61,456 nucleotides of DNA from an uncultured bacterium (GTDB lineage Bacteria; Muiribacteriota; Ozemobacteria; Ozemobacterales; Ozemobacteraceae), in assembly GCA_946407375.1 (NCBI GenBank), contig CAMJNS010000005.1:1-61456 (forward strand). The letters are read 5' to 3'. Positions 1 to 61,456 of this stretch are shown here, piece by piece (positions within the stretch are counted from its first letter, which is position 1; every line of letters begins with the position of its first letter). The notes beneath the pieces were generated by a model. That model saw nothing but the letters and a program-made list of their open reading frames with translations, did no database searches and was not told the origin of the DNA. The position numbers were made by a program, and so were the translations under genes.

Positions 1-33
1 CAATGACGTATTGTAAATATAGACTACAAACGA

Positions 34-51
34 AAAAAGTTTGCGTTTGCC
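34..51 (+). repeat. 18-nt direct repeat AAAAAGTTTGCGTTTGCC, copy 1
   Basis: Identical 18-mers occur at 34-51, 20302-20319 and 60150-60167, all in the same orientation and all intergenic. Confidence 0.8.
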
Positions 52-128
52 CTGTCTACAAAACCAAAAAATCTTGCTATTTTTCTTTAAAATCTATATC
101 ATGGAAAATATTGACGGAGGGTTAATAA

Positions 129-989
129 ATGAAAAAACTTAGCATAATGTTCTTTTTTATAGCATTTATTTTCAGTTGTATGGTTCCTGCATACTCAGCT
201 GACGTAAATAACGGATTAAATGACACAATATTATCTCCAACAACTCCAGCTATTACTGGAAAAGCAGTGGATTCTCATATTAGAGTATTAGAATTTGTTA
301 TTCGTTCTAGAATGACTTTGGCTCAGAAACAAGTTTTTGTTAAAGCAATTATAGATGAAAGCAAAACTATGGATACTGACCAATTAAATGAATTTCTTGA
401 AGTAAATGATCTTGTAGACTCTCTCAATCAACTAACTCCACAAGATGCAGAACCCATAAGACAACTTCTAGAAAAAGATTTCCTAATGACTGCAAAATCT
501 TTGGTAGATCAAAAAGACCTTGCCGCAACTCAATTCCTTAAAATAAGAGAAAATTTGGGTAATAAAGTTGTTGCTGCTGGTGATGTTGTCATTACAAGAC
601 AATCAATAGAAGCTTTTGCTGAATATCTTGCTTTTATTGCTAATACTAAGAATCCAGTATGGCCAAATGAACTTTCTATGAATGCAACAGCTATGCGTGT
701 AAGAACAAATTTTGCTAAATATACAGAAGATGAAAAGGCAGCTTTGGAAGACTTCCAGTTAACTTGGTATCTTATCAGAGCCGCTTGGCAAACTGCTGAC
801 TCAAAACAAAAAGCTATTTGGCAGAAAAAGTTTAATAAAATTGGTTTAAAACCTGGTGTTGATGTAACTTCTGATAATATAAAAGCAGCTATAGACGTGG
901 ATGTTTATGGCGATATGTTAGATTTTGCAACAAAACAGGGTATTGAAGCAATTGAATGGTCTCCTAAGACCAAGGCATATATTTGGTAA
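129..989 (+). CDS. Secreted hypothetical protein (no recognisable domain)
   Basis: 286-aa ORF. GGAGGG lies a few nt upstream of the ATG. The N-terminus MKKLSIMFFFIAFIFSCMVPAYSA looks like a signal peptide. Confidence 0.6.
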   Translation: MKKLSIMFFFIAFIFSCMVPAYSADVNNGLNDTILSPTTPAITGKAVDSHIRVLEFVIRSRMTLAQKQVFVKAIIDESKTMDTDQLNEFLEVNDLVDSLNQLTPQDAEPIRQLLEKDFLMTAKSLVDQKDLAATQFLKIRENLGNKVVAAGDVVITRQSIEAFAEYLAFIANTKNPVWPNELSMNATAMRVRTNFAKYTEDEKAALEDFQLTWYLIRAAWQTADSKQKAIWQKKFNKIGLKPGVDVTSDNIKAAIDVDVYGDMLDFATKQGIEAIEWSPKTKAYIW

Positions 990-1000
990 GGAGAATTAAT

Positions 1001-1585
1001 ATGGCCGCTATAGCTTATAGGAGAAGGTATCATATTCACGAAGCAATTGGTGCTACTAGCCTCAATGAGTCCTACATGATTTCAGATCCTGAATCGGGCT
1101 GTGGTTTGGCCGCTGTTGATGAAAAAACAGGTATTGGAGTTAAAATAGGAAAAGCATTTTTTGATAAGTCTTTATTGCCAGTAAAACTTGAAATGGTTTC
1201 TAGTGAAGGCAGTTTAATTCTTGAAATGTACCAACCAATTTCTATAATTAAACCAGTTTTTACTGTTAAGAGCTCAGAAGGACGTATTTTATGCTTTTTA
1301 AAATCCAATTCCTGTTTTTTAAAACCTTTTATTGAAGTTTTGGATGAACGAGAACAAATTATTGGTTCCATTCAAGGAAATTGGCATTTTAATAATTTTG
1401 AATTTAAAGATGTTGCTGGAAAAAGTATAGCTACTATAAGTCATTGCTATGGTGGCTTTTTGCGTGAAGCTTTTACTACAGCAGATGATTTTGATGTACA
1501 AATGCTTTCAGAAACACCTGATTCTAGCATGGCAATGGTAACATTAGCAGCTGCTATTGCTATTGATGTTTGGTTCCACGAATAA
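1001..1585 (+). CDS. Phospholipid scramblase / LURP-one-related (Tubby-C-like) family protein, putative
   Basis: ORF track gives 983..1585. I prefer the ATG at 1001 because AAGGAG sits at 988-993. The C-terminal segment GNWHFNNFEFKD..FTTADDFDVQM..LAAAIAIDVWFHE resembles the scramblase-family C-terminus (recognised from memory). Confidence 0.5.
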   Translation: MAAIAYRRRYHIHEAIGATSLNESYMISDPESGCGLAAVDEKTGIGVKIGKAFFDKSLLPVKLEMVSSEGSLILEMYQPISIIKPVFTVKSSEGRILCFLKSNSCFLKPFIEVLDEREQIIGSIQGNWHFNNFEFKDVAGKSIATISHCYGGFLREAFTTADDFDVQMLSETPDSSMAMVTLAAAIAIDVWFHE

Positions 1586-1696
1586 AAAAGTCAAATTAAC
1601 TTGTTTCCTTTATGGAATCAGGATGCCAAACTATAAAGTAAAATATATGCTTTTCTTTTGAATTACAGAAATTTTTAAACTTTTATACATTGCATT

Positions 1697-2695
1697 ATGG
1701 CTAAATCAAGAGATTCTATTCGTTTTTTAGATTTTATTTATTTGACTTTCGGTTCTTGGCTACTAGGTTATTGTGTCGCTGCTTTTACAGCCCCTAATAG
1801 TATTGTTCCTGTTGGTTTAACAGGTATTGCTACTATTTTATATGGTATAAAACAAGTTCCAATAGGATTAACTATTTTAATAGGCAACATTTTTCTTGTT
1901 GCTATGCAAATTAAAATGGTTGGCAAGAAAACAGCTTGGAAAACGATTTATGTTACCATAGTTTCTTCAATCGCTACAGATATAATGATGGGAGCTTATC
2001 ACTTTGGGGATTTGTCACCATATTTAGCTTTTTTAGACTCTATAGAAAGTCATTTTATTGTACATCCACTTACAACTGATTTATTCTTAGCTACTTTATA
2101 TGGTGGAATTGCTTCTGGTATAGCTATGGGGCTTATTTTCAAAACAGGTGGAACAACAGGTGGTACTGATATTATCACTCAGATAATACATTTTGCTTAC
2201 AAGCTTCCAATAGCTCATGTTTCTATGTGTTTGAATATCGCCGTTTTATCTGCTTGTGCTTACTTTAAGGGCATGCACCTTGCAATGTATAGTATTCTGT
2301 ATGTTTATATTTCAAGCAAGGTAATAGATATGGTTTTAGAAGGAGTTTCTAGTTTTAGAACAGTATTTATTTTTACTTCTGAACCAGATGTTATTGGTTG
2401 GGCTATAATAGAAGATCTTCGTAGAGGGGCAACTGTTCTAGAAGGTACAGGTATTTATTCAGGCAAAAAAACAAATATTTTAATGACTGCCATTAAAAGA
2501 GGGGAATTGCCTCTATTGAGAACTCTTGTTTACGAGTTCGATCCCAAGGCTTTTATAATTGTTGCCGATGCCAGACAGATTCTTGGTCAAGGTTTTGCCA
2601 AACTTGAAGACGAAATTAGATTCGATACGTCAGAAGTTGAGCAGAGAAAACTTGCTCAATCTTCGTCAGATAAAGAATCTACACAGGCAAAATAA
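1697..2695 (+). CDS. YitT-family membrane protein (DUF161 repeats plus DUF2179-like C-terminus)
   Basis: 332-aa polytopic ORF with a GGTTGGTDII motif. The soluble C-terminal segment is YSGKKTNILMTAIKRGELPLLRTLVYEFDPKAFIIVADARQILGQGF. Confidence 0.8.
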   Translation: MAKSRDSIRFLDFIYLTFGSWLLGYCVAAFTAPNSIVPVGLTGIATILYGIKQVPIGLTILIGNIFLVAMQIKMVGKKTAWKTIYVTIVSSIATDIMMGAYHFGDLSPYLAFLDSIESHFIVHPLTTDLFLATLYGGIASGIAMGLIFKTGGTTGGTDIITQIIHFAYKLPIAHVSMCLNIAVLSACAYFKGMHLAMYSILYVYISSKVIDMVLEGVSSFRTVFIFTSEPDVIGWAIIEDLRRGATVLEGTGIYSGKKTNILMTAIKRGELPLLRTLVYEFDPKAFIIVADARQILGQGFAKLEDEIRFDTSEVEQRKLAQSSSDKESTQAK

Positions 2696-2975
2696 TATAT
2701 TGATTATTCTTTAAAGTTTAACTGGCCTCTATAAAAGACAACAAATTTGCAGTGGCTGCAATTAAGAGTGAAATATGGGCTTTGAAGACCATTGTGTGAA
2801 TGTTTGGACATTGGGGCATTACATTGTGGACATAACATAATCTCTTGTTCTCCTGTCTTGAAACTCTCTTTTTTTAGGGAAGAATTTTACCAGTAAATAT
2901 ATCGGCATTTTATATTTATTAATTTAGCTTTTTTTTACTACCTCGATTTTTATTTGCTATTGTATAATTATAATA

Positions 2976-3530
2976 ATGAATAACAAACCAACAATAGCTG
3001 CTTTTATAATATTAGTTTTATCATTATTTCTAGCTTTCTTAATTACTGCTTCGGAACAAGATTCCAGGGCTTCTAAGAAAGATGTAGAAGTATATACTGT
3101 TAAACAGCCAATAGATGTTCCTTTAAATCTATTTAATATAGAGCCTATTCCCGCTTATAAAAGAGTTAGAGGTTTTATAAATAATGAGTTAAAAGGGGAA
3201 AGGCGGTTCCTTTTTTTGTTGGTAGATTCTTTTGAAATTGAAATATCTGACTTTTGGAGAGAAGTATTAAACACTTTTGAAATTTTTGAGTATTACAAAG
3301 CTTTTCCAGAAGCTTTTATAAGAAGACTTGTGATTATGCCAACTTTTACTGGAAACAAAGTTCTTCTTGAAAATGACAATATTGATGAAAAACCTATGGT
3401 TTACCCAGACTATGATTATCGTTCTATAAGATATAGAGTATCTTTGGTTCCTGATACTATTGATAGAATTAAAGCTGTTATTGATTTTTTCTTTTCTAGA
3501 TTTTCCATTTCTTTGGGTTTTCAAAAATAA
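2976..3530 (+). CDS. Membrane-anchored hypothetical protein
   Basis: 184-aa ORF with an N-terminal TM segment IAAFIILVLSLFLAFLITA. No SD is visible, and TGTATAAT at 2961-2968 sits immediately upstream, so the mRNA may be leaderless. Confidence 0.5.
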   Translation: MNNKPTIAAFIILVLSLFLAFLITASEQDSRASKKDVEVYTVKQPIDVPLNLFNIEPIPAYKRVRGFINNELKGERRFLFLLVDSFEIEISDFWREVLNTFEIFEYYKAFPEAFIRRLVIMPTFTGNKVLLENDNIDEKPMVYPDYDYRSIRYRVSLVPDTIDRIKAVIDFFFSRFSISLGFQK

Positions 3531-3594
3531 TAAAAAACTTCTTGCCAAAGATTCGATTTTGCATACTTTTTCTTTTTATCACATGGAGGTCAGT

Positions 3595-4164
3595 ATGTTA
3601 AACCGTAAAATTGGCATATATATAAGTGCTTTCATAGCTGGCATAGTTATGATAGCTGGTAGTAATCAGCTAAAAGCAGCTTTAGAGGGCTGGGAGTCAG
3701 CTCCAGATATGGTGTCTATGCATCCGAATACCTCACAGGCATTTACTGGTTCTAATAAAGGTATTGGACAGTTTGATAGAAATGGAGATGGTGTAATCGA
3801 CTTAATTATTACAGATAGAAATGCTGATGGAAGACCGGATTACTGGGCTACAGACAGAAATTTCGATGGTCATTTCAACGACTATCAGTATGACCGTAAT
3901 TTTGACGGTAAAATAGACCAGTGGGAATATGATTTAGACCTTGATGGAGTGTCCGACAAAATATATGTCGATGCTGACGGAGATGGTAAGGCTGAACTTT
4001 ATGCTATATTAAATCCTATCAATAAAACTTATACTTGGTATGGAAATATGATTGCAAAGGAAAAAGCTGCAAGTAATGTTAGCGCATTTCCTACCATAAA
4101 TACATATAATCCCTCTGCAATAAAAAATAATTATAAAGGAGGAGCTGCTACTGATTCTCTTTAA
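3595..4164 (+). CDS. Membrane-anchored protein with tandem DxDxDG-type (Ca-binding-like) loops
   Basis: ORF track gives 3460..4164. The internal ATG at 3595 is preceded by GGAGG at 3585-3589 and starts MLNRKIGIYISAFIAGIVMIAG (TM). Repeats are listed in the findings. Confidence 0.55.
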   Translation: MLNRKIGIYISAFIAGIVMIAGSNQLKAALEGWESAPDMVSMHPNTSQAFTGSNKGIGQFDRNGDGVIDLIITDRNADGRPDYWATDRNFDGHFNDYQYDRNFDGKIDQWEYDLDLDGVSDKIYVDADGDGKAELYAILNPINKTYTWYGNMIAKEKAASNVSAFPTINTYNPSAIKNNYKGGAATDSL

Positions 4165-4190
4165 TGTAAAAATATTGTATAATACTTTAC

Positions 4191-5549
4191 ATGAAAAGAA
4201 TAACAATTACCTCAATCTTATTATTTCTTAGTATATTAGCTAATAGAGCTGCTTTCTCGGAAGAGCAGCAAGTAGAATTACCCAAAACTGAAATATCAAA
4301 TGTTTCTGAAGCAGAACAAAGAAAAGTTTTAGCTTCAGAAACATTTTTATTTGATTATACACAACCTGAAAATCGTATAAATAAACAGGAAGAAGAATCA
4401 TCAGAGATAGATGGTGAAACAGAGAAAGATAGGGTTAAAGTAAAGCCAAAATCAAAAAAAAAGGATAAAGAAGCTAAACCTGATGATACTTGGTTGGAAA
4501 AGTCTACAGGTAGACAACTTAACAGTTTAAAGACAAATTTAGAAGAACTTCAAAAAGTTTATAACACTAATTATAGAGCATTTAGAATTGGATGTGCCAT
4601 AAATTCATTTGAAAAAAACGATGGTATAATAAAACGCAATTTTTATCTTTTGCTAGATAGTACAAAACAACAACCATTTTCTATATATGCTTCTTCTTAT
4701 GTTTTTCCTGAATTATTAAAAATTAATACAGAAAAAATCTGTTTGTTTTTGTTAGATATTGAAAAGACTTTAACAGATGAAATCAAAGATACTCCCGAAG
4801 AAGTAGATAGATTAATAAAGCAAATATCAAATTCATTGAATAGTTATGAAAAAATTAATGAGGCTTATAAAGGTCTGATTTTAAAAGAAGAAGAAAATAT
4901 AAATAAGCTTGAAAAAATAAATTTCAAGACTAATAATTTATCTGAAACAGGGTTTTACATTAAAAAGACCAATAAAAAGATTATTGAATTAGTTAAAAAT
5001 CAGATTGATTTAATGCAGACTCTTTCAGAGCAGCTAACTTTTGCTATAGAATACAGCAAAGAACAATTAAATTTTATTAATACTCATAATCAAAGTATTC
5101 CTGTTAAAAGTAAGTATATTGCTGAAATTAGAAGTAGTTTCAAAGATTTTGAGAAGTTTTTAGAAAGCTATGAATCTAAGCAGGAATATAATTTCCATCT
5201 TCTTACCACAACTAATAATGAACGTTTTTCAGAACTTGAAAAACTGATAGGTACAGAAGAAATAAGGGAAGCTTTTATAAAAAAGCATATTAAATCAAGT
5301 GTTTATTCTCCAGAAACAAAGGAAATACCTCTTTTTATTGCAAAAGAGGATTTAAATAAAATATTTGAATTATTAGAAATTACAGAGCTTGATAAAGAAC
5401 TTTATGGGAAAATGCTTCCCTATGTAGGTGGCGAAAGCTGGTTCTGTCGTTACGAGGAAGAAAAGACAGAAAAAGATAAAAAAACAGAAGAAAAAGCTTT
5501 TGATAAAAGTAACAAGCCTAAACTTATCGACTTCGAAGAAGAAGAATAG
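4191..5549 (+). CDS. Secreted Lys/Glu-rich coiled-coil hypothetical protein
   Basis: 452-aa ORF. The N-terminus MKRITITSILLFLSILANRAAFS is signal-like. No recognisable catalytic motifs. Confidence 0.6.
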   Translation: MKRITITSILLFLSILANRAAFSEEQQVELPKTEISNVSEAEQRKVLASETFLFDYTQPENRINKQEEESSEIDGETEKDRVKVKPKSKKKDKEAKPDDTWLEKSTGRQLNSLKTNLEELQKVYNTNYRAFRIGCAINSFEKNDGIIKRNFYLLLDSTKQQPFSIYASSYVFPELLKINTEKICLFLLDIEKTLTDEIKDTPEEVDRLIKQISNSLNSYEKINEAYKGLILKEEENINKLEKINFKTNNLSETGFYIKKTNKKIIELVKNQIDLMQTLSEQLTFAIEYSKEQLNFINTHNQSIPVKSKYIAEIRSSFKDFEKFLESYESKQEYNFHLLTTTNNERFSELEKLIGTEEIREAFIKKHIKSSVYSPETKEIPLFIAKEDLNKIFELLEITELDKELYGKMLPYVGGESWFCRYEEEKTEKDKKTEEKAFDKSNKPKLIDFEEEE

Positions 5550-5599
5550 TAATATGTTATCATCAAAAGAGAATCTATTAAAATACCTGGAGTTAAAAC

Positions 5600-6490
5600 G
5601 TGGCTTTAAAAGAAGAACAAATTAAATTACGTGATACAAAAGGTTTTCGCGTAGAAGATACATTTACCAATTTAAAAGAGAATTATTTCCAACCTTTAAT
5701 TGAAGACGAAAAAAAGATAGTCGAAGAATATGAAAAAGCCTTGTTCGGTAAAGTCGGCTGTGGCGGAGCTTTTTCTTATGGTTGTCTTATTCCTGTAGCA
5801 TTAGGTTTTGTAATTTCCTCAGTATTACCTTCTTTTTATGCAAATCCTTATGTGAGAACTATTATTAATGCTTTGATTATTACTTTGGCTGAGTATTTCC
5901 TTATTGTTTGGTATAACAATTCTGAGTTTGAAGATAAACATAAAAAAGCATCTCCTTTTTATGTAAGAATTATTAAAGATTTGTTGTTGCCTTTTACAGG
6001 AGTTATCTCCCAGGACATGAAAGATGATTCAAAAATAACTCTGGTTACTAATTTAAAAGAAATAGCAACAAGTGCCAACAAGCTTACAGCAAGTCAGATT
6101 GCTGAAAAAGGCATAAGAATGAAAAGAGGGCTTTCTGTTTACGAAAGCGATATTATGGATTTAACAGCTACTATGGCTGATGGCACAAGAGTAAACTATC
6201 ATCTTCATCAGATTTTGAATGAAGTTTATATTTATAAAAAGCGCGGAAGTAAGCATAAGGAAAAAGGTAAAATAACTTTAAAAGCTATGTTTGTTGTTCC
6301 TGCAAAAATCTATTCTCCTCTTCCTGAAGGTCAGATAAAAATTGGCGATTATGTTGCTGTTGTAAATAGCGGAGAAAAGAACCAAAAGATTGTTATTAAA
6401 GATGTTGTTGAAACAACAAGATTAGAAGAAGCTTTAATAAGAGAAAAGGCAGTAGATATGATGGCTGCTGTTTACTCTGTGTTGGGTTGA
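5600..6490 (+). CDS. Membrane hypothetical protein
   Basis: 296-aa ORF with a GTG start and GGAG upstream. Two predicted TM helices (CLIPVALGFVISSVL, IINALIITLAEYFLIVW). Confidence 0.5.
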   Translation: MALKEEQIKLRDTKGFRVEDTFTNLKENYFQPLIEDEKKIVEEYEKALFGKVGCGGAFSYGCLIPVALGFVISSVLPSFYANPYVRTIINALIITLAEYFLIVWYNNSEFEDKHKKASPFYVRIIKDLLLPFTGVISQDMKDDSKITLVTNLKEIATSANKLTASQIAEKGIRMKRGLSVYESDIMDLTATMADGTRVNYHLHQILNEVYIYKKRGSKHKEKGKITLKAMFVVPAKIYSPLPEGQIKIGDYVAVVNSGEKNQKIVIKDVVETTRLEEALIREKAVDMMAAVYSVLG

Positions 6491-6505
6491 TCGAAGAGGT
6501 TATTT

Positions 6506-7294
6506 ATGAAACTTAAATCACATTTAATAATATTTATATCGCTTTTTATAATTAATTTGCTTTTGGTTGGAATTAGTGTTTTTGATGATTCTTCTCCTGC
6601 AAAGGGTGGTTATTCTTATAAAAGGATAGTTCCAGATAAAGTAAAGTTTAAATCTGCTCAAAAAGAAGAAGCTCTTGTAATAAAGACAAATAAAGCTTCT
6701 GGCACAACTAAGCTAGAAATCAATATGAATGATTATCATGGCAAATTAGTAACTCTTGAGCTTAAGGCAAAAATAGATCCTAATAATCCTAGAAAAATAA
6801 AATATAAATATAGAGATGAAGATGATGATAAAGCAACTTTTGTTGCAGTAAAGTATCCCGAAAAAAACAAAGAGGGAGAAAAAGTTAAAGAGGATGATAA
6901 AGATAGTTTTAAAATTTTTCTTGAACGAAATGGGCAAGAATCACTTGTTTGCAAAGTTAAATTCAGTTCAGGAAAAATGAAAATAGGTTCAGACGAAGAA
7001 CTAGCAACTCCTACATACGAAATAAAAAATGTGGCTGAAAGAAAAAAGAAAAAATATGTTGAAAAATTAAAAGTTTATCACAAAGGTAATTATATAGCTT
7101 CTGTAAGCCAATCAAAAGAATCTGGCAAATATAAAGTTAAAAAAGTTTTAGGAGAACAAGAAGACAAAGAAGATTTATACAGCACAAAAGACCTTAATTA
7201 TATGTCATATGCTGTCGGAGTTATGGGTATAGAAGTTATGGACCCAAGACTTAGAGCGGTTGTTGTTGCTGAAATTTTGAAAAAGGAGAAATAA
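6506..7294 (+). CDS. Membrane-anchored Lys-rich hypothetical protein
   Basis: 262-aa ORF with GAGG upstream and an N-terminal TM segment LIIFISLFIINLLLVGISV. Confidence 0.55.
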   Translation: MKLKSHLIIFISLFIINLLLVGISVFDDSSPAKGGYSYKRIVPDKVKFKSAQKEEALVIKTNKASGTTKLEINMNDYHGKLVTLELKAKIDPNNPRKIKYKYRDEDDDKATFVAVKYPEKNKEGEKVKEDDKDSFKIFLERNGQESLVCKVKFSSGKMKIGSDEELATPTYEIKNVAERKKKKYVEKLKVYHKGNYIASVSQSKESGKYKVKKVLGEQEDKEDLYSTKDLNYMSYAVGVMGIEVMDPRLRAVVVAEILKKEK

Positions 7295-7295
7295 T

Positions 7296-7862
7296 ATGGC
7301 AAACTGCCAGGTAAAAACAGGTTTTTTAGTTTTAAGGGACTGTGAAAATGAAGCGATAGATACTTGTTCTATTTGTGGTTGTGGCGTTTGTTTTAAGCAT
7401 AAAAGAACTCATCCACAAAGCCAGCAGACTTGCTGTATTGACTGCTATGCGAAATCATTAGATGAAGCTGGTGGCGGAAATTCTCTAGATGTTGATGAGA
7501 ATCACTGTTGTAAATGTGGTAAAGAAGTAGTAGTAAAAGCAGGTAAAAACAATCCTAGAAACAAAGTTATAGACCCTGAAACCAATAGGGTTTATTGCCA
7601 AGATTGTTATGACCATATGACAGGTGATACTTCTGTTTCAGGAGTTGGTCTAATGGGTTACGGTCTGTATGATGATGATTACTGGTATGGCTATAGACAC
7701 AGCTATTATAAGCACCATCATTACAAACCTTTATCAAGAGGAAGTCATCATCACGGAGCTTTCAAAGATGATGAAGTCAGAGCTTTTGACCCTAAAAATA
7801 ACCCACAAGAGCAAGGAATGATTGATGATTCCAGCGACAAAGACAATGTTTTTGATAGTTGA
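7296..7862 (+). CDS. Cys-rich (zinc-ribbon-like) protein with a Tyr/His-rich tail
   Basis: 188-aa ORF that starts 2 nt after the previous stop. Two CxxC...CxxC clusters (CSICGCGVC..CCIDC; CCKCG..CQDC). Tail YWYGYRHSYYKHHHYKPLSRGSHHHG. Confidence 0.55.
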   Translation: MANCQVKTGFLVLRDCENEAIDTCSICGCGVCFKHKRTHPQSQQTCCIDCYAKSLDEAGGGNSLDVDENHCCKCGKEVVVKAGKNNPRNKVIDPETNRVYCQDCYDHMTGDTSVSGVGLMGYGLYDDDYWYGYRHSYYKHHHYKPLSRGSHHHGAFKDDEVRAFDPKNNPQEQGMIDDSSDKDNVFDS

Positions 7863-7893
7863 TTAATAATTCCTAGCGATAGATTATTTTATA

Positions 7894-7925
7894 AGCTCCT
7901 CCAACTCTAGACTGTTGGGGGAGTT
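7894..7925. repeat. GC-rich hairpin module (GCTCCCCC-loop-GGGGGAGC family) between convergent genes
   Basis: AAGCTCCTCCAACTCTAGACTGTTGGGGGAGTTG. It shares the TTATAAGCTCC lead-in with the 13115 copy. Confidence 0.65.
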
Positions 7926-7963
7926 GTTATGTAACAGCAGAGTAAATCTTTTAAAAAATAAGT

Positions 7964-8971
7964 TTAATCTTTAACTTTTTCATTTTCTGTCTTCATTTTT
8001 TCATAGTTAGGATTAAATTCGCTGATTTTTATACCTTCCAAACAGAGTATTATTATTCCAAAAATTAAAATATAAAAATATTGAACTCCATGCATAACTA
8101 TTGCAAAAGCCATACTTTCATTTTCTGTATGCCCAAGAATTTTTGTAAGTGTAAAAACACATAAGTATTCATAAACTCCAAGTACTCCCGGACTAGCAGG
8201 TATCATTGATGAAATGGACAAAACTGTTAAAATAAAAGAAGCTTGGATAATATTTTCCCCAAAACCGAAACCTTTAAGACAAAGCCACATTGTTAACACA
8301 GAACTTGCCCAGCAGAAAGCAGAAGAAACTATTATTTTTACAAGTCTTTTAAAGTCTTTTATGGTTGATAGCCCGTCTACGAACTTAGATATAAGATTTT
8401 TTAAGAAATTTCTAATTTTAGAAGGAAGAATACTAATAATCTTTTCTGTTATTAATTCAAATATGTTTCGTTTAAAAATGGCTAGTATTATTCCAACTAA
8501 GACTAATGCATAGAATACTGCTGTAATAATGCCTGCTTGTTTGAGCATTTCGCTTTGTGCAAAAGTTTGAAAAGATATTAGGATGAGAGTTATTAACATG
8601 ACTCCATCAAAGAATCTTTCTAATACAACTGTCCCTAAAGTTTCACCAGAGTCCGCGATTCCTTTTTTCGCGTAGTAAAATGGCTTGAAAAATTCTCCTG
8701 CTCTAGCAGGAAGAATGTTATTAAAGAAAAAAGTAAGTAGAAGACCATAGAAGGAATATTTGAACGTCATTTTTTCTGCTGGTTGGATTATTAACCAGCG
8801 ATAAGTTCTGGTAATCATTTCTAATGTGTATGACAAAAGAACTAAAACAAAATAAGTAGGATCCATGGCTAGTATAGCATCAGGTATAGCATAAAAGTCT
8901 ATTCCTCTAAGTGCTAGCCACAAAAATAATATACTGAAAAAAAATCCCCAAAACTTTTTGTACTTTGACAT
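7964..8971 (-). CDS. Flippase-like / lysyl-phosphatidylglycerol-synthase TM-region (UPF0104) family membrane protein
   Basis: 335-aa polytopic ORF. The N-terminus ...LWLALRGIDFYAIPDAILAMDP...TRTYRWLII is typical of UPF0104 (recognised from memory). Confidence 0.65.
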   Translation of the reverse strand: MSKYKKFWGFFFSILFLWLALRGIDFYAIPDAILAMDPTYFVLVLLSYTLEMITRTYRWLIIQPAEKMTFKYSFYGLLLTFFFNNILPARAGEFFKPFYYAKKGIADSGETLGTVVLERFFDGVMLITLILISFQTFAQSEMLKQAGIITAVFYALVLVGIILAIFKRNIFELITEKIISILPSKIRNFLKNLISKFVDGLSTIKDFKRLVKIIVSSAFCWASSVLTMWLCLKGFGFGENIIQASFILTVLSISSMIPASPGVLGVYEYLCVFTLTKILGHTENESMAFAIVMHGVQYFYILIFGIIILCLEGIKISEFNPNYEKMKTENEKVKD

Positions 8972-9032
8972 GATTGTATGGTACCATTAGTAAGCTATTT
9001 TCACAAATTATATTTAAAGGGCTTATTTTTTT

Positions 9033-10046
9033 ATGGATATTTGGCAATTCTGGCTGAGCATAGGTATTATCTTTGCATTGTTAGGTGTTATTATTGCTAT
9101 TTTGATTAGAAAGCACAAAGATAAACATAAAATTGCTGCTCTGCATAAGAATATAGAAGACTTAGAAAAAAGCTTCTTGCATTTACAGGAAAACATGGAA
9201 ATAGCAACTAACCAATATCTTAATGCGATGGAAGTTAAGTGTGAAAGCATGAGAGAACTTTTGTCTATTGCAGATAAAAAGTGTCTATATGCAGGAGACT
9301 TAATTAATGCTATAGATAAAGGCGTAGAGATTCTTAAAGAACGCAATCTATCTGGTGGTGTCTCTGTTACACCTTCTTCTAATGTTGATGAAAAGGTTAT
9401 CGCAGCTCTAAGAAAAGAATTTTCAACGGTAATAGATGAGTTAAAAAATGAAATTAATTCATTAAACCGACATTTAGGTTTTCTAAATAAACGAGTTGAA
9501 GAATTAGAACTCAACTTAACTAACGAATCTTCAAAACAAACAGATTTTGATGAAAATATGAAATCATCTATTACTAAAGAGATTGCTGATATTAGAAAAG
9601 AAATAAGTAATATAAGTTTTTCTATTTCTGAAATGGTTACAAAAGAAATATCTAGTCAATTAGAGGGCTTAGATACTGGTTTTGCCGAAATAGCCAACCA
9701 AGCTATAGAATTAGATGAAAAAGATTTGAATTCTTTGAATTCTGAGCCTGCTAGTGGCGTAAAAGGGAAGATAACTGAGTTATTCCCAAAAATCATAGAT
9801 TCACCTGTTTCAACTCATAATCGTAAAACAAAATCTTTGACAGATGTTAACAAAGAAGATATAAAGATGTTTTTGCCTAAAGGCAAAGAACTTGTTGTTA
9901 AAGAAATATTGGAAAAATATGAACAAGGAACCTCTATTCCTCAGATAGCTTCTGAATTAAATATGAGCCGTGGCGAAATAGATTTGATAATTAAAATGAA
10001 CGAAAATATCGCTTCCGTTGATAAAGTAGGTAATTATGGCAATTAG
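9033..10046 (+). CDS. Membrane-anchored coiled-coil protein with a C-terminal HTH-like segment
   Basis: 337-aa ORF. N-terminal TM segment FWLSIGIIFALLGVIIAILI. The C-terminus ILEKYEQGTSIPQIASELNMSRGEIDLIIKMNE looks like a helix-turn-helix. Confidence 0.55.
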   Translation: MDIWQFWLSIGIIFALLGVIIAILIRKHKDKHKIAALHKNIEDLEKSFLHLQENMEIATNQYLNAMEVKCESMRELLSIADKKCLYAGDLINAIDKGVEILKERNLSGGVSVTPSSNVDEKVIAALRKEFSTVIDELKNEINSLNRHLGFLNKRVEELELNLTNESSKQTDFDENMKSSITKEIADIRKEISNISFSISEMVTKEISSQLEGLDTGFAEIANQAIELDEKDLNSLNSEPASGVKGKITELFPKIIDSPVSTHNRKTKSLTDVNKEDIKMFLPKGKELVVKEILEKYEQGTSIPQIASELNMSRGEIDLIIKMNENIASVDKVGNYGN

Positions 10047-11154
10047 AAATCTTTCTTCTACTACGAAAAATATCCTTATTTTTATAGGTTTTGCTATATT
10101 TGCTTTTCTAATCTATTATCTTTATAACGTTATAGCTCCATTTTTAGTTTCCTTAGTTATAGCTTATATTCTTAATCCAGTAGTTCAATTTCTTACCAAG
10201 AAAAGATTTTCTAGAAATTGGGCTGTTGCAATGATTTTTATATTTGGAATAAGTATTTTTATACTAATAGTAGTTCCGGTAATGTTTTCAATGATAAAAC
10301 AAGCTACTGATATGGGATTGAAGATAAAAAATCTTGATACAACAAGAATTAATACTCAATACAATAGTCTTCAAACAGTTGTTAAAGATAAATTAAAATT
10401 ATGGTTTCCTGATTATAAAGATAATTTGTCTGATATTTTGCAAAACACTAAATTTCAAGAATATTTAACTGAAGCTATTGTAGCTTTTAAAGATGGTTTG
10501 ATTATCGTATCTGGTAAGTTATTTGGATTTTTAGGAAATACCTTTTCTGGTGTATTTAATTTGTTTTTTATTCCAATACTTGTTTTTTATATTTTACTTG
10601 ATTTAGACAATATTTATGATGGTTTCAAGAAACTGATACCACCAAATTCCAGAGAAAAAACTCTTGAAATACTGAATAAGATAGATAAGCAGCTTAGTGC
10701 AATGCTTCGTGGGCAATGTATTGAAAACCTGATTTTTGCATTGTTAATAACTTTAGGTTTTGCAATATCTGGTTTAAAAGCAAGTTTGTTTTTAGGTCCA
10801 CTGTCTGGCATTGCTAATTTTATACCTTATCTAGGTGGTGTCTTCTCCGCTATACTTGCATTTTTCGCTGCAATTACTCAGTCTGATGCAGGTATTGGTT
10901 TGTGGGTTGGTATTATTGCAACTATATCAGTTGTTCAATTTATAGATTGTTGGTATTTGCAGCCATATGTAGTAGGGGAAAATGCGGGTTTAAGTCCTTT
11001 GACAATTATGCTTGCTCTTACTATTGCAGGAAGTCTTGCTGGTATAGTTGGAATGTTGTTAGCAGTGCCTGTTACTGTTATATTAAAAGTATTGGGCATA
11101 GAACTATATCATGCATTATATGATCAAGAGCCAAGCTCTATTATAACCGTTTAG
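10036..11154 (+). CDS. AI-2E family transporter (PerM/UPF0118)
   Basis: 372-aa polytopic ORF with architecture and motifs (..IPYLGGVFSAILAF.., ..QFIDCWYLQPYVVG..) typical of UPF0118. It overlaps the upstream gene by 11 nt. Confidence 0.8.
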   Translation: MAIRNLSSTTKNILIFIGFAIFAFLIYYLYNVIAPFLVSLVIAYILNPVVQFLTKKRFSRNWAVAMIFIFGISIFILIVVPVMFSMIKQATDMGLKIKNLDTTRINTQYNSLQTVVKDKLKLWFPDYKDNLSDILQNTKFQEYLTEAIVAFKDGLIIVSGKLFGFLGNTFSGVFNLFFIPILVFYILLDLDNIYDGFKKLIPPNSREKTLEILNKIDKQLSAMLRGQCIENLIFALLITLGFAISGLKASLFLGPLSGIANFIPYLGGVFSAILAFFAAITQSDAGIGLWVGIIATISVVQFIDCWYLQPYVVGENAGLSPLTIMLALTIAGSLAGIVGMLLAVPVTVILKVLGIELYHALYDQEPSSIITV

Positions 11155-11210
11155 GAGTGCTTCATAAAAGTATATCATCGCGAACAATAATGATCAGGAG
11201 CCTTTAAAAG

Positions 11211-12209
11211 ATGTCAAATAGCGATTATGCAATAAAAGTTACAGCTTTACATAAAATGTTTGGTGATAAAACAGTACTGGATTATCTGAATTTTAGTGTT
11301 CCAAAAAATGCTATAGCTGGATTTCTAGGTCCTAATGGAGCTGGGAAAACAACAACCCTTAGAATGATGCTTGGACTTCTTCCTACACCTAGAGATAAAA
11401 TAGAACTTTTAGGACACAAATTGCCAGGAGACAGGACTTCTGCTTTGGAAAGAATTGGGGCAGTAGTTGAAAACCCAAGTTTTATAGACACTTTATCTGC
11501 TTATGAAAACCTTAAGTGGTTTGGTTCCCTTTATAAGCCAGTTAATTATTCTAGAATACACGAAGTAATTGATATGGTTGGTCTAAAAGAAGCTACTAAT
11601 CAAAATTTCGGAACATTTTCTACTGGTATGAAACAACGATTGGGAGTAGCTTTCAGCCTTTTGCATAAACCTGAATTATTAATATTAGATGAACCTACAA
11701 GCGGAATGGATCCTGTTGGAAGAGTTCAAATGAGAGAAATACTTCTGAACATTCATGAAAAAGAGAAAACTTCTATTTTTCTTTCTAGTCATTTGCTTGA
11801 CGAAGTTCAGAAGCTTTGTAACTACGTTGTAATAATAAACAAAGGTAGGAGATTAACGGAAGGGTATGTTTCTGATATACTTTCTTCAAATGAAGAACAT
11901 TATGAAATAAGGGTTTCTGATGATTCTATTGAGAGAACTAAAAATATACTAGAAGCCGCTCAAAATATTGTTAAATCAATAACTCTTGCCCCGAGAGGCT
12001 TTGTTGTTGATTTAGAAAATGATACCTCTCACTTGGTTAATGAAATATTGGTTAAAGCTGGAATAAAAGTTCAGGCTTTGATTCCGTTGGAACAATCATT
12101 GGAAGAAACATTTATGAAGCTTACAAATAAAGGTTCAAATACTTTTGTTTCTTCAACTGAAACTACTCAAACTACTAAAGAAAAAGAATCAAAGGAGGGG
12201 GAAAAATAA
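11211..12209 (+). CDS. ABC transporter ATP-binding protein (ABC-2 type)
   Basis: Walker A GPNGAGKTT, signature FSTGMKQRL, Walker B LLILDEPTSGMD, H-loop SSHLL. Confidence 0.9.
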   Translation: MSNSDYAIKVTALHKMFGDKTVLDYLNFSVPKNAIAGFLGPNGAGKTTTLRMMLGLLPTPRDKIELLGHKLPGDRTSALERIGAVVENPSFIDTLSAYENLKWFGSLYKPVNYSRIHEVIDMVGLKEATNQNFGTFSTGMKQRLGVAFSLLHKPELLILDEPTSGMDPVGRVQMREILLNIHEKEKTSIFLSSHLLDEVQKLCNYVVIINKGRRLTEGYVSDILSSNEEHYEIRVSDDSIERTKNILEAAQNIVKSITLAPRGFVVDLENDTSHLVNEILVKAGIKVQALIPLEQSLEETFMKLTNKGSNTFVSSTETTQTTKEKESKEGEK

Positions 12210-12211
12210 CC

Positions 12212-13105
12212 ATGTTAAGATTATGGAATTTGATTCTTTTTGAACTAAGAAAGATATTAAATAATAAAAAAGCTTTTTTGTTCTTAATAGTATTAAATAT
12301 CACTCCTATAATTGCTAGTTTGGCTTTGTTAATAGCTTATATAAGCTGTAAAAGCTTAGGCTTAGGTGATTTTCAGTTTTTAGCTATGAAGAGAATTATA
12401 CAGGCGATGTTTACTAGCCATTTTACTATATTTGGTTACACTGCTCCATTTTTCTTGGCTCTAATAGTTGGCGATAGCTTTTCAACAGAATTTGGTCGTG
12501 GATATATGAAAACCCTTCTTTTAACTCCTGTTAGAAGATGGCAAGTTATAGTAGCAAAGACTTCTTCTATTATAATATTTTTATTGATAGCTGTTTTGCT
12601 TGGTGGATTTATTTTGCAAGCAGATTTGTTTATTGCTCGAGCAATAACTCAGCCTTCAGGAGTGTTGCCTAATCCGCTCCAAGAAAAATTAATGGATACT
12701 TCCATTTCTATGGTTTCAGTTTCTTCAGCTTTTCAGCTTTTAGTAATTACTTTTGTTGCTAATTTAATGATGATTGGCTTTTTCATTGTTTTTTCTATGT
12801 TTTTTGAATCAGCCATATTGATGACTTTTTGTTCTATAGGTAGCGTTATGGCGATACATGTTTTTTATCTTTCTGCTTTTATGCTGAAAGAATTGGTAAA
12901 ATGGTTCGGACCTTTAGAAAAATTATGTTTTACTAGGCATTTTACTGATTTGTTTTCTTTAAATATTATTCAAAATGTTCTTGATGGTAGCGTTACCATA
13001 TTGTCTGAAAAGGTTTTGGAACCTATGGGCTTTTCATTGCTTTGGGCAGTCATTTTTTATGTTTTGGCTGTAATTATATTCTCTAGAAAACAGGTTTTGC
13101 ATTGA
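12212..13105 (+). CDS. ABC-2 type transporter permease
   Basis: 297-aa polytopic ORF that starts 2 nt after the ATPase stop codon. Confidence 0.7.
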   Translation: MLRLWNLILFELRKILNNKKAFLFLIVLNITPIIASLALLIAYISCKSLGLGDFQFLAMKRIIQAMFTSHFTIFGYTAPFFLALIVGDSFSTEFGRGYMKTLLLTPVRRWQVIVAKTSSIIIFLLIAVLLGGFILQADLFIARAITQPSGVLPNPLQEKLMDTSISMVSVSSAFQLLVITFVANLMMIGFFIVFSMFFESAILMTFCSIGSVMAIHVFYLSAFMLKELVKWFGPLEKLCFTRHFTDLFSLNIIQNVLDGSVTILSEKVLEPMGFSLLWAVIFYVLAVIIFSRKQVLH

Positions 13106-13114
13106 CTTTTCTTA

Positions 13115-13164
13115 TAAGCTCCCCCACTTGGGGGAGCTGTCAGTTTTAGCTGACTGAGGGGGTC
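13115..13164. repeat. GC-rich hairpin module pair directly after the ABC permease stop
   Basis: AGCTCCCCC-ACTT-GGGGGAGCT, then GTCAG-TTTTAG-CTGAC, then TGAGGGGGTC. Confidence 0.7.
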
Positions 13165-13292
13165 TTTATTCGAGAATTCATTATTTAATTAACTCTTTTT
13201 CTTAATGTTTCCGATAATAAAAAGTAGTAGCGCAAACAAAGATAAACATACAAAAACATAAAAAAACAAATGCTACTATTCGGAGGCAAACA

Positions 13293-14027
13293 ATGCGTAG
13301 ACATATTTATTTACTAGCAGCTTTATTAGGAATGCAGCTTGCTATAGCTCCAGCTTCATCAGCTAAATCTCTTGAACCCGTTAAAGGTCGTGTAGGCCTT
13401 GGTTATACAGAAAGCACTGGTAATACTGATGAAAGTAAAATGAACTTCACTTTGAATCTGACTCAGAAGCGATCAGAACAATTAAAGTTCGGTTATGATG
13501 CTCTAGCAATATATGGTAAATCTGATGGTCAAAAGAATGCAGATAAGAAACAGTTGAAATTCTCTAGTGAATTTATAAAGAACGAAAAATTCTCTTGGTA
13601 TGCAAATTTAGGCTATATGGAAGATGAATTTGCTGGTTATAAAGAACAGTATAAATTAGGGCTTGGTGCTATTAATTATTTTATTAAAGGTGAAGAAACC
13701 GTATTTTCTTGCTCCCTCGGTCTTGATTTCACAAAAGAAGAATATACTGATAATACTAAAGATGATGAAACTTGGTTAAGATTTGGTTTAGATGGCAAAA
13801 GAAAAGTTGCCGATAACGTAAGATTTGCAGGTCATTTCGGATTTTTGGCACCAAAAGATGATACTGATGAATGTTACAGAACAGAAACTGCTGTAGGCCT
13901 AATCTTCACTATCAATGAAAAGATTGACGCCGAAATGAAATACATTATTGATTATAACAAAGCTCCTGTTGATGCCAAGGAAAAATACGACAGAACCTTT
14001 ATTACAAGCATTTCTTATAAGATTTAA
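13293..14027 (+). CDS. DUF481-family outer-membrane beta-barrel protein (YdiY-like)
   Basis: Signal peptide MRRHIYLLAALLGMQLAIAPASSA. GLGYTESTGNTDES motif and an alternating beta-strand pattern. Confidence 0.65.
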   Translation: MRRHIYLLAALLGMQLAIAPASSAKSLEPVKGRVGLGYTESTGNTDESKMNFTLNLTQKRSEQLKFGYDALAIYGKSDGQKNADKKQLKFSSEFIKNEKFSWYANLGYMEDEFAGYKEQYKLGLGAINYFIKGEETVFSCSLGLDFTKEEYTDNTKDDETWLRFGLDGKRKVADNVRFAGHFGFLAPKDDTDECYRTETAVGLIFTINEKIDAEMKYIIDYNKAPVDAKEKYDRTFITSISYKI

Positions 14028-14042
14028 TAACCTTTTTAAAAG

Positions 14043-14078
14043 ATGCTCCCTCAAAGGTAAAGCTCTTCGGGGGAGCAA
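14043..14078. repeat. GC-rich hairpin module (inverted orientation) after the DUF481 gene
   Basis: The reverse complement reads GCTCCCCCGAAGAGCTTTACCTTTGAGGGAGCATCT. Compare 19015-19040, GCTCCCCCGCAAGCGTGGGAGCATCT. Confidence 0.65.
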
Positions 14079-14108
14079 ATATTTTCTTTATCTGTTAGTT
14101 ATTAACAA

Positions 14109-14144
14109 TTACCACCCATCACCAACCACCAACCACTAACCATA
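14109..14144. repeat. Heptamer-type tandem repeat (STRR-like)
   Basis: TTACCACCCATCACCAACCACCAACCACTAACCATA. Confidence 0.6.
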
Positions 14145-14160
14145 AAGATGTGTTAGCCTC

Positions 14161-14194
14161 TTAATTGCTCATTCCTAATTCCTAATTCCTAATT
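14161..14194. repeat. Heptamer tandem repeat (ATTCCTA unit), abutting the stop of the GLUG protein gene
   Basis: CATTCCTAATTCCTAATTCCTAATTA. Confidence 0.7.
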
Positions 14195-16421
14195 ATCTAA
14201 AGTAGTCTGGGTTAGCTATCGAAGGCATACCTCTTAATTGAGGCAAATTATAGCCAGAGTTAAATACCCAAGAATTAAGATTAAATCCAACTTTTTTGTT
14301 TACTGTCCAGAATTTATTTCTTGTCTTTGAACCATAGAAAGAACCTTTGCTTATACTTTCGCCATTTCTTCCTTCTTTGGTTGCTTCGTTAGCTCCAAAA
14401 CCACCTTCTGAAAGATATTTATTGTTTCTATCTCTAATGTATTCCCAGGCAAAGCATCTTATAAAACTGCTACTTTTGGCTTTTCCTGCTAATCTTCCCT
14501 GATTTTCGCCTTCAATACGACTATTTAAAGCTATACAGCCTTTTGTTTCACAGTTGTTCATATAGCCCGCAAGACCACCTGCATAACCTGTTCTTCCTGC
14601 TTTAAGACTTCCAGTACAATAACAATTCTGGATTTTTACACGTTCGCCTTGAGCTACTAACCCTCCAATAGAACAATCATTTCCAGATGAAAGAATACTG
14701 GTATTAGTGTGACTGTCTGTGATTGTGGTATCTTCAGCATAACCAATTAACCCACCAACAGTGGTATTTGCAACGCTCATATTTGTTGAAAAATCAGATA
14801 TGCTCTTCCTAATAGAAGTATTATTAACAGAATAGCCTACAAGACCACCTATATAATTGTTGGCTTGTATAACACCAGATGAATAACATTGGAAAACTCT
14901 AGCATTGGAGCAGTAACCTGCAAGAGCTCCAGCATAATTGTCACATATAATTCCACTAGGAGCTAGTTCAATTTTTAGATTCTTAACAGAACCATTTTTA
15001 ATACAACCAAACAACCCTTGGTAATTTTCGTTAGGTTCATTAATAGAAAGGTTTCTAATACTTTTTGAGTTGCCGTCAAAAGAGCCATTGAAGGGTTCTT
15101 CGTTATCTCCTAAAGCAAGCCAGTTTCCATCTTGATAACTTCTTAAATCTAAATCACAGCCCAATCTGAAAAATCGGCGTTTGTAATCTCTGATTTTATC
15201 AAGCTGCTTTACGCTTGTTATAATATATGGATTGCTTGAAGTTCCCTTTCCACCAGAAAAAGGTGAGTTGTAATTGTCTTCAGGAAAAGCAATATAAACA
15301 AGCTGATCTTCAGTTGAATAACATATACCTTCTTCATCATAACAAGTGGCTCTAAATATTAGAGCATTTGGAATATCTTCGATGTTAGTATTTTCAAATC
15401 CTATCCAAGTAACATAGCTAATAGAACTGTTGTCATAATAATGTTCAAAATTACTTAAATCGACTTTACAGAAAGAATAATTGCCTGCAGGAGTAAATGG
15501 AAGACTTTGAATTAATACTTTTTCCTGATCTATGTTTTTATATATATTTATTGATACAGAAGTTTGTGGCTGTATAATCGTTAGGGTCTGAGATGTAAAA
15601 CTAGAAGTTCTTCTAGTTTCAGGAAAAATATGGGCAGAAACTGCAAAGCCATCATTGTCTGATAGTGTGGCGTAATATGGATTAGATGGTTGGTTTTGTG
15701 AGTTTAAGGCACAAGAAAGCATAAAACTTTTTACATAGTTTCTGCTGTGACTGGTATCTGCTATTAAAGCTACTTTGTCGTAAATTGCACAAGAATTTAC
15801 TTCACCAATTACCATTCCATAATTAAAAGTGGATTTTGCAGGAATAAAATATATCTCTGTTCCAAGTCTAGCAAGCATAAATAATCTGCTGTCGTTGGGT
15901 ACATTGCCTTTGGCCATAAGCACATATTTTATTGGAAGCCCTGAATATTGGTTCATTCCAGTAGTTTTGATTTCGTAAAGGTCTCCTACGGCTATAAATC
16001 TGTTGCTTTTACAATTTGTAAAAATTTCAGAAATAGCTTCGTTGAAGCCAAGCTGTTTAATTTCTATTGAACTTCCTTCGGCCATAGCTCCAGATTCTGC
16101 TGTTAGATTGATTCCATTTCTAGGAAGTTGCCCAAGATTCATATACATTGCATTTGAATTAAAATCTTGTCTTATTGGAGGTGGGGGGGGTGGGGGAGTT
16201 GGCGGAACAGGAGTTTGTGGTTGTTGTGGAATATGTTGAGTCGGTTGATAAGTTGATGGTTTGTTTGGTTGTTTGGAATGTTGTTGAGGATAGTGATTAG
16301 TTTGATTTGTTGGTCTTTGTGGCGGATAGGGATGATTCTGTGCGAAGACAACATTTGAAAAGATTAAAAGAGAATTAAATATAAGAAGAGTAGTTAAAAT
16401 ACGAAAATTTATGTTTTTCAT
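14193..16421 (-). CDS. Secreted surface protein with a Pro/Gln-rich linker and GLUG-motif repeats
   Basis: ORF track gives 14193..16604. The internal ATG at 16421 begins MKNINFRILTTLLIFNSLLIFSNVVFAQ (signal peptide). A P/Q-rich tract follows. The C-terminal half carries repeated GGLVGY / GGLIGY / GGLVAQ / GGLAGY motifs. Confidence 0.7.
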   Translation of the reverse strand: MKNINFRILTTLLIFNSLLIFSNVVFAQNHPYPPQRPTNQTNHYPQQHSKQPNKPSTYQPTQHIPQQPQTPVPPTPPPPPPPIRQDFNSNAMYMNLGQLPRNGINLTAESGAMAEGSSIEIKQLGFNEAISEIFTNCKSNRFIAVGDLYEIKTTGMNQYSGLPIKYVLMAKGNVPNDSRLFMLARLGTEIYFIPAKSTFNYGMVIGEVNSCAIYDKVALIADTSHSRNYVKSFMLSCALNSQNQPSNPYYATLSDNDGFAVSAHIFPETRRTSSFTSQTLTIIQPQTSVSINIYKNIDQEKVLIQSLPFTPAGNYSFCKVDLSNFEHYYDNSSISYVTWIGFENTNIEDIPNALIFRATCYDEEGICYSTEDQLVYIAFPEDNYNSPFSGGKGTSSNPYIITSVKQLDKIRDYKRRFFRLGCDLDLRSYQDGNWLALGDNEEPFNGSFDGNSKSIRNLSINEPNENYQGLFGCIKNGSVKNLKIELAPSGIICDNYAGALAGYCSNARVFQCYSSGVIQANNYIGGLVGYSVNNTSIRKSISDFSTNMSVANTTVGGLIGYAEDTTITDSHTNTSILSSGNDCSIGGLVAQGERVKIQNCYCTGSLKAGRTGYAGGLAGYMNNCETKGCIALNSRIEGENQGRLAGKAKSSSFIRCFAWEYIRDRNNKYLSEGGFGANEATKEGRNGESISKGSFYGSKTRNKFWTVNKKVGFNLNSWVFNSGYNLPQLRGMPSIANPDYFR

Positions 16422-16539
16422 TTGTTTACCTGCTTTGTTTGTTTTTTTTGCTATTCTAGCATAACTTGGAAAGTTATAATATATAAGATATAAAATATAA
16501 AATGTAGTGAATGTGTTCCTTAAATATCGACCTATTTTA

Positions 16540-16568
16540 TTGTCAAAATCGTACGATTTTATTATAAT
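16540..16568 (+). promoter_or_regulatory. Sigma-70-type promoter of the Phd/PIN operon, with a 16-bp perfect palindrome in the spacer
   Basis: TTGTCA (16540-45), a 17-nt spacer, then TATAAT (16563-68). AAAATCGTACGATTTT (16545-16560) is its own reverse complement. A second GTACGA half-site lies at about 16573. Confidence 0.65.
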
Positions 16569-16597
16569 AAAAGTACGAATATTCATAAGGAGTTTAT

Positions 16598-16813
16598 ATG
16601 CCAATTACAGCTACTGAATTAAAAACAAATCTCAGTAAATATTTATTGTTATCAGAAACAGAAGACGTGTTCATTACAAAAAATGGAAAGATTGTCTCTA
16701 AACTAACTAATCCATTTCAGGATAGAGTAAGTTTGGTAAATTCATTAGTAGGTATTATTCCAGATTCTCTTACTTTAGAAGAATCAAAAGAACAAAGACT
16801 CAAGAAAATATGA
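16598..16813 (+). CDS. Phd/YefM-type antitoxin
   Basis: 71-aa ORF MPITATELKTNLSKYL..FITKNGK. AAGGAG RBS upstream. Its stop overlaps the start of the PIN gene (ATGA). Confidence 0.75.
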   Translation: MPITATELKTNLSKYLLLSETEDVFITKNGKIVSKLTNPFQDRVSLVNSLVGIIPDSLTLEESKEQRLKKI

Positions 16814-17226
16814 AAGTACTTGTCGATACCTGTGTAATAATAGATCTTCTTCAAAAAAGAACTACTTTTTTCAACGATGCTTATACTATATTTTTAGGTA
16901 TAGCAAATTATCGATTTGAAGCTTTTATAACAGCAAAATCTGTTGCAGATATTTATTATTTAATGCATCATTTTTTTCATGATATTGGTAAAACCAGAAA
17001 AGAACTGGATAAGTTGTTTAAACTATTTAAAGTATTAGATACTACTGAGCTTGATTGTAAAAAAGCTTTACATTCTGCTTTATCTGATTATGAAGATGCT
17101 TTGATGGTTGAAACAGCTTTAAGATGTAAATTAGATTGTATTGTTACTCGTAATACCAAAGATTACTCAAAGGCTTTAATTCAAATATATTCTCCAAAAG
17201 AATTTGTTCAAAACTTCTTTCCTTAA
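16810..17226 (+). CDS. PIN-domain toxin (VapC-like)
   Basis: 138-aa ORF with MKVLVDTCVIIDLL (first acidic PIN residue) and ..DALMVETA..VTRNTKDY. It has a 4-nt overlap with the antitoxin. Confidence 0.8.
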   Translation: MKVLVDTCVIIDLLQKRTTFFNDAYTIFLGIANYRFEAFITAKSVADIYYLMHHFFHDIGKTRKELDKLFKLFKVLDTTELDCKKALHSALSDYEDALMVETALRCKLDCIVTRNTKDYSKALIQIYSPKEFVQNFFP

Positions 17227-17321
17227 TTATTCAGCAATTGCTCCCTAAAAGGAAGTAGTTAGGAGAGTTGTCACGAAGTGAGTGATAGATTTCTTGATTG
17301 TCTATAAAAAAATGAAATCTG

Positions 17322-17837
17322 ATGACTATTGAACTAGAAGATTTGATTATATATCCTTTAAATTCAGAAGAATTAGCTCTTTGGCTAAATGATATTTTTG
17401 CTTTAGAAAAACAGCTAAAATGCACTTATTCGGCTTTCCATTTAGATGGTTTGCTTGAAGATTATGCTTATTCTCAATTTATTTTAGGTTTGTCTGAACC
17501 TCAAGAAAATTGGTTATGGTTTACCTACTGGTTTATTATTAGAAAATCTGATAGAAGGGTAGTAGGAACCTTATGTTTTAAAGGAAAGCCAAATTTTGAT
17601 GGCGAAGTTGAAGTCGGTTATGCGCTTGGTAAAGAATTTGAACACAAGGGTTATATGACTAAGGCGTTAACCGCTATGATTAAATATGTTAAGAATCTTC
17701 CAAATGTAAAGCATATTATAGCTGAAACTAAAAAAGACAATTATGCTTCCCAAAACTTGCTAAAACGCTGTGGCTTTGAACAATACAAACAAACTGATTG
17801 TTCTGCTTGGTTCAGAATTAATTTAGTTGAAAGTTGA
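17322..17837 (+). CDS. GNAT-family N-acetyltransferase (RimJ/RimL-like)
   Basis: 171-aa ORF. EVGYALGKEFEHKGYMTKAL...NYASQNLLKRCGF matches the acetyl-CoA-binding GNAT core. Confidence 0.8.
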   Translation: MTIELEDLIIYPLNSEELALWLNDIFALEKQLKCTYSAFHLDGLLEDYAYSQFILGLSEPQENWLWFTYWFIIRKSDRRVVGTLCFKGKPNFDGEVEVGYALGKEFEHKGYMTKALTAMIKYVKNLPNVKHIIAETKKDNYASQNLLKRCGFEQYKQTDCSAWFRINLVES

Positions 17838-17841
17838 AAAA

Positions 17842-17890
17842 GTCGTCCTAAAGCCCTCCCTTGAGGGAGGGAATTAAAGGGAGGGTGACT
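17842..17890. repeat. GC-rich hairpin module after the GNAT gene
   Basis: GTCGTCCTAAAGCCCTCCC-TTGA-GGGAGGGAATTAAAGGGAGGG. Its reverse complement is related to 53789-53817 (CACCCCTTCTCAATGAGGGGCTTTAGGAC). Confidence 0.6.
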
Positions 17891-17924
17891 TAACCAGTAG
17901 TAAACTTTTGTTCCATAGCATAAC

Positions 17925-17991
17925 CGTCATCGCGAGCATACTAAGTATGCGTGGCGATCCAGTTAATTTTGGATTACTTCGCTATCGCTTG
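17925..17991. repeat. Family-B core fragment, directly abutting MITE-A copy 1
   Basis: CGTCATCGCGAGCATACTAAGTATGCGTGGCGATCCAGTTAATTTTGG...CGCTATCGCTTG is a B-core variant with a different loop. Confidence 0.65.
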
Positions 17992-18176
17992 CAGAGGCTG
18001 TGCGAAAACTTGAAATTCTCTAAAATAATAATATTCCTTTTTATGTAGTCTACACATTGTCATAAACGTATAGCTTTCAGAGCTAAAGCCCATACGCTAT
18101 ACTTTTTATGACAAATGTGTAGACAAATATCATAATCTAATTAGAACTTAAAAAACTAGTTTTAGCACAGCCTCTG
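17992..18176. mobile_element. MITE-like element, family A, copy 1 (complete)
   Basis: Terminal inverted repeats are CAGAGGCTGTGCGAAAACTTG (left) and CTAGTTTTAGCACAGCCTCTG (right). The ~80-nt imperfect palindromic core is GTAGTCTACACATTGTCATAAACGTATAGC...GCTATACTTTTTATGACAAATGTGTAGAC. It abuts the truncated antitoxin. Confidence 0.8.
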
Positions 18177-18182
18177 CGACCG

Positions 18183-18334
18183 AAGACATATATATAACTC
18201 GCAATGGAAAGATTATATCTAAGCTAACTAATCCTTTTCAAGATAGGGTAAAATTAGTGGAGTCTTTGGCGGGTATATTTCCAGATACAATTACCTTGGA
18301 AGAAGCAAAAAAGCAGAGACTTAGTAAAATATGA
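18183..18334 (+). pseudogene. 5'-truncated paralogue of the Phd/YefM antitoxin, followed by a PIN-toxin start remnant
   Basis: It translates to EDIYITRNGKIISKLTNPFQDRVKLVESLAGIFPDTITLEEAKKQRLSKI*. This is colinear with residues 22-71 of the 16598..16813 product (EDVFITKNGKIVSKLTNPFQDRVSLVNSLVGIIPDSLTLEESKEQRLKKI*). The N-terminal codons are replaced by the MITE that ends at 18176. The ATGA overlap is retained, and MKALYV... is a PIN remnant. Confidence 0.75.
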
Positions 18335-18355
18335 AGGCTCTATATGTCATAAGAA

Positions 18356-18669
18356 CTATATATATTTTGATAAGCTACGACGTGAATATATTAATCTTCT
18401 AACTTCCATATAATCATCTATTACTACATAAAAAATAAAATAATTCTTTACTTTTATTCTATAGTATGGAAGTAAACGGTCTTTAACAGATTTATACTGT
18501 TCAAAAGATTCTGGAGCTTTAAGTCTTTGGTTGATAGCTCTTTCTACCTCGTCTATAAATCTTTTTGCTGTTAGAGGACTATTTAATTCGTTTGCAATAA
18601 GGAAACTACAGAAGATAAATCTCTATAGAAAATAGGTAAAAATCTAAGTTTATATTCTTTATCAAACAT
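18356..18669 (-). pseudogene. Frameshifted ParE/RelE-family toxin
   Basis: ATG at 18669 gives MFDKEYKLRFLPIFYRDLSSVVSLLQTN*. A +1 frame continues ANELNSPLTAKRFIDEVERAINQRLKAPESFEQYKSVKDRLLPYYRIKVKNYFIFYVVIDDYMEVRRLIYSRR. No single intact ORF is present in the track. Confidence 0.65.
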
Positions 18670-18901
18670 TAAGTGATTTTCTTAAAGGTGAAAATACTTC
18701 TTCGGAGGTAAACCTTTTATCTGTTTTTTTTGCTTCTAAATCTGCTTCATCAAGCTTTTCTTCTCTTTTTAAATCGTTGAAGTATTCGATTTGGTTAAAA
18801 ATGGCTTGTCGAACAACTTCCGAAATAGTTAGATTGTTTGATTTAGCAAAATTATTAATTATCGCTTCTTCTTGGTCGTTTAGGTTTACAGACACTAGCA
18901 T
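18662..18901 (-). CDS. Ribbon-helix-helix-type antitoxin (RelB/DinJ/CopG-like)
   Basis: 79-aa ORF MLVSVNLNDQEEAIINNFAKSNNLTISEVVRQAI. Its 3' end overlaps the ATG of the downstream ParE-like reading frame (ATGTTTGA). Confidence 0.6.
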   Translation of the reverse strand: MLVSVNLNDQEEAIINNFAKSNNLTISEVVRQAIFNQIEYFNDLKREEKLDEADLEAKKTDKRFTSEEVFSPLRKSLNV

Positions 18902-19010
18902 AAAATTTCACCTCTATCAAATTATAAATGCTTTCTTAACTTCTCGCAATAGTTAGTTTTGGGGTATACAAGGCAAATATTACATAAAGACCACTTCAGT
19001 TGTGCTTGCC

Positions 19011-19170
19011 GACAGCTCCCCCGCAAGCGTGGGAGCATCTTTTTTTCATGAAGAACCTCCCCAAAAGCTTCGCTTTGGGGGAGGTGGATTTGGCGAAGCC
19101 AAAGACGGAGGGGGCTGATTGTCGGAGACAATCGGCTGGGGGAAGTGGCACATAGTGCCGAAAGGGGTCT
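19011..19170. repeat. Array of five consecutive GC-rich mini-hairpins
   Basis: GCTCCCCC/GGGAGC; CCTCCCC..GGGGAGG; TTTGGC-GAA-GCCAAA; GCTGATTGTC-GGA-GACAATCGGC; GGCAC-ATA-GTGCC. Confidence 0.7.
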
Positions 19171-19230
19171 TTACAAAAATTACCATAACTACTAACAACA
19201 ATAATAACGTTTGCTTTTGCAAACCAAAAC

Positions 19231-20247
19231 TTAAAATGGCACGATATTCATACGATTTTTCATAGCATTAGCTAGATGTATGTATTTTTCGGCTGTAGAT
19301 AGCTCTGTCCAGCCCATTACACCCATAACTTCTCTTATATTCATTCCACTAGCTATAAGATATGTTGCCATAGTGTGTCTAAGACCATGAAAACGCTTAT
19401 AAGGAACGCAACATTTATTACAAGCATTTTTCATTATCTTTGCTGACCTTGAAATGCTTACACTTGAGAACCATGGAAATAAAAGACCTGATTTTACTTT
19501 ATTCAACTGTCTTTGTAATATATGGAGAAGATGTGAATTAATTGAAATATACCTATACACATCACTAGAATCTGATTCTGTTTTTATGTTTCTTATTCTT
19601 ATTGTCATCATAGAAATATCTACATCTTCTACTTTCATATTTGCTATTTCTGATCTTCTACAGCCAGTATATAAAGCGAACAGAAAAACAGGCTCAAATT
19701 TCTTGCCTTTGAAATAATTTTTTAGTTTTGCAATATCTTGCAGAGAATAATAGCCTAAAGTTTCTGGTCTTACAGGTATCTTTTTTATTTTTGGCCACAC
19801 TCTTATTGGTAACTCAGAAATCATATAGTTCGCCCATGCAGTTTTTAGCGAGCTTTTAAGAATATTTAATTCTTCATGTATGGTTTTGCCTGCTATTCGT
19901 TTACGTCTGTAATTAATATAGTCAGCAATGTCTTCAGTAGTTAGCTTGTTTGCAGGGGAAATACCAAACCAGTCTTTAAGACTCTTAGACATTGTTATAT
20001 ATCTTTTATAAGTAGTTGTCTTGACTGTAGCTTGCTTATTTTCTAGAAACTTATCGATACAGTTTGAAACACTAATTTCTTCGCAAGTATAGCTTAATGA
20101 ATGTTTAAATAGTTTCTTGTCTAATACGACCGCTCTCTGTTTTGCCAAAAATTCATCATCGGTCTTAAGAGAACATTTGTGCTGTTTCCCCTCTTCATAC
20201 CATTGATAATAATAGATGCCGTTACTTCTTTTGAAAAAACTGCTCAT
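19231..20247 (-). CDS. Tyrosine-type site-specific recombinase / integrase
   Basis: 338-aa ORF with YTGCRRSE (Arg), HGLRHTMATYL (HxxR) and TAEKYIHL (catalytic Tyr). Confidence 0.9.
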   Translation of the reverse strand: MSSFFKRSNGIYYYQWYEEGKQHKCSLKTDDEFLAKQRAVVLDKKLFKHSLSYTCEEISVSNCIDKFLENKQATVKTTTYKRYITMSKSLKDWFGISPANKLTTEDIADYINYRRKRIAGKTIHEELNILKSSLKTAWANYMISELPIRVWPKIKKIPVRPETLGYYSLQDIAKLKNYFKGKKFEPVFLFALYTGCRRSEIANMKVEDVDISMMTIRIRNIKTESDSSDVYRYISINSHLLHILQRQLNKVKSGLLFPWFSSVSISRSAKIMKNACNKCCVPYKRFHGLRHTMATYLIASGMNIREVMGVMGWTELSTAEKYIHLANAMKNRMNIVPF

Positions 20248-20301
20248 AATTAGTTATTTATCCTTTCTTGAATCTAAAAATAGCTAACAAAGTTAATTAA
20301 G

Positions 20302-20319
20302 AAAAAGTTTGCGTTTGCC
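20302..20319 (+). repeat. 18-nt direct repeat AAAAAGTTTGCGTTTGCC, copy 2 (54 nt from the integrase start codon)
   Basis: See copy 1. Confidence 0.8.
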
Positions 20320-20629
20320 TCGTTCAGTCTCGTCGCTCTTATGTTCTAAAATGTTATATATACATAAAATGTACATTTGTTGTTGGGTTCCGTACCTTTA
20401 TAAAAATATTAAAGTTCTAGTTTCAACTTGCCGATAAATGACTTACAAAACTTTTAGGGCAAGCAAATTAAAAATTTTGTAATAAAAATGACGAATATCA
20501 TAAAAAATTGTTAAAAAATTATGTTTGTACAACACGTCATTAATTGGCTCTAGATGGGCCATAGCAATCCATAAGATTTTTAGTTAGTTTGCTATCTCAA
20601 AAAAAAATTATTTTTTTTGAAAAAAAAAG

Positions 20630-20658
20630 TTGACTTTGAGATACGATTAGTTTATATT
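20630..20658 (+). promoter_or_regulatory. Strong sigma-70-type promoter upstream of the OmpM-type porin gene
   Basis: TTGACT (20630-35), a 17-nt spacer, then TATATT (20653-58). It is preceded by A/T tracts (TCAAAAAAAAATTATTTTTTTTGAAAAAAAAAG), which are UP-element-like. This implies a leader of ~220 nt. Confidence 0.6.
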
Positions 20659-20885
20659 CACCTCATCAAGTTCGGAGATGCAAAAAGTTAAGTTTAATTA
20701 ACTAAGCATCAAGGAGTAACGAATCTGAACTAAGTTCTAAGGGCTAACGAAGTAAATCTTCCAAGAGTCAGAGGAAACAAGGCAACTCGCGATAGACTGG
20801 AAAGAAAGAAAAGCAAGACCGAAGAACAAAGCAAAAGGTTCAAAACTCCAAATAAATTTTTTAATATATAAATAGGAGTTCTATA

Positions 20886-22532
20886 ATGAAGAACACTTCA
20901 ATTTTTGCTTCTGCTGCTATGATTCTTGCTACTGCAGCTATCGCTTCTGCTAATCCATTTTCTGATGTTCCAGCTTCTCACTGGGCTTATGATGCTGTTA
21001 ACAGCATGGCCGAAAAAGGCATTATCCAGGGTTTCCCCAATGGTACTTTCAAAGGTAACCAGAATGTAACTCGTTATCAGTTGGCTATGATCACTGCTAA
21101 GATGATCGCTAACGTAGAACAGATGGGTGGCAACGGTTCAGTTTCTAAGACTGACCTCCAGACTCTTGAAAAACTCACTGTTGAATTCGCAGATGAACTT
21201 GCTCTTCTCGGCGTTAAAGTAACTGCTCTTGAAGATGATATGCAAGTTGTAAAAGAAGATGTTGCTGGTCTCAAAAAAGATGTTGATGGCATCAAGACTT
21301 ATATGAAGAACGGCGGCATGGACAAAGTAAAACTTTCTGGCGACATTTTGGTTCGCAACTATGGTATGAATATTGATGATTTAGTTCTCAATGGTGCTAC
21401 TATTAGAGGCGAAGATCATCGTCATACTACCGAAACATTGCTCAGACTCCAATTGGATGCTCAGATTGACGAAAACGTTACTGCTCGTGCTCGTTGGAAT
21501 ATGATTGAAAACGATCCTAATGCCGGTGTTAATCAGAACAACAACGAATGGCATGGAAACAACAAGAGAACTGGTGATGTAGAAGTTGCTTACATCCAGA
21601 TTAAAGATATGTTCAGCTTCGGCGGCGACTTCAAGTTTGGTCGTGATTGGTATCAGCACGGTCATGGTTTCGTAGTTCACAACTATATGGACGCTGTTAA
21701 CTACACTAAACGCTGTGGCGATGTAGATGTAGCTTTCAACGTATTCTTCGACAGAGCTAATGGTAACGAAGATTATTACAATACTTGGAACATCAATGCT
21801 GACTACAGCACCAAGGGTCATGACCTCTACTTAGGTATTTATTACAATGCTAATGATCAGTTAGGTCAGGGTGCAAATCATGACAATTCAATGAGAATTG
21901 AATTTGGTTCTGCTGGTAAGCTCAGCAACAACAACGAAAAAGTTAGATATGACTTAGGTTTGGTATATAGCAAGATTGAAAATGGTAAAGCAGCTGATGA
22001 AGATGCAACAGGTATCTTAGGTCACGTAGCTGTTAAGTATGATGATCAGAAACAACTCCAGGCTAAATTAGCTTACACTTGGGCTGATGACGAATCTCAT
22101 GCTAATATCGATGTTGAAAACATGAACAGATATCATGACGGCGATGAAACCATATTTGAAGATCTCTATCTTGCTAATATGGCTCTCAATGGTGGTAACA
22201 ACCTGGATTTCTGCAACCTCAAAGATATCAAATTAGAAGTTAAGTATACTCTCAAAGATAATGATAAGCACAGCTTCAGATTAGCTTATGATATGGTTCA
22301 GAATGATGATGATCAGAGTGGTAACGTTTTCGGTGATCAGATTGCTGCTCGTGACAACAGAGCACAGTATTATGAAGATCTTGAAGCTAATATCATCACT
22401 TTTGAATATACTTACAAGCTTGCTGAAAATACTAGATTAAGACTCGGCTATCAGAATTCTAAGACTGAAGCTAAAAATATGCCAGACATCAAGTCTAACC
22501 TTTACTACACTGAAATCTACAGCCGCTTCTAA
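20886..22532 (+). CDS. OmpM-type outer-membrane tether porin (SLH domain, coiled coil, beta-barrel)
   Basis: Signal peptide. SLH motif NPFSDVPASHWAYDAVNSMAEKGIIQGFPNGTFKGNQNVTRYQLA. Heptad-like LEKLTVEFADELALLGVKVTALEDDM. C-terminal YYTEIYSRF (terminal Phe, an OMP signature). Confidence 0.85.
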   Translation: MKNTSIFASAAMILATAAIASANPFSDVPASHWAYDAVNSMAEKGIIQGFPNGTFKGNQNVTRYQLAMITAKMIANVEQMGGNGSVSKTDLQTLEKLTVEFADELALLGVKVTALEDDMQVVKEDVAGLKKDVDGIKTYMKNGGMDKVKLSGDILVRNYGMNIDDLVLNGATIRGEDHRHTTETLLRLQLDAQIDENVTARARWNMIENDPNAGVNQNNNEWHGNNKRTGDVEVAYIQIKDMFSFGGDFKFGRDWYQHGHGFVVHNYMDAVNYTKRCGDVDVAFNVFFDRANGNEDYYNTWNINADYSTKGHDLYLGIYYNANDQLGQGANHDNSMRIEFGSAGKLSNNNEKVRYDLGLVYSKIENGKAADEDATGILGHVAVKYDDQKQLQAKLAYTWADDESHANIDVENMNRYHDGDETIFEDLYLANMALNGGNNLDFCNLKDIKLEVKYTLKDNDKHSFRLAYDMVQNDDDQSGNVFGDQIAARDNRAQYYEDLEANIITFEYTYKLAENTRLRLGYQNSKTEAKNMPDIKSNLYYTEIYSRF

Positions 22533-22550
22533 TATCATAATTTAAGCGAA

Positions 22551-22582
22551 AAAAACTCTAGGGAAACCTAGAGTTTTTTTTT
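22551..22582 (+). terminator. Rho-independent terminator after the porin gene, nested in a longer palindrome
   Basis: AAAAACTCTAGG-GAAA-CCTAGAGTTTTTTTTT. The outer arms ATCATAATTTAAGC / GCTTAAATTATGAT (22533-22598) also pair. Confidence 0.8.
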
Positions 22583-22597
22583 GCTTAAATTATGATA

Positions 22598-22630
22598 AAT
22601 TAGGAATTATGAGTGAGGAGTTAGGAATTA
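22598..22630. repeat. Heptamer-derived repeat arm (left) flanking the four-helix-bundle gene
   Basis: AAATTAGGAATTATGAGTGAGGAGTTAGGAATTA ends 1 nt before the ATG. Confidence 0.7.
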
Positions 22631-22631
22631 T

Positions 22632-22997
22632 ATGTATAAAAAAGAAAATATAGTAATGAACAAAAGCAAAGCTTTTGCTATACGAATTATTAAATTATAT
22701 AAGTACCTATGTGAAACAAAGAATGAATATGTTTTATCTAAACAAATTCTTAGATCTGGTACTAGTATCGGAGCTAATATTAAAGAAGCACAAAGTGGGC
22801 AATCTAGAAAAGATTTTAAGTCTAAAATATATATAGCTTATAAAGAAGCTAGTGAAACAGAATACTGGTTAGAGCTATTACACGAAAGTGATATATTAGA
22901 AGATAATCTTTTTGATAGTCTTTATAATGACAACTACGAAATACTAAGCTTACTAATTTCAATAACCAAAACCTTGAACAAAGAATCTAAAAAATAA
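22632..22997 (+). CDS. Four-helix-bundle protein (23S rRNA intervening-sequence protein family)
   Basis: LSKQILRSGTSIGANIKEAQSGQSRKDFKSKIYIAYKEASETEYWLELL matches the conserved core of this family. An alternative start is the ATG at 22656. Confidence 0.85.
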   Translation: MYKKENIVMNKSKAFAIRIIKLYKYLCETKNEYVLSKQILRSGTSIGANIKEAQSGQSRKDFKSKIYIAYKEASETEYWLELLHESDILEDNLFDSLYNDNYEILSLLISITKTLNKESKK

Positions 22998-23032
22998 TTC
23001 CTCACTCCTCACTCATCATTCTTAATTCTTAA
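22996..23032. repeat. Heptamer-derived repeat arm (right, inverted) flanking the four-helix-bundle gene
   Basis: TAATTCCTCACTCCTCACTCATCATTCTTAATTCTTAA. Its reverse complement contains GATGAGTGAGGAGTGAGGAATTA, matching the left arm. Confidence 0.7.
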
Positions 23033-23111
23033 ATGTTTGACACTTTGACTAGGTTTATGTACAATTAAAAAATAAGCTTCGATTCAAGCTATAATAGTAT
23101 AAGGAGACCAC

Positions 23112-24530
23112 ATGAAAAAATCATCTATATTAGCTGTAGCTGCTCTGATATTAGGTTTATGTAGCACTTCATTTGCTGCTACTCCAAAAAATGTAAAAAA
23201 GAATCCAGAAAAAGAATGGACTTTAGCTGTATTTCTTAATGCTGACAACAATCTTGATGAATTTGGTGTAGCTGACCAAGAAGAAATGAGTCAAGTTGGT
23301 TCTAATGAATACTTAAATATAGTTTCTCTTATAGATCGTGAAAGAGGACCGGCTCAGATTAATTATATTGAAAAAGGCAATATTAAGAAATTGAAAGATA
23401 TGGGCGAACTCGATATGGGTGACTATAAAGAGTTTGTTAAATTTGTAAAATTCGTAAAAGAAAACTACCCTGCTAAGCACTATGCTTTTTCATTTTGGAA
23501 TCATGGGTCTGGTTGGAAAGATAAAACAGAAGCTGCTTCAGTTTTAAAAGGTATTTCATACGATGATTCAAGTAATAATCATATTTCAACAAATGATTTG
23601 ACAGTGGCTTTAAATGAAGCAAACAAAATTCTTGGCAAAAAAATAGATGTTCTTTGTTTTGATGCTTGTTTAATGCAAATGGTTGAAGTTGCTTATGCTG
23701 TAAAAGATCAAGTTAATTATATGGTTGGGTCTGAAGAAACAGAACCAGGCAAAGGTGCTCCTTACAATGATATTCTTAAAAATGTTAAAAAGGGTATGAA
23801 TCCAAGAGATTTTTCAATTAATTGGGTTAATGCTTTTGGAGATTCCTATAATGGTGGTAGCCAGGGTAAGGCTAAATCAACACAGTCTGCATTAGATATG
23901 AGTAAATTGCCTCAGTTTATAGATGCGATAAATGGATTTGCCAAAGTGGGTATGGCAAAAGACTATTCTAGATTTTTCAGACAGATGAATGTTTATACTC
24001 AGAAATATGCTTATCCTGACAATATGGATTTATTGCATTTTGTTGAATTAATGACAGAACCAACAGGTTTAGCATCTCTTGAAAATTTGAAAAAGCAATA
24101 TGTTGATGAATCTTTAAAAACAGCTATTAAAAAACTCCAAGACTCAGGAAAACAGTTTATTATAGCAAATAGATTCACTACTCAAGAAGCTCAAGAATCC
24201 AAAGGTATAGCAATCTTCTTCCCCACTTCTTATTATTGTCCATGGCTTTATCAGGATTTGGCTTTTGCAAAAGAAACCTTATGGGATGATATGATTGCTG
24301 CTCAAGGTGAATTTGCTGCTGTTAATAGAGTAGTTGATGAAGTTAAACAAGGCAAAATGGAAGCTTTGACTAAGATGGTTGCTTCTGCTAAAAAGAATCC
24401 GAAGAACAAAGTTTATAGAAAGGTTCTTGTTCAGATAAATTATTTGGCTGATAATGAAAGAGCTATACCGGCTAATGCTCATAAGGAATTTGAAAGATTA
24501 CGCGGTCAGCTAAAGGAAGCTATTAAATAA
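23112..24530 (+). CDS. Clostripain-family (peptidase C11) cysteine protease, secreted
   Basis: Signal peptide. Catalytic-dyad contexts FWNHGSGW (His) and LCFDACLMQM (Cys). Confidence 0.8.
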   Translation: MKKSSILAVAALILGLCSTSFAATPKNVKKNPEKEWTLAVFLNADNNLDEFGVADQEEMSQVGSNEYLNIVSLIDRERGPAQINYIEKGNIKKLKDMGELDMGDYKEFVKFVKFVKENYPAKHYAFSFWNHGSGWKDKTEAASVLKGISYDDSSNNHISTNDLTVALNEANKILGKKIDVLCFDACLMQMVEVAYAVKDQVNYMVGSEETEPGKGAPYNDILKNVKKGMNPRDFSINWVNAFGDSYNGGSQGKAKSTQSALDMSKLPQFIDAINGFAKVGMAKDYSRFFRQMNVYTQKYAYPDNMDLLHFVELMTEPTGLASLENLKKQYVDESLKTAIKKLQDSGKQFIIANRFTTQEAQESKGIAIFFPTSYYCPWLYQDLAFAKETLWDDMIAAQGEFAAVNRVVDEVKQGKMEALTKMVASAKKNPKNKVYRKVLVQINYLADNERAIPANAHKEFERLRGQLKEAIK

Positions 24531-24574
24531 TTAGAAATTAGGAATGAGGAATTAGGAATTAGGAATTAAGGATT
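24531..24574. repeat. Heptamer tandem repeat (AATTAGG / AATGAGG units)
   Basis: TTAGAAATTAGGAATGAGGAATTAGGAATTAGGAATTAAGGATT starts directly after the clostripain-like gene stop. Confidence 0.75.
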
Positions 24575-24615
24575 AAAAAGCCCCCGATAAAAATTATCGG
24601 GGGTTTTGTTTTTGT
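24575..24615. terminator. Bidirectional rho-independent terminator between the convergent clostripain-like gene and ftsH
   Basis: AAAAAGCCCCCGATAA-AAA-TTATCGGGGGTTTTGTTTTT. Confidence 0.8.
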
Positions 24616-24629
24616 AATTATTATTTCAA

Positions 24630-26666
24630 TTAATAATCTTTAGAAGCAATTGGTTTATTGTTTTCTGATGTAGCAGGTTGTTGTTCTATGGTGGATTCGC
24701 TTGATTTATTTTCTAATGTGGCTGGGTTAGATATTGAAGGAAGAGGTTCTAGTTCTTCGCCTTTGATTAGTTTATCAAATTCTTCAGCGTTAATTGTTTC
24801 TCTTTCAAGCAGTGCTTTTGAACATCTATCAAGTATTTCACGATTTTCAGTAAGAATTCGTTTTGCTTCTTTGAAAGCCCAATCAATTAATTTCTTGATT
24901 TCTTCGTCAATCTTTTTAGCTGTTTCTTCTGAAATGTCGTTTCTAGTGCTAAAGTCACGACCTAAGAAGACTGGCTGATTACTTTCGGCAAGATGTAATG
25001 GGCCGACTTCATCGCTCATACCTAGTTCGCAAACCATTTTACGAGCTATTTTGGTTGCTCGTTCTATGTCATTAGAAGCCCCAGAAGTTATTTCATTGAA
25101 TACTAAATCTTCTGCAACACGACCAGCGAGAAGGATGCAGATTTGATTCTTAAGGTGAGTTCTTGAAACAGAAAGTCTGTCTTCAACTGGAAGCTGCATT
25201 GTAAGACCTAATGCCATACCACGAGGTATAATTGTTATTTTGTGGACAGGGTCTGTATCGGGTAGATAATGTGCAACCAAAGCATGACCCATTTCGTGAA
25301 CGGCAGTGTTAGTCTTTTCTTTTTCAGAAATAATGCGGCTTTTGCGTTCAGAACCAGCTATAACTTTATCGATAGAAGCTTCGAAGTCTGACATAAGTAT
25401 GACTTTTCTGCCTTTTCTTGCTGCTAATATAGCTGCTTCATTAGTAAGATTAGCCAATTCTGCACCTGCGAACCCTGGGGTTCTTCTTGCAAGAACATTT
25501 AGATTAACATCATCTGCAATAGGTTTTTCTCTAACGTGAATTTGAAGTATTTCTTCACGACCACGAATATCTGGTCTATCAACTACTATTTGTCTGTCGA
25601 AACGACCAGGTCTTAAAAGAGCTGGGTCTAATACGTCGGGTCTGTTTGTAGCAGCTATTAGAATTATGCCTTTTGTGTTGTCGAAACCATCCATTTCAAC
25701 AAGAATCTGGTTTAGAGTTTGTTCACGTTCATCGTGACCACCACCAAGACCAGCACCTCTTTGTCTACCAACAGCATCTATTTCATCCATAAATATGATG
25801 CAGGGGGCGTTCTTTCTAGCTTGATCGAACAAGTCTCTAACACGAGAAGCACCAACACCAACGAACATTTCTACAAATTCTGAACCGCTTATGTTGAAGA
25901 AAGGAACACTAGCTTCTCCTGCAACAGCTCTTGCAAGAAGTGTTTTACCAGTCCCTGGAGGTCCGAATAAGAGTACACCTCTAGGTATTTTTGCGCCTAA
26001 ATCTGTAAATTTGCGTGGATCTCTTAAGAATTCAACAACTTCTAAAAGATCTTCTTTTGCTTCATTTATGCCGGCAACATCTTTAAATAAAACACGTTTT
26101 TCGGTAGGGTCAATCATTCTTGCACGGCTTTTACCAAAACTAAGAGCTTTTGCACCGCCACCTTGCATTTTATTAAGTATGAAGAGCCAAGCACCAATTA
26201 AAATAATGAATGGGAACCAGTTGATAAGAAGGTTCAACCACCAGGACATTTGAGCAGGTGGTTCAACTTTGACTGTAAGACCTTTTTCAGATGTTTTTCT
26301 GATTAAGTCCATAAGTCCTTGGTCTTCTGGAATAATTGTACGAAAATAACCGTAAGTTGTTTTGGGAACATTATTTCGATTTGCTGAATCAGATTTATTG
26401 TCTGTATTTAAAGGATCTGATTCACTTTCAAACAAAGAAGAACCAACTTTATATTTATATTTGCCTGTTACTTCTCTGTCGTTTATTGTGATTTCTATTA
26501 TCTGCTTTGGTGAGTCTCCGCCCTTATTTTGAAGCAAAGATACAAAATCAGAATAATTCATTGGTTCTGCTTTTTGAACTGAGTTAGTTGTAATAAATGA
26601 AAGTAATACAACCAACAATAAAACCCAAAAAGCTAGTGCTTTCATTACGTTATTTTTTTCTTTCAT
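24630..26666 (-). CDS. ftsH: ATP-dependent zinc metalloprotease FtsH
   Basis: Walker [12 protein letters not shown], Walker [33 protein letters not shown], zinc motif HEMGHAL. Confidence 0.95.
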
Positions 26667-26779
26667 ATTTAATGAAACCCATTTCGTTGTTTATCTGGTA
26701 AATTATTATTTGTTTTCAGACAAACTGATTTTATTTATTTGTGTGAAATGCTATCACATTAAGCTAATACAATCAAATA

Positions 26780-27610
26780 TTATAAAAGGTTATATTTTTT
26801 TAATGCTTCAGGTAAATCTTCCCATTTCTTCTCTGTTGCTATGGGTTTGAGCATTTCTACCAATTTAGAAGCGTGAGAAAAAACTTGCGGGTGTTTAATG
26901 TTAAGTTTTGTTAAAACACGAAATGCTTTTTCTCCTAATTTTAAAATAGTATTTTTTACTGTTTCAAATTCATTGTCGTTTGATATTTCTGCAAGCCACA
27001 AAGGTATAAGCTCAGGAGTTTCAAGTTTAAAAACATTTTCTCTGGTTAATATATTATGAATGGCTACACGATAGAAATCTAAGATGTCATCTTCTGGTAA
27101 TGCTAATTTATAAAGAGTATTTACTACTGCAAGACGAATTTCTTCATTGTTTTTTTGTGAATAAGAGTTTTTAACTACAAAAAAACTTGTTGGATCACCA
27201 ATATTTCCAAGAGTGTTTATTGAAGCAGCGATAATTTTAGCATTATCTGTCTTCATTACAGATATGATTTTGGAACTAGCAGTTGTATCTTCTAATTCGC
27301 CTAATCTTTCAAGTATTTTAATGGTTTCGTTAGGGTCTTTGCAGGGTAATTTTTTTATTAAATCATCAATAAACTGAGGTGTTGATGGATCATTTGGATA
27401 TATACGCCAAATTCTAATAGCACTTAGGTTGGGTATTCTTATCCAAGATGCATTATTATTTATAGAATAGTCATCAAACTTTTTTTTAGCCAAAAGTTTT
27501 GCTTCAGAACAATTTTTGGCTTCAACAGTATATTCTATTTTATATTTCCTAGAAGAACCAGCGGATTCTGTATAGGGTATTATAACTTTGTAGATTTTGT
27601 TGGTTTCCAT
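26780..27610 (-). CDS. Hypothetical protein with HEAT/ARM-like helical repeats
   Basis: 276-aa ORF. Repeat-like helical segments (..ILERLGELEDTTASSKIISVM..INTLGNIGDP..) suggest a HEAT-like fold. No catalytic motifs. Confidence 0.45.
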   Translation of the reverse strand: METNKIYKVIIPYTESAGSSRKYKIEYTVEAKNCSEAKLLAKKKFDDYSINNNASWIRIPNLSAIRIWRIYPNDPSTPQFIDDLIKKLPCKDPNETIKILERLGELEDTTASSKIISVMKTDNAKIIAASINTLGNIGDPTSFFVVKNSYSQKNNEEIRLAVVNTLYKLALPEDDILDFYRVAIHNILTRENVFKLETPELIPLWLAEISNDNEFETVKNTILKLGEKAFRVLTKLNIKHPQVFSHASKLVEMLKPIATEKKWEDLPEALKKYNLL

Positions 27611-27678
27611 ATTAATTTGAGATTTTATCAGAAAAAGAATATCTAATCAAGCTTAGCTATATATTATTCAACGAAAAC

Positions 27679-27732
27679 GCATTAAAATTTTTTACTGGAT
27701 CGCTACAGCGTTTTCAACGCCTCGCGATGACG
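27679..27732. repeat. Family-B core fragment (inverted orientation)
   Basis: The reverse complement reads CCGTCATCGCGAGGCGTTGAAAACGCTGTAGCGATCCAGTAAAAAATTTTAATGC. Confidence 0.65.
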
Positions 27733-27808
27733 GTCATTTTTCATACTTAGCTAATGATTAAAAAACAAACTTATGATTATTACAGATTTTATTCTTTCTT
27801 AATAAATT

Positions 27809-28504
27809 TTAATGCGTTTCCCCTGAAATATTATTGGGATTAGAAGCTATAATTGTATTAGAAGAATTTGAACCTGGTGATATAATTCTTATTTTCCCAT
27901 CGCTACCAGTAATTATTTCATAGCTTTCACTATTGTCATCGTAATTTGGTTCTTCATAATACTCAAAGGGTGATTTGGGAGTGTTAGGTTTTTCAGCGGG
28001 TTCTTCTCTTTTCATTGCAGCTTCTAAATCTCTTTTTTTCTTTGCTTCAACACTAGCTGTATATGAGGCAACATTTCTTTTGAGTTTTTCTTTATATAGT
28101 TTTTCTTGTTCTGCTTGTTGTTTCAAGATTGTTTGATTAGCTTCAGCTTCGAGGTCTTTTATAATGGCGCTTTGTTCACCATAAGAAAAATCATCAAGAT
28201 TAGACATTCCTAAAATACTAGAAGTTTCTTCGTCTTCTCTACTTTGGGTAATTTCTTGGTCGCCGAAAATGGATCTAGCCCTTTTTTTCATAGCTTCTGT
28301 GGTTATAGGTTCATAAGTGAATTCAAAGGATTGATTATTGTCATACCCAGAAGATAATGGAGAAGATTTTATTTGAGAATCATTTTTGCGATTTTGATGA
28401 AGAAAAATGTATTTATTCACAGTCTGTGAATTAGACATACTGTTGGATAAAATAATTAAAAGGCTAGCTAATATTAAGGTTAATAAGACAAAATTGTACC
28501 GCAT
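27809..28504 (-). CDS. Secreted or membrane-anchored hypothetical protein
   Basis: 231-aa ORF with an N-terminal hydrophobic segment FVLLTLILASLLIILSN and low-complexity acidic/Lys-rich regions. Confidence 0.5.
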   Translation of the reverse strand: MRYNFVLLTLILASLLIILSNSMSNSQTVNKYIFLHQNRKNDSQIKSSPLSSGYDNNQSFEFTYEPITTEAMKKRARSIFGDQEITQSREDEETSSILGMSNLDDFSYGEQSAIIKDLEAEANQTILKQQAEQEKLYKEKLKRNVASYTASVEAKKKRDLEAAMKREEPAEKPNTPKSPFEYYEEPNYDDNSESYEIITGSDGKIRIISPGSNSSNTIIASNPNNISGETH

Positions 28505-28608
28505 AATATATATTTCGACAATTTATGTTTAAACAATAACCAAATAACAACCAACAACAATAATTGCCTCAGTATATTTTGAGATAAGCTGTTAAGACGA
28601 ATAATAAT

Positions 28609-29061
28609 TTATTTTGTCGAAGGTCTTTTCGATTCGCCAATAACTACGAAGCCTTCATTGCAATTTCCTGGAACAGTGATTTTACAGTTAGGATTTCCTG
28701 TAAAATTAATTTTAGGAGCAAGAACTTCGATATAGTAGGGATTTCCTTGATAGGGTGAAAACTGGGCTTTATAAATCCAGGCATTTACTTCTTCAAAACC
28801 TTCTACTTGTAATTTAATGCGTAGAAATTTGAATACTTCGCCACCTTTAACCATTTTAAAAGCAGGGTGCCAAGGTAAAGGTTCTGTTGTAAAATCTGGA
28901 GAAAGGATAACAAGAGGTTTTTCAAGCAGGACATTTATGGTAGCGGCTTTACAACAGGTTACTTCTGGGAAACATTTTTCAAAAAATGGCATTTGTTCCT
29001 TAACAGTATTTGATGATTCTCCAATACCTTTTTGGATTTTTCCGTTAATATATGCAGCCAT
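28609..29061 (-). CDS. Hypothetical protein
   Basis: 150-aa ORF with no confident motif. There is a weak resemblance to small beta-barrel DUF120-type proteins; I am not relying on it. Confidence 0.45.
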   Translation of the reverse strand: MAAYINGKIQKGIGESSNTVKEQMPFFEKCFPEVTCCKAATINVLLEKPLVILSPDFTTEPLPWHPAFKMVKGGEVFKFLRIKLQVEGFEEVNAWIYKAQFSPYQGNPYYIEVLAPKINFTGNPNCKITVPGNCNEGFVVIGESKRPSTK

Positions 29062-29196
29062 TTTCAGTTCTCCTTGACTTATTTTCTTATTGTTCTTTTA
29101 AAATAGATTACATACTTATTATTTGATTATTCTATAAATAGCATAGAGCAAAGATAAAATTTTGTAAATAGAAAGTTACAACTCTAAGTTAGGGCT

Positions 29197-29230
29197 CATT
29201 ACTAATTACTAATTGCTAATTACAAATTAT
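29197..29230. repeat. Heptamer tandem repeat (ACTAATT unit)
   Basis: CATTACTAATTACTAATTGCTAATTACAAATTAT. Confidence 0.65.
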
Positions 29231-29262
29231 TAAGGTATAATCCTCATTATTGGTAAAGGCAG

Positions 29263-29652
29263 GTGGAGATTATGCAAGATTCTTTTGATATTTGGGAAGA
29301 AAAATTTATTGCAATATGTGAAGAAAAACTTGAAGAAGAACCCATTTATTCTTATGAACACCTTTATAAAAAGCATAAAGATCCACAAAAAGCTTTTGAA
29401 GCATATTTAGAAGAAAATCCCGATTATTCCGAAAAATATGAAGAAATGATTCAGGGAGCAGCAAAAAAATCATCGGTTAGCGAAAGTGAAGGCTTAGCTT
29501 TTCTTGAAATGGCAAAAAAATTAGAAGAGAAAAGAAAATTAAAAGCTGCCGAAAATAAGATTGCTAGCCATGTCAGCAAATATTGTCCAGAATGTGGTCG
29601 CGTTCTTGGAACAAAAAAAGTCTGCAAATGCGGATATAGGGTTAAGAAATGA
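29263..29652 (+). CDS. Small acidic protein with a C-terminal zinc ribbon
   Basis: 129-aa ORF (GTG at 29263, or ATG at 29272). C-terminal CPECG..CKCG. Its stop overlaps the start of the downstream gene (ATGA). Confidence 0.5.
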   Translation: MEIMQDSFDIWEEKFIAICEEKLEEEPIYSYEHLYKKHKDPQKAFEAYLEENPDYSEKYEEMIQGAAKKSSVSESEGLAFLEMAKKLEEKRKLKAAENKIASHVSKYCPECGRVLGTKKVCKCGYRVKK

Positions 29653-31091
29653 AAATACTAATTACAGATAAAAATGGACAAATTCTTTATGAAGGAAGTC
29701 CTAGCCTTCATGGTGATGGTGTCGTAATTGGAAGTGGAAATGATTGCGATATTCAGCTAAATAAAATGGGTGTTTCACGCCGTCAAATTCAATTGAGATA
29801 TAATTCTGAAGGCTATTTGACACTTCAAGATTTACAAAGTCCTTATGGCACAATTGTTAATGGCAATAAGATTCAACCAGGTTTTATAGCTACCATTAAC
29901 CCTGGTTGTTTTATAGAAATGACCGATGATGTTTTCGTTTCCTTGCAGTTAGAAGGAAATGAAGCTATGGATAGCCCTGATAGCGACAGGTTTTTTCCTT
30001 TTTTCCTAAATAGTAATGAAAGCTTTGTTCGCAAAAGTTTCGCCACTATTCGTTCTAAAATACCTAGACAGTATTACCCTGCGTTATCTGCGACAGAAGG
30101 CGAAATGGTAACACGCATTAAAGAGCTTTCAGCAGTGCTCGAAGTTAGTTATGCATTAAATTCTATAGCTAGTTTTCCTAGACTGCTTGATTTTACTCTT
30201 GAAATGGCAATTAATGTTACTGGCGGCGAACGTGCTGTAATGATGCTATTTAATGAAGAACTTGGCAGGCTAGAAACTGTTGCTATGATTAATTTCAACA
30301 ACGATGAAATAACAGAAGATTTACAAGCAACTTCGTTTTTGGTTAGCAAATGCTTTGATACAGGAGAATCTCTGATAGGACCTTCCCATAATTTTAGAAA
30401 TCCAAGTCCTAAACAAAAGGGTCCAGAAGATGTTGGTATATTGTCTGTAGCTGTAGTGCCTTTGAAAGAAATGACAAATCATATAGGTGTTCTTTATGTA
30501 GACACAAAACATTCTGGCAACATAATGACTTCTCGCACTGATCAGATGCTTAAGATTTTCGCGGCTCAGGCTTCTGTGGCTATAAACAGAACGAAAATGT
30601 ATTATTCAGCAACTACAGATCAAATCACAGGTGTTGCCAACGAAAATCTTTTTATGCAAAGGCTTACTGAAGAATTTTGCAGAGCTCAAAGATATAGAAA
30701 AGATATTTCATTGATTCTAATGGATTTAGACCACTTTTCAGCAATAAATGAAAATTACGGTGAAAATACCGGGAATCGTGTGTTGAAGGAAGTCGGCAAG
30801 TTGTTCCGTTCGGCAACTAGAATACATGATTGTGTGGCACGATTTGGAGCGGATAGCTTTGCGATGTTGCTTCCGGAAACTCCATATTCTGGGGCATTGG
30901 TAGCTGCAAACAAGTTGAAAACTTCTCTAAACCAGACAAAAGTAAGGTCAGGGAACCAGACAATTATGTTAACAGGTAGCTTTGGTATTTCAAGTAGTTC
31001 GGTAGCAACGGCAAAACCTGGTGATTTGTTAAAATTAGCGGAAAAATCTTTGAAATTAGCTCGTAAACGCGGTGGTAATCAAATTGCTTAA
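29649..31091 (+). CDS. FHA-GAF-GGDEF domain protein with a degenerate active site (GADSF)
   Basis: FHA: VVIGSGNDCDIQL..VSRRQIQL..LQDLQSPYGTIVNGNKI. GAF: FTLEMAINVTGGERAVMMLFNEE. GGDEF fold: LMDLDHFSAINENYGENTGNRVL...RIHDCVARFGADSFAMLL. Confidence 0.85.
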   Translation: MKILITDKNGQILYEGSPSLHGDGVVIGSGNDCDIQLNKMGVSRRQIQLRYNSEGYLTLQDLQSPYGTIVNGNKIQPGFIATINPGCFIEMTDDVFVSLQLEGNEAMDSPDSDRFFPFFLNSNESFVRKSFATIRSKIPRQYYPALSATEGEMVTRIKELSAVLEVSYALNSIASFPRLLDFTLEMAINVTGGERAVMMLFNEELGRLETVAMINFNNDEITEDLQATSFLVSKCFDTGESLIGPSHNFRNPSPKQKGPEDVGILSVAVVPLKEMTNHIGVLYVDTKHSGNIMTSRTDQMLKIFAAQASVAINRTKMYYSATTDQITGVANENLFMQRLTEEFCRAQRYRKDISLILMDLDHFSAINENYGENTGNRVLKEVGKLFRSATRIHDCVARFGADSFAMLLPETPYSGALVAANKLKTSLNQTKVRSGNQTIMLTGSFGISSSSVATAKPGDLLKLAEKSLKLARKRGGNQIA

Positions 31092-31203
31092 TAAAAATTG
31101 AAGAGCATAATCAGAAGCTCTCAATTGACGATTATAAAAAATACAATCTTTATATATTACCAAAGCAAGAGTTTATTCATATAAAAAATAGGAAGTTACA
31201 CTT

Positions 31204-32850
31204 ATGATGAATCCATTAGACAATCTTAATCTTTCTAGAAGTCAAAAAAAGAACTTAGATGAGTTAGAAAAGCTTGCAGGTTTTTCTCCTTCTAAGAACA
31301 AAAATATGGTTTCCCAATTAGCTGGAGACCTTGTTAAGAAAAAAGAACCGAAAGAAGAAAATAGAAAAGATAAAGAAGAAAATAGATTTTGGAATATTCA
31401 TAAGAGATTTGCTGAATCATACGAAAAAAACGGTCGTGCTTTTGCTCTTTTTGTAGGCGACTTGTTGGATATTATGCTGAGCGGTCCTGTTCAGTCTAAT
31501 TTGGTTAGTGAATTAATAGAAGAAAAAATAACTAAAATTCGCAAACAGCGTGAAAAAGAATTATTAGAAGAAGCTGCTAGAAAAAAATCTAAATATACTG
31601 TTAGTGGAAAACGAAATGCCAAATATGATGTAGAAATTGGTGGAGAAAAGAGAATATTCTCTAGACATTTCCTTAAAAGAAAAAGATTTTTAGCTTCATT
31701 GTTTTTGGATAGTGATGAATTTTCTGCTTTTAAAAAGTTAGTTAAACAAATAGACGTAGTATGTAAACAAACAGAAACAGAAAGTATACCTAGTAGTGAA
31801 GAAGCTAGAATAGAAGCCATAGATAAAATATTAGGCGAACTTCGTTATGAAATAAAACCTGTTGATGTTATTCGATTTTGGAAGCTTTTGGATGCGGATA
31901 ATTTTAAGTATCTAGATGAAATATTTAATAAAACAAGAAATTTAAATTTAGTAAGACCAACATTTTATGAAGATGTAGACAAAGCTTACAGAGATGGCAA
32001 AAAGCTTTTAAAACTTCTTATTCAAGATGTTCAAACAGAGTTCCCTCCTCATGAAGATAAACAAGATGCTTATGAAGATTATTTGAAAGATATTTTAGAG
32101 GTTTACACACATCATCACTTCGTTTTGAAGCATTTTAATCAAACAAGACCAAATATATCGCTTAAAGATTTTGAATTGACCAAAGAAGAACTTCAGGAAA
32201 AAATTGGAGAAATGCGTTCCGAAAGCGATAAACTTAAAGAGCAAATTAACAGGCTTATTATTGAAAGAGATCAAGCAAAAGCAGAAACTAGAGCTATAAA
32301 GATTGAAAATGAAGAGATAAAAGCTAAATTAGAAAAGCTTGATCCTGCAGAAGTTAAAAAGCAGTTATCTGCTGCTGAAGCAAAAGTAAACGCTGCAAAG
32401 AAAGAATTAAAGGAAACCTTAGAAGAAGATGCACTTTTAAGAAGTGAGTTTAGAAAGCTTGATAATGACAATCAGGAATTAACCAATAAACTCAGACAAT
32501 TAAATGCTCTTCCTGATGAAAATGCAAATTCTGTTGAAGGTTTGATGAAAGGCAAGAGAATAGTTATATTTGGTGGTGGCAGTCGTGAGCAATACTGGCC
32601 TGTTTTAAAAGAAGCAGGTGTTGAAGAAACTGATTACGAATGGTATGACGGTTTCCATACTATTAGTCAGGCTAGAACTAATGAAATAGTTGGAAGATGT
32701 GATGTTGCTGTTGTTATGACTAGTTATGCCGGGCACTTGTATCTTTTTCAGGTGAGAGCTTGCATAAAAGAAAACCAGCATTTGTTCTTAATTCATAATT
32801 CTGGTGCAGGTACCTTAAGAACCGAAATACTTAATACCTTCGGTAAGTAG
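31204..32850 (+). CDS. Coiled-coil protein with a C-terminal DUF2325-like domain
   Basis: 548-aa ORF with a long heptad-rich centre. The C-terminus GKRIVIFGGGSREQYWPVLKEAG..CDVAVVMTSYAGH resembles DUF2325 (from memory). Confidence 0.55.
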   Translation: MMNPLDNLNLSRSQKKNLDELEKLAGFSPSKNKNMVSQLAGDLVKKKEPKEENRKDKEENRFWNIHKRFAESYEKNGRAFALFVGDLLDIMLSGPVQSNLVSELIEEKITKIRKQREKELLEEAARKKSKYTVSGKRNAKYDVEIGGEKRIFSRHFLKRKRFLASLFLDSDEFSAFKKLVKQIDVVCKQTETESIPSSEEARIEAIDKILGELRYEIKPVDVIRFWKLLDADNFKYLDEIFNKTRNLNLVRPTFYEDVDKAYRDGKKLLKLLIQDVQTEFPPHEDKQDAYEDYLKDILEVYTHHHFVLKHFNQTRPNISLKDFELTKEELQEKIGEMRSESDKLKEQINRLIIERDQAKAETRAIKIENEEIKAKLEKLDPAEVKKQLSAAEAKVNAAKKELKETLEEDALLRSEFRKLDNDNQELTNKLRQLNALPDENANSVEGLMKGKRIVIFGGGSREQYWPVLKEAGVEETDYEWYDGFHTISQARTNEIVGRCDVAVVMTSYAGHLYLFQVRACIKENQHLFLIHNSGAGTLRTEILNTFGK

Positions 32851-32866
32851 TGATTTCAGCCCCCGT

Positions 32867-33044
32867 GAGGCTGTGCGAAAACTTGAAATTAGCTAAATAA
32901 TTAGTATTAATTTTTCGTAGTCTACACATTGTCATAAACGTATAGCTTTCAGAGCTAAAGCCCATACGCTATACTTTTTATGACAAATGTGTAGACAATT
33001 AGCATAATCTAATTTGAGCTAGAAACCTAGTTTTTAGACAGTCT
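32867..33044. mobile_element. MITE-like element, family A, copy 2
   Basis: It has the same core (32918-32998 is nearly identical to 18045-18125). The ends are GAGGCTGTGCGAAAACTTGAAATTAGC and CTAGTTTTTAGACAGTCT. Confidence 0.8.
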
Positions 33045-33056
33045 ATCAAGAGGGGG

Positions 33057-33926
33057 TTAATTAGATATATCTCTGTGAATTACTGATGTTGCGATTCTTG
33101 GATCAGAAATGGTTCTGAATAGGTATTCTGCAAAAGCGACAGAGCGATGGTGCCCACCAGTGCACCCTATGCCTATCTGCAATCTGGTTTTGGGCTCACT
33201 TATAAACAAAGGTATCTGAAATTCGATAAAACCTCTAAGTCGTTTAGCATATTGTTCTGCTATTTTAGAAGAAAATACATAATCATAAACTGCTTTATCA
33301 GCGCCGGTAAGATGTTTTAATTCAGGAATATAAAAAGGATTAGGTAAAAATCTTACATCGAAAATTAAATCGCAGTCTTCTGGTATTCCATGTTTATAGC
33401 CAAAGCTTACAAAGACTACAGACATAGATTTTGAACCTATTTTTTCTAATGAGAAAGTACGTAGTTCTTCTTGTAATTCTCTTCCTGTAAGCATAGACGT
33501 ATCTATGACATAATCTGCTTTTAATCTTGTAGTTTCAAGAATACGTCGTTCTTCTTTTATGTCGTCGCTTACTCTTCCACCTTTGTTAAGAGGGTGTTTT
33601 CTGCGAGTTTCTGAGAATCTATGAATAAGAATATTGTCAGAAGCTTCTAGGAAAAGGATTTTTACCTGAACCTTCATTTGTTTTATTTCTTCGATTGCGC
33701 TAAAAAGATTATGGAAGAAAGAGCCACCTCTTGCGTCAATTACAACTGCAAGTTTGTTCATTGAACCATTAGATTCAAGACAAATTTGAATAAATTTAGG
33801 TAACAAAGCTGGTGGAACATTGTCCATACAAAAATAACCGGCATCTTCAAAAAAGTGAGAAGCCGTTGTTTTGCCTGCTCCAGACATACCTGTAATTATT
33901 ATAAGTTGAATAGCTGAATCGACCAT
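33057..33926 (-). CDS. rapZ: RNase adapter protein RapZ (YvcJ/GlmZ-adapter family P-loop protein)
   Basis: Walker A GMSGAGKTTA, FLEASDNILIHRFSETRRKHPL, and C-terminal GCTGGHHRSVAFAEYL. Confidence 0.9.
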   Translation of the reverse strand: MVDSAIQLIIITGMSGAGKTTASHFFEDAGYFCMDNVPPALLPKFIQICLESNGSMNKLAVVIDARGGSFFHNLFSAIEEIKQMKVQVKILFLEASDNILIHRFSETRRKHPLNKGGRVSDDIKEERRILETTRLKADYVIDTSMLTGRELQEELRTFSLEKIGSKSMSVVFVSFGYKHGIPEDCDLIFDVRFLPNPFYIPELKHLTGADKAVYDYVFSSKIAEQYAKRLRGFIEFQIPLFISEPKTRLQIGIGCTGGHHRSVAFAEYLFRTISDPRIATSVIHRDISN

Positions 33927-34074
33927 TCGTTCATTATGGTTTAATTGATTTTAAAAGTCAAGCAGTAAATTTAGGTATTTAGAGGTTATCCGAGGGGTTA
34001 CAAAAAACATTTGGCATATCTATATAAAAATGTTATTCTGCAAAAGATAAACAATTATTTTTTGGAGGCTTTTT

Positions 34075-34812
34075 ATGGCTAGACATGATGGACGTGCTGT
34101 AGATCAGCTCAGAGAAGTAACAATACAGACAGGCTATGTTAAATATCCTCATGGTTCTGTTCTTATATCTTTTGGTGATACAAAAGTTCTTTGTACTGTT
34201 CAAGTGGAAGAAAGCGTTCCCGATCATGTTAAAGCAAAAAGTGAAACAATGGGCTGGATAACTGCTGAATATGCTCTCATGCCAGGAGCTGGCTTAAGAA
34301 GAAGTGAAAGACCTGGTTATGGTAATGCTAAAGTTAAGGGAAGAGCTCATGAAATCATGCGTTTAATAGGTCGTTCTATGCGTGCTGCTATTGATTTAAA
34401 CAAGCTTGGACCTAGAACTCTAATGATAGATTGTGATGTCGTTCAAGCAGATGGTGGAACTAGAACAGCTTCTATTACAGGTTCTATGGTAGCATTAGAA
34501 ATAGCTGTTAAAAAACTTATGGCTGAAGGAAAACTTACTCAGAATCCAATAATGCACCGTATAGCTGCCATAAGTGTTGGTGTTAACAAAGGTCAGACAA
34601 TTCTAGACCTTGATTATATTGAAGATTCACATGCTGAAACAGATTTAAATCTTGTTATGACAGAAGATGGCGGATTTGTTGAAGTTCAAGGTACTGCCGA
34701 AAACGGTGCAACTTATAACCGTGCTCAATTAGAAGAAATGCTTCGTTTAGGAGAAGGTGGAATTAAGAAGCTTTTTGAAATTCAGAAAAAAGCTTTGGAG
34801 TCAGCAAAGTGA
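34075..34812 (+). CDS. rph: Ribonuclease PH
   Basis: MARHDGRAVDQLREV..HGSVLISFGDTKVLCT..DCDVVQADGGTRTASITG is canonical RNase PH. Confidence 0.95.
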   Translation: MARHDGRAVDQLREVTIQTGYVKYPHGSVLISFGDTKVLCTVQVEESVPDHVKAKSETMGWITAEYALMPGAGLRRSERPGYGNAKVKGRAHEIMRLIGRSMRAAIDLNKLGPRTLMIDCDVVQADGGTRTASITGSMVALEIAVKKLMAEGKLTQNPIMHRIAAISVGVNKGQTILDLDYIEDSHAETDLNLVMTEDGGFVEVQGTAENGATYNRAQLEEMLRLGEGGIKKLFEIQKKALESAK

Positions 34813-35393
34813 ATATCTGGGTAGCAACACAAAATTCACATAAAGTTGAAGAAATTACCAGTATCTTATCGCCAATAAAAGTTAAAAGCTTTTTGGATCT
34901 TAAGAATCCACCAGATGTTGATGAAAATGGTTCTACTTATTCTGAAAATGCATTAATAAAAGCTAAAGCTTTATATGACATAGTTCATGAACCAGTCTTT
35001 GCCGATGATTCCGGCTTAGAAGTCGATGCCCTAGACGGTAAACCTGGAATACATTCGGCAAGATTTTCAGGTCCTGATACAAATCATGCTAGAAATGTAG
35101 CTAAAATGCTAGAAGTCATGAAAGACGTTCCAGATGAAAAAAGAACTGCTAGATTTCGATGTGTGATTGTTTATATTGACGAAAAAGGCAAAACTCACGA
35201 ATTTACTGGAATTCTGGAAGGAAAAATTGGTTATAAACCATTAGGCAATGGTGGATTTGGTTACGATCCAATTTTTATGCTTCCAGAGAAGAATTGTTCT
35301 GTCGCACAACTTTCAGCCGATGAAAAAAATGTGATTAGTCATAGAGCTTATGCTCTAGAAAAATTTAAGAAGTATCTTAATAATAATGAGTGA
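34809..35393 (+). CDS. rdgB: dITP/XTP pyrophosphatase RdgB (HAM1 family)
   Basis: ATQNSHKVEE..ENALIKA..FADDSGLEVDALDGKPGIHSARF..GGFGYDPIF..ISHRAYAL. It has a 4-nt overlap with rph. Confidence 0.9.
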   Translation: MNIWVATQNSHKVEEITSILSPIKVKSFLDLKNPPDVDENGSTYSENALIKAKALYDIVHEPVFADDSGLEVDALDGKPGIHSARFSGPDTNHARNVAKMLEVMKDVPDEKRTARFRCVIVYIDEKGKTHEFTGILEGKIGYKPLGNGGFGYDPIFMLPEKNCSVAQLSADEKNVISHRAYALEKFKKYLNNNE

Positions 35394-35419
35394 TTAGAAA
35401 TTTGGAATTGGGAGAGCAA

Positions 35420-35950
35420 ATGTCGCAGATTATTCCTTTATTTAAAAAAAAGTCGGAAAAAGAGCCAAAGCCTGAAGTTAACGAAAAGGCTTTTGAAAAG
35501 TTTTTTGTTTTTACTTTATCTGGTAAGGCTTTTGCTACTTTGGCAGTTGATGTAGCTGAAGTAGCTGCATATTCCTCGTTAATTGAAATTCCAAAAAATT
35601 CAGAAATCATTTCTGGTGTGGTAAACGTTCGCGGTAATGTTATACCTATTTTAAATCTTAGAAAAAGATTGGATTTACTAGAAGATTATCAAGTAGATAA
35701 CAAAACCAAGATTATTTATTTTAAAATCAAGCAAGATTTCCTTGTAGGAATGATTGTAGATGATATAAATTTTCGTTTGGTAGAAGGTATGCTGTTACCT
35801 CAATCAGACTCTAATAATTCTAGTGACCCTCAAAATCAGGTTTATATGGAAGAAAAGGATATTAATAATAAGTTTCCTGTTTTTTCCATAGAGTCTTATA
35901 TTAAACCCTCTGAATTTGATGATATTCAGCAGGTATTAGATTCGTTCTAG
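35420..35950 (+). CDS. CheW-like domain protein
   Basis: ORF track gives 35390..35950. The ATG at 35420 follows GGGAGAG. FVFTLSGKAFATLAVDVAEV..IPKNSEIISGVVNVRGNVIPILNLRKRL matches the CheW domain. Confidence 0.7.
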   Translation: MSQIIPLFKKKSEKEPKPEVNEKAFEKFFVFTLSGKAFATLAVDVAEVAAYSSLIEIPKNSEIISGVVNVRGNVIPILNLRKRLDLLEDYQVDNKTKIIYFKIKQDFLVGMIVDDINFRLVEGMLLPQSDSNNSSDPQNQVYMEEKDINNKFPVFSIESYIKPSEFDDIQQVLDSF

Positions 35951-35984
35951 CAAAAGTTTCATGTGAAACAATAAAGGTTAAAAA

Positions 35985-36785
35985 ATGCAACCAATAGTAG
36001 AAGAAGTAAAAACAACAATTCCACAAAAGGCTTATGATTGTAAGCTCTCACATGCAGCGGCAGCAGTTCATATGACAATGATAAGAAGTGTCAGGCTAGG
36101 GGCCTGCATGACCTTAAGTGATGAAAGGGTTTTTAATTTCAACCAGATTCATCCGGTTTCACATTTAGGTGAAATTGAAGATTTATCTTTGTCTGAAATA
36201 TTAAAATGGACCGAATCTAGTCAGGGAATAGAACGTTCTTTTGGTTTTGCAGCGTTAAATGGGGCTATTGAATTGAAAGACAGATATTTTCTAGGCAATG
36301 CTCTAGATATAGGGGTAAAATTTGGAACTAATAAAAATATAACAATGATAGGGCATTTTTCTCACGTTGATAAATTTAGACAAAATGCTAAAAACTTCTG
36401 GATACTTGAAAAACGCCCTCATGCAGGTGATTTGCCAGCTGAAGAATATGTTAATGTATTACCAGAAAGCGATGTTGTTGTTGCTACAGGTGTTACTTTT
36501 TTAAATGATACACTTGAAGGGCTTTTGAAATTTAAAAAGCCAGGTTCTGTCTTTATCGTTGTTGGACCTTCTGTCCCACTGAGTTCTGTATTGTTTGATT
36601 ATGGGGTTGATATTATAGGTGGAGCATATGTTGAAGATGAACCTTTAACATATAGAAAGATACTTCAAGGAGCATCACCAAGATTGATTAAAGACAGTAT
36701 GCGAACAGTTCTTTTCCCTAAAGATTCTAAATTGCTTGAAGGCTGTGAAGAAATAAAGCCAATTGTGAAGAATAAGCTTCAATAG
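35985..36785 (+). CDS. DUF364/DUF4213-like Rossmann-domain protein (putative)
   Basis: ITMIGHFSHVDKF...LPESDVVVATGVTFLNDTLEGLL...FIVVGPSVPLS...GVDIIGG resembles the DUF364 layout (from memory). Confidence 0.55.
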   Translation: MQPIVEEVKTTIPQKAYDCKLSHAAAAVHMTMIRSVRLGACMTLSDERVFNFNQIHPVSHLGEIEDLSLSEILKWTESSQGIERSFGFAALNGAIELKDRYFLGNALDIGVKFGTNKNITMIGHFSHVDKFRQNAKNFWILEKRPHAGDLPAEEYVNVLPESDVVVATGVTFLNDTLEGLLKFKKPGSVFIVVGPSVPLSSVLFDYGVDIIGGAYVEDEPLTYRKILQGASPRLIKDSMRTVLFPKDSKLLEGCEEIKPIVKNKLQ

Positions 36786-36870
36786 AAAGATATGAACTTG
36801 TAGTTAGAAGTTAGGAATTAAAGAATATAATAACAACAACTGCCAACAACAATAACTACTGCTATTTTAG

Positions 36871-37914
36871 TTAGGGTTTCACTGGTCTCAAATCTTCTTT
36901 CCCTGTCATAGAAGCTAAAGTTTCTACCAAAAGATTTACTGTTTTATCTATATCATTTAAATCAGCCATTTCAACTGGAGAATGCATATATTTTACAGGC
37001 AGAGAAACTAATGCAACAGGAACTCCTTCGCCAGAATACATAATTTTATCAGCGTCAGTATGAGTTCTATCAGCTGTTATTTCTAGTTGATAGGGTATTT
37101 TTTTCTTTTTGGCAACTTTTTCAAAAAGTTCATCTATTTTAACATTTATAGGACTACCTATTGATAAAGCTGCTCCTTTTCCTAAAGTTATAACACCATT
37201 TCTGTTACTTGCTCCAGGATGTTCTGTATCGAAAGTTACATCACAGGCCAAAGCCATATTGGGTTTGATTCTTGCCGCAGCAGTGAAAGCTCCTCTTGAG
37301 TTGGTTTCTTCACCGGTTGTACTAATTGCGTAAACAGCTATATTAATTTTCTTTTTGCTGAGTTTTTTTATTGTTTCAGCAATGATATAAGCACCTGTTT
37401 TATTGTCTAAGGCTTTGCCTATCAGCTTATTTTCTCCAATTATTTCAGGTTTGCTTTCATATACAGCATAGTCGCCTATTCTAATTAATTTTTTTAATTT
37501 CTTATTATCGTTATATCCACAATCAATAAAACAGTTTTCTATTGTAGGAGAATTATCTTTTTCTGCAGAAGTATTTATTATACCTTTTATAATTTTTCCA
37601 CTAAATCCATAAATGTTAACTTTCATTCCAGGAAGAATTTTTGGATTAAGCCAACCGCTATTTGTAAACCAAACGTAACCTTTTTCGTCAACTTTAGTTA
37701 CAATCATAGCTATTTCATCAACGTGGGCAGCAAGCATAACCTTAAAATTTGCTTTAGGATTTAAAATACCGTATGCGTTTCCTACCTGGTCTGTTTTTAC
37801 TTCTGCAAAGTTTTTTACATAATCAATCCAAACTTTTTGGGCTTTAGATTCATCACCGGAAGGGGAGGGGGTACCAAGCAAATTTAATAAAAATTCTTTT
37901 GAGGATTTATCCAT
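36871..37914 (-). CDS. M42-family metallopeptidase (glutamyl aminopeptidase / FrvX-like)
   Basis: 347-aa ORF with LAAHVDEIAMIV, GKALDNKTGAYI, STTGEETNSRGA and YMHSPVEM, which are typical M42 metal-ligand contexts. Confidence 0.85.
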   Translation of the reverse strand: MDKSSKEFLLNLLGTPSPSGDESKAQKVWIDYVKNFAEVKTDQVGNAYGILNPKANFKVMLAAHVDEIAMIVTKVDEKGYVWFTNSGWLNPKILPGMKVNIYGFSGKIIKGIINTSAEKDNSPTIENCFIDCGYNDNKKLKKLIRIGDYAVYESKPEIIGENKLIGKALDNKTGAYIIAETIKKLSKKKINIAVYAISTTGEETNSRGAFTAAARIKPNMALACDVTFDTEHPGASNRNGVITLGKGAALSIGSPINVKIDELFEKVAKKKKIPYQLEITADRTHTDADKIMYSGEGVPVALVSLPVKYMHSPVEMADLNDIDKTVNLLVETLASMTGKEDLRPVKP

Positions 37915-38201
37915 AATTTGTCAACTTTCCACTAATAAAAATGTATAAATATATAAATCTATCGGTAAAAACAGGTTACAGCTTAGGGTTAAAATAGCTG
38001 TTAAGTTTTGAATAATAGTATTAGGCTAGGAAGAAAAAAATAATTTAAATGAGTATAGAATAAGTTCCTAGCTAAATAAAAAATTATAAAAGTAGCACAA
38101 CTTTGAGTATAAAAAATGTACCTCTATATAAAAAAAATATAAACTAAAACCAATGTTCTGTGGTATTATTAATATATATGGTATCAAAAAAGGAGTCTAC
38201 C

Positions 38202-39200
38202 GTGAGAAAAACAAGTTTATTGTTAGTTGCATTGTTCCTTTGTGCTTTCGGAATTCACGTTGCAAATAGTGCCAATCTTGGCTCAACAGCTGTTAAATAT
38301 CAGCCTTCTGGGGAAGAAGTAACAAATCAAGATGAACAAACTGAAGCCGTAGAAGGCGATAAAGTTGAATCTACTTCAAAAACAGAAGAAGCTAAGGCTA
38401 AAGATGAAAGTAAAAAGAAAGACGAATCAGATAATGACGACGATGATGACGACGAAGAAGAAGCTTCTGGTTTAGCAACAATGCCAGATGGTCCCGCTTA
38501 TGTTGGGGCTTTCGGTGGTTTAAACATCAGAAGTAGTGCTTGGGGCAATATTATAACAGCAGTAGTTGATAATACTCAAGTAACAATCTGCGGTCGTGAA
38601 GGCGATTGGTATAAGATTTCTAGTCCTACCGCTGGTTATGTACACGCTAGATACATTTTTGATGCACCAGGCAAAGCTTATGCTGGAAATGATCCAACTA
38701 ATCCTAATGGTAGTTCATCCTCTTCTTCCGGAAGTACTGGCGATGTTATAATAGATGTTGATGGTGATAGCATACAGGGTAAAGTTGTTTCTGCAGCAAA
38801 ACAGATTCACGACAAATATCAAGGCTATCAAGCTTATCCATATCATGCATATACTGAAGGTGGTAACTTAGGTTGTGCTCAGGTTGCTACTTCTGTTTTG
38901 TGTGCAGCTGGTGTTCTTTCTGCAACAGATTCTGTTGGCGGTTTAGGTTATGCAAGTTTGGGTTGTGTTCAGACAATTTCTCTTCTTGAACAAGCTGGTT
39001 GGTCTTCTGTTTCTTGGCCTCCATATCAGGCTGGTGACGTTGTTTTCTGGGAAACCTATCAACCAGGTCCATCTCACGTTGGTATTGTTATGAATTCTGG
39101 TAACTCTGCTCAGGCTATGAATAACTCTTCAAGCAAGAGAATGCCAAACTATAGCGATATTGAAGCTATGAAGATTTGTAAAATTATGAGAAAGTGCTAA
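38202..39200 (+). CDS. Secreted SH3b-domain protein with a C-terminal NlpC/P60- or CHAP-like Cys/His domain
   Basis: ORF track gives 38160..39200. The GTG at 38202 lies 6 nt after AGGAG (38191-38195) and yields the signal peptide (M)RKTSLLLVALFLCAFGIHVANSA. There is an acidic D/E linker. SH3b: GGLNIRSSAWGNIITAV..GDWYKISSPTAGYVHARYI. C-terminus: GCAQVATSVL...GDVVFWE...PSHVGIVM. Confidence 0.65.
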   Translation: MRKTSLLLVALFLCAFGIHVANSANLGSTAVKYQPSGEEVTNQDEQTEAVEGDKVESTSKTEEAKAKDESKKKDESDNDDDDDDEEEASGLATMPDGPAYVGAFGGLNIRSSAWGNIITAVVDNTQVTICGREGDWYKISSPTAGYVHARYIFDAPGKAYAGNDPTNPNGSSSSSSGSTGDVIIDVDGDSIQGKVVSAAKQIHDKYQGYQAYPYHAYTEGGNLGCAQVATSVLCAAGVLSATDSVGGLGYASLGCVQTISLLEQAGWSSVSWPPYQAGDVVFWETYQPGPSHVGIVMNSGNSAQAMNNSSSKRMPNYSDIEAMKICKIMRKC

Positions 39201-39219
39201 TAGGGTGGGTTTGATTTCT

Positions 39220-40197
39220 ATGAAACTTAATTCGTGTTTATTAGCATCACTCCTTATGTTGTCTACTTCTTCTCTTTTCGCGGATGTTGCAGTTCCTTAT
39301 GGAGTGGGTTCGGGAAAAGCTGATTTCATTAATAATAAAAAATATCCTAAAATTGATGATCCTCAACCAACAGGACCTCTTAGCTTTAGGGTAGTAGGTG
39401 AATCTACTTGGGTTGCAGATAGTGTTGGTAACAAACTTATGCAATTCGATAAAGCAGGTAAGCTTGTTTCTGAATTTTCTATTCTGCCAGAAGGTACAAA
39501 GGCTTATAATATTGATGAATATAATTTGCCTATTCTCAATATGATTATAGATGATTTTGCACCAGTTCTGGGTGAAAAGGGAGAAGTTGTTGCTTGGTGG
39601 ATAGCCGATAGCTGTAAGAATAAACTCTACAAATTCTCTGTAGATGGTAAAAAACTTGCTGAAATAGAAAATGATCAATTTGGTCAGCTTTATAGAGTAG
39701 AAGTTGGCTTAGGTGGTCACGTTTTTGTTGCCGACAAAGTAGCACGTGCAATTTTTACATATGATTCCGAAGGAAAGTTTATAAAGGAAGAAAATTGGGA
39801 ATGGTCTGGAATGGCTGTTTCTAAGAAAAAAGACAGACTTTATAGACTTATGTATGATAAGGAAGCTCGTAAAAATTATTTAGTTTGCACTAATGTTAAA
39901 GGTAAAGTACTTAGTGGCAAATTACTTGATGTTACTATGTTTAACCCTAAACTTTGGTGGGTTGATGAAGAAAAGGATGAATGCGTAATAACTTATTCAC
40001 CTGCCGAATTTAAAGGTATTTATAACATTGTTCGTGTTAGTCTTAATGGCAAAGTCAAAGCCAGTGGAGAAATGCCAGCTCCTATAATTATGAACCGTTT
40101 TATAGACAACAATAATGGTGAAGTATTTATTGGAAAAGGTAATTTCTTTGATGCTCCAGAAGGCAAGTTTGAAGTAGTTCCTTTTAAAATGCCTTGA
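39220..40197 (+). CDS. Secreted hypothetical protein (beta-propeller-like repeats)
   Basis: ORF track gives 39205..40197. The ATG at 39220 gives MKLNSCLLASLLMLSTSSLFA (signal peptide). It has recurring hydrophobic-strand/Gly patterns and no catalytic motif. Confidence 0.5.
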   Translation: MKLNSCLLASLLMLSTSSLFADVAVPYGVGSGKADFINNKKYPKIDDPQPTGPLSFRVVGESTWVADSVGNKLMQFDKAGKLVSEFSILPEGTKAYNIDEYNLPILNMIIDDFAPVLGEKGEVVAWWIADSCKNKLYKFSVDGKKLAEIENDQFGQLYRVEVGLGGHVFVADKVARAIFTYDSEGKFIKEENWEWSGMAVSKKKDRLYRLMYDKEARKNYLVCTNVKGKVLSGKLLDVTMFNPKLWWVDEEKDECVITYSPAEFKGIYNIVRVSLNGKVKASGEMPAPIIMNRFIDNNNGEVFIGKGNFFDAPEGKFEVVPFKMP

Positions 40198-40219
40198 TGT
40201 AATAGAATAGGAGAAAGAG

Positions 40220-40633
40220 ATGAAAAAGTCTTCAACTTTGTTTACTATTCTCTGTTTCTTATGTTTAACAATAACTCTTGCTCTCTATGCTGAACAGATA
40301 CCTATTAAAGGTTATGTTTCACCGGATATTGGTCTTAATGTCAGAACTGGACCTAGTGAAGGTTCTGCCAAAATAGGAGCCTTGGGAAAAGGTACCGCCC
40401 TAACCATAGTTGCTGTTTCTGGTGGTTGGTATAAGATTTCAAGTCCAATGTCTGGCTGTGTTCACGGAGGCTATGTTGCTGTGACAGAGTATGGTGAGGC
40501 ACCAGAGGATGGTGGAGAAGGTGACAGTTTTGTTCCAGAAATAGATTATTCTTCTCTCACTCCTGAAGAAAGAGCAAAATACGGACAAAACTTAAATATA
40601 AGTGCTTCTAATGCAAAACTTAAAAAGAAATAA
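40220..40633 (+). CDS. Small secreted SH3b-domain protein
   Basis: GGAG RBS and a signal peptide. SH3b: GLNVRTGPSEGSAKIGALGKGTALTIVAVSGGWYKISSPMSGCVHGGYV, paralogous to the SH3b of 38202..39200. Confidence 0.65.
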   Translation: MKKSSTLFTILCFLCLTITLALYAEQIPIKGYVSPDIGLNVRTGPSEGSAKIGALGKGTALTIVAVSGGWYKISSPMSGCVHGGYVAVTEYGEAPEDGGEGDSFVPEIDYSSLTPEERAKYGQNLNISASNAKLKKK

Positions 40634-42922
40634 ATGGTAAGAAGAGTTATACACTGCCCTAGTAATAAGGGCAGTGTATTGTTAATTATAATTTGTATTT
40701 TTGTTGCTTTAATGACATTGTTGGCTTCTTTTTTGAAGTCAACAACTAATCGTGTACATTCTACAAAAAAAATCGGTGATACTATGTTTGCCAGAGAGTT
40801 GGCTAACTCTCTGGCTATTTTATCTAATCATTATATAAAATATGTTGAGTTAAAAGATCCTGGAAGTGAAATAAGAAAAGTTCTTTCTTTACCTAGAGAA
40901 GAAATGGGTAGTACAGATGCAACTGGTAACTTAAAAGCTGGTATCCAGGCAAAAATAAAGAGCGGTTCAGATGATATTATAACTACCCTTATTGAAGCAT
41001 ACAAGCCCATATTGAATGAGATTCAACTAGATGAGCTTAAATGGATAATTCATAAAGGTGATTTTGCAAATATAGAAGTTGGAAAGGTTGGCAATAATCC
41101 TTATCCAAGAGAAAAAAAAGGTTTAATTCGTATTTATATAAAAATATCCTATAAATTGCCTGGGCAGACTAAAAAAATAAGTGAAGATTATCTTTTTACT
41201 TCACCGATAAATGTTGTTGCTAATTTAGTACCCGTTTTATCTAAGTTTAATTTTTATGTACAAAATGCATTGGGAGAAGAACCCAATGATGATAATGTTT
41301 ACAGGTTTAACGTTATAGATACAGATGCGGCAGGAAACCTTAACCAAGGAGCAAATGCTCGTCCTTGGATATTTGTAAATGGTGATGAAGATGATAATTT
41401 AAAAAAGCCTAAAGATGTTAAATATGATGATATAATAAACGATTCTAGAGGAATTATCTTTTTGGGTGGGGGAAATGGAAATAATTCTATTGAATTGGGT
41501 GTTGCCTGTGGTTGGCCTGAAGGGGGAGGAACTTCTGAATGCGGAGAAGATTTCCATTTTTATATAAATCGTGATAAAGAAGAAGGTTATTGGAAAACAC
41601 TTGAGTATTGGGATGATAAAAATGGTGGTATAATGATTTCTGATATAGGTCTTTGCAATGCTAATTCTGGGGATTATGTAGAGTGGCGTAAGCAATTAGG
41701 AGCCGGGTCTCAAGAAAAATCAAAATATCACTCTATTTTTAAATTATTTGGTGTTGATAGCAAAAAGTCACCGACTTTGGTTTTGGGATATGTTAATTCT
41801 TTGTTTGCTTCAGTTAAATTGCATAAATTTGGTAATAATGAATTTGAAGTTTTACCCTATGTCGATTATAAAGAAGATTTACCAATATATACGGCATATA
41901 CTACTGACACTAGTTTGTATGGATCTGATGCTTACGGAAAATTAATGCGTTTCAGTCTACATTATTGTACAAAGAATAATACAGATGAACTTGATTATGA
42001 TTCTTATATAAATAGTTATGCTTCAAAGCTTGGTCATCGTAGATATACTAAAGACTATGCCTATTATTTAACTGTAAAAAGTGAAGAATATTCAGAATTT
42101 CCAGAATTTTCAGATAATAAATTAAATAGTTTATGCAATCTTTCGTCTGATGATAATAATTTCCTTAAACTTCCTTATAGTGAAAAGGCTCAATATAATA
42201 AAATATATAATGAAGAAAAATGTGAATTAGATAAACTATTTAATGTTGATTCTCTTTCTATTAATCCAGAAAAAGAAGACAAAAGAAAAAGAATAGCTTA
42301 TAGTTTGAAATTATTAAGTCAATCTCCTGATGATTTTTCCTCAACAGAATTTGTAATATCTAAGGGAGATGAAGTAGGGAAAGATATTATTGATTATTTA
42401 GAATTTAAAGGTTTGATTAAAGATAATAAATTAGATTTGAATGGTTGGTTATATATTAATAACGAAGCGGGATTCGATGAGATACCACTTGATTTTACTT
42501 CATTAAAAAATGATAGCAATGGTGGAATTATTTTATCTTCAGGAAAAATTTGTTTAAAAAGTAATATAGAAAATGAAAATGGTTCTCATTTCTCTTTAAT
42601 TGCTTTAAATGGAGATATAGTCTTAGAAGAAAAAGTTACAACAGTAGGTTCTTCTTTAATTGCTCCAAAAGGTCAAGTAAGATTGATTGGTGGTGCTAAT
42701 TCTCAGAAGCTAAGTATTGATGGAAATATTGTTATGAATAAAATAGCCAAAGGCGATGTTAAAGGGAGCGATGTAAACATAAAGAGAGGTCTTACTCTTA
42801 ATTATAATAGAAGCTTAGCAGCAGTTCCCTATAATGATAAAATAAGCGGATTCGATGAATTAAGAACAGAACATCCTTTATTGATGTTTGATTTAAAAGA
42901 AACAGTGAAAATGTTAGATTAA
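40634..42922 (+). CDS. Large PilX/GspK-like pseudopilin-type protein (N-terminal hydrophobic anchor, no Glu+5)
   Basis: 762-aa ORF. Its ATG abuts the previous stop (TAAATG). The N-terminus ..SNKGSVLLIIICIFVALMTLLASF is followed by a large soluble region. Confidence 0.5.
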   Translation: MVRRVIHCPSNKGSVLLIIICIFVALMTLLASFLKSTTNRVHSTKKIGDTMFARELANSLAILSNHYIKYVELKDPGSEIRKVLSLPREEMGSTDATGNLKAGIQAKIKSGSDDIITTLIEAYKPILNEIQLDELKWIIHKGDFANIEVGKVGNNPYPREKKGLIRIYIKISYKLPGQTKKISEDYLFTSPINVVANLVPVLSKFNFYVQNALGEEPNDDNVYRFNVIDTDAAGNLNQGANARPWIFVNGDEDDNLKKPKDVKYDDIINDSRGIIFLGGGNGNNSIELGVACGWPEGGGTSECGEDFHFYINRDKEEGYWKTLEYWDDKNGGIMISDIGLCNANSGDYVEWRKQLGAGSQEKSKYHSIFKLFGVDSKKSPTLVLGYVNSLFASVKLHKFGNNEFEVLPYVDYKEDLPIYTAYTTDTSLYGSDAYGKLMRFSLHYCTKNNTDELDYDSYINSYASKLGHRRYTKDYAYYLTVKSEEYSEFPEFSDNKLNSLCNLSSDDNNFLKLPYSEKAQYNKIYNEEKCELDKLFNVDSLSINPEKEDKRKRIAYSLKLLSQSPDDFSSTEFVISKGDEVGKDIIDYLEFKGLIKDNKLDLNGWLYINNEAGFDEIPLDFTSLKNDSNGGIILSSGKICLKSNIENENGSHFSLIALNGDIVLEEKVTTVGSSLIAPKGQVRLIGGANSQKLSIDGNIVMNKIAKGDVKGSDVNIKRGLTLNYNRSLAAVPYNDKISGFDELRTEHPLLMFDLKETVKMLD

Positions 42923-43401
42923 TGATAATAGAATATAGAAAAAAAAATAAAGGGTTTTCTTTAGCAGAAATCTGTATTGCCTGTGGAGTTTTGGTAACCC
43001 TTCTTGTTCCTGTTTTTACATTGATGTCAAGAAGTAGCTCAGGCACCATAAGAAATCGTAACGAAATATTAGCACAAGAATTTGTTTCTAATATGATTTC
43101 CTATTGCAATTTACTTAGTTATGACTCTGATTTTTTAAAGGTAGATAACTCTGGAGAAGTAACTAAAGAAATTGGCGAGATAAAAATGACTAATGTAATA
43201 TGTAAGAGTGAATCGGTAAAAATAGAATTAGCAGATGAATTAAGTAAAATTGTTAAGAAAAAGACTATCAAAATAAAAGAATTTGCTGAAACAGATTGGC
43301 CGTATAAATATAAGGTTATTACAGTAACGGTTGAATGGCAGCAACCAGGAGAAACCAAAACCAGAAATGTAGCAATGAGCGGAATGGTAACAGAAAGATG
43401 A
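42922..43401 (+). CDS. Prepilin-type N-terminal cleavage/methylation-domain protein (pseudopilin)
   Basis: KKNKG|FSLAEICIACGVLVTLLVPVF is the class-III signal pattern G|F-x-L-x-E. It has a TAATG overlap with the upstream gene. Confidence 0.7.
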   Translation: MIIEYRKKNKGFSLAEICIACGVLVTLLVPVFTLMSRSSSGTIRNRNEILAQEFVSNMISYCNLLSYDSDFLKVDNSGEVTKEIGEIKMTNVICKSESVKIELADELSKIVKKKTIKIKEFAETDWPYKYKVITVTVEWQQPGETKTRNVAMSGMVTER

Positions 43402-43985
43402 GAATAAGAAGAGGATTTACTTTAATTGAAGTATCTATTGGTGTAATAATATCAGCCATTATTTTAGTTGGTTTAATGAATTTGTTCAGTTCTGGAATGA
43501 AAGGTTCAACTAAAGGTTTGGCTCATCAGGCAAATATGGAATCTGCTTCAATTCTTATGTCTCAAATAGAATATGATTTGCTTAGAGCGACTGAAATTAT
43601 TGAGCCAGCGGAAGATAAAAAAAGCAATAATGCTTCCTGGCGGTTTTATTATGCTGCTTCAGCTGTTATTACTGGAAAAGGTGATCCTGTTACTGTCCAA
43701 TATACAAATCATGGTGATGGGGTTACCAGATATGTAGATATGGGAGATGGGAAAACTCAAAGTACTGTTTTGGCAAAAGGGCAAAAGGTTGATATGAGCT
43801 TTGCTCATTTTACTGTGAATAATGCTTTAAAGAAATATGCGGATAAAAAATTAATACAAAAGAAGCATGCGATTTGGGTTGAGCTGACAGTGTCATCTAA
43901 GTATGGTAAAAAAATTGGTAAAGATGATAAAGAACACGAACCTTTTACTTTGAAGAAACTTATAGTGATACGTAGCCAAATGTAA
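43398..43985 (+). CDS. Prepilin-type N-terminal cleavage/methylation-domain protein (pseudopilin)
   Basis: ORF track gives 43335..43985. The ATG at 43398 (ATGA overlap) gives MRIRRG|FTLIEVSIGVIISAIILVGL, a canonical G|FTLIE motif. Confidence 0.75.
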   Translation: MRIRRGFTLIEVSIGVIISAIILVGLMNLFSSGMKGSTKGLAHQANMESASILMSQIEYDLLRATEIIEPAEDKKSNNASWRFYYAASAVITGKGDPVTVQYTNHGDGVTRYVDMGDGKTQSTVLAKGQKVDMSFAHFTVNNALKKYADKKLIQKKHAIWVELTVSSKYGKKIGKDDKEHEPFTLKKLIVIRSQM

Positions 43986-44040
43986 GAGTATATAAACGTT
44001 GATTTTCTATATATTTATCAGTTAGTTTTTCAATTTTTTT

Positions 44041-44150
44041 GTAGTCTACACATTGTCATAAACGTATAGCTTTCAGAGCTAAAGCCCATACGCTATACTT
44101 TTTATGACAAATGTGTTGACTATTAGTGTTATCTAATTAGTGTCTACTCA
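44041..44150. mobile_element. MITE-like element, family A, copy 3 (no recognisable left terminus)
   Basis: The core at 44041-44120 matches copies 1 and 2, with GTGTTGAC replacing GTGTAGAC. The canonical left TIR is absent. Confidence 0.7.
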
Positions 44151-44182
44151 ATAGAAAGCGTATTTCTAAAATACTCCCCTTT

Positions 44183-44393
44183 GAGCTTGTCTAAAAACTC
44201 AATTTATTAATCAAATTATATTAGCCTAATTTTTTAATTTGTTTTTCTGGATGGACTTCGTTTTGCTTTCAGCAACGCTTCGCTATCGCTCGCAATGACG
44301 ATTATGACTGCTACAGAGTATATTTACGTCATCGCGAGGTTCTGAAAGAACCGTGGCGATCCAGTAGAAATTTAATGCAAAAACTTAGTTTTA
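44183..44393. mobile_element. MITE-like element, family B, copy 1
   Basis: Left end is GAGCTTGTCTAAAAACT. Core is ...CGCTATCGCTCGCAATGACG...CGTCATCGCGAGGTTCTGAAAGAACCGTGGCGATCCAGTAGAAATTTAATGCA. The right end is decayed (AAAACTTAGTTTTA). Confidence 0.7.
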
Positions 44394-44645
44394 TATATTT
44401 ATTATCTGAAAAATGATTAAGTTTATTAATTTATTATCATAAATATATTATAAAAATAACAATAAATTAATAATTATCTGATTTTGTGTTGTTTGTTTGA
44501 TAAAATGATAATAATTTGTTGGTAAATTATCTATTAAATGATAAAAATATTTTTGAATGGGTAAGGGTTTTTGTATTTTTATATGTTTTTTGTTTAAATT
44601 TTTGGAAGTTTTAAATGAAATGCTTTGTGGGGATAATAATTGTAG

Positions 44646-44676
44646 ATAAAAAAGCCTCCTATTTAAGGAGGCTTTT
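44646..44676 (-). terminator. Rho-independent terminator downstream of the HEAT/His-tail gene
   Basis: AAAAAAGCCTCCT-ATTTA-AGGAGGCTTTT. On the minus strand the stem is followed by a T-run. Confidence 0.7.
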
Positions 44677-44704
44677 ATGATGTTTTATATTATTTTATTT
44701 GTTT

Positions 44705-46165
44705 TTAATGGTGATGATGATGCCCACAGTGACAATTATCATCATGTGTGTGGTGGTGATGTTCTGTGTTGTTTTTCTTTTCAGGCAACATTCTAATCAA
44801 AGCATTTCTTTCTGCTTCGTTTAATTGTGCTTTCATTGCAGTTTCTAGTTTTGGTCCATTATTGTTTTCTATAAATGCTTTTAGGAAGCGTATCATTTTG
44901 TCTCTCTGGGTTTCATTTCCTTTAGTGTGGGCAGCGACCAAAGTGCCAATATCCTCTGGAAGTGCTATTTCTGATAAGTAATGGGCGGCTTCGGGTAAAA
45001 GACTTTCGGTAGTTGAGATATATAGGTTCAACATGTGAAGAAGACCTTGGTTATGTGGCATTAAGAGTGATGCTAGGCCGTTTGCGTTGACAAATATCTT
45101 TTCGTTGTCTTTTTTTGCTCCCAATTGCTGGAGGGCAAGGATATTTCCCTGGGAATATAGGGCGTATAGTGCATTGAGTCTGATATCTATGGATTCTTCT
45201 TCTCTGCTTGCCAGGTCTAAAAGAATATCTCCAGTTTGATTTTTATCAAAGGCTCCTAGAGATGTAATTGCCATTAGTCTGACCTCAGGAGCAGGATCGC
45301 CTAACATTCTTGAGAGGGTTTCCGGAGTCATTTCTTCACTAGTTTTGCGCATGGCTTCAACAGCTGCTTGTCTTACCCATTTGTCACTATGTTTTATGCC
45401 TTCATTTAACATTGTGGCGAATGGTAGGTTGAATTCGGATAAGTCTACTACTTTTATCATGACTTGCGCAAAGTCAGAATCCAATTTTTGAAGAGCGATT
45501 AATGTATCATCTATAAGTTTTTGTTCTTTGGTTCTCCATTCAATGCGAAGTTGTTTAATTGCTGAATCAGAAATAGGATTTATCAACAATCTGAGAATAG
45601 ATTCTCCTCCTAATCTCTTCAAGGCCAATAAAGATGTCTCAATAAATTGATAATATTCATATTTATCTAGTAAACTTGTGTTTTTGTTCATCAAATTTAT
45701 GATAAAAGGTATGGCTTTAGCTTCTTCAGCTCTTACTAGTATTTCAACTGCTTTACTTATTCTTGCTATATCAGCTTCTGAACGTAAAACTTCCATTGCT
45801 TCATCATTCATTGAGCTGATAATTTCTCCAGAGTCATCAATAGCATCTAGAATATCTGATAAAGCAGAAAGCAAACCTGCTTTGTATCTTTTAGGAGCAT
45901 TTTTGACAGAATGCTTTAATGCTTCAACGTTTTTTTCACCTTTTTCTGGGTTAAAGTAAAAAAAATCTTCCAATTTTTGGACTACAATGCTTCCTACTTC
46001 TTCTGACATTTCAGGTAATGACTCAAGCAGTAAGGTTATTGGTTTACTACCAATATCAATAATATCGCAAACGGCATCATTAAGATGCTTTTCTTCGACA
46101 TTTTCGAGATCTGCAATCATTTGTCGCAGTTTATTTTCATCACGGGCATCTATTTTTTCTATCAT
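44705..46165 (-). CDS. HEAT-repeat protein with a C-terminal His/Cys-rich tail
   Basis: 486-aa ORF. HEAT-like units (..HSDKWVRQAAVEAM.., ..DPAPEVRLMAITSLG.., ..SIDIRLNALYAL..). Tail TEHHHHTHDDNCHCGHHHHH. Confidence 0.65.
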   Translation of the reverse strand: MIEKIDARDENKLRQMIADLENVEEKHLNDAVCDIIDIGSKPITLLLESLPEMSEEVGSIVVQKLEDFFYFNPEKGEKNVEALKHSVKNAPKRYKAGLLSALSDILDAIDDSGEIISSMNDEAMEVLRSEADIARISKAVEILVRAEEAKAIPFIINLMNKNTSLLDKYEYYQFIETSLLALKRLGGESILRLLINPISDSAIKQLRIEWRTKEQKLIDDTLIALQKLDSDFAQVMIKVVDLSEFNLPFATMLNEGIKHSDKWVRQAAVEAMRKTSEEMTPETLSRMLGDPAPEVRLMAITSLGAFDKNQTGDILLDLASREEESIDIRLNALYALYSQGNILALQQLGAKKDNEKIFVNANGLASLLMPHNQGLLHMLNLYISTTESLLPEAAHYLSEIALPEDIGTLVAAHTKGNETQRDKMIRFLKAFIENNNGPKLETAMKAQLNEAERNALIRMLPEKKNNTEHHHHTHDDNCHCGHHHHH

Positions 46166-46174
46166 ATTAGTATC

Positions 46175-48064
46175 CTATAAAGCTTCGTATAATCTTTTCA
46201 GTCTCGCATAATCGGGGGCCGAAAGAGTGGCAATATTTAGAAGTTTTTTAGTTTCGCTTTTAAGCTTTTCTTTTGGAATAAACTTCATGCATTCTTTTAA
46301 TACCATCATTGGTAATATTGCATAAAGAGTATCTAGATAGATTGCTCTTTGCCAAATGCTGGAGAATTGTGCCATTTTGTTTCTCATTAGAGAGTTTACG
46401 GCAGTCATTCCTAAAGCTTCAGCATTATGAGGTTCTGCTTTTAAAACTATATCAAATTCTCTTTGTGCGGAAGGAAATTCACCTGCATAAAAGAATGCTT
46501 TTCCAAACATTAAATGGTCTTCTATAAATCTGGGTTTATAATCACCAATTTTGCAAAGAAGCTTCATTATTTGGCTTGTATCTCCAGAAGCTATAGTTAA
46601 TTCTATTCTGCACATTATTTCAACAAAACTGTCTATTCCGTCATTGAATGAATCCCAAACTTTTAATGCTTTTTCAGGTTTTCCTGTCATTATGGCAAAG
46701 CGTGAATACCACATAGCTACTTCTTCGTCATCGCTGGCAAGTTCGAGCAATTTTTCAAAGGTGCTTTCTGCAATGTCTAGTTTATCCATTCTAAATGCTG
46801 TATAGGCATAGAGAAATAGCCCATGAACATCATCTGGGAATTCTTTGGCTATCATATCAAGACGAGCACCAGCTTTTTCAAAATTCTTTTCTAATAAATC
46901 TAGTTCGACTAAAGCTAAATCTAGCTCTGCTTGATGCCCTAAATCTCTTATTGCATCAGTCAAAGTAGTTCTTGCAGCTTCTACGTCGCCATTCATCGCT
47001 TGAGATTTTGCGAGATCAACTCGATGAACTGGTGAATTAGGTCGCGAAATATATAATTCGGAATATACTTCTGAGGCTTTCTCAAATTGACGGCTCTGAT
47101 AGAGGAGATTGGCATATTCATCGGCTATGAGAACATCTTCCGGTTCTTTTTTATGAAGGATTCCCATATCTTTTAAAGCGGTTTCGATTTGTATTTTCCC
47201 ATCATATAGTTTATCTAAAATATCGAAAACTTCGCTTTCATGTGAGCTTTGCCCTGGAACAAACTTGTTTGGAGATGATTTTTTCTTTAAAACAGGAAGT
47301 CGTCTGACCATCTCGTTATATTTTTCTCTGAGCAAAACAGGACTTTCTATGGTTTCTAACCCTTTTGTGATAGTTTCTACAGCTTCTTGAACCTTGTTTT
47401 CTTCCAGATACAAATCTACAAGTCTTAAAATGACTTCTTGATTAGATGGTTCAATCATAAGAGCCCGTTTTAAAGTGATTTGAGCTTTGTCTTTATTGTT
47501 CAAATGAATATGACAATCATACATACCTTTTAAGGGCTCAATAGAGTTGCAGGCTGCGTCAGAAGCTTTCCTATAAATTTCTAAAGCTTCTTCATATCGG
47601 GCTAGCATTTTTAAATCTCCACCTAATTCCATTAAAGCGTCAATATTGGTAGAAAATTTATCAATATTTTGAAGCATTAAAGCAACAGCATCTTTGTATT
47701 TTCCAAGTGACCTTAAACATTCAACCATAAGTTGCTTTATTTCTATATCTTCTGGAAGAAGCTCAGAGGCTTGTTGGAAAGCCATATATGCAAGTCTGAA
47801 ATCTTGCTTATACATATAAGCTTTACCTATGTCGTATAAAGCCATGGAGTTATTTGGAGCAATAGTCAATGCTCGGCTAAAATAATCTATAGCTTTATCT
47901 GCTCTTCTCTTTTGCAGACAAACAGCACCTAGGTTGACTAATATATCAACATTTTCCGGTTCTAATTCTAAGGCTTTTTCGTATTCTTGAATGGCTATTT
48001 CGTAAGCTCCTCTGTCATACGAAGCTACTGCCTTATTGTATAAATCTAAGACAGCTCCTTCCAT
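46175..48064 (-). CDS. Tetratricopeptide (TPR) repeat protein
   Basis: 629-aa ORF with many 34-aa TPR-like units (..YDRGAYEIAIQEYEKALELEPEN..). Its start codon overlaps the upstream stop (TGATG). Confidence 0.8.
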   Translation of the reverse strand: MEGAVLDLYNKAVASYDRGAYEIAIQEYEKALELEPENVDILVNLGAVCLQKRRADKAIDYFSRALTIAPNNSMALYDIGKAYMYKQDFRLAYMAFQQASELLPEDIEIKQLMVECLRSLGKYKDAVALMLQNIDKFSTNIDALMELGGDLKMLARYEEALEIYRKASDAACNSIEPLKGMYDCHIHLNNKDKAQITLKRALMIEPSNQEVILRLVDLYLEENKVQEAVETITKGLETIESPVLLREKYNEMVRRLPVLKKKSSPNKFVPGQSSHESEVFDILDKLYDGKIQIETALKDMGILHKKEPEDVLIADEYANLLYQSRQFEKASEVYSELYISRPNSPVHRVDLAKSQAMNGDVEAARTTLTDAIRDLGHQAELDLALVELDLLEKNFEKAGARLDMIAKEFPDDVHGLFLYAYTAFRMDKLDIAESTFEKLLELASDDEEVAMWYSRFAIMTGKPEKALKVWDSFNDGIDSFVEIMCRIELTIASGDTSQIMKLLCKIGDYKPRFIEDHLMFGKAFFYAGEFPSAQREFDIVLKAEPHNAEALGMTAVNSLMRNKMAQFSSIWQRAIYLDTLYAILPMMVLKECMKFIPKEKLKSETKKLLNIATLSAPDYARLKRLYEAL

Positions 48065-49611
48065 CAGAATTCCTCCTGTCTGGCACTTGAATTATGCTGC
48101 TTTGAGGCTTGATTTGCCTGGACTTCCTTAAATCGTTCAAGATTATCAATCATTGCAGAATAGTTTTCAACTTCTTGAGGCGCACATTCCTTAAATTTAG
48201 AAAAAGCTTCAAAATATCGATAGAAAATAGTCGAATTAGAGCTCCCCATTTTATTTTTAGCTATATAGGCTTCTGTGATTGGAATCATGAAACTGTCTTC
48301 TTTGCCCCATTCCCATTCTAAGAAAGGAGTGTCAAAGTTATTAAGATAATCGCAGTATAAGAAGAAAATAGCATAGGGGTCGTAAAGCAAACCTGTAATT
48401 TCTTCTAGATCTTCTTTTACGGGTCTTCGATTGCTTATAGCTTTGGGTAACCCAGCGGTAGCTATTACCGTTACGCCTTCGACGGCTGCAAGACTTTTTA
48501 GCTCAGAGGCTAGAACGTTAGATTTTTCGTTGAAACTCATATGATGCTGATTTCTTATCAGTATTTTGTAAAGAGGGTCTATTACGACTGCAACTTCTCC
48601 GCCTCTTTCTAGGCGAGTTCGTTTTACATATTTCTTTATATCATCAATAGAAAGACGACCAGTAGATTCGTCTATAAGAATAAATCTTTTGCTCATAGAG
48701 GCTACTTTTTGTAGAGCTTCATTTCTGCGTTCTTCCAAATCATCTCTAGCAGAATATGGATTTTTTACATAATCTATAGGCAATTCGCCGCATTGGGATA
48801 TTATTTTTGCTGTTGCGTCAATACGGTTTAAGTCTAAACTGAAATAGATTACTGTAAGTTCAGGATTCATGTTGGCAAGATCCCAGGCTAACTGAGTGGC
48901 AAAAGTTGATTTTCCCATCCCTACCCCACCGGTGATGAGATAAAATTCTTTTTGGAAGCCGTTCAACTTTTCCATCAATATAGGAAAATTGGTGTTTAGA
49001 CCAAGATAGCTCTGTTTTCTGTATCTTCTGTCGGCTATCATTTCTTGCATTTCGTTAATATGAGCATCAATTCCTCTTATATAACCAGCACTACCCTGTA
49101 AAAAGATAGAACGAAGAGATTGTATCCCTTCGCTTAAAACTTCAAAAACTTCTTTGTCGTTGTCTATAATCTTTTCTGAATATTGGATAAAGGTTTTGTG
49201 GGAATCGTATCTGATGTTTCTGTCACGAATTTGCTCAATAAGAGGTTCGATGTCTTCCATCATTTTTACACCAGGTGTTGAAAATGGATTCATCATAAGG
49301 TCTTTTATACGATTTTCACCACCAACAATTTCAAGTTTGGTTTTCTTGCCTTGTGTTTGGTTTAGAAGTCTAGATACTAGATTTGGAAGACTTAGGGTTT
49401 CTTCGTCTTCAATTATTTCCAGAATAGTAGCGAGTAAGACTCGGTTTGCTTCCGTTCCTTTAAAGTCTTCAACAGTAAAATGATTTTCTAATAATTGCCG
49501 TCCGATAACAGCAGGATCAAAAACTAGATTCGCTAGTATGCGTTCTTCATCAAGTTCGACTTCTTTTAAGTATTCAACCAGTTCTGTTTTTAACAAATTA
49601 TTATTTGACAA
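48064..49611 (-). CDS. Divergent DnaB-family helicase-like ATPase
   Basis: ORF track gives 48064..49659 (GTG). I prefer the TTG at 49611, which lies 6 nt after GGAGG (49618-49622). DnaB-N-like: EERILANLVFDPAVIG..EDFKGTEANRVLLATILEI. GLNTNFPILMEKLNGFQKEFYLITGGVGMGKSTFATQLA (Walker A). VVIDPLYKI (Walker B-like). Confidence 0.65.
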   Translation of the reverse strand: MSNNNLLKTELVEYLKEVELDEERILANLVFDPAVIGRQLLENHFTVEDFKGTEANRVLLATILEIIEDEETLSLPNLVSRLLNQTQGKKTKLEIVGGENRIKDLMMNPFSTPGVKMMEDIEPLIEQIRDRNIRYDSHKTFIQYSEKIIDNDKEVFEVLSEGIQSLRSIFLQGSAGYIRGIDAHINEMQEMIADRRYRKQSYLGLNTNFPILMEKLNGFQKEFYLITGGVGMGKSTFATQLAWDLANMNPELTVIYFSLDLNRIDATAKIISQCGELPIDYVKNPYSARDDLEERRNEALQKVASMSKRFILIDESTGRLSIDDIKKYVKRTRLERGGEVAVVIDPLYKILIRNQHHMSFNEKSNVLASELKSLAAVEGVTVIATAGLPKAISNRRPVKEDLEEITGLLYDPYAIFFLYCDYLNNFDTPFLEWEWGKEDSFMIPITEAYIAKNKMGSSNSTIFYRYFEAFSKFKECAPQEVENYSAMIDNLERFKEVQANQASKQHNSSARQEEF

Positions 49612-49639
49612 GAGAAACCTCCAAAGCTTGAGCACATTT

Positions 49640-49669
49640 ATATTATTGCAAATCAACACTTTAAGTCAA
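49640..49669 (-). promoter_or_regulatory. Candidate promoter of the DnaB-like/TPR/HEAT operon
   Basis: The minus strand reads TTGACT, an 18-nt spacer, then TAATAT. GGAGG and a TTG start at 49611 follow. Confidence 0.45.
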
Positions 49670-49708
49670 GCTCTTGACAGCGTACAAGAAAAATTGTAGG
49701 ATACCTTT

Positions 49709-49930
49709 ATGTCTTATTATTATATAATTCCATTTATTCTTACTCTAGTTTTTACGTTTTCCTATATTTTAGTGCATTTGTTGCTATTGTTATTTGATGC
49801 ACTAAACTTTTTTTGGGATTTTTGGGATAGAGTGAGAAAGAATTATCCCATTGTGATTATTTTTGAGTTTATTTATTTTGGGCTTATTCTTTATTACATT
49901 GTGTACTGCGAACTTTCTGGGAACACATAA
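49709..49930 (+). CDS. Small two-TM hypothetical protein (uncertain)
   Basis: 73-aa hydrophobic ORF with a weak AGGA upstream. It is co-directional with the downstream gene and lies 31 nt before it. Confidence 0.3.
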   Translation: MSYYYIIPFILTLVFTFSYILVHLLLLLFDALNFFWDFWDRVRKNYPIVIIFEFIYFGLILYYIVYCELSGNT

Positions 49931-49961
49931 AATTTAAACCAAATTTTATAAGTAATTAATT

Positions 49962-51692
49962 ATGCTGTTAGGATTAGATGTTTTATTATCTTCTATTACG
50001 CTTGCTCTAATGGGCATGATTACTTTTACATATATAGCCAATAATATTCCATTTAATTTTCCTTATCAGATAAAACCTTATGAAAAATATGCAGGGGCAC
50101 TTCCTTTTTTTGGTTCTTTGTTTGGGATTATATGCGGTTATTTTCTCAACATTGAATCTATGTATTCAGCTAAATTAGACTATAAAATCTTAGCTGTAGT
50201 CTTTGTTTTTGCTACTATTGGTTATTTAAGAGATAAATATAGAGTTTCAAAAAGAGTAATATTTTTGATTTCCTTTGTATTTGCTTTTATTGCTGTTTAT
50301 CTATATTTCCCTCAAATATCTGTTACAAAACAAATTGGTTACACTTGCTTTATAATGATTTTGCTTGTATGTCTTAAGATTTCAAGCCTAGTTTATGAAA
50401 TGCCATTTATTTTGATATCTACATCAGCTATTACTCATATGTTGTTTATGATTAATTCTGCTAGAGGTAGTGTTATTTTAACTTTAATAGACCTAGCTTT
50501 AGCTACTTTTTCAGTAGCTTCTATAATACATACTTGCTCTGGTTATAGAATTTTAATTAGTAATTCTGGAATATTGGCATCAGGTATTGCTTTGGCTTTA
50601 GTTTCTCTTTTGGAACAAACAGGCAATCTTATCTGGTTTAGCTTTTTCATTCCTGCTATGGCAATAGTATATCCTATTGCTTTTATAAGCTTAATGATAG
50701 TAACCTCATATTTTGGAAATAGGCTTCATAAGACTAGCGATGAAGATAAACACGGTTGGAAGTGGTCTCTTAACCGTGAAAAAACGATTAACTTTTCTGC
50801 TCTTATATTTCTTTGTTTGAATTTTACTGGTCTTTTGGTAACTCTTAAGTCTCCTATTATTGGGTATCTATGCTTATTATCCTTATTAGCTCTGAGTATG
50901 ACGAGTTTTATAAAAACCTTTGCAAGAAGGCTTACTGTTGATGAGACAAAACCGGATAAAATTAATATTCTTGGAGTAAAAATTGATGCTTTATTGCCTC
51001 AAGAAGTTTTAAAAAAAATAGACGAGCATGTTTCTGATCCAAATGCAGGGTTTATGCATATAATAACAGCAGATTCACTTGCATTGGCAAGAGCTGATAA
51101 AGATCCTGATTTTAAACGTATATTAGATTCTGCTGAACTTGTTGTTCCTGACGGAGCAGGTATTGTTTGGGCAGCAGATTTTATTGCAACTCCATTACCA
51201 AGCAGAGTTCCAGGTGTGGCACTTGTTGGGCAAATTTGTGAAAAATCTAAGGAATCAAATTACAATATTTTCTTTATAGGTAGTAAACCTGGTATAGCTG
51301 AAAAGGCAGCAGAAGTATTAAAAGAAAAGACAGGTGCAAATATTGTTGGAGTAGAACACGGGTATTTTGCAAAAGATTCTGATGAAGAAAAGCAAATGCT
51401 TGAAAAAATCCGTGATAGTAAAGCTAATATAGTATTTGTTGCTCTTGGTGTACCTCGTCAGGAAGATTTTATTACAAAACTTCGTGGTTATTGTAGTCAT
51501 ATTGTTGCTATAGGAGTTGGAGGTAGTTTTGACGTAATTTCTGGAACTTTGCCAAGAGCTCCACAATGGATGCAGCGATTCGGTATGGAGTGGCTTTTCC
51601 GTCTATGGTTGGAACCCAAGCGTATAACTCGTATGATAGATATTCCTGTTTTTGTTATAAATGTAATGAGATATAAATTAAATACTGATTAA
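49962..51692 (+). CDS. Fusion of a polytopic membrane domain to a WecB/TagA/CpsF-family (GT26) glycosyltransferase
   Basis: The N-terminal ~330 aa are multi-TM. From about nt 50961: INILGVKIDAL..HIITADSLALA..VVPDGAGIVWAA..FFIGSKPGIAEKAA..VFVALGVPRQEDFI..IGVGGSFDVISG..RAPQWMQRFGMEWLFRL, which is canonical GT26. Confidence 0.85.
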   Translation: MLLGLDVLLSSITLALMGMITFTYIANNIPFNFPYQIKPYEKYAGALPFFGSLFGIICGYFLNIESMYSAKLDYKILAVVFVFATIGYLRDKYRVSKRVIFLISFVFAFIAVYLYFPQISVTKQIGYTCFIMILLVCLKISSLVYEMPFILISTSAITHMLFMINSARGSVILTLIDLALATFSVASIIHTCSGYRILISNSGILASGIALALVSLLEQTGNLIWFSFFIPAMAIVYPIAFISLMIVTSYFGNRLHKTSDEDKHGWKWSLNREKTINFSALIFLCLNFTGLLVTLKSPIIGYLCLLSLLALSMTSFIKTFARRLTVDETKPDKINILGVKIDALLPQEVLKKIDEHVSDPNAGFMHIITADSLALARADKDPDFKRILDSAELVVPDGAGIVWAADFIATPLPSRVPGVALVGQICEKSKESNYNIFFIGSKPGIAEKAAEVLKEKTGANIVGVEHGYFAKDSDEEKQMLEKIRDSKANIVFVALGVPRQEDFITKLRGYCSHIVAIGVGGSFDVISGTLPRAPQWMQRFGMEWLFRLWLEPKRITRMIDIPVFVINVMRYKLNTD

Positions 51693-51819
51693 ACTGAAAA
51701 CAGAAATTTGAAATTATAAAAAGCTTGTTATTGCAGTTGTGATAGGTTTTATAGGCTTTTGAGAGGCTAATAAAAAAAAGATAGTCTTATGTTTTTCCTT
51801 GTATTTAATTTTATAAAAA

Positions 51820-51848
51820 TTGACAAATTGGGTCAAATCAATTAAATT
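51820..51848 (+). promoter_or_regulatory. Candidate promoter of the second porin paralogue
   Basis: TTGACA (51820-25), a 17-nt spacer, then TAAATT (51843-48). Confidence 0.4.
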
Positions 51849-51894
51849 TTTAAAGAACTTCTTATTGTGTACCCATTTGGAGATTATTATATAA

Positions 51895-53523
51895 ATGAGA
51901 AAACAATTATTTTTTTCCATATTATTAATGATATTATCAAGTATTTCTATTGCTTTTGCTAATCCTTTTTCTGATGTTCCAAAAGATCATTGGGCTTTTG
52001 AAGCTATAGATACTTTGCATTCAAAAGGAATTATTGATGGGTATGCAGATGGAACATTCAAAGGAAACAAGGTTGTAAGCCGTTATCATTTGGCTATGGT
52101 TATTGCAAAAATGCTAGTAAGCGTTGAGCAAAAAAGGGGAAGTATTTCTAAAGCAGATTTGAAAGTAATAGAAAGACTTACTATGGAATTTGCTGATGAA
52201 TTAGAACTTATGACCATAAAAGTTAAATCGTTGCAAAGCGATTTAGATTCAATGAAAGAAGATGTTTCTAATATAAAAAAAGATGTACATAATCTTCGTG
52301 ACTTTATAAAAAATGGTGGGAATAATAAAGTTAAGATTTCTGGTGATATGGTTGTAAGAAATTATGGCTTTGTACAAAAAAATGGAAATCATAAACATAG
52401 AACAGAAAGTATGTTTAGAGTCCATTTAGACACAAGAATTAGCGAAAAGATTTCTATTCATACTGGTTGGAATGTAATAGAAGAGAACAATGATCGTGCT
52501 GTTCCCTTTGCAACAAACGAATGGAATGGTGGAAACAAGAATACTGGGGATGTTGAAGAAGTATATTTTAAATTTAAAAATACATTTAAAACAGATGATT
52601 CTTTAAAAGTTGGTAGATTTTGGCATAGCCATGGTCATGGATTAGTTATTCACAGTTTTGTAGATGGTATCAGTTATTCTCAAAAAGGTAAATCTACTGA
52701 TTTGACCCTTAATTGTTTCTTCGAAAGAATGAATACTTTCCAAAATAAACATGATTATTTAAATGTTTGGAATATGAATTTAGATTCTTATTATAAGAAC
52801 CACAAGCTATATTTGGGTTTCTATTATAATAAAAGAAGTTATATCTGGGAATATGATAGATGGGCACTTAATGTAGAAGACCAGTGGTCTGAAGAGAAAA
52901 TTAATAAAAATAAAAGTGATTTAACTATTGAAGTAGGGGCTTCTGGTCCTATAGGCAAGAAGAAAAACAGTAAATTAACTTATGATTTGGCTAGTGTTTA
53001 TAATAATTTTAAAGGTTATTTAAGATATAGAGATACTCAGCAAAGGTTTGATTATAAGGGTTGGTTAAATTATGCTGCAATAAAATATGATACCAAGAAA
53101 GATTTTAATTTTAAATTAGCTTATACTAGTGCTGATGAAGAATCTAGATCCTTTATTAGAAGAGATGATTTTAACGCTTATTGTATGAGAGAAGAAAATC
53201 CATATGAAGATTTAGCATTAACTAATATTATTGTGACTAATTTGAAAGATGCGAAGGTTCAGATAGGATATAGATTTAAAAATGCTAATAAACATAGCTT
53301 AAGACTGGCATACGATAAGATAGAATCAAAGAATAAAGCGGATCCTAACAATACTTCTTTGATTACTTTTGAGTATAGATACCAGCTTTCAGAAAATACT
53401 AGAATTAGATTTGTATACCAGAATACTAAATACAAAGATGGGTATAGGTATAGTAATCATATAGATTTACCTCCTGATACTAGAGAAACACTTTATATGA
53501 CAGAAATATATACTAGATTCTAG
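51895..53523 (+). CDS. OmpM-type outer-membrane tether porin, second paralogue (SLH, coiled coil, beta-barrel)
   Basis: NPFSDVPKDHWAFEAIDTLHSKGIIDGYADGTFKGNKVVSRYHLA (SLH), a coiled coil, and C-terminal YMTEIYTRF. It is colinear with the 20886..22532 product. Confidence 0.85.
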   Translation: MRKQLFFSILLMILSSISIAFANPFSDVPKDHWAFEAIDTLHSKGIIDGYADGTFKGNKVVSRYHLAMVIAKMLVSVEQKRGSISKADLKVIERLTMEFADELELMTIKVKSLQSDLDSMKEDVSNIKKDVHNLRDFIKNGGNNKVKISGDMVVRNYGFVQKNGNHKHRTESMFRVHLDTRISEKISIHTGWNVIEENNDRAVPFATNEWNGGNKNTGDVEEVYFKFKNTFKTDDSLKVGRFWHSHGHGLVIHSFVDGISYSQKGKSTDLTLNCFFERMNTFQNKHDYLNVWNMNLDSYYKNHKLYLGFYYNKRSYIWEYDRWALNVEDQWSEEKINKNKSDLTIEVGASGPIGKKKNSKLTYDLASVYNNFKGYLRYRDTQQRFDYKGWLNYAAIKYDTKKDFNFKLAYTSADEESRSFIRRDDFNAYCMREENPYEDLALTNIIVTNLKDAKVQIGYRFKNANKHSLRLAYDKIESKNKADPNNTSLITFEYRYQLSENTRIRFVYQNTKYKDGYRYSNHIDLPPDTRETLYMTEIYTRF

Positions 53524-53591
53524 GTTTTCATAAAATTTCGTGTTTTTAAGCTATTGGCGAAAGGCATCGATATTTATATCACCACTTTTTT

Positions 53592-53617
53592 GGAGCTTGT
53601 CTAAAAACTAGTTTTTT
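53592..53617. repeat. Solo MITE terminus
   Basis: GGAGCTTGTCTAAAAACTAGTTTTTT matches the shared A/B terminal repeat, but no core follows. Confidence 0.55.
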
Positions 53618-53640
53618 ACCCCAAATTAGATTTTTAAAAT

Positions 53641-53816
53641 CCCCCTTACCGACTACCTTACGGTAGTCGGCCCCCTACGACTTGCTTGACCTCCTGTCGC
53701 TCGCATGCACTCCCAACATTCTGTTGGTCGTCAGTCACTTTGTGACAGCTCCTCCAATCTTCGATTTGGGGAGCATCTTTGGCTGCCACCCCTTCTCAAT
53801 GAGGGGCTTTAGGACA
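53641..53816. repeat. Array of GC-rich mini-hairpins
   Basis: CCGACTACC-TTA-CGGTAGTCGG; CCAAC-ATTCT-GTTGG; GTCAC-TTT-GTGAC; GCTCCTCC..GGGGAGCATCTT; CCCCTT-CTCAAT-GAGGGG. Confidence 0.7.
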
Positions 53817-53896
53817 CTTATCACCTATCACCTATCACCTATCACAGAAGGTTTTTCCTTATTCCCTCAATTCCTTAATTCCTTAATACCTAATAA
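53817..53896. repeat. Two adjacent heptamer tandem repeats (ATCACCT x3-4; ATTCCTT/AATTCCT units)
   Basis: CTTATCACCTATCACCTATCACCTATCACA ... CCTTATTCCCTCAATTCCTTAATTCCTTAATACCTAATAA. Confidence 0.75.
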
Positions 53897-54051
53897 ATAT
53901 ATTGTTATCTTGAAAAGTTTATTGTAAACTATTTAGGATTAAGTAGTTATTGTTGTTGATAGTTATCGTTGTTATTGTTTAAAGAGTAATATCTAACAAC
54001 ATTTTACAATAATGACTAGGTAAGAATTTATAAAATTCACAGGAGATAATA

Positions 54052-56271
54052 ATGGCTCAGATAGTTGGTCAGAACGAAATTGATTTGATTATCGGTACAA
54101 ACCACCATGATCCCTATCAGGTTTTAGGTGCTCATGAATGTGAACAGGAAGGCAAAAAGGTTGTTGCAGTAAGAGCTTTTTTACCAGATGCAGTTAAAGC
54201 TGAAGTTATCGATTTGAATACAGGCACTGCTTTTCCAATGGAAAAACTCCATGATGCAGGCTTTTTTGAAGCTGTAATCAAAGAAAGAACTCAAGTTTTC
54301 CCATATCGTATCAAAAGTTATTACGAAAACGGTGCTAGTGCAGAATTTTATGATTCTTATGCTTTTATGCCAACAATTGGTGAAATGGACCAATACTATT
54401 TCAGTCAGGGCAATCACCACGAATTATACGAAAAACTCGGTGCTCATATAAGATATTTTGATTATTTCAAAGATAAACTTGGTGGTGTTTCATTTGCAGT
54501 TTGGGCTCCAAATGCTCGTCGTGTTAGTGTAATTGGCGATTTTAACAGATGGGATGGTCGCCGTCACGTTATGAGAAGTCTCGGCACCTCTGGTGTTTGG
54601 GAAATATTTATTCCTGGCTTACAGACTGGTCAGAACTACAAATTTGAAATAAAGACCAAAGACGGTGCTTTATTAGAAAAATGTGACCCATTTGCATTCT
54701 ATGCAGAAGTAAGACCAAAAACAGCTAGTAAGATTTATGATTTAGCTGGTTACCAGTGGAACGATAATGAATGGATGACCTCTAGAGCCGAAAAAGATTG
54801 GCATAAAGAACCAGTTTCAATCTATGAATGTCATCTAGGCTCATTCATGCGTAATGCTGAAGAAGGTAACCGTTTTCTGACCTATCGTGAATTGGCACCT
54901 ATTATTGCTGATTATGTTAAGGAACAGGGCTATACTCACGTTGAATTACTTCCAGTAACTGAACACCCATTAGATATTTCCTGGGGCTATCAGGTAACAG
55001 GTTATTTTGCACCAACAAGCCGTTTTGGTAATCCAAAAGACTTTATGTATTTCGTTGATTATATGCATAAAGAAGGTATTGGTGTTATATTAGACTGGGT
55101 TCCAGCTCACTTCCCAAAAGATTCTCACGGTCTTGCCAAGTTCGATGGAACAGCTCTTTTTGAACATGCTGACCCAAGACAGGGCGAACACAAAGATTGG
55201 GGTACTCTAATATTCAACTTTGGTAGAAACGAAGTTAGAAACTTCCTAATCAGCAGTGCATTGTTCTGGTTAGATAAATATCACGCAGATGGTTTAAGAG
55301 TTGACGCTGTTGCTTCAATGCTTTACTTAGACTATTCAAGAAAAGCAAATGAATGGGTTCCCAATAAGTTTGGTGGACGTGAAAATCTCGAAGCTATCGA
55401 CTTCTTGAGACAGATGAACACAGTTTGCCAAGAATTACATCCTGGCACTATGAATATAGCTGAAGAATCAACAGCCTTCCCAATGGTTTCAAGACCAGCT
55501 TCAGAAGGTGGTTTAGGTTTCACATTCAAATGGAATATGGGTTGGATGAACGATACCCTTTCATATTTCCAGAAAGACCCAATCTACAGAAAATATCATC
55601 ACAACAACCTTACTTTCCCGTTGATTTATGCTTTCAACGAAAACTTCATTTATGTTCTTTCTCATGATGAAGTTGTTCATGGAAAAGGCAATTTGATTAA
55701 CAAAATGCCTGGTGATTTCTGGCAGAAGTTTGCTAACTTGAGACTTTTGTTCAGTATGATGTGGACAATGCCTGGTAAGAAGCTTGTATTTATGGGTTCT
55801 GACTTCGGTCAGTGGAATGAATGGAATTCTAACCAGAGTCTTGATTGGCACTTATTAGAATTCGACTCTAACCGTGGTGTAAAGAGCCTCATTGGTCATC
55901 TCAACTATTTGTATAGAACTGAACCTTCACTTTACAGAAAAGACTGCGACGGTTCTGGCTTTGAATGGATAAGCTTCGATAATGTTGATGAAAGCGTAAT
56001 TAGCTGGATAAGAAAAGGCGAAAGCGATGATGATATAACATTATTCGTTGCTAACTTTACTCCAGTTCCTCATAGCAACTATCGTGTTGGTGTTCCAAGA
56101 GAAGGCTTCTATCAGGAAATCCTAAATTCTGATTCTGATATGTATTTTGGTTCTAACATAGGCAACTATGGTGGAAGATGGAGTGAACAGTTCGGTTGCA
56201 ACGGTCGTGAAAATTCTATTTGTATCGAAGTTCCACCACTTGCAGTAGTTGGTTTTAAACTGAATAAATAA
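54052..56271 (+). CDS. glgB: 1,4-alpha-glucan branching enzyme
   Basis: 739-aa ORF. GH13 regions: [43 protein letters not shown]. Confidence 0.95.
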
Positions 56272-56295
56272 ATTAACAGTTTAGATTGATATAAA

Positions 56296-56326
56296 GAAAA
56301 ACGCCTGATTATCAGGCGTTTTTTTA
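56296..56326 (+). terminator. Rho-independent terminator after glgB
   Basis: AAAAACGCCTGAT-T-ATCAGGCGTTTTTTT. Confidence 0.85.
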
Positions 56327-56433
56327 TGTGTACATTGTTCTTTTTTATATCTATAAAGTATGTTATACTATAAAAATCTTGAAAAAAGCTGATATAGATT
56401 GTTATAGCAAAAACTAAAACAATACCCCTTGTA

Positions 56434-56633
56434 GAGGTTGTCTAAAAACTAGGTTTAAAAATAAAATAAATTGAGCTAATTTTGTGATTTTATTTTTCTA
56501 GATTGCCACGCTATCGCTCGAAATGACGATTTATGACCCAGTTCAGAGTATATAAACGTCATCGCGAGGTTCTGAAAGAACCGTGGCGATCCAGTAAAAA
56601 TTTAATGCATAAATCTAGTTTTTAGACAAGCTT
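56434..56633. mobile_element. MITE-like element, family B, copy 2 (complete)
   Basis: TIRs are GAGGTTGTCTAAAAACTAG and CTAGTTTTTAGACAAGCTT. The core GATTGCCACGCTATCGCTCGAAATGACG...CGTCATCGCGAGGTTCTGAAAGAACCGTGGCGATC is a nested palindrome. Confidence 0.8.
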
Positions 56634-56673
56634 TAAAAATGGGAGTATTAAATAAAAAGAAAGGTATTTTTAT

Positions 56674-58044
56674 ATGAGCGAACCCACTAAAGTTGGTATT
56701 CGTGATTCAGTAAAAGAGCTTGGTTGGCCAAAAACCTTGCTAATGGGTTTTCAACACATGTTCGCAATGTTTGGAGCCACAATATTAGTTCCTATACTTT
56801 TGTCTAGAGATAACTATTTTAACTTAAAAGAAGTTCCTGTCCAAGTTACTTTATTCTTTGCGGGTATTAACACTTTACTTTTTCATTTGTTTACTAAGTT
56901 TAAAGTCCCTGCATTTCTTGGTTCTTCTTTCGCATTTCTTGGTGGTTTTTCTACTGTAGCAAAATTAAATACTGGGATATATGCCGGGCTTTCGGGAGAA
57001 GAAAAACTTGCTTATGCTTGTGGAGGCGTAGTTGTTGCAGGTTTATTCTATTTGATTTTAGCCTTATTAGTAAAAGCTGTTGGAATGAAACGAGTCGTTC
57101 GTTACCTACCACCTGTTGTTACTGGACCAATTATTATTTTAATTGGCTTATCATTAGCTCCTTCAGCAGTTCAAAATGCTTCTACTAACTGGTATCTTGC
57201 TGCTACAGCTCTTGCTATTATTGTTGTCTGCAATATTTGGGGAAAAGGTATGATAAAGATTCTGCCAATTCTGTTAGGAGTAGTAGGTTCTTATATTGTA
57301 GCTTTTATTTGTTATCATTGTGGTCTTACCAATCCAGATGGCACTCAAATTCTAAATTTTGAAAAAGCCGCTGAATATGCTTCTCAAGGCATTTCAGGTT
57401 TTGTTAGTATACCGAAATTTGCTATGGCCAAGTTTGATATGCAAGCAATAATGATTATGGCTCCAATAGCTATAGCAACAATTATAGAACTTATAGGAAA
57501 TATATCTTCTATTTCTGCTACTATTGGTGAAAATCTTTTTGAAGACCCAGGTTTGGAAAGAGAACTTTTGGGCGATGGTCTAGCTTCGTCTATTTCAGGA
57601 TTCTTCGGTGGTCCGCCCTGCACTACTTATGGTGAAAATACAAGCGTTTTGGAATTAAGTAAAGTTTATGACACAAAAGTTGTTCGTATTGCAGCCTGCT
57701 ACGCTATAATTCTTAGCTTTAGCCCGGTTGTGGCTCAACTCATTGGCTCTGTTCCTTCATCCATAATTGGTGGGGTTTCTTTTATTCTTTATGGTATGAT
57801 TTCTGCTATAGGTATTAGAAATTTAGTTGAAAACAGAGTTGATTTTACTAATAGCCGAAATCTTATTATTGCCGCTCTTATATTGGTAACTGGTCTTGGT
57901 TTTAAATTTTGGAGTGCTCAAGATGGGGTCACTTTCGAAGTTCTAGGAACAAAGATAACATTGACGGCTCTTGCCCTAGCTTCAATTGTTGGTGTTGTTA
58001 CCAATGCTATTTTGCCTGATAAAAAAGCTGAAGATGTACAGTGA
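56674..58044 (+). CDS. NCS2-family nucleobase (uracil/xanthine) permease
   Basis: 456-aa polytopic ORF. GFQHMFAMFGATILVP and ..ELIGNISS..GENTSVL.. are typical of the uracil/xanthine permease family. Confidence 0.85.
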   Translation: MSEPTKVGIRDSVKELGWPKTLLMGFQHMFAMFGATILVPILLSRDNYFNLKEVPVQVTLFFAGINTLLFHLFTKFKVPAFLGSSFAFLGGFSTVAKLNTGIYAGLSGEEKLAYACGGVVVAGLFYLILALLVKAVGMKRVVRYLPPVVTGPIIILIGLSLAPSAVQNASTNWYLAATALAIIVVCNIWGKGMIKILPILLGVVGSYIVAFICYHCGLTNPDGTQILNFEKAAEYASQGISGFVSIPKFAMAKFDMQAIMIMAPIAIATIIELIGNISSISATIGENLFEDPGLERELLGDGLASSISGFFGGPPCTTYGENTSVLELSKVYDTKVVRIAACYAIILSFSPVVAQLIGSVPSSIIGGVSFILYGMISAIGIRNLVENRVDFTNSRNLIIAALILVTGLGFKFWSAQDGVTFEVLGTKITLTALALASIVGVVTNAILPDKKAEDVQ

Positions 58045-58135
58045 TTCTTTCTTGTTTCATTGTTAGTTATAAAAGCAAAAACTTTTTTGTTAATTTATAG
58101 TATAATTAATAATAAATCTTTTTCGGAGAATATAA

Positions 58136-59329
58136 ATGATTAAGAAAATAGCTGGAGTATGGCTTTGTATTTTTCTTACTTCTTCTATAGTCTATGCTAC
58201 TTCACCTTTTGAAGGTGCTTCAATAAGCGGTGAAGAAAGATCTTCTGATAAAAATTTAGAAACATCCGATATTTCTACAAAGGTTGTTGAGGATGCAGAA
58301 TCTTCAGAATCGGCTACAGAAGAAAATGCAGAAGAATCTAATGATGATTCAAACAAATCAGACGGCAAATTCCCTGTAACAGGTACTATAGCAGCTAATA
58401 ATCTCAGAATTAGAGAATGGCCTTGGGGACCTGTATTAGGCAAATATAATTCAGGCACTAAAATTACTGTATTAGGTGTTTCCGGTGAGTTTTATGAAGT
58501 AATGGTAAATGGAGTAAAAGGTTACATGCATCGTAGCTATATTTCTATTCCTGGTGCCCAAGCTTCTCTCGCACTTCCTTCTTATCCTGGAGACACTAGA
58601 AACGGTGGTTATTTAACAAAAGAACAAGGAACAGAAAAGTCTAAGGATAGTGCTTCTGAAAAGAAAGATACTTCAAATAATAATAATGGCAATAATAGCA
58701 GTAACAATAATAATGGAAAAGCAATAATAACCGCAGATAGCCGCGTTCTTCATATTGGTGATTCTCACTGTATGGGAATTTATGGAAAAACCATTGATGG
58801 TTTGATGCGTGAAACTGGTGCGACTGTCAAGACAGAAGCATTCGGTGGTGCTAATCCACAATGGTATATGAATGGACAACTTGGTGTTTGTGGTTCTTAT
58901 TCAAAAGATGAAAACGGTAAGGAAGTAACAACTGGGGCAAATCAGAAAAATACTCCATTGCTTAAAGATATGTTAGGTTCCTATAAGCCAAATGTTCTTG
59001 TTGTTTCACTTGGAGCCAATATGCTTGCTTATCCTGAATCTACTCAAAGAAGTATGGTTACTAATCTTCTTGATCAAGCTAAAGCCGCTGGTTGTAAGAT
59101 TGTTTGGGTTGGACCGCCTGATAGTAGCAAACTTAGTGATAGTTCTAATGAAAAGCTTTATAAGGTTTTGCAGTCAGAATTGCCTAAATATGATGGTGTT
59201 TTAATTGACTCAAGAAAATATACTAAATATCCTCCAGGTGGCGATGGTATACATTATTGGGGAGATGAAGGTGTAAAACAAGCTAAAAATTGGGCTAATG
59301 AAGCTATGAATGTCATGACTGGTAAATAA
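58136..59329 (+). CDS. Secreted SH3b-domain / SGNH (GDSL-like) hydrolase
   Basis: Signal peptide. SH3b: NLRIREWPWGPVLGKYNSGTKITVLGVSGEFYEVMVNGVKGYMHRSYI. Asn-rich linker. SGNH blocks: HIGDSHCMG (I), SLGANML (III), GDGIHYW (V). Confidence 0.7.
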   Translation: MIKKIAGVWLCIFLTSSIVYATSPFEGASISGEERSSDKNLETSDISTKVVEDAESSESATEENAEESNDDSNKSDGKFPVTGTIAANNLRIREWPWGPVLGKYNSGTKITVLGVSGEFYEVMVNGVKGYMHRSYISIPGAQASLALPSYPGDTRNGGYLTKEQGTEKSKDSASEKKDTSNNNNGNNSSNNNNGKAIITADSRVLHIGDSHCMGIYGKTIDGLMRETGATVKTEAFGGANPQWYMNGQLGVCGSYSKDENGKEVTTGANQKNTPLLKDMLGSYKPNVLVVSLGANMLAYPESTQRSMVTNLLDQAKAAGCKIVWVGPPDSSKLSDSSNEKLYKVLQSELPKYDGVLIDSRKYTKYPPGGDGIHYWGDEGVKQAKNWANEAMNVMTGK

Positions 59330-59345
59330 ATTAATTAAATTGTAA

Positions 59346-59387
59346 AAACACAAAAAAGCTCTTCGAAAGAAGAGCTTTTTTGTGTTT
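59346..59387 (+). terminator. Rho-independent terminator after the SH3b-SGNH hydrolase gene
   Basis: AAACACAAAAAAGCTCTTC-GAAA-GAAGAGCTTTTTTGTGTTT. Confidence 0.85.
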
Positions 59388-59464
59388 ACATGGTTGAAGT
59401 AGTAGTTTTTTTTTGGTTTTATAAAAAGAAGTAGATTTTAAAATTTTAAAAAGGAATATCTGTG

Positions 59465-59908
59465 ATGAAAATAGCAGTTACTTATGAAAATGGTGAAGTA
59501 TTCCAACATTTTGGTCATACTTCTACTTTTAAATTTTATGAAGTAAAAGAAGATAAAGTAGTTTCTTCTGAAGTGGTTCCTACTAATGGTAGTGGTCATG
59601 GAGCTCTTTCTGCTTTTCTAGCCCAACATGGAGTTAATAAGCTTATTTGTGGCGGAATAGGAGCTGGAGCTAAAACTGCTCTTGCAGAAAAGAATATTGA
59701 AATTTTTGGCGGAGTTACTGGTAATACAGATCAAAGAGTTAATGAACTAATTGCTGGTAAATTGAAATATGATCCAGATAAAGTTTGCAGTCATCATCAT
59801 GATGATGATCATGATTGTGGCGAAGATCACCAAGGTTGCTCTGGCAATTGTTCTTCAAATAAACCAAGTATATCTATATTAAAACCAGGTTCTTTATTAA
59901 AAAGATAA
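59465..59908 (+). CDS. NifB/NifX-family (dinitrogenase FeMo-cofactor-binding-like) domain protein with a His/Cys-rich tail
   Basis: MKIAVTYENGEVFQHFGHTSTFKFYEV...KLICGGIGAGAKTALAEKNIEIF. Tail CSHHHDDDHDCGEDHQGCSGNC. The ORF track start at 59462 is a GTG one codon upstream. Confidence 0.7.
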   Translation: MKIAVTYENGEVFQHFGHTSTFKFYEVKEDKVVSSEVVPTNGSGHGALSAFLAQHGVNKLICGGIGAGAKTALAEKNIEIFGGVTGNTDQRVNELIAGKLKYDPDKVCSHHHDDDHDCGEDHQGCSGNCSSNKPSISILKPGSLLKR

Positions 59909-59910
59909 TC

Positions 59911-59975
59911 TCTGCGAGGCGAATTTATTCGCCGTGGCGTTGCTGAAAGTAAAACGAAGTCCATCTCTAGAAAAA
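59911..59975. repeat. Family-B derived fragment (inverted orientation)
   Basis: In CTGCGAGGCGAATTTATTCGCCGTGGCGTTGCTGAAAGTAAAACGAAGTCCATC, the second half is the reverse complement of 44252-44280 (GATGGACTTCGTTTTGCTTTCAGCAACGC) with one mismatch. Confidence 0.6.
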
Positions 59976-60149
59976 ATATTACCAATAATGACACAGTTTC
60001 GCTTATTCGACATATTTCTCCTCTTGCGACCTCTGTAAACATCTATCATGAATAATTTTTGAGGGAACGGTCTTATTTGGAGAAAAAAGTCTCGCGTCTT
60101 ACTGTTATTATTGTTTTAATTATTAATCACGAAAGATTCATTAATAAAA

Positions 60150-60167
60150 GAAAAAGTTTGCGTTTGC
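60150..60167 (+). repeat. 18-nt direct repeat AAAAAGTTTGCGTTTGCC, copy 3
   Basis: See copy 1. Confidence 0.8.
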
Positions 60168-60242
60168 CCTGGGTTTTCTATTTATTTACAGACTAATGTA
60201 GTAATCTCTAAGTGTTATCAAAATTGTGTTAATACTTAGAGA

Positions 60243-60953
60243 TTACTTTTCATTTTTTAGTTGAGTTTCTTCAATAGGTTTTGGCGGAACAAGGTCAGGA
60301 CGGAGAAATTCGGTAATTATGTGGGCAATTTTTTCTCTATGAACTACATAGCTACCAAGACCTTCTCCGTCTATTATTTTTAGGCTTGCATTAGGTATTT
60401 GAGAAGCTATATGTTTTACATGTTCTTCTAAAACTAAGTCATGATTGCCTATTAAAACAAAGGTTTTGCATTTTATTTGTTGCAACTCTTCATCTGTAAT
60501 GTTTGGTTGTTCTAAAAGCATTCTGAATCTTGCTGTAGGATGAAAAAAGTTGAACATTTTGAATGCGTAATAGGTCCAGGGTTTAATTCCTTTTGGATTT
60601 GTGTTAACTCCACTGATTATAAGATTCTTTAAAAGATCAGGATATTTTGAAGCTACTATTAAACCAATTATTCCGCCATCTGCTAAGCCATAATAGGAAC
60701 AACCATCTAGGTTTAAAGCTTTTATAAAGGCATATATGTCTTCTGCCATTATTCGGTAGTCTAGATTATTTGTTTGAGTGCTATTCCCATGCCCGCGACT
60801 GTCTATAAGATAGCAAGTAAAGTTTTTGGATAGAACTTCGGAAGCTGTATCGAATATTGTATGATCTTCACTATTCCCGTGAACCATAATAAGAGGTTCA
60901 CCCTTCCCTACCACTTCATAGTATAGTTCTATATCGTTTACTTTGATTATCAT
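60243..60953 (-). CDS. Alpha/beta-fold hydrolase family protein (nucleophile elbow reads G-L-A-D-G)
   Basis: 236-aa ORF with LIMVHGNSEDHTIF and DSRGHGNS. The elbow is YYGLADGGIIG. Confidence 0.75.
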   Translation of the reverse strand: MIIKVNDIELYYEVVGKGEPLIMVHGNSEDHTIFDTASEVLSKNFTCYLIDSRGHGNSTQTNNLDYRIMAEDIYAFIKALNLDGCSYYGLADGGIIGLIVASKYPDLLKNLIISGVNTNPKGIKPWTYYAFKMFNFFHPTARFRMLLEQPNITDEELQQIKCKTFVLIGNHDLVLEEHVKHIASQIPNASLKIIDGEGLGSYVVHREKIAHIITEFLRPDLVPPKPIEETQLKNEK

Positions 60954-61123
60954 ATTCTGTAGCCTTTAGTATTTGCTAAAAGTTTATTAACTCAACATAT
61001 ATTCTATTGTAGCACTGTAAATACTATTATGGTATAACATTTGTATAAAATTTTTAGTAAAGATTTTTCAATAAGTTTAAAATCTGTTTCAATTATCAGA
61101 AAAATTTCAAAAATAGGGGGAAT

Positions 61124-61354
61124 ATGAGTCTTATGATGATAGAAAGAAATACGAAACGTAGCACTCCTAGTATTTTTCAAAAAAAGAATAATAAAGTTAA
61201 GGGTTATGTTGATAGAGTAGCTAATGGTATTGTAGTTGTTATTATCAGAAATCCAGAGGATAAAGATTGTGTTAAAGAAATATTTATCCCAGTTAACAAA
61301 TTTCCAAAAGGAGTTCCTGAAGAAGGGGACTATATTTGTGTCACGATAGAATAA
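61124..61354 (+). CDS. Small DUF3006-like protein (putative)
   Basis: 76-aa ORF with GGGGG/A-rich RBS-like sequence upstream. VDRVANGIVVVI...IPVNKFPKGVPEEGDYICVTIE resembles DUF3006 (from memory). Confidence 0.45.
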   Translation: MSLMMIERNTKRSTPSIFQKKNNKVKGYVDRVANGIVVVIIRNPEDKDCVKEIFIPVNKFPKGVPEEGDYICVTIE

Positions 61355-61357
61355 CTC

Positions 61358-61399
61358 GTGAGTGGTAAGTGGTAAGTGGTATGTGATGGGTGATAGGTT
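61358..61399. repeat. Heptamer tandem repeat (GGTAAGT / GTGATGG units)
   Basis: CGTGAGTGGTAAGTGGTAAGTGGTATGTGATGGGTGATAGGT. The 3' part is the reverse complement of the ATCACCT unit at 53817. Confidence 0.7.
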
Positions 61400-61414
61400 C
61401 TAAAGCTTCCCCTT

Positions 61415-61456
61415 GAGAGGTTGTCCGAAAACTTGAAATTAGCTAAATAATTAGTA
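61415..61456. mobile_element. MITE-like element, family A, copy 4 (left end only; cut by the window edge)
   Basis: GAGAGGTTGTCCGAAAACTTGAAATTAGCTAAATAATTAGTA matches 32865-32907 almost base for base. Confidence 0.7.

Follow-up and report, generated by a model that had tools for sequence, protein, structure and literature searches.

Why should genes for proteins that appear to bind or cleave peptidoglycan be packed together with genes for pilin-like proteins, at a site where no pilus machinery is encoded? This question is raised by six genes (G1–G6) in a 61,456-nt stretch of DNA, the whole of which is referred to here as the window. The genes and their flanking elements are as follows (arrows separate positions −1 and +1 of prepilin-type leaders):

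37915–38201, forward strand: intergenic region 5′ of G1, which is divergent from an M42 aminopeptidase gene; Shine-Dalgarno sequence AAGGAG at 38191–38196
38202–39200, forward strand: G1, GTG start with AAGGAG ahead, homologues beginning at the aligned position; signal peptide, acidic linker, SH3b domain, Ser-rich linker and divergent NlpC/P60-CHAP-type Cys-His domain
39220–40197, forward strand: G2, 19-nt gap after G1; secreted NHL-repeat six-bladed beta-propeller
40220–40633, forward strand: G3, 22-nt gap after G2, TAGGAG upstream; small Sec-exported SH3b protein with acidic linker and semi-conserved C-terminal tail; core component
40634–42922, forward strand: G4, TAAATG joint with G3; 762-aa protein with leader ...K-G↓S-V-L-L-I-I, Gly at −1 and no Glu5; core component
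42922–43401, forward strand: G5, TAATG joint with G4 (1-nt overlap); 159-aa prepilin-like protein, KG↓FSLAE, GspI/PilV/ComGE type; core component
43398–43985, forward strand: G6, ATGA joint with G5 (4-nt overlap); 195-aa prepilin, RG↓FTLIE, GspJ/PilW/ComGF type; core component
44650–44676, both strands: bidirectional terminator-like hairpin, dG −16.9 kcal/mol, z −3.9

All six genes were confirmed as co-directional, and every gap and overlap given by an earlier sequence-only reading proved exact when the junctions were read directly. The G3 stop codon directly abuts the G4 start codon, and Shine-Dalgarno sequences precede only G1 and G3, G4–G6 having none; together with the TAAATG, TAATG and ATGA joints, this layout suggests that translation of G3–G6 is coupled. 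A promoter should lie in the intergenic region 5′ of G1, where a promoter scan gave a score no better than that of shuffled sequence. The terminator-like hairpin lies at the far end of a 720-nt non-coding gap 3′ of G6 and is kept in a relative locus (L056), the remainder of the gap being unconserved. It likely ends a convergent HEAT-repeat gene and possibly also the G1–G6 operon.

The two small distal proteins had been described as pseudopilins. For G6, the N_methyl signature scored above the cut-off (PF07963: 24.7 vs. 21.2 bits; TIGR02532: 24.5 vs. 16.3 bits), and the family motif, (A/G)↓(F/V)TLxE, carried Glu5 in 42 of 43 homologues. The G5 family motif, (G/A)↓F(S/T)xxE, carried Glu5 in 49 of 49 homologues with Gly or Ala at −1, but G5 itself had no HMM match above threshold in Pfam or NCBIfam despite its KG↓FSLAE leader. 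The description thus stands by motif for both families and by profile for G6. Ala was found at −1 in many homologues of both proteins, which makes a suboptimal prepilin peptidase site. The AlphaFold2 model of G6 (pLDDT 83) consisted of a helix at residues 9–62 (a 54-residue alpha1) followed by beta-sheets, and its top Foldseek matches were XcpW/GspJ (9a1f_S, probability 1.0, TM 0.51; 6utu_B; 5vtm_W; 3nje_B), with EpsJ (3cfi_B) lower. Chain 9a1f_S belongs to a model of the Xcp pseudopilus and is taken here to be XcpW. Seven of the eight best PDB fold matches were XcpW/GspJ chains or a Thermus type IV-like pilin, with weak E-values (3e-3 to 5e-2) and TM scores of 0.38–0.51. At the family level, G6 matched J-type minor pilins (PRK10557 'prepilin peptidase-dependent protein', ComGF, GspJ and Verru_Chthon C) below the curated cut-offs and aligned to the J type in hhalign with a probability of 85%; one homologue has been named PulJ by JGI. 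The G5 family matched PilV (11 of 31), ComGE (5) and GspI (4), all below cut-offs, and hhalign placed G5 against E. coli GspI with a probability of 73% over 57 columns.

G4 had been proposed to be a large subunit of the GspK/PilX type. Its family N-terminus, (K/R)(K/R)G↓S(V/I)(L/I)(L/I), had Gly at −1 in all 47 homologues and Glu5 in none, in agreement with that proposal, but beyond this N-terminal character nothing homologous to GspK, PilX or another pilin was detected. As a detectable GspK/PilX homologue, G4 was rejected (hhalign probability 7%; GspK absent from the top 50 Foldseek matches). The protein had zero Pfam or NCBIfam matches, and nothing in PDB or BFVD matched it significantly, either by sequence or by fold; its own homologues filled 556 representative clusters at E ≤ 1e-3. 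The confident AlphaFold2 model (pLDDT 84, pTM 0.85) began with a 56-residue N-terminal helix and four long strands, continued into a middle domain of mixed structure and ended, over residues 600–760, in regularly spaced short strands that might form a beta-helix-like structure. G4 could be a plain signal-anchored membrane protein. The analogy with K, I and J tip subunits was strengthened by the resemblance of the G6 model to XcpW/GspJ, the matches of the G5 family to PilV, GspI and ComGE, and Gly-1 without Glu5 in G4.

As a separate observation, the 5′ coding region of G4 holds two hairpins with covariation:

40649–40679, forward strand: hairpin 1, 12-bp stem and 7-nt loop, leader codons paired with the K-G↓S-V codons; dG −19.7 kcal/mol, z −5.1
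40790–40815, forward strand: hairpin 2, 11-bp stem and 4-nt loop, coding for the conserved peptide ARE(L/F)ANSLA; dG −18.9 kcal/mol, z −5.1

A 7-bp core of hairpin 1 was kept in 16 relatives with compensatory changes (one pair GC 9/AU 5, another GC 6/AU 3/GU 2). In hairpin 2, 94% of cells were paired across 19 sequences, two synonymous-site pairs covaried (CG 10/UA 3/AU 2/UG 2/GC 1 and AU 9/GC 6), and the covariation score was reached by none of 500 shuffles.

The wall-related partners all carry Sec-type signal peptides (G1, G2 and G3). SH3_3 was found in G3 (40.6 vs. 27 bits, E 3e-10) and G1 (29.5 vs. 27 bits, E 8e-7) by Pfam, and the two domains are paralogues, as had been suggested (44% identity over 55 residues, E 3e-9). 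The G3 family profile matched SH3b domains of PDB proteins annotated as cell-wall hydrolase, enterotoxin or autolytic lysozyme (E 5e-18 to 1e-11), presumably from Gram-positive organisms and a phage; weaker matches included 3npf and 3pvq, SH3b + NlpC/P60 enzymes annotated as dipeptidyl-peptidase VI. The C-terminal tail of G3 is flexible and charged. In G1, the C-terminal Cys and His had been likened to the Cys-His pair of NlpC/P60 and CHAP enzymes. Cys233 and His300 fell within stretches aligned to CHAP or NlpC, the two residues lying roughly at either end of the aligned part (e.g., residues 36–106 against CHAP positions 10–69 of 81); all scores of G1 itself were sub-threshold (NlpC/P60: 17.4 vs. 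23 bits). Among 12 family members, NlpC_P60 matched nine, CHAP seven and Amidase_5 five, the only above-gathering Pfam score for the catalytic domain being Amidase_5 on a homologue (21.3 vs. 21 bits). The motif GDV(I/V)FW...SH(V/I)GI aligns with GDLVFF...HVGIY of NlpC/P60, and C233, H300 and N316-S317-S318 were invariant in 18 homologues, N-S-S standing where His or Asn is usual. The top PDB profile matches were the NlpC/P60 wall hydrolases 7cfl, LytE and CwlO, and NCBIfam gave a weak EntFM/CwpFM match. G2, previously described as a repeat-like, beta-rich secreted protein, does contain repeats, but that wording was too vague: the family profile identified an NHL beta-propeller (TRIM3/TRIM2 NHL domains, E 3e-17; PknD sensor propeller, E 2e-5), and G2 had weak DUF5128 and ScyE matches in Pfam and NCBIfam.

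Synteny was compared at 54 related loci; apart from a few bins labelled otherwise, every one belongs to Candidatus Riflebacteria. G4–G6 were adjacent throughout: G5 and G6 followed G4 in 43 of 48 cases, and the other cases trace to artefacts of ORF calling, frameshifts or contigs. An SH3b ORF lay directly upstream of G4 in 41 of 47 cases, so the proposed linkage of SH3b and pilin-like genes holds phylum-wide, and three further G4 genes had a G1-type SH3b within 1.5 kb. Conservation of the same gene order in dozens of independent contigs is more than chance. The cassette is a conserved unit, as had been proposed, but its functional core consists of four genes (G3–G6) rather than six; G1–G2 are an optional module and are missing from the Ozemobacteraceae cassettes among the related loci compared. 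The cassette is confined to the uncultured phylum Riflebacteria, where individual MAGs carry from two to six or more paralogous cassettes, 35%–47% identical, in stable chromosomal context with ordinary divergence; tandem copies occur in four loci (L008, L010, L015 and L053). These data bear on the idea that no filament is built and that G4–G6 form an inner-membrane-anchored scaffold for SH3b, NlpC/P60 and NHL proteins in wall remodelling (shape, division or muropeptide turnover). The wall-related partners are constant companions, assembly genes do not adjoin any cassette, the pilin homology of G4 is limited to its N-terminus, and the dipeptidyl-peptidase VI enzymes among the weaker G3 matches would fit such a role. 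However, the paralogous copies resemble a diversified surface repertoire rather than housekeeping genes, G6 has a GspJ-like fold, and Glu5 is conserved in two families with Gly/Ala at −1 in all three, residues needed for processing and filament packing, not for anchoring. We consider a scaffold of this kind very unlikely.

With about even confidence, we prefer to read the genes as a multi-copy cassette, specific to Riflebacteria, that supplies the tip of a type IV filament or primes it; the filament most likely resembles a type IVa pilus. G5 (GspI/PilV-like) and G6 (GspJ/PilW-like) would be Glu5-bearing substrates of prepilin peptidase, and G4, with a peptidase-type Gly-1 but no Glu5, would serve as first subunit only, like GspK or PilX. 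The three would form an initiation complex in the inner membrane; as the first subunit laid down, G4 would come to lie at the distal end of the filament. A PilM-N-O-secretin type machine encoded elsewhere would extend the complex with major pilin, leaving the globular part of G4 (ca. 690 residues) exposed as a distal cap; modular tip pilins provide a precedent (PMC8179133). G3 may dock on G4 and supply a peptidoglycan-binding module to the tip, as suggested by the abutting G3 stop and G4 start and by G4–G6 having no Shine-Dalgarno sequences of their own; secreted partners also dock on tip pilins in CofJ/CofB and TcpF/TcpB (PMC6048534, PMC9565799). Where present, G1 (SH3b plus NlpC/P60-CHAP-like Cys-His hydrolase) and G2 (NHL propeller) might act on peptidoglycan at the tip, for which a CHAP hydrolase that assists Com pilus extrusion is a precedent (bioRxiv 10.1101/2025.09.04.674207), and several diverged cassettes per genome would offer alternative, exchangeable tips. 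The sequence-only reading had also proposed that a wall hydrolase is presented, possibly in contact-dependent attack; such roles are conjectural.

The tip might instead be as just described while the SH3b protein and the hydrolase open the cell's own peptidoglycan, not foreign walls, for the bulky G4. This would suit the very large size of G4 for a tip subunit, the wall-binding gene linked to each individual cassette and the stable chromosomal context at ordinary divergence, and in Streptococcus sanguinis the CHAP hydrolase LytF promotes passage of the Com pilus across the wall (bioRxiv 10.1101/2025.09.04.674207). However, a catalytic domain is absent from the core partner G3, and the Ozemobacteraceae cassettes lack a hydrolase; one enzyme per cell should suffice, yet every paralogous cassette has its own diverged SH3b, and the closest solved relatives of that domain belong to the annotated hydrolases, enterotoxins and autolytic lysozyme noted above. 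Such a gateway function is decidedly unlikely.

The sequence-only reading had found no PilB/C/D/M-Q, secretin or GspE/F genes in the window, and this was borne out: of the 55 window ORFs that reach 120 aa, 46 were scanned with Pfam and none of these genes was detected, and phmmer with E. coli GspC-O gave no match when run against every window ORF of 60 aa or longer. Within 10 kb of any of the 54 loci, genes for a major pilin, an ATPase, a platform protein or a prepilin peptidase were not found, and no H-type (GspH/FimU) fourth minor pilin was found in the cassette. As a peculiarity, however, the absence does not stand. In one relative (L054), PilM_2-PilN-PilO-x-secretin genes share a contig with the cassette and lie 6 kb away from it, and minor-pilin operons are commonly unlinked from the machinery, as with Pseudomonas fimU-pilVWXY1E; missing nearby machinery is therefore not anomalous. 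The same locus bears on a T2SS-like piston, in which a short pseudopilus in the periplasm would have G4–G5–G6 as its K-I-J tip and push G1, G2 and G3 as cargo through a secretin, so that each cassette would combine tip and cargo in a module dedicated to exporting a secreted peptidoglycan hydrolase. The K-I-J composition without H, the best fold match of G6 to XcpW/GspJ, the Sec-type signal peptides and the wall-hydrolase architecture of G1 with its weak EntFM/CwpFM match favour this arrangement. T2SS tip complexes have also been reported in contact with substrates, and TcpF is secreted via the tip pilin TcpB (PMC9565799, PMC10120004). However, the only machinery found near any cassette is the type IVa-pilus-like PilM-N-O plus secretin, with GspC/L/M not found; the Ozemobacteraceae core cassette carries no enzyme, only G3; and the globular cap far exceeds GspK in size. 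A piston therefore seems rather unlikely.

Among known systems, the T2SS GspK-GspI-GspJ set (XcpX-V-W, EpsK-I-J) likewise combines one large Glu5-less subunit with two small ones that bear Glu5, and the genes overlap. XcpW/GspJ is the best match of the G6 model, the GspI alpha1 pattern occurs in G5, and the G4 leader (basic, Gly, purely hydrophobic from +1 to +20) resembles QRG↓VALLIVL of E. coli GspK. The cassette differs in its order (K-I-J behind an SH3b gene vs. H-I-J-K within the gsp operon), the absence of GspH, the length of G4 (762 aa vs. about 330 aa for GspK, with no sequence or fold similarity), its multiple copies unlinked from machinery, and HMM scores that all stay below family cut-offs. 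Verru_Chthon (TIGR02596, TIGR02598, TIGR02599, TIGR02600) is also restricted to one lineage and present in multiple copies, and it joins a very large protein to small prepilin-type proteins. The G6 family weakly matches its proteins B and C (best E 2.5e-7, below cut-off), whereas no G4 member matches protein A, and Verru_Chthon is not known to include an SH3b gene.

Most modular pilins keep Glu5, which is missing in G4. Otherwise, S. sanguinis PilB/PilC, Thermus ComZ and ETEC CofB share with G4 a pilin N-terminus bearing a bulky module presumed to be tip-exposed, and the short C-terminal strands of G4 are similar in kind to the ComZ beta-solenoid and the beta-rich CofB domains. None of them was among the G4 Foldseek matches listed, and the G4 family is restricted to one candidate phylum; many modular-pilin modules have no database signature (PMC8179133). 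CofJ-CofB (ETEC CFA/III) and TcpF-TcpB (V. cholerae TCP) similarly pair a small Sec-exported protein with a large co-operonic tip pilin, on which it docks through a flexible terminal segment (PMC6048534, PMC9565799), and G3 has such a flexible charged tail. Those systems are type IVb: their tip pilin is a trimer, and one operon encodes it along with the entire machinery; CofJ and TcpF are not SH3b proteins, and G3-G4 binding is putative. SH3b hydrolases with NlpC/P60 or CHAP domains (EntFM/CwpFM, LytE/CwlO, CbpD, LytF) share the signal peptide, SH3b and C-terminal Cys...His of G1, and LytF is functionally linked to a type IV (Com) pilus. In contrast, the G1 catalytic domain scores sub-gathering, with N-S-S where the third catalytic residue would be expected, and its gene sits inside a pilin cassette in a diderm.

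Type IVa minor-pilin/PilY1 clusters (Pseudomonas fimU-pilVWXY1E and three Myxococcus clusters) differ in that the cassette has no PilY1 homologue, G2 being an optional NHL propeller rather than the PilY1/PilC propeller, that its large protein G4 is itself pilin-like, and that an SH3b partner is not among their components. They resemble the cassette as operons unlinked from the machine that combine I/J/K-type minor pilins with a large non-core tip protein, and the PilM-N-O-secretin genes in the Riflebacteria lineage and the PilV matches of the G5 family point the same way. Myxococcus also carries several paralogous minor-pilin clusters per genome, like the cassette copies.

The six-gene cassette G1–G6 (window 38202-43985) is read here, with about even confidence, as a cassette that supplies the tip or the priming complex for a type IV filament. 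All six ORFs proposed in the sequence-only reading were present in the ORF listing of the window, and the tight junctions reported there were confirmed.

Genes of the cassette and their junctions
38202-39200, + strand: G1, SH3b protein with a putative hydrolase domain; 19-nt gap to G2
39220-40197, + strand: G2, predicted beta-propeller protein; 22-nt gap to G3
40220-40633, + strand: G3, small SH3b protein; junction with G4, TAAATG
40634-42922, + strand: G4, pilin-like protein of 762 aa; junction with G5, TAATG
42922-43401, + strand: G5, candidate prepilin of 159 aa; junction with G6, ATGA
43398-43985, + strand: G6, predicted prepilin of 195 aa

The best predicted start of G1 is the GTG at 38202, because AAGGAG precedes it at the right distance and the starts of aligned homologues agree. 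Good Shine–Dalgarno sequences were found before G1 and G3 only. G4, G5 and G6 had none at their starts and are therefore probably translated by coupling to the preceding gene. A divergent M42 aminopeptidase gene is the 5′ neighbour of G1, and G6 is followed by a 720-nt AT-rich non-coding gap (43986-44704) and then by a convergent HEAT-repeat gene. The gap contained no ORF longer than 32 aa and no Rfam match, and its identity to the counterpart in the closest related locus (L056) was 55-59%, compared with 82-95% for the flanking genes. A conserved, bidirectional, terminator-like hairpin is located at 44650-44676. The HEAT-repeat gene (44705-46165, - strand) is also a neighbour of the cassette in L056 and in another related locus, L004, and the His/Cys-rich C-terminal tail of its product (HHHHTHDDNCHCGHHHHH) suggests metal binding.

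The window otherwise represents ordinary chromosome, encoding RNase PH, Ham1, CheW, FtsH, GlgB and two SLH-porins. An origin as a mobile island or phage was rejected on the basis of these housekeeping flanks, the unremarkable GC content and the even identity to L056. This locus is a collinear orthologue with 82-95% nucleotide identity both inside and outside the operon, so the cassette is no mobile island; the two G4 are 82% identical.

Several other features of the window were recorded. Two proteins carry an N-terminal SLH domain (20886-22532 and 51895-53523), the latter with an additional weak Porin_4 match. Both resemble outer-membrane tethers of the OmpM type, which points to a diderm envelope anchored via SLH rather than Lpp. 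Six co-directional ORFs of 184-452 aa at 2976-7862 include several with signal-peptide or transmembrane-like N-termini and one that is Cys/His-rich. They were considered as PilM-P-like genes and rejected, having no Pfam matches and sequences that are not pilus-like. This Pfam-negative run fits the reported richness of Riflebacteria in unannotated families; novel gene families are noted to be densest in this group (PMC10849945). Finally, a PIN-domain toxin-like gene, a GNAT acetyltransferase gene and a tyrosine integrase gene (19231-20247, - strand) are clustered at 16810-20247 and may constitute a small integrated element; no tRNA was found in the window.

The G4 family comprised 83 clusters at 90% identity in a word-indexed search and 556 representatives at E ≤ 1e-3 among 1.84 billion. 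All named members belonged to Candidatus Riflebacteria or Ozemobacteraceae; the family lacks annotation and is confined to one phylum. Among contigs sampled at one genome per species, 48 loci were found, originating from rumen, goat, reindeer, digester and groundwater MAGs of the phylum and from a few bins otherwise labelled. Synteny was counted from ORF maps combined with phmmer and HMM searches. G4 was followed by G5 and G6 in 43 of the 48 cases, the five exceptions being over-extended ORFs, a probable frameshift or contig ends. The proposed linkage of SH3b and pilin-like genes held across relatives, with an SH3b ORF directly upstream of G4 in 41 of 47 cases. A G1-type SH3b gene was located within 1.5 kb of G4 in three of the remaining cases, and the last three G4 genes without SH3b were at a contig edge (L017) or accompanied by a G1 without the SH3b domain (L032 and L033). 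Gene content varied among clades: Ozemobacteraceae loci contained G3-G4-G5-G6 only, Rifleibacterium-type loci contained G1-G2-G4-G5-G6, and the rumen clade had all six genes. Therefore, the core of the cassette is a predicted wall-binding partner and a pilin-like trio.

Genomes carried several cassettes, with four in RUG334, at least five in Reindeer_2_mag_167 and six or more in Rumen_Coassembly_mag_344. Tandem pairs were found in four loci (L008, L010, L015 and L053). In L053 (3001-13280), the chromosomal site of the window, with CheW-DUF364-M42 upstream, holds two tandem cassettes versus one in the window; the second lacks G2. Downstream of the L022 cassette by ca. 3-6 kb (13001-17606), a G2-like protein of 500 aa is encoded, along with a pair of additional pilin-like ORFs (16652-17083 and 17064-17606), which hints at further diverged or partial cassette variants. 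In L001 (Ozemobacteraceae), genes for an ECF sigma factor and a zf-HC2 anti-sigma factor directly follow the four-gene cassette on the same strand (13014-14764) and could be a dedicated regulator pair.

The large protein G4 had been described as having a pilin-like N-terminus without the glutamate at +5 (Glu5; positions are relative to the prepilin peptidase cut, marked | in motifs), and the family upheld this description. Its motif is (K/R)(K/R)G|S(V/I)(L/I)(L/I)(V/I), with Gly at -1 in all 47 full-length homologues; the +5 residue is V, I, L, M or A, and is Glu in 0/47. Gly at -1 is the sole strict requirement of prepilin peptidases. GspK and PilX are the filament-starting subunits, of which the absence of Glu5 is the hallmark. 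A non-filament, membrane-anchored complex for wall remodelling was considered as an alternative and judged improbable: a pilin-like N-terminal helix could serve as an anchor, but an invariant Gly at -1 makes little sense in a mere membrane anchor.

For a filament subunit at the tip, the likeness of G4 to GspK/PilX was confined to this N-terminus, as no homology in sequence or fold was found. The G4 model (pLDDT 84, pTM 0.85) has a 56-residue N-terminal helix (15-70), four long strands and a mixed middle domain, followed towards the C-terminus by short strands at regular spacing, which we read as beta-helix-like. The window protein and 10 distant homologues had no Pfam or NCBIfam match, and among 29 family members there was only a lone NCBIfam ‘tapirin’ match (1/29, E 8e-5), which was not reproduced and counts only as a lead. 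Neither the family profile nor the C-terminal 178 residues matched the PDB. Whole-chain Foldseek searches of PDB and BFVD returned nothing below E 0.01 (best PDB match E 0.17), and GspK was absent among the 50 PDB matches listed. Using hhalign, the probability against E. coli GspK was 7%, and no match to the G6 family was obtained. Based on these negative Foldseek, PDB profile and hhalign results, relationships to GspK, PilX, PilY1, ComZ, CofB and tapirin were rejected.

Class III signals had been proposed for both small proteins, and this was borne out by profile matching for G6 but not for G5. G6 exceeded the cut-offs of PF07963 (24.7 vs. 21.2 bits) and TIGR02532 (24.5 vs. 16.3 bits), and its family shares the motif (A/G)|(F/V)TLxE, with A (29) or G (13) at -1 and Glu5 in 42/43; it is a predicted prepilin. 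G5 of the window carries KG|FSLAE but had no match to either model above cut-off, and only 3/31 family members matched at E ≤ 0.01. The G5 family motif is (G/A)|F(S/T)xxE, with G (30) or A (19) at -1 and Glu5 in 49/49. Cleavage, N-methylation and filament incorporation of G5 and G6 are predictions from sequence. With respect to type, the G5 family matched PilV (11/31), ComGE (5) and GspI (4), all under cut-off. The alignment of G5 to E. coli GspI by hhalign reached a probability of 73% over 57 columns, extending as far as the RNE-LA stretch of alpha1, and in the PDB profile search the match was confined to the N-terminal 25 residues of pilins. The G6 family matched PRK10557 (11/29), ComGF (8/29) and GspJ (5/29), again all under cut-off, and G6 itself scored 15.6 bits against TIGR01711 gspJ, below the cut-off of 64.85. 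The AlphaFold2 model of G6 (pLDDT 83) comprises a 54-residue alpha1 helix (9-62) and then sheets. Its best Foldseek PDB matches were XcpW/GspJ chains (9a1f_S, 6utu_B, 5vtm_W and 3nje_B) together with a type IV-like pilin from Thermus, and EpsJ ranked further down; these matches were weak (E 3e-3 to 5e-2, TM 0.38-0.51, with 0.51 for 9a1f_S, rmsd ca. 7 Å) despite probabilities of 1.00 (9a1f_S) and 0.99 (6utu_B). A major pilin inside the cassette was rejected, as a regex scan for class III signals found no further one in the window; a few extra pilin-like ORFs were detected in L022, L034, L045 and L047.

The reported absence of PilB/C/D/M-Q, secretin and GspE/F genes from the window was borne out by Pfam scans, which covered 46 out of 55 ORFs of 120 aa or longer, and by phmmer searches with E. 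coli GspC-O. Machinery hidden in the flanks was also rejected, since the same phmmer queries against every ORF of 54 loci and the window detected only a secretin, in L054. Neither the window nor the flanking regions of the 54 loci contained a gene for a prepilin peptidase. A piston like that of type II secretion, with cargo encoded by the cassette, is an unlikely alternative. A GspE/F/O homologue was located within 10 kb in 0/54 loci. Minor-pilin operons are normally unlinked from the machinery in Pseudomonas, Neisseria and Myxococcus. In L054, a PilM_2-PilN-PilO-x-secretin gene set is situated 6 kb from the cassette on the same contig, beside genes for the flagellar L-ring and rod. The lineage is therefore diderm and equipped with a type IVa-like pilus machine.

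The wall-directed genes flank the pilin-like trio upstream. G3 consists of a signal peptide, an SH3b domain above the Pfam cut-off (SH3_3, 40.6 vs. 27 bits) and a charged tail. Its family profile matched 2kt8, 2krs, 2kyb, 2kq8 and 4krt in the PDB (E 5e-18 to 1e-11), and the nearest solved SH3b domains are from proteins annotated as cell-wall hydrolases, enterotoxins and an autolytic lysozyme. The SH3b domain of G3 is a paralogue of that of G1 (44% identity, E 3e-9), which also exceeded the SH3_3 cut-off (29.5 vs. 27 bits). The C-terminal Cys/His domain of G1 had been compared to NlpC/P60 and CHAP enzymes. C233, H300 and N316-S317-S318 are invariant among 18 homologues, and the Cys-then-His pair lies within stretches aligned to the catalytic region of both models (CHAP, residues 34-109 to model positions 6-69 of 81; NlpC_P60, residues 33-114 to positions 13-87 of 105). 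Within the G1 family, NlpC_P60 matched 9/12 members, CHAP 7/12 and Amidase_5 5/12. The first PDB matches of the family profile were the NlpC/P60 wall hydrolases 7cfl, LytE and CwlO, and the His-side motif aligned with 7cfl and LytE. However, NLPC_P60 scored 17.4-18.7 against the gathering score of 23 bits in the window G1, CHAP reached at best 24.2 versus 26 bits in the family, and Amidase_5 was just above cut-off in one homologue (21.3 vs. 21 bits). Because all scores but one were under the curated cut-offs, G1 was classified as a putative hydrolase, a divergent papain-like member of the NlpC/P60-CHAP superfamily in neither Pfam family. G2 is predicted to be an NHL six-bladed beta-propeller, as its family profile matched TRIM3 NHL (E 2.7e-17, with 4-6 repeated stretches), designed Pizza propellers (E 1e-13) and PknD (E 2e-5) in the PDB. 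The G2 orthologue of L056 (6470-7447) was called as two ORFs (90 + 218 aa) although its DNA is 92-95% identical, reflecting a frameshift, a pseudogene or an assembly error. A third SH3_3 protein of the window (58136-59329), unlinked to the cassette, is fused to a sub-threshold GDSL/SGNH-type acylhydrolase region and has weak similarity to G1 (phmmer, E 1.5e-6). A role as a wall O-acetyl esterase is possible.

The coding sequence of G4 contains two stable hairpins near its 5′ end.

Hairpins within the first 180 nt of G4
40649-40679, + strand: hairpin 1, dG -19.7 kcal/mol, z about -5
40790-40815, + strand: hairpin 2, dG -18.9 kcal/mol, z about -5

In hairpin 1, the leader codons pair with the K-G|S-V codons; a 7-bp core is kept with compensatory changes in 16 relatives, and the leader Cys (TGC)/Tyr (TAC) covaries with Gly GGC/GGT. 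Hairpin 2 encodes the peptide ARE(L/F)ANSLA. Among 19 sequences, its two synonymous-position pairs covary, one through all four Watson–Crick types and the other as AU 9 and GC 6; 94% of cells are paired, and the covariation score was reached by no shuffle. Both hairpins are conserved at homologous positions in paralogous and orthologous cassettes (L004-L056), where substitutions at synonymous positions compensate each other. One idea is that they hold back independent G4 translation. Possible roles are thus a translational brake on the tip subunit or its coupling, or else recombination sites at the DNA level between cassettes.

Under the filament-tip reading, the I-type G5 and the J-type G6 would be processed and, together with G4 in the K position without Glu5, would form an initiation complex. 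This complex would reach the distal tip and display the ca. 690-residue globular part of G4. G3 is the constant companion of G4 and is probably translationally coupled to it. By analogy with CofJ and TcpF, which dock on CofB and TcpB (PMC6048534, PMC9565799), we infer that G3 docks on G4, whereby the tip would gain a peptidoglycan-binding module. In some clades, G1 and G2 would add a hydrolase and a propeller. The multiple diverged cassettes suggest alternative tips.

The wall-directed parts could act on foreign walls, in adhesion, lysis or scavenging. They could also act on the cell's own wall, letting a bulky tip through, much as the Com pilus is helped by LytF (bioRxiv 10.1101/2025.09.04.674207). 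As an explanation of the whole cassette, such a gateway through the cell's own wall is rather improbable. More doubtful still is a repertoire of pilus-tip ‘warheads’ against the walls of other cells, with the mRNA hairpins setting the stoichiometry of the tip subunit. G4 would then bear G3 as an adaptor latching onto foreign (e.g., Gram-positive) peptidoglycan, and G1, where present, would bring an NlpC/P60-CHAP-type hydrolase, delivered or concentrated, to the contact site. The outcome would be contact-dependent adhesion and lysis or wall scavenging that depends on type IV pili, and the several cassettes per genome would set the target range.

If the filament-tip reading is right, a candidate phylum that has never been cultured varies the working end of its type IV pili by swapping whole tip cassettes, each built around a pilin-like protein of ca. 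750 residues with unknown fold, and a peptidoglycan-binding SH3b protein is obligately tied to a minor-pilin set. This would open a functional approach to several of the numerous unannotated Riflebacteria gene families (PMC10849945), and offer a test case for the passage of bulky tip complexes through the wall and for the recruitment of soluble partners by tips. Should wall attack prove true, gut and digester communities would harbour a novel form of antagonism or scavenging that depends on contact. Even if the tip reading fails, conserved features without an explanation are left, namely the G4 family and the covarying hairpins in the coding region.

No description of an SH3b-minor-pilin cassette was found in the literature on Riflebacteria pili, SH3b domains with minor pilins, or the Verru_Chthon cassette. 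The Verru_Chthon cassette combines a large protein A (TIGR02600) with prepilin-type proteins B, C and D; here, protein A was matched by no G4 member, and proteins C and B matched 6/29 and 5/29 G6 family members, respectively, all under cut-off. Although its proteins fall outside GspK, GspJ and GspI at the HMM level, the cassette would work in the same way as the GspK-I-J and PilV-W-X tip complexes. In general terms, G4 comes nearest to the concept of a modular pilin (PMC8179133).
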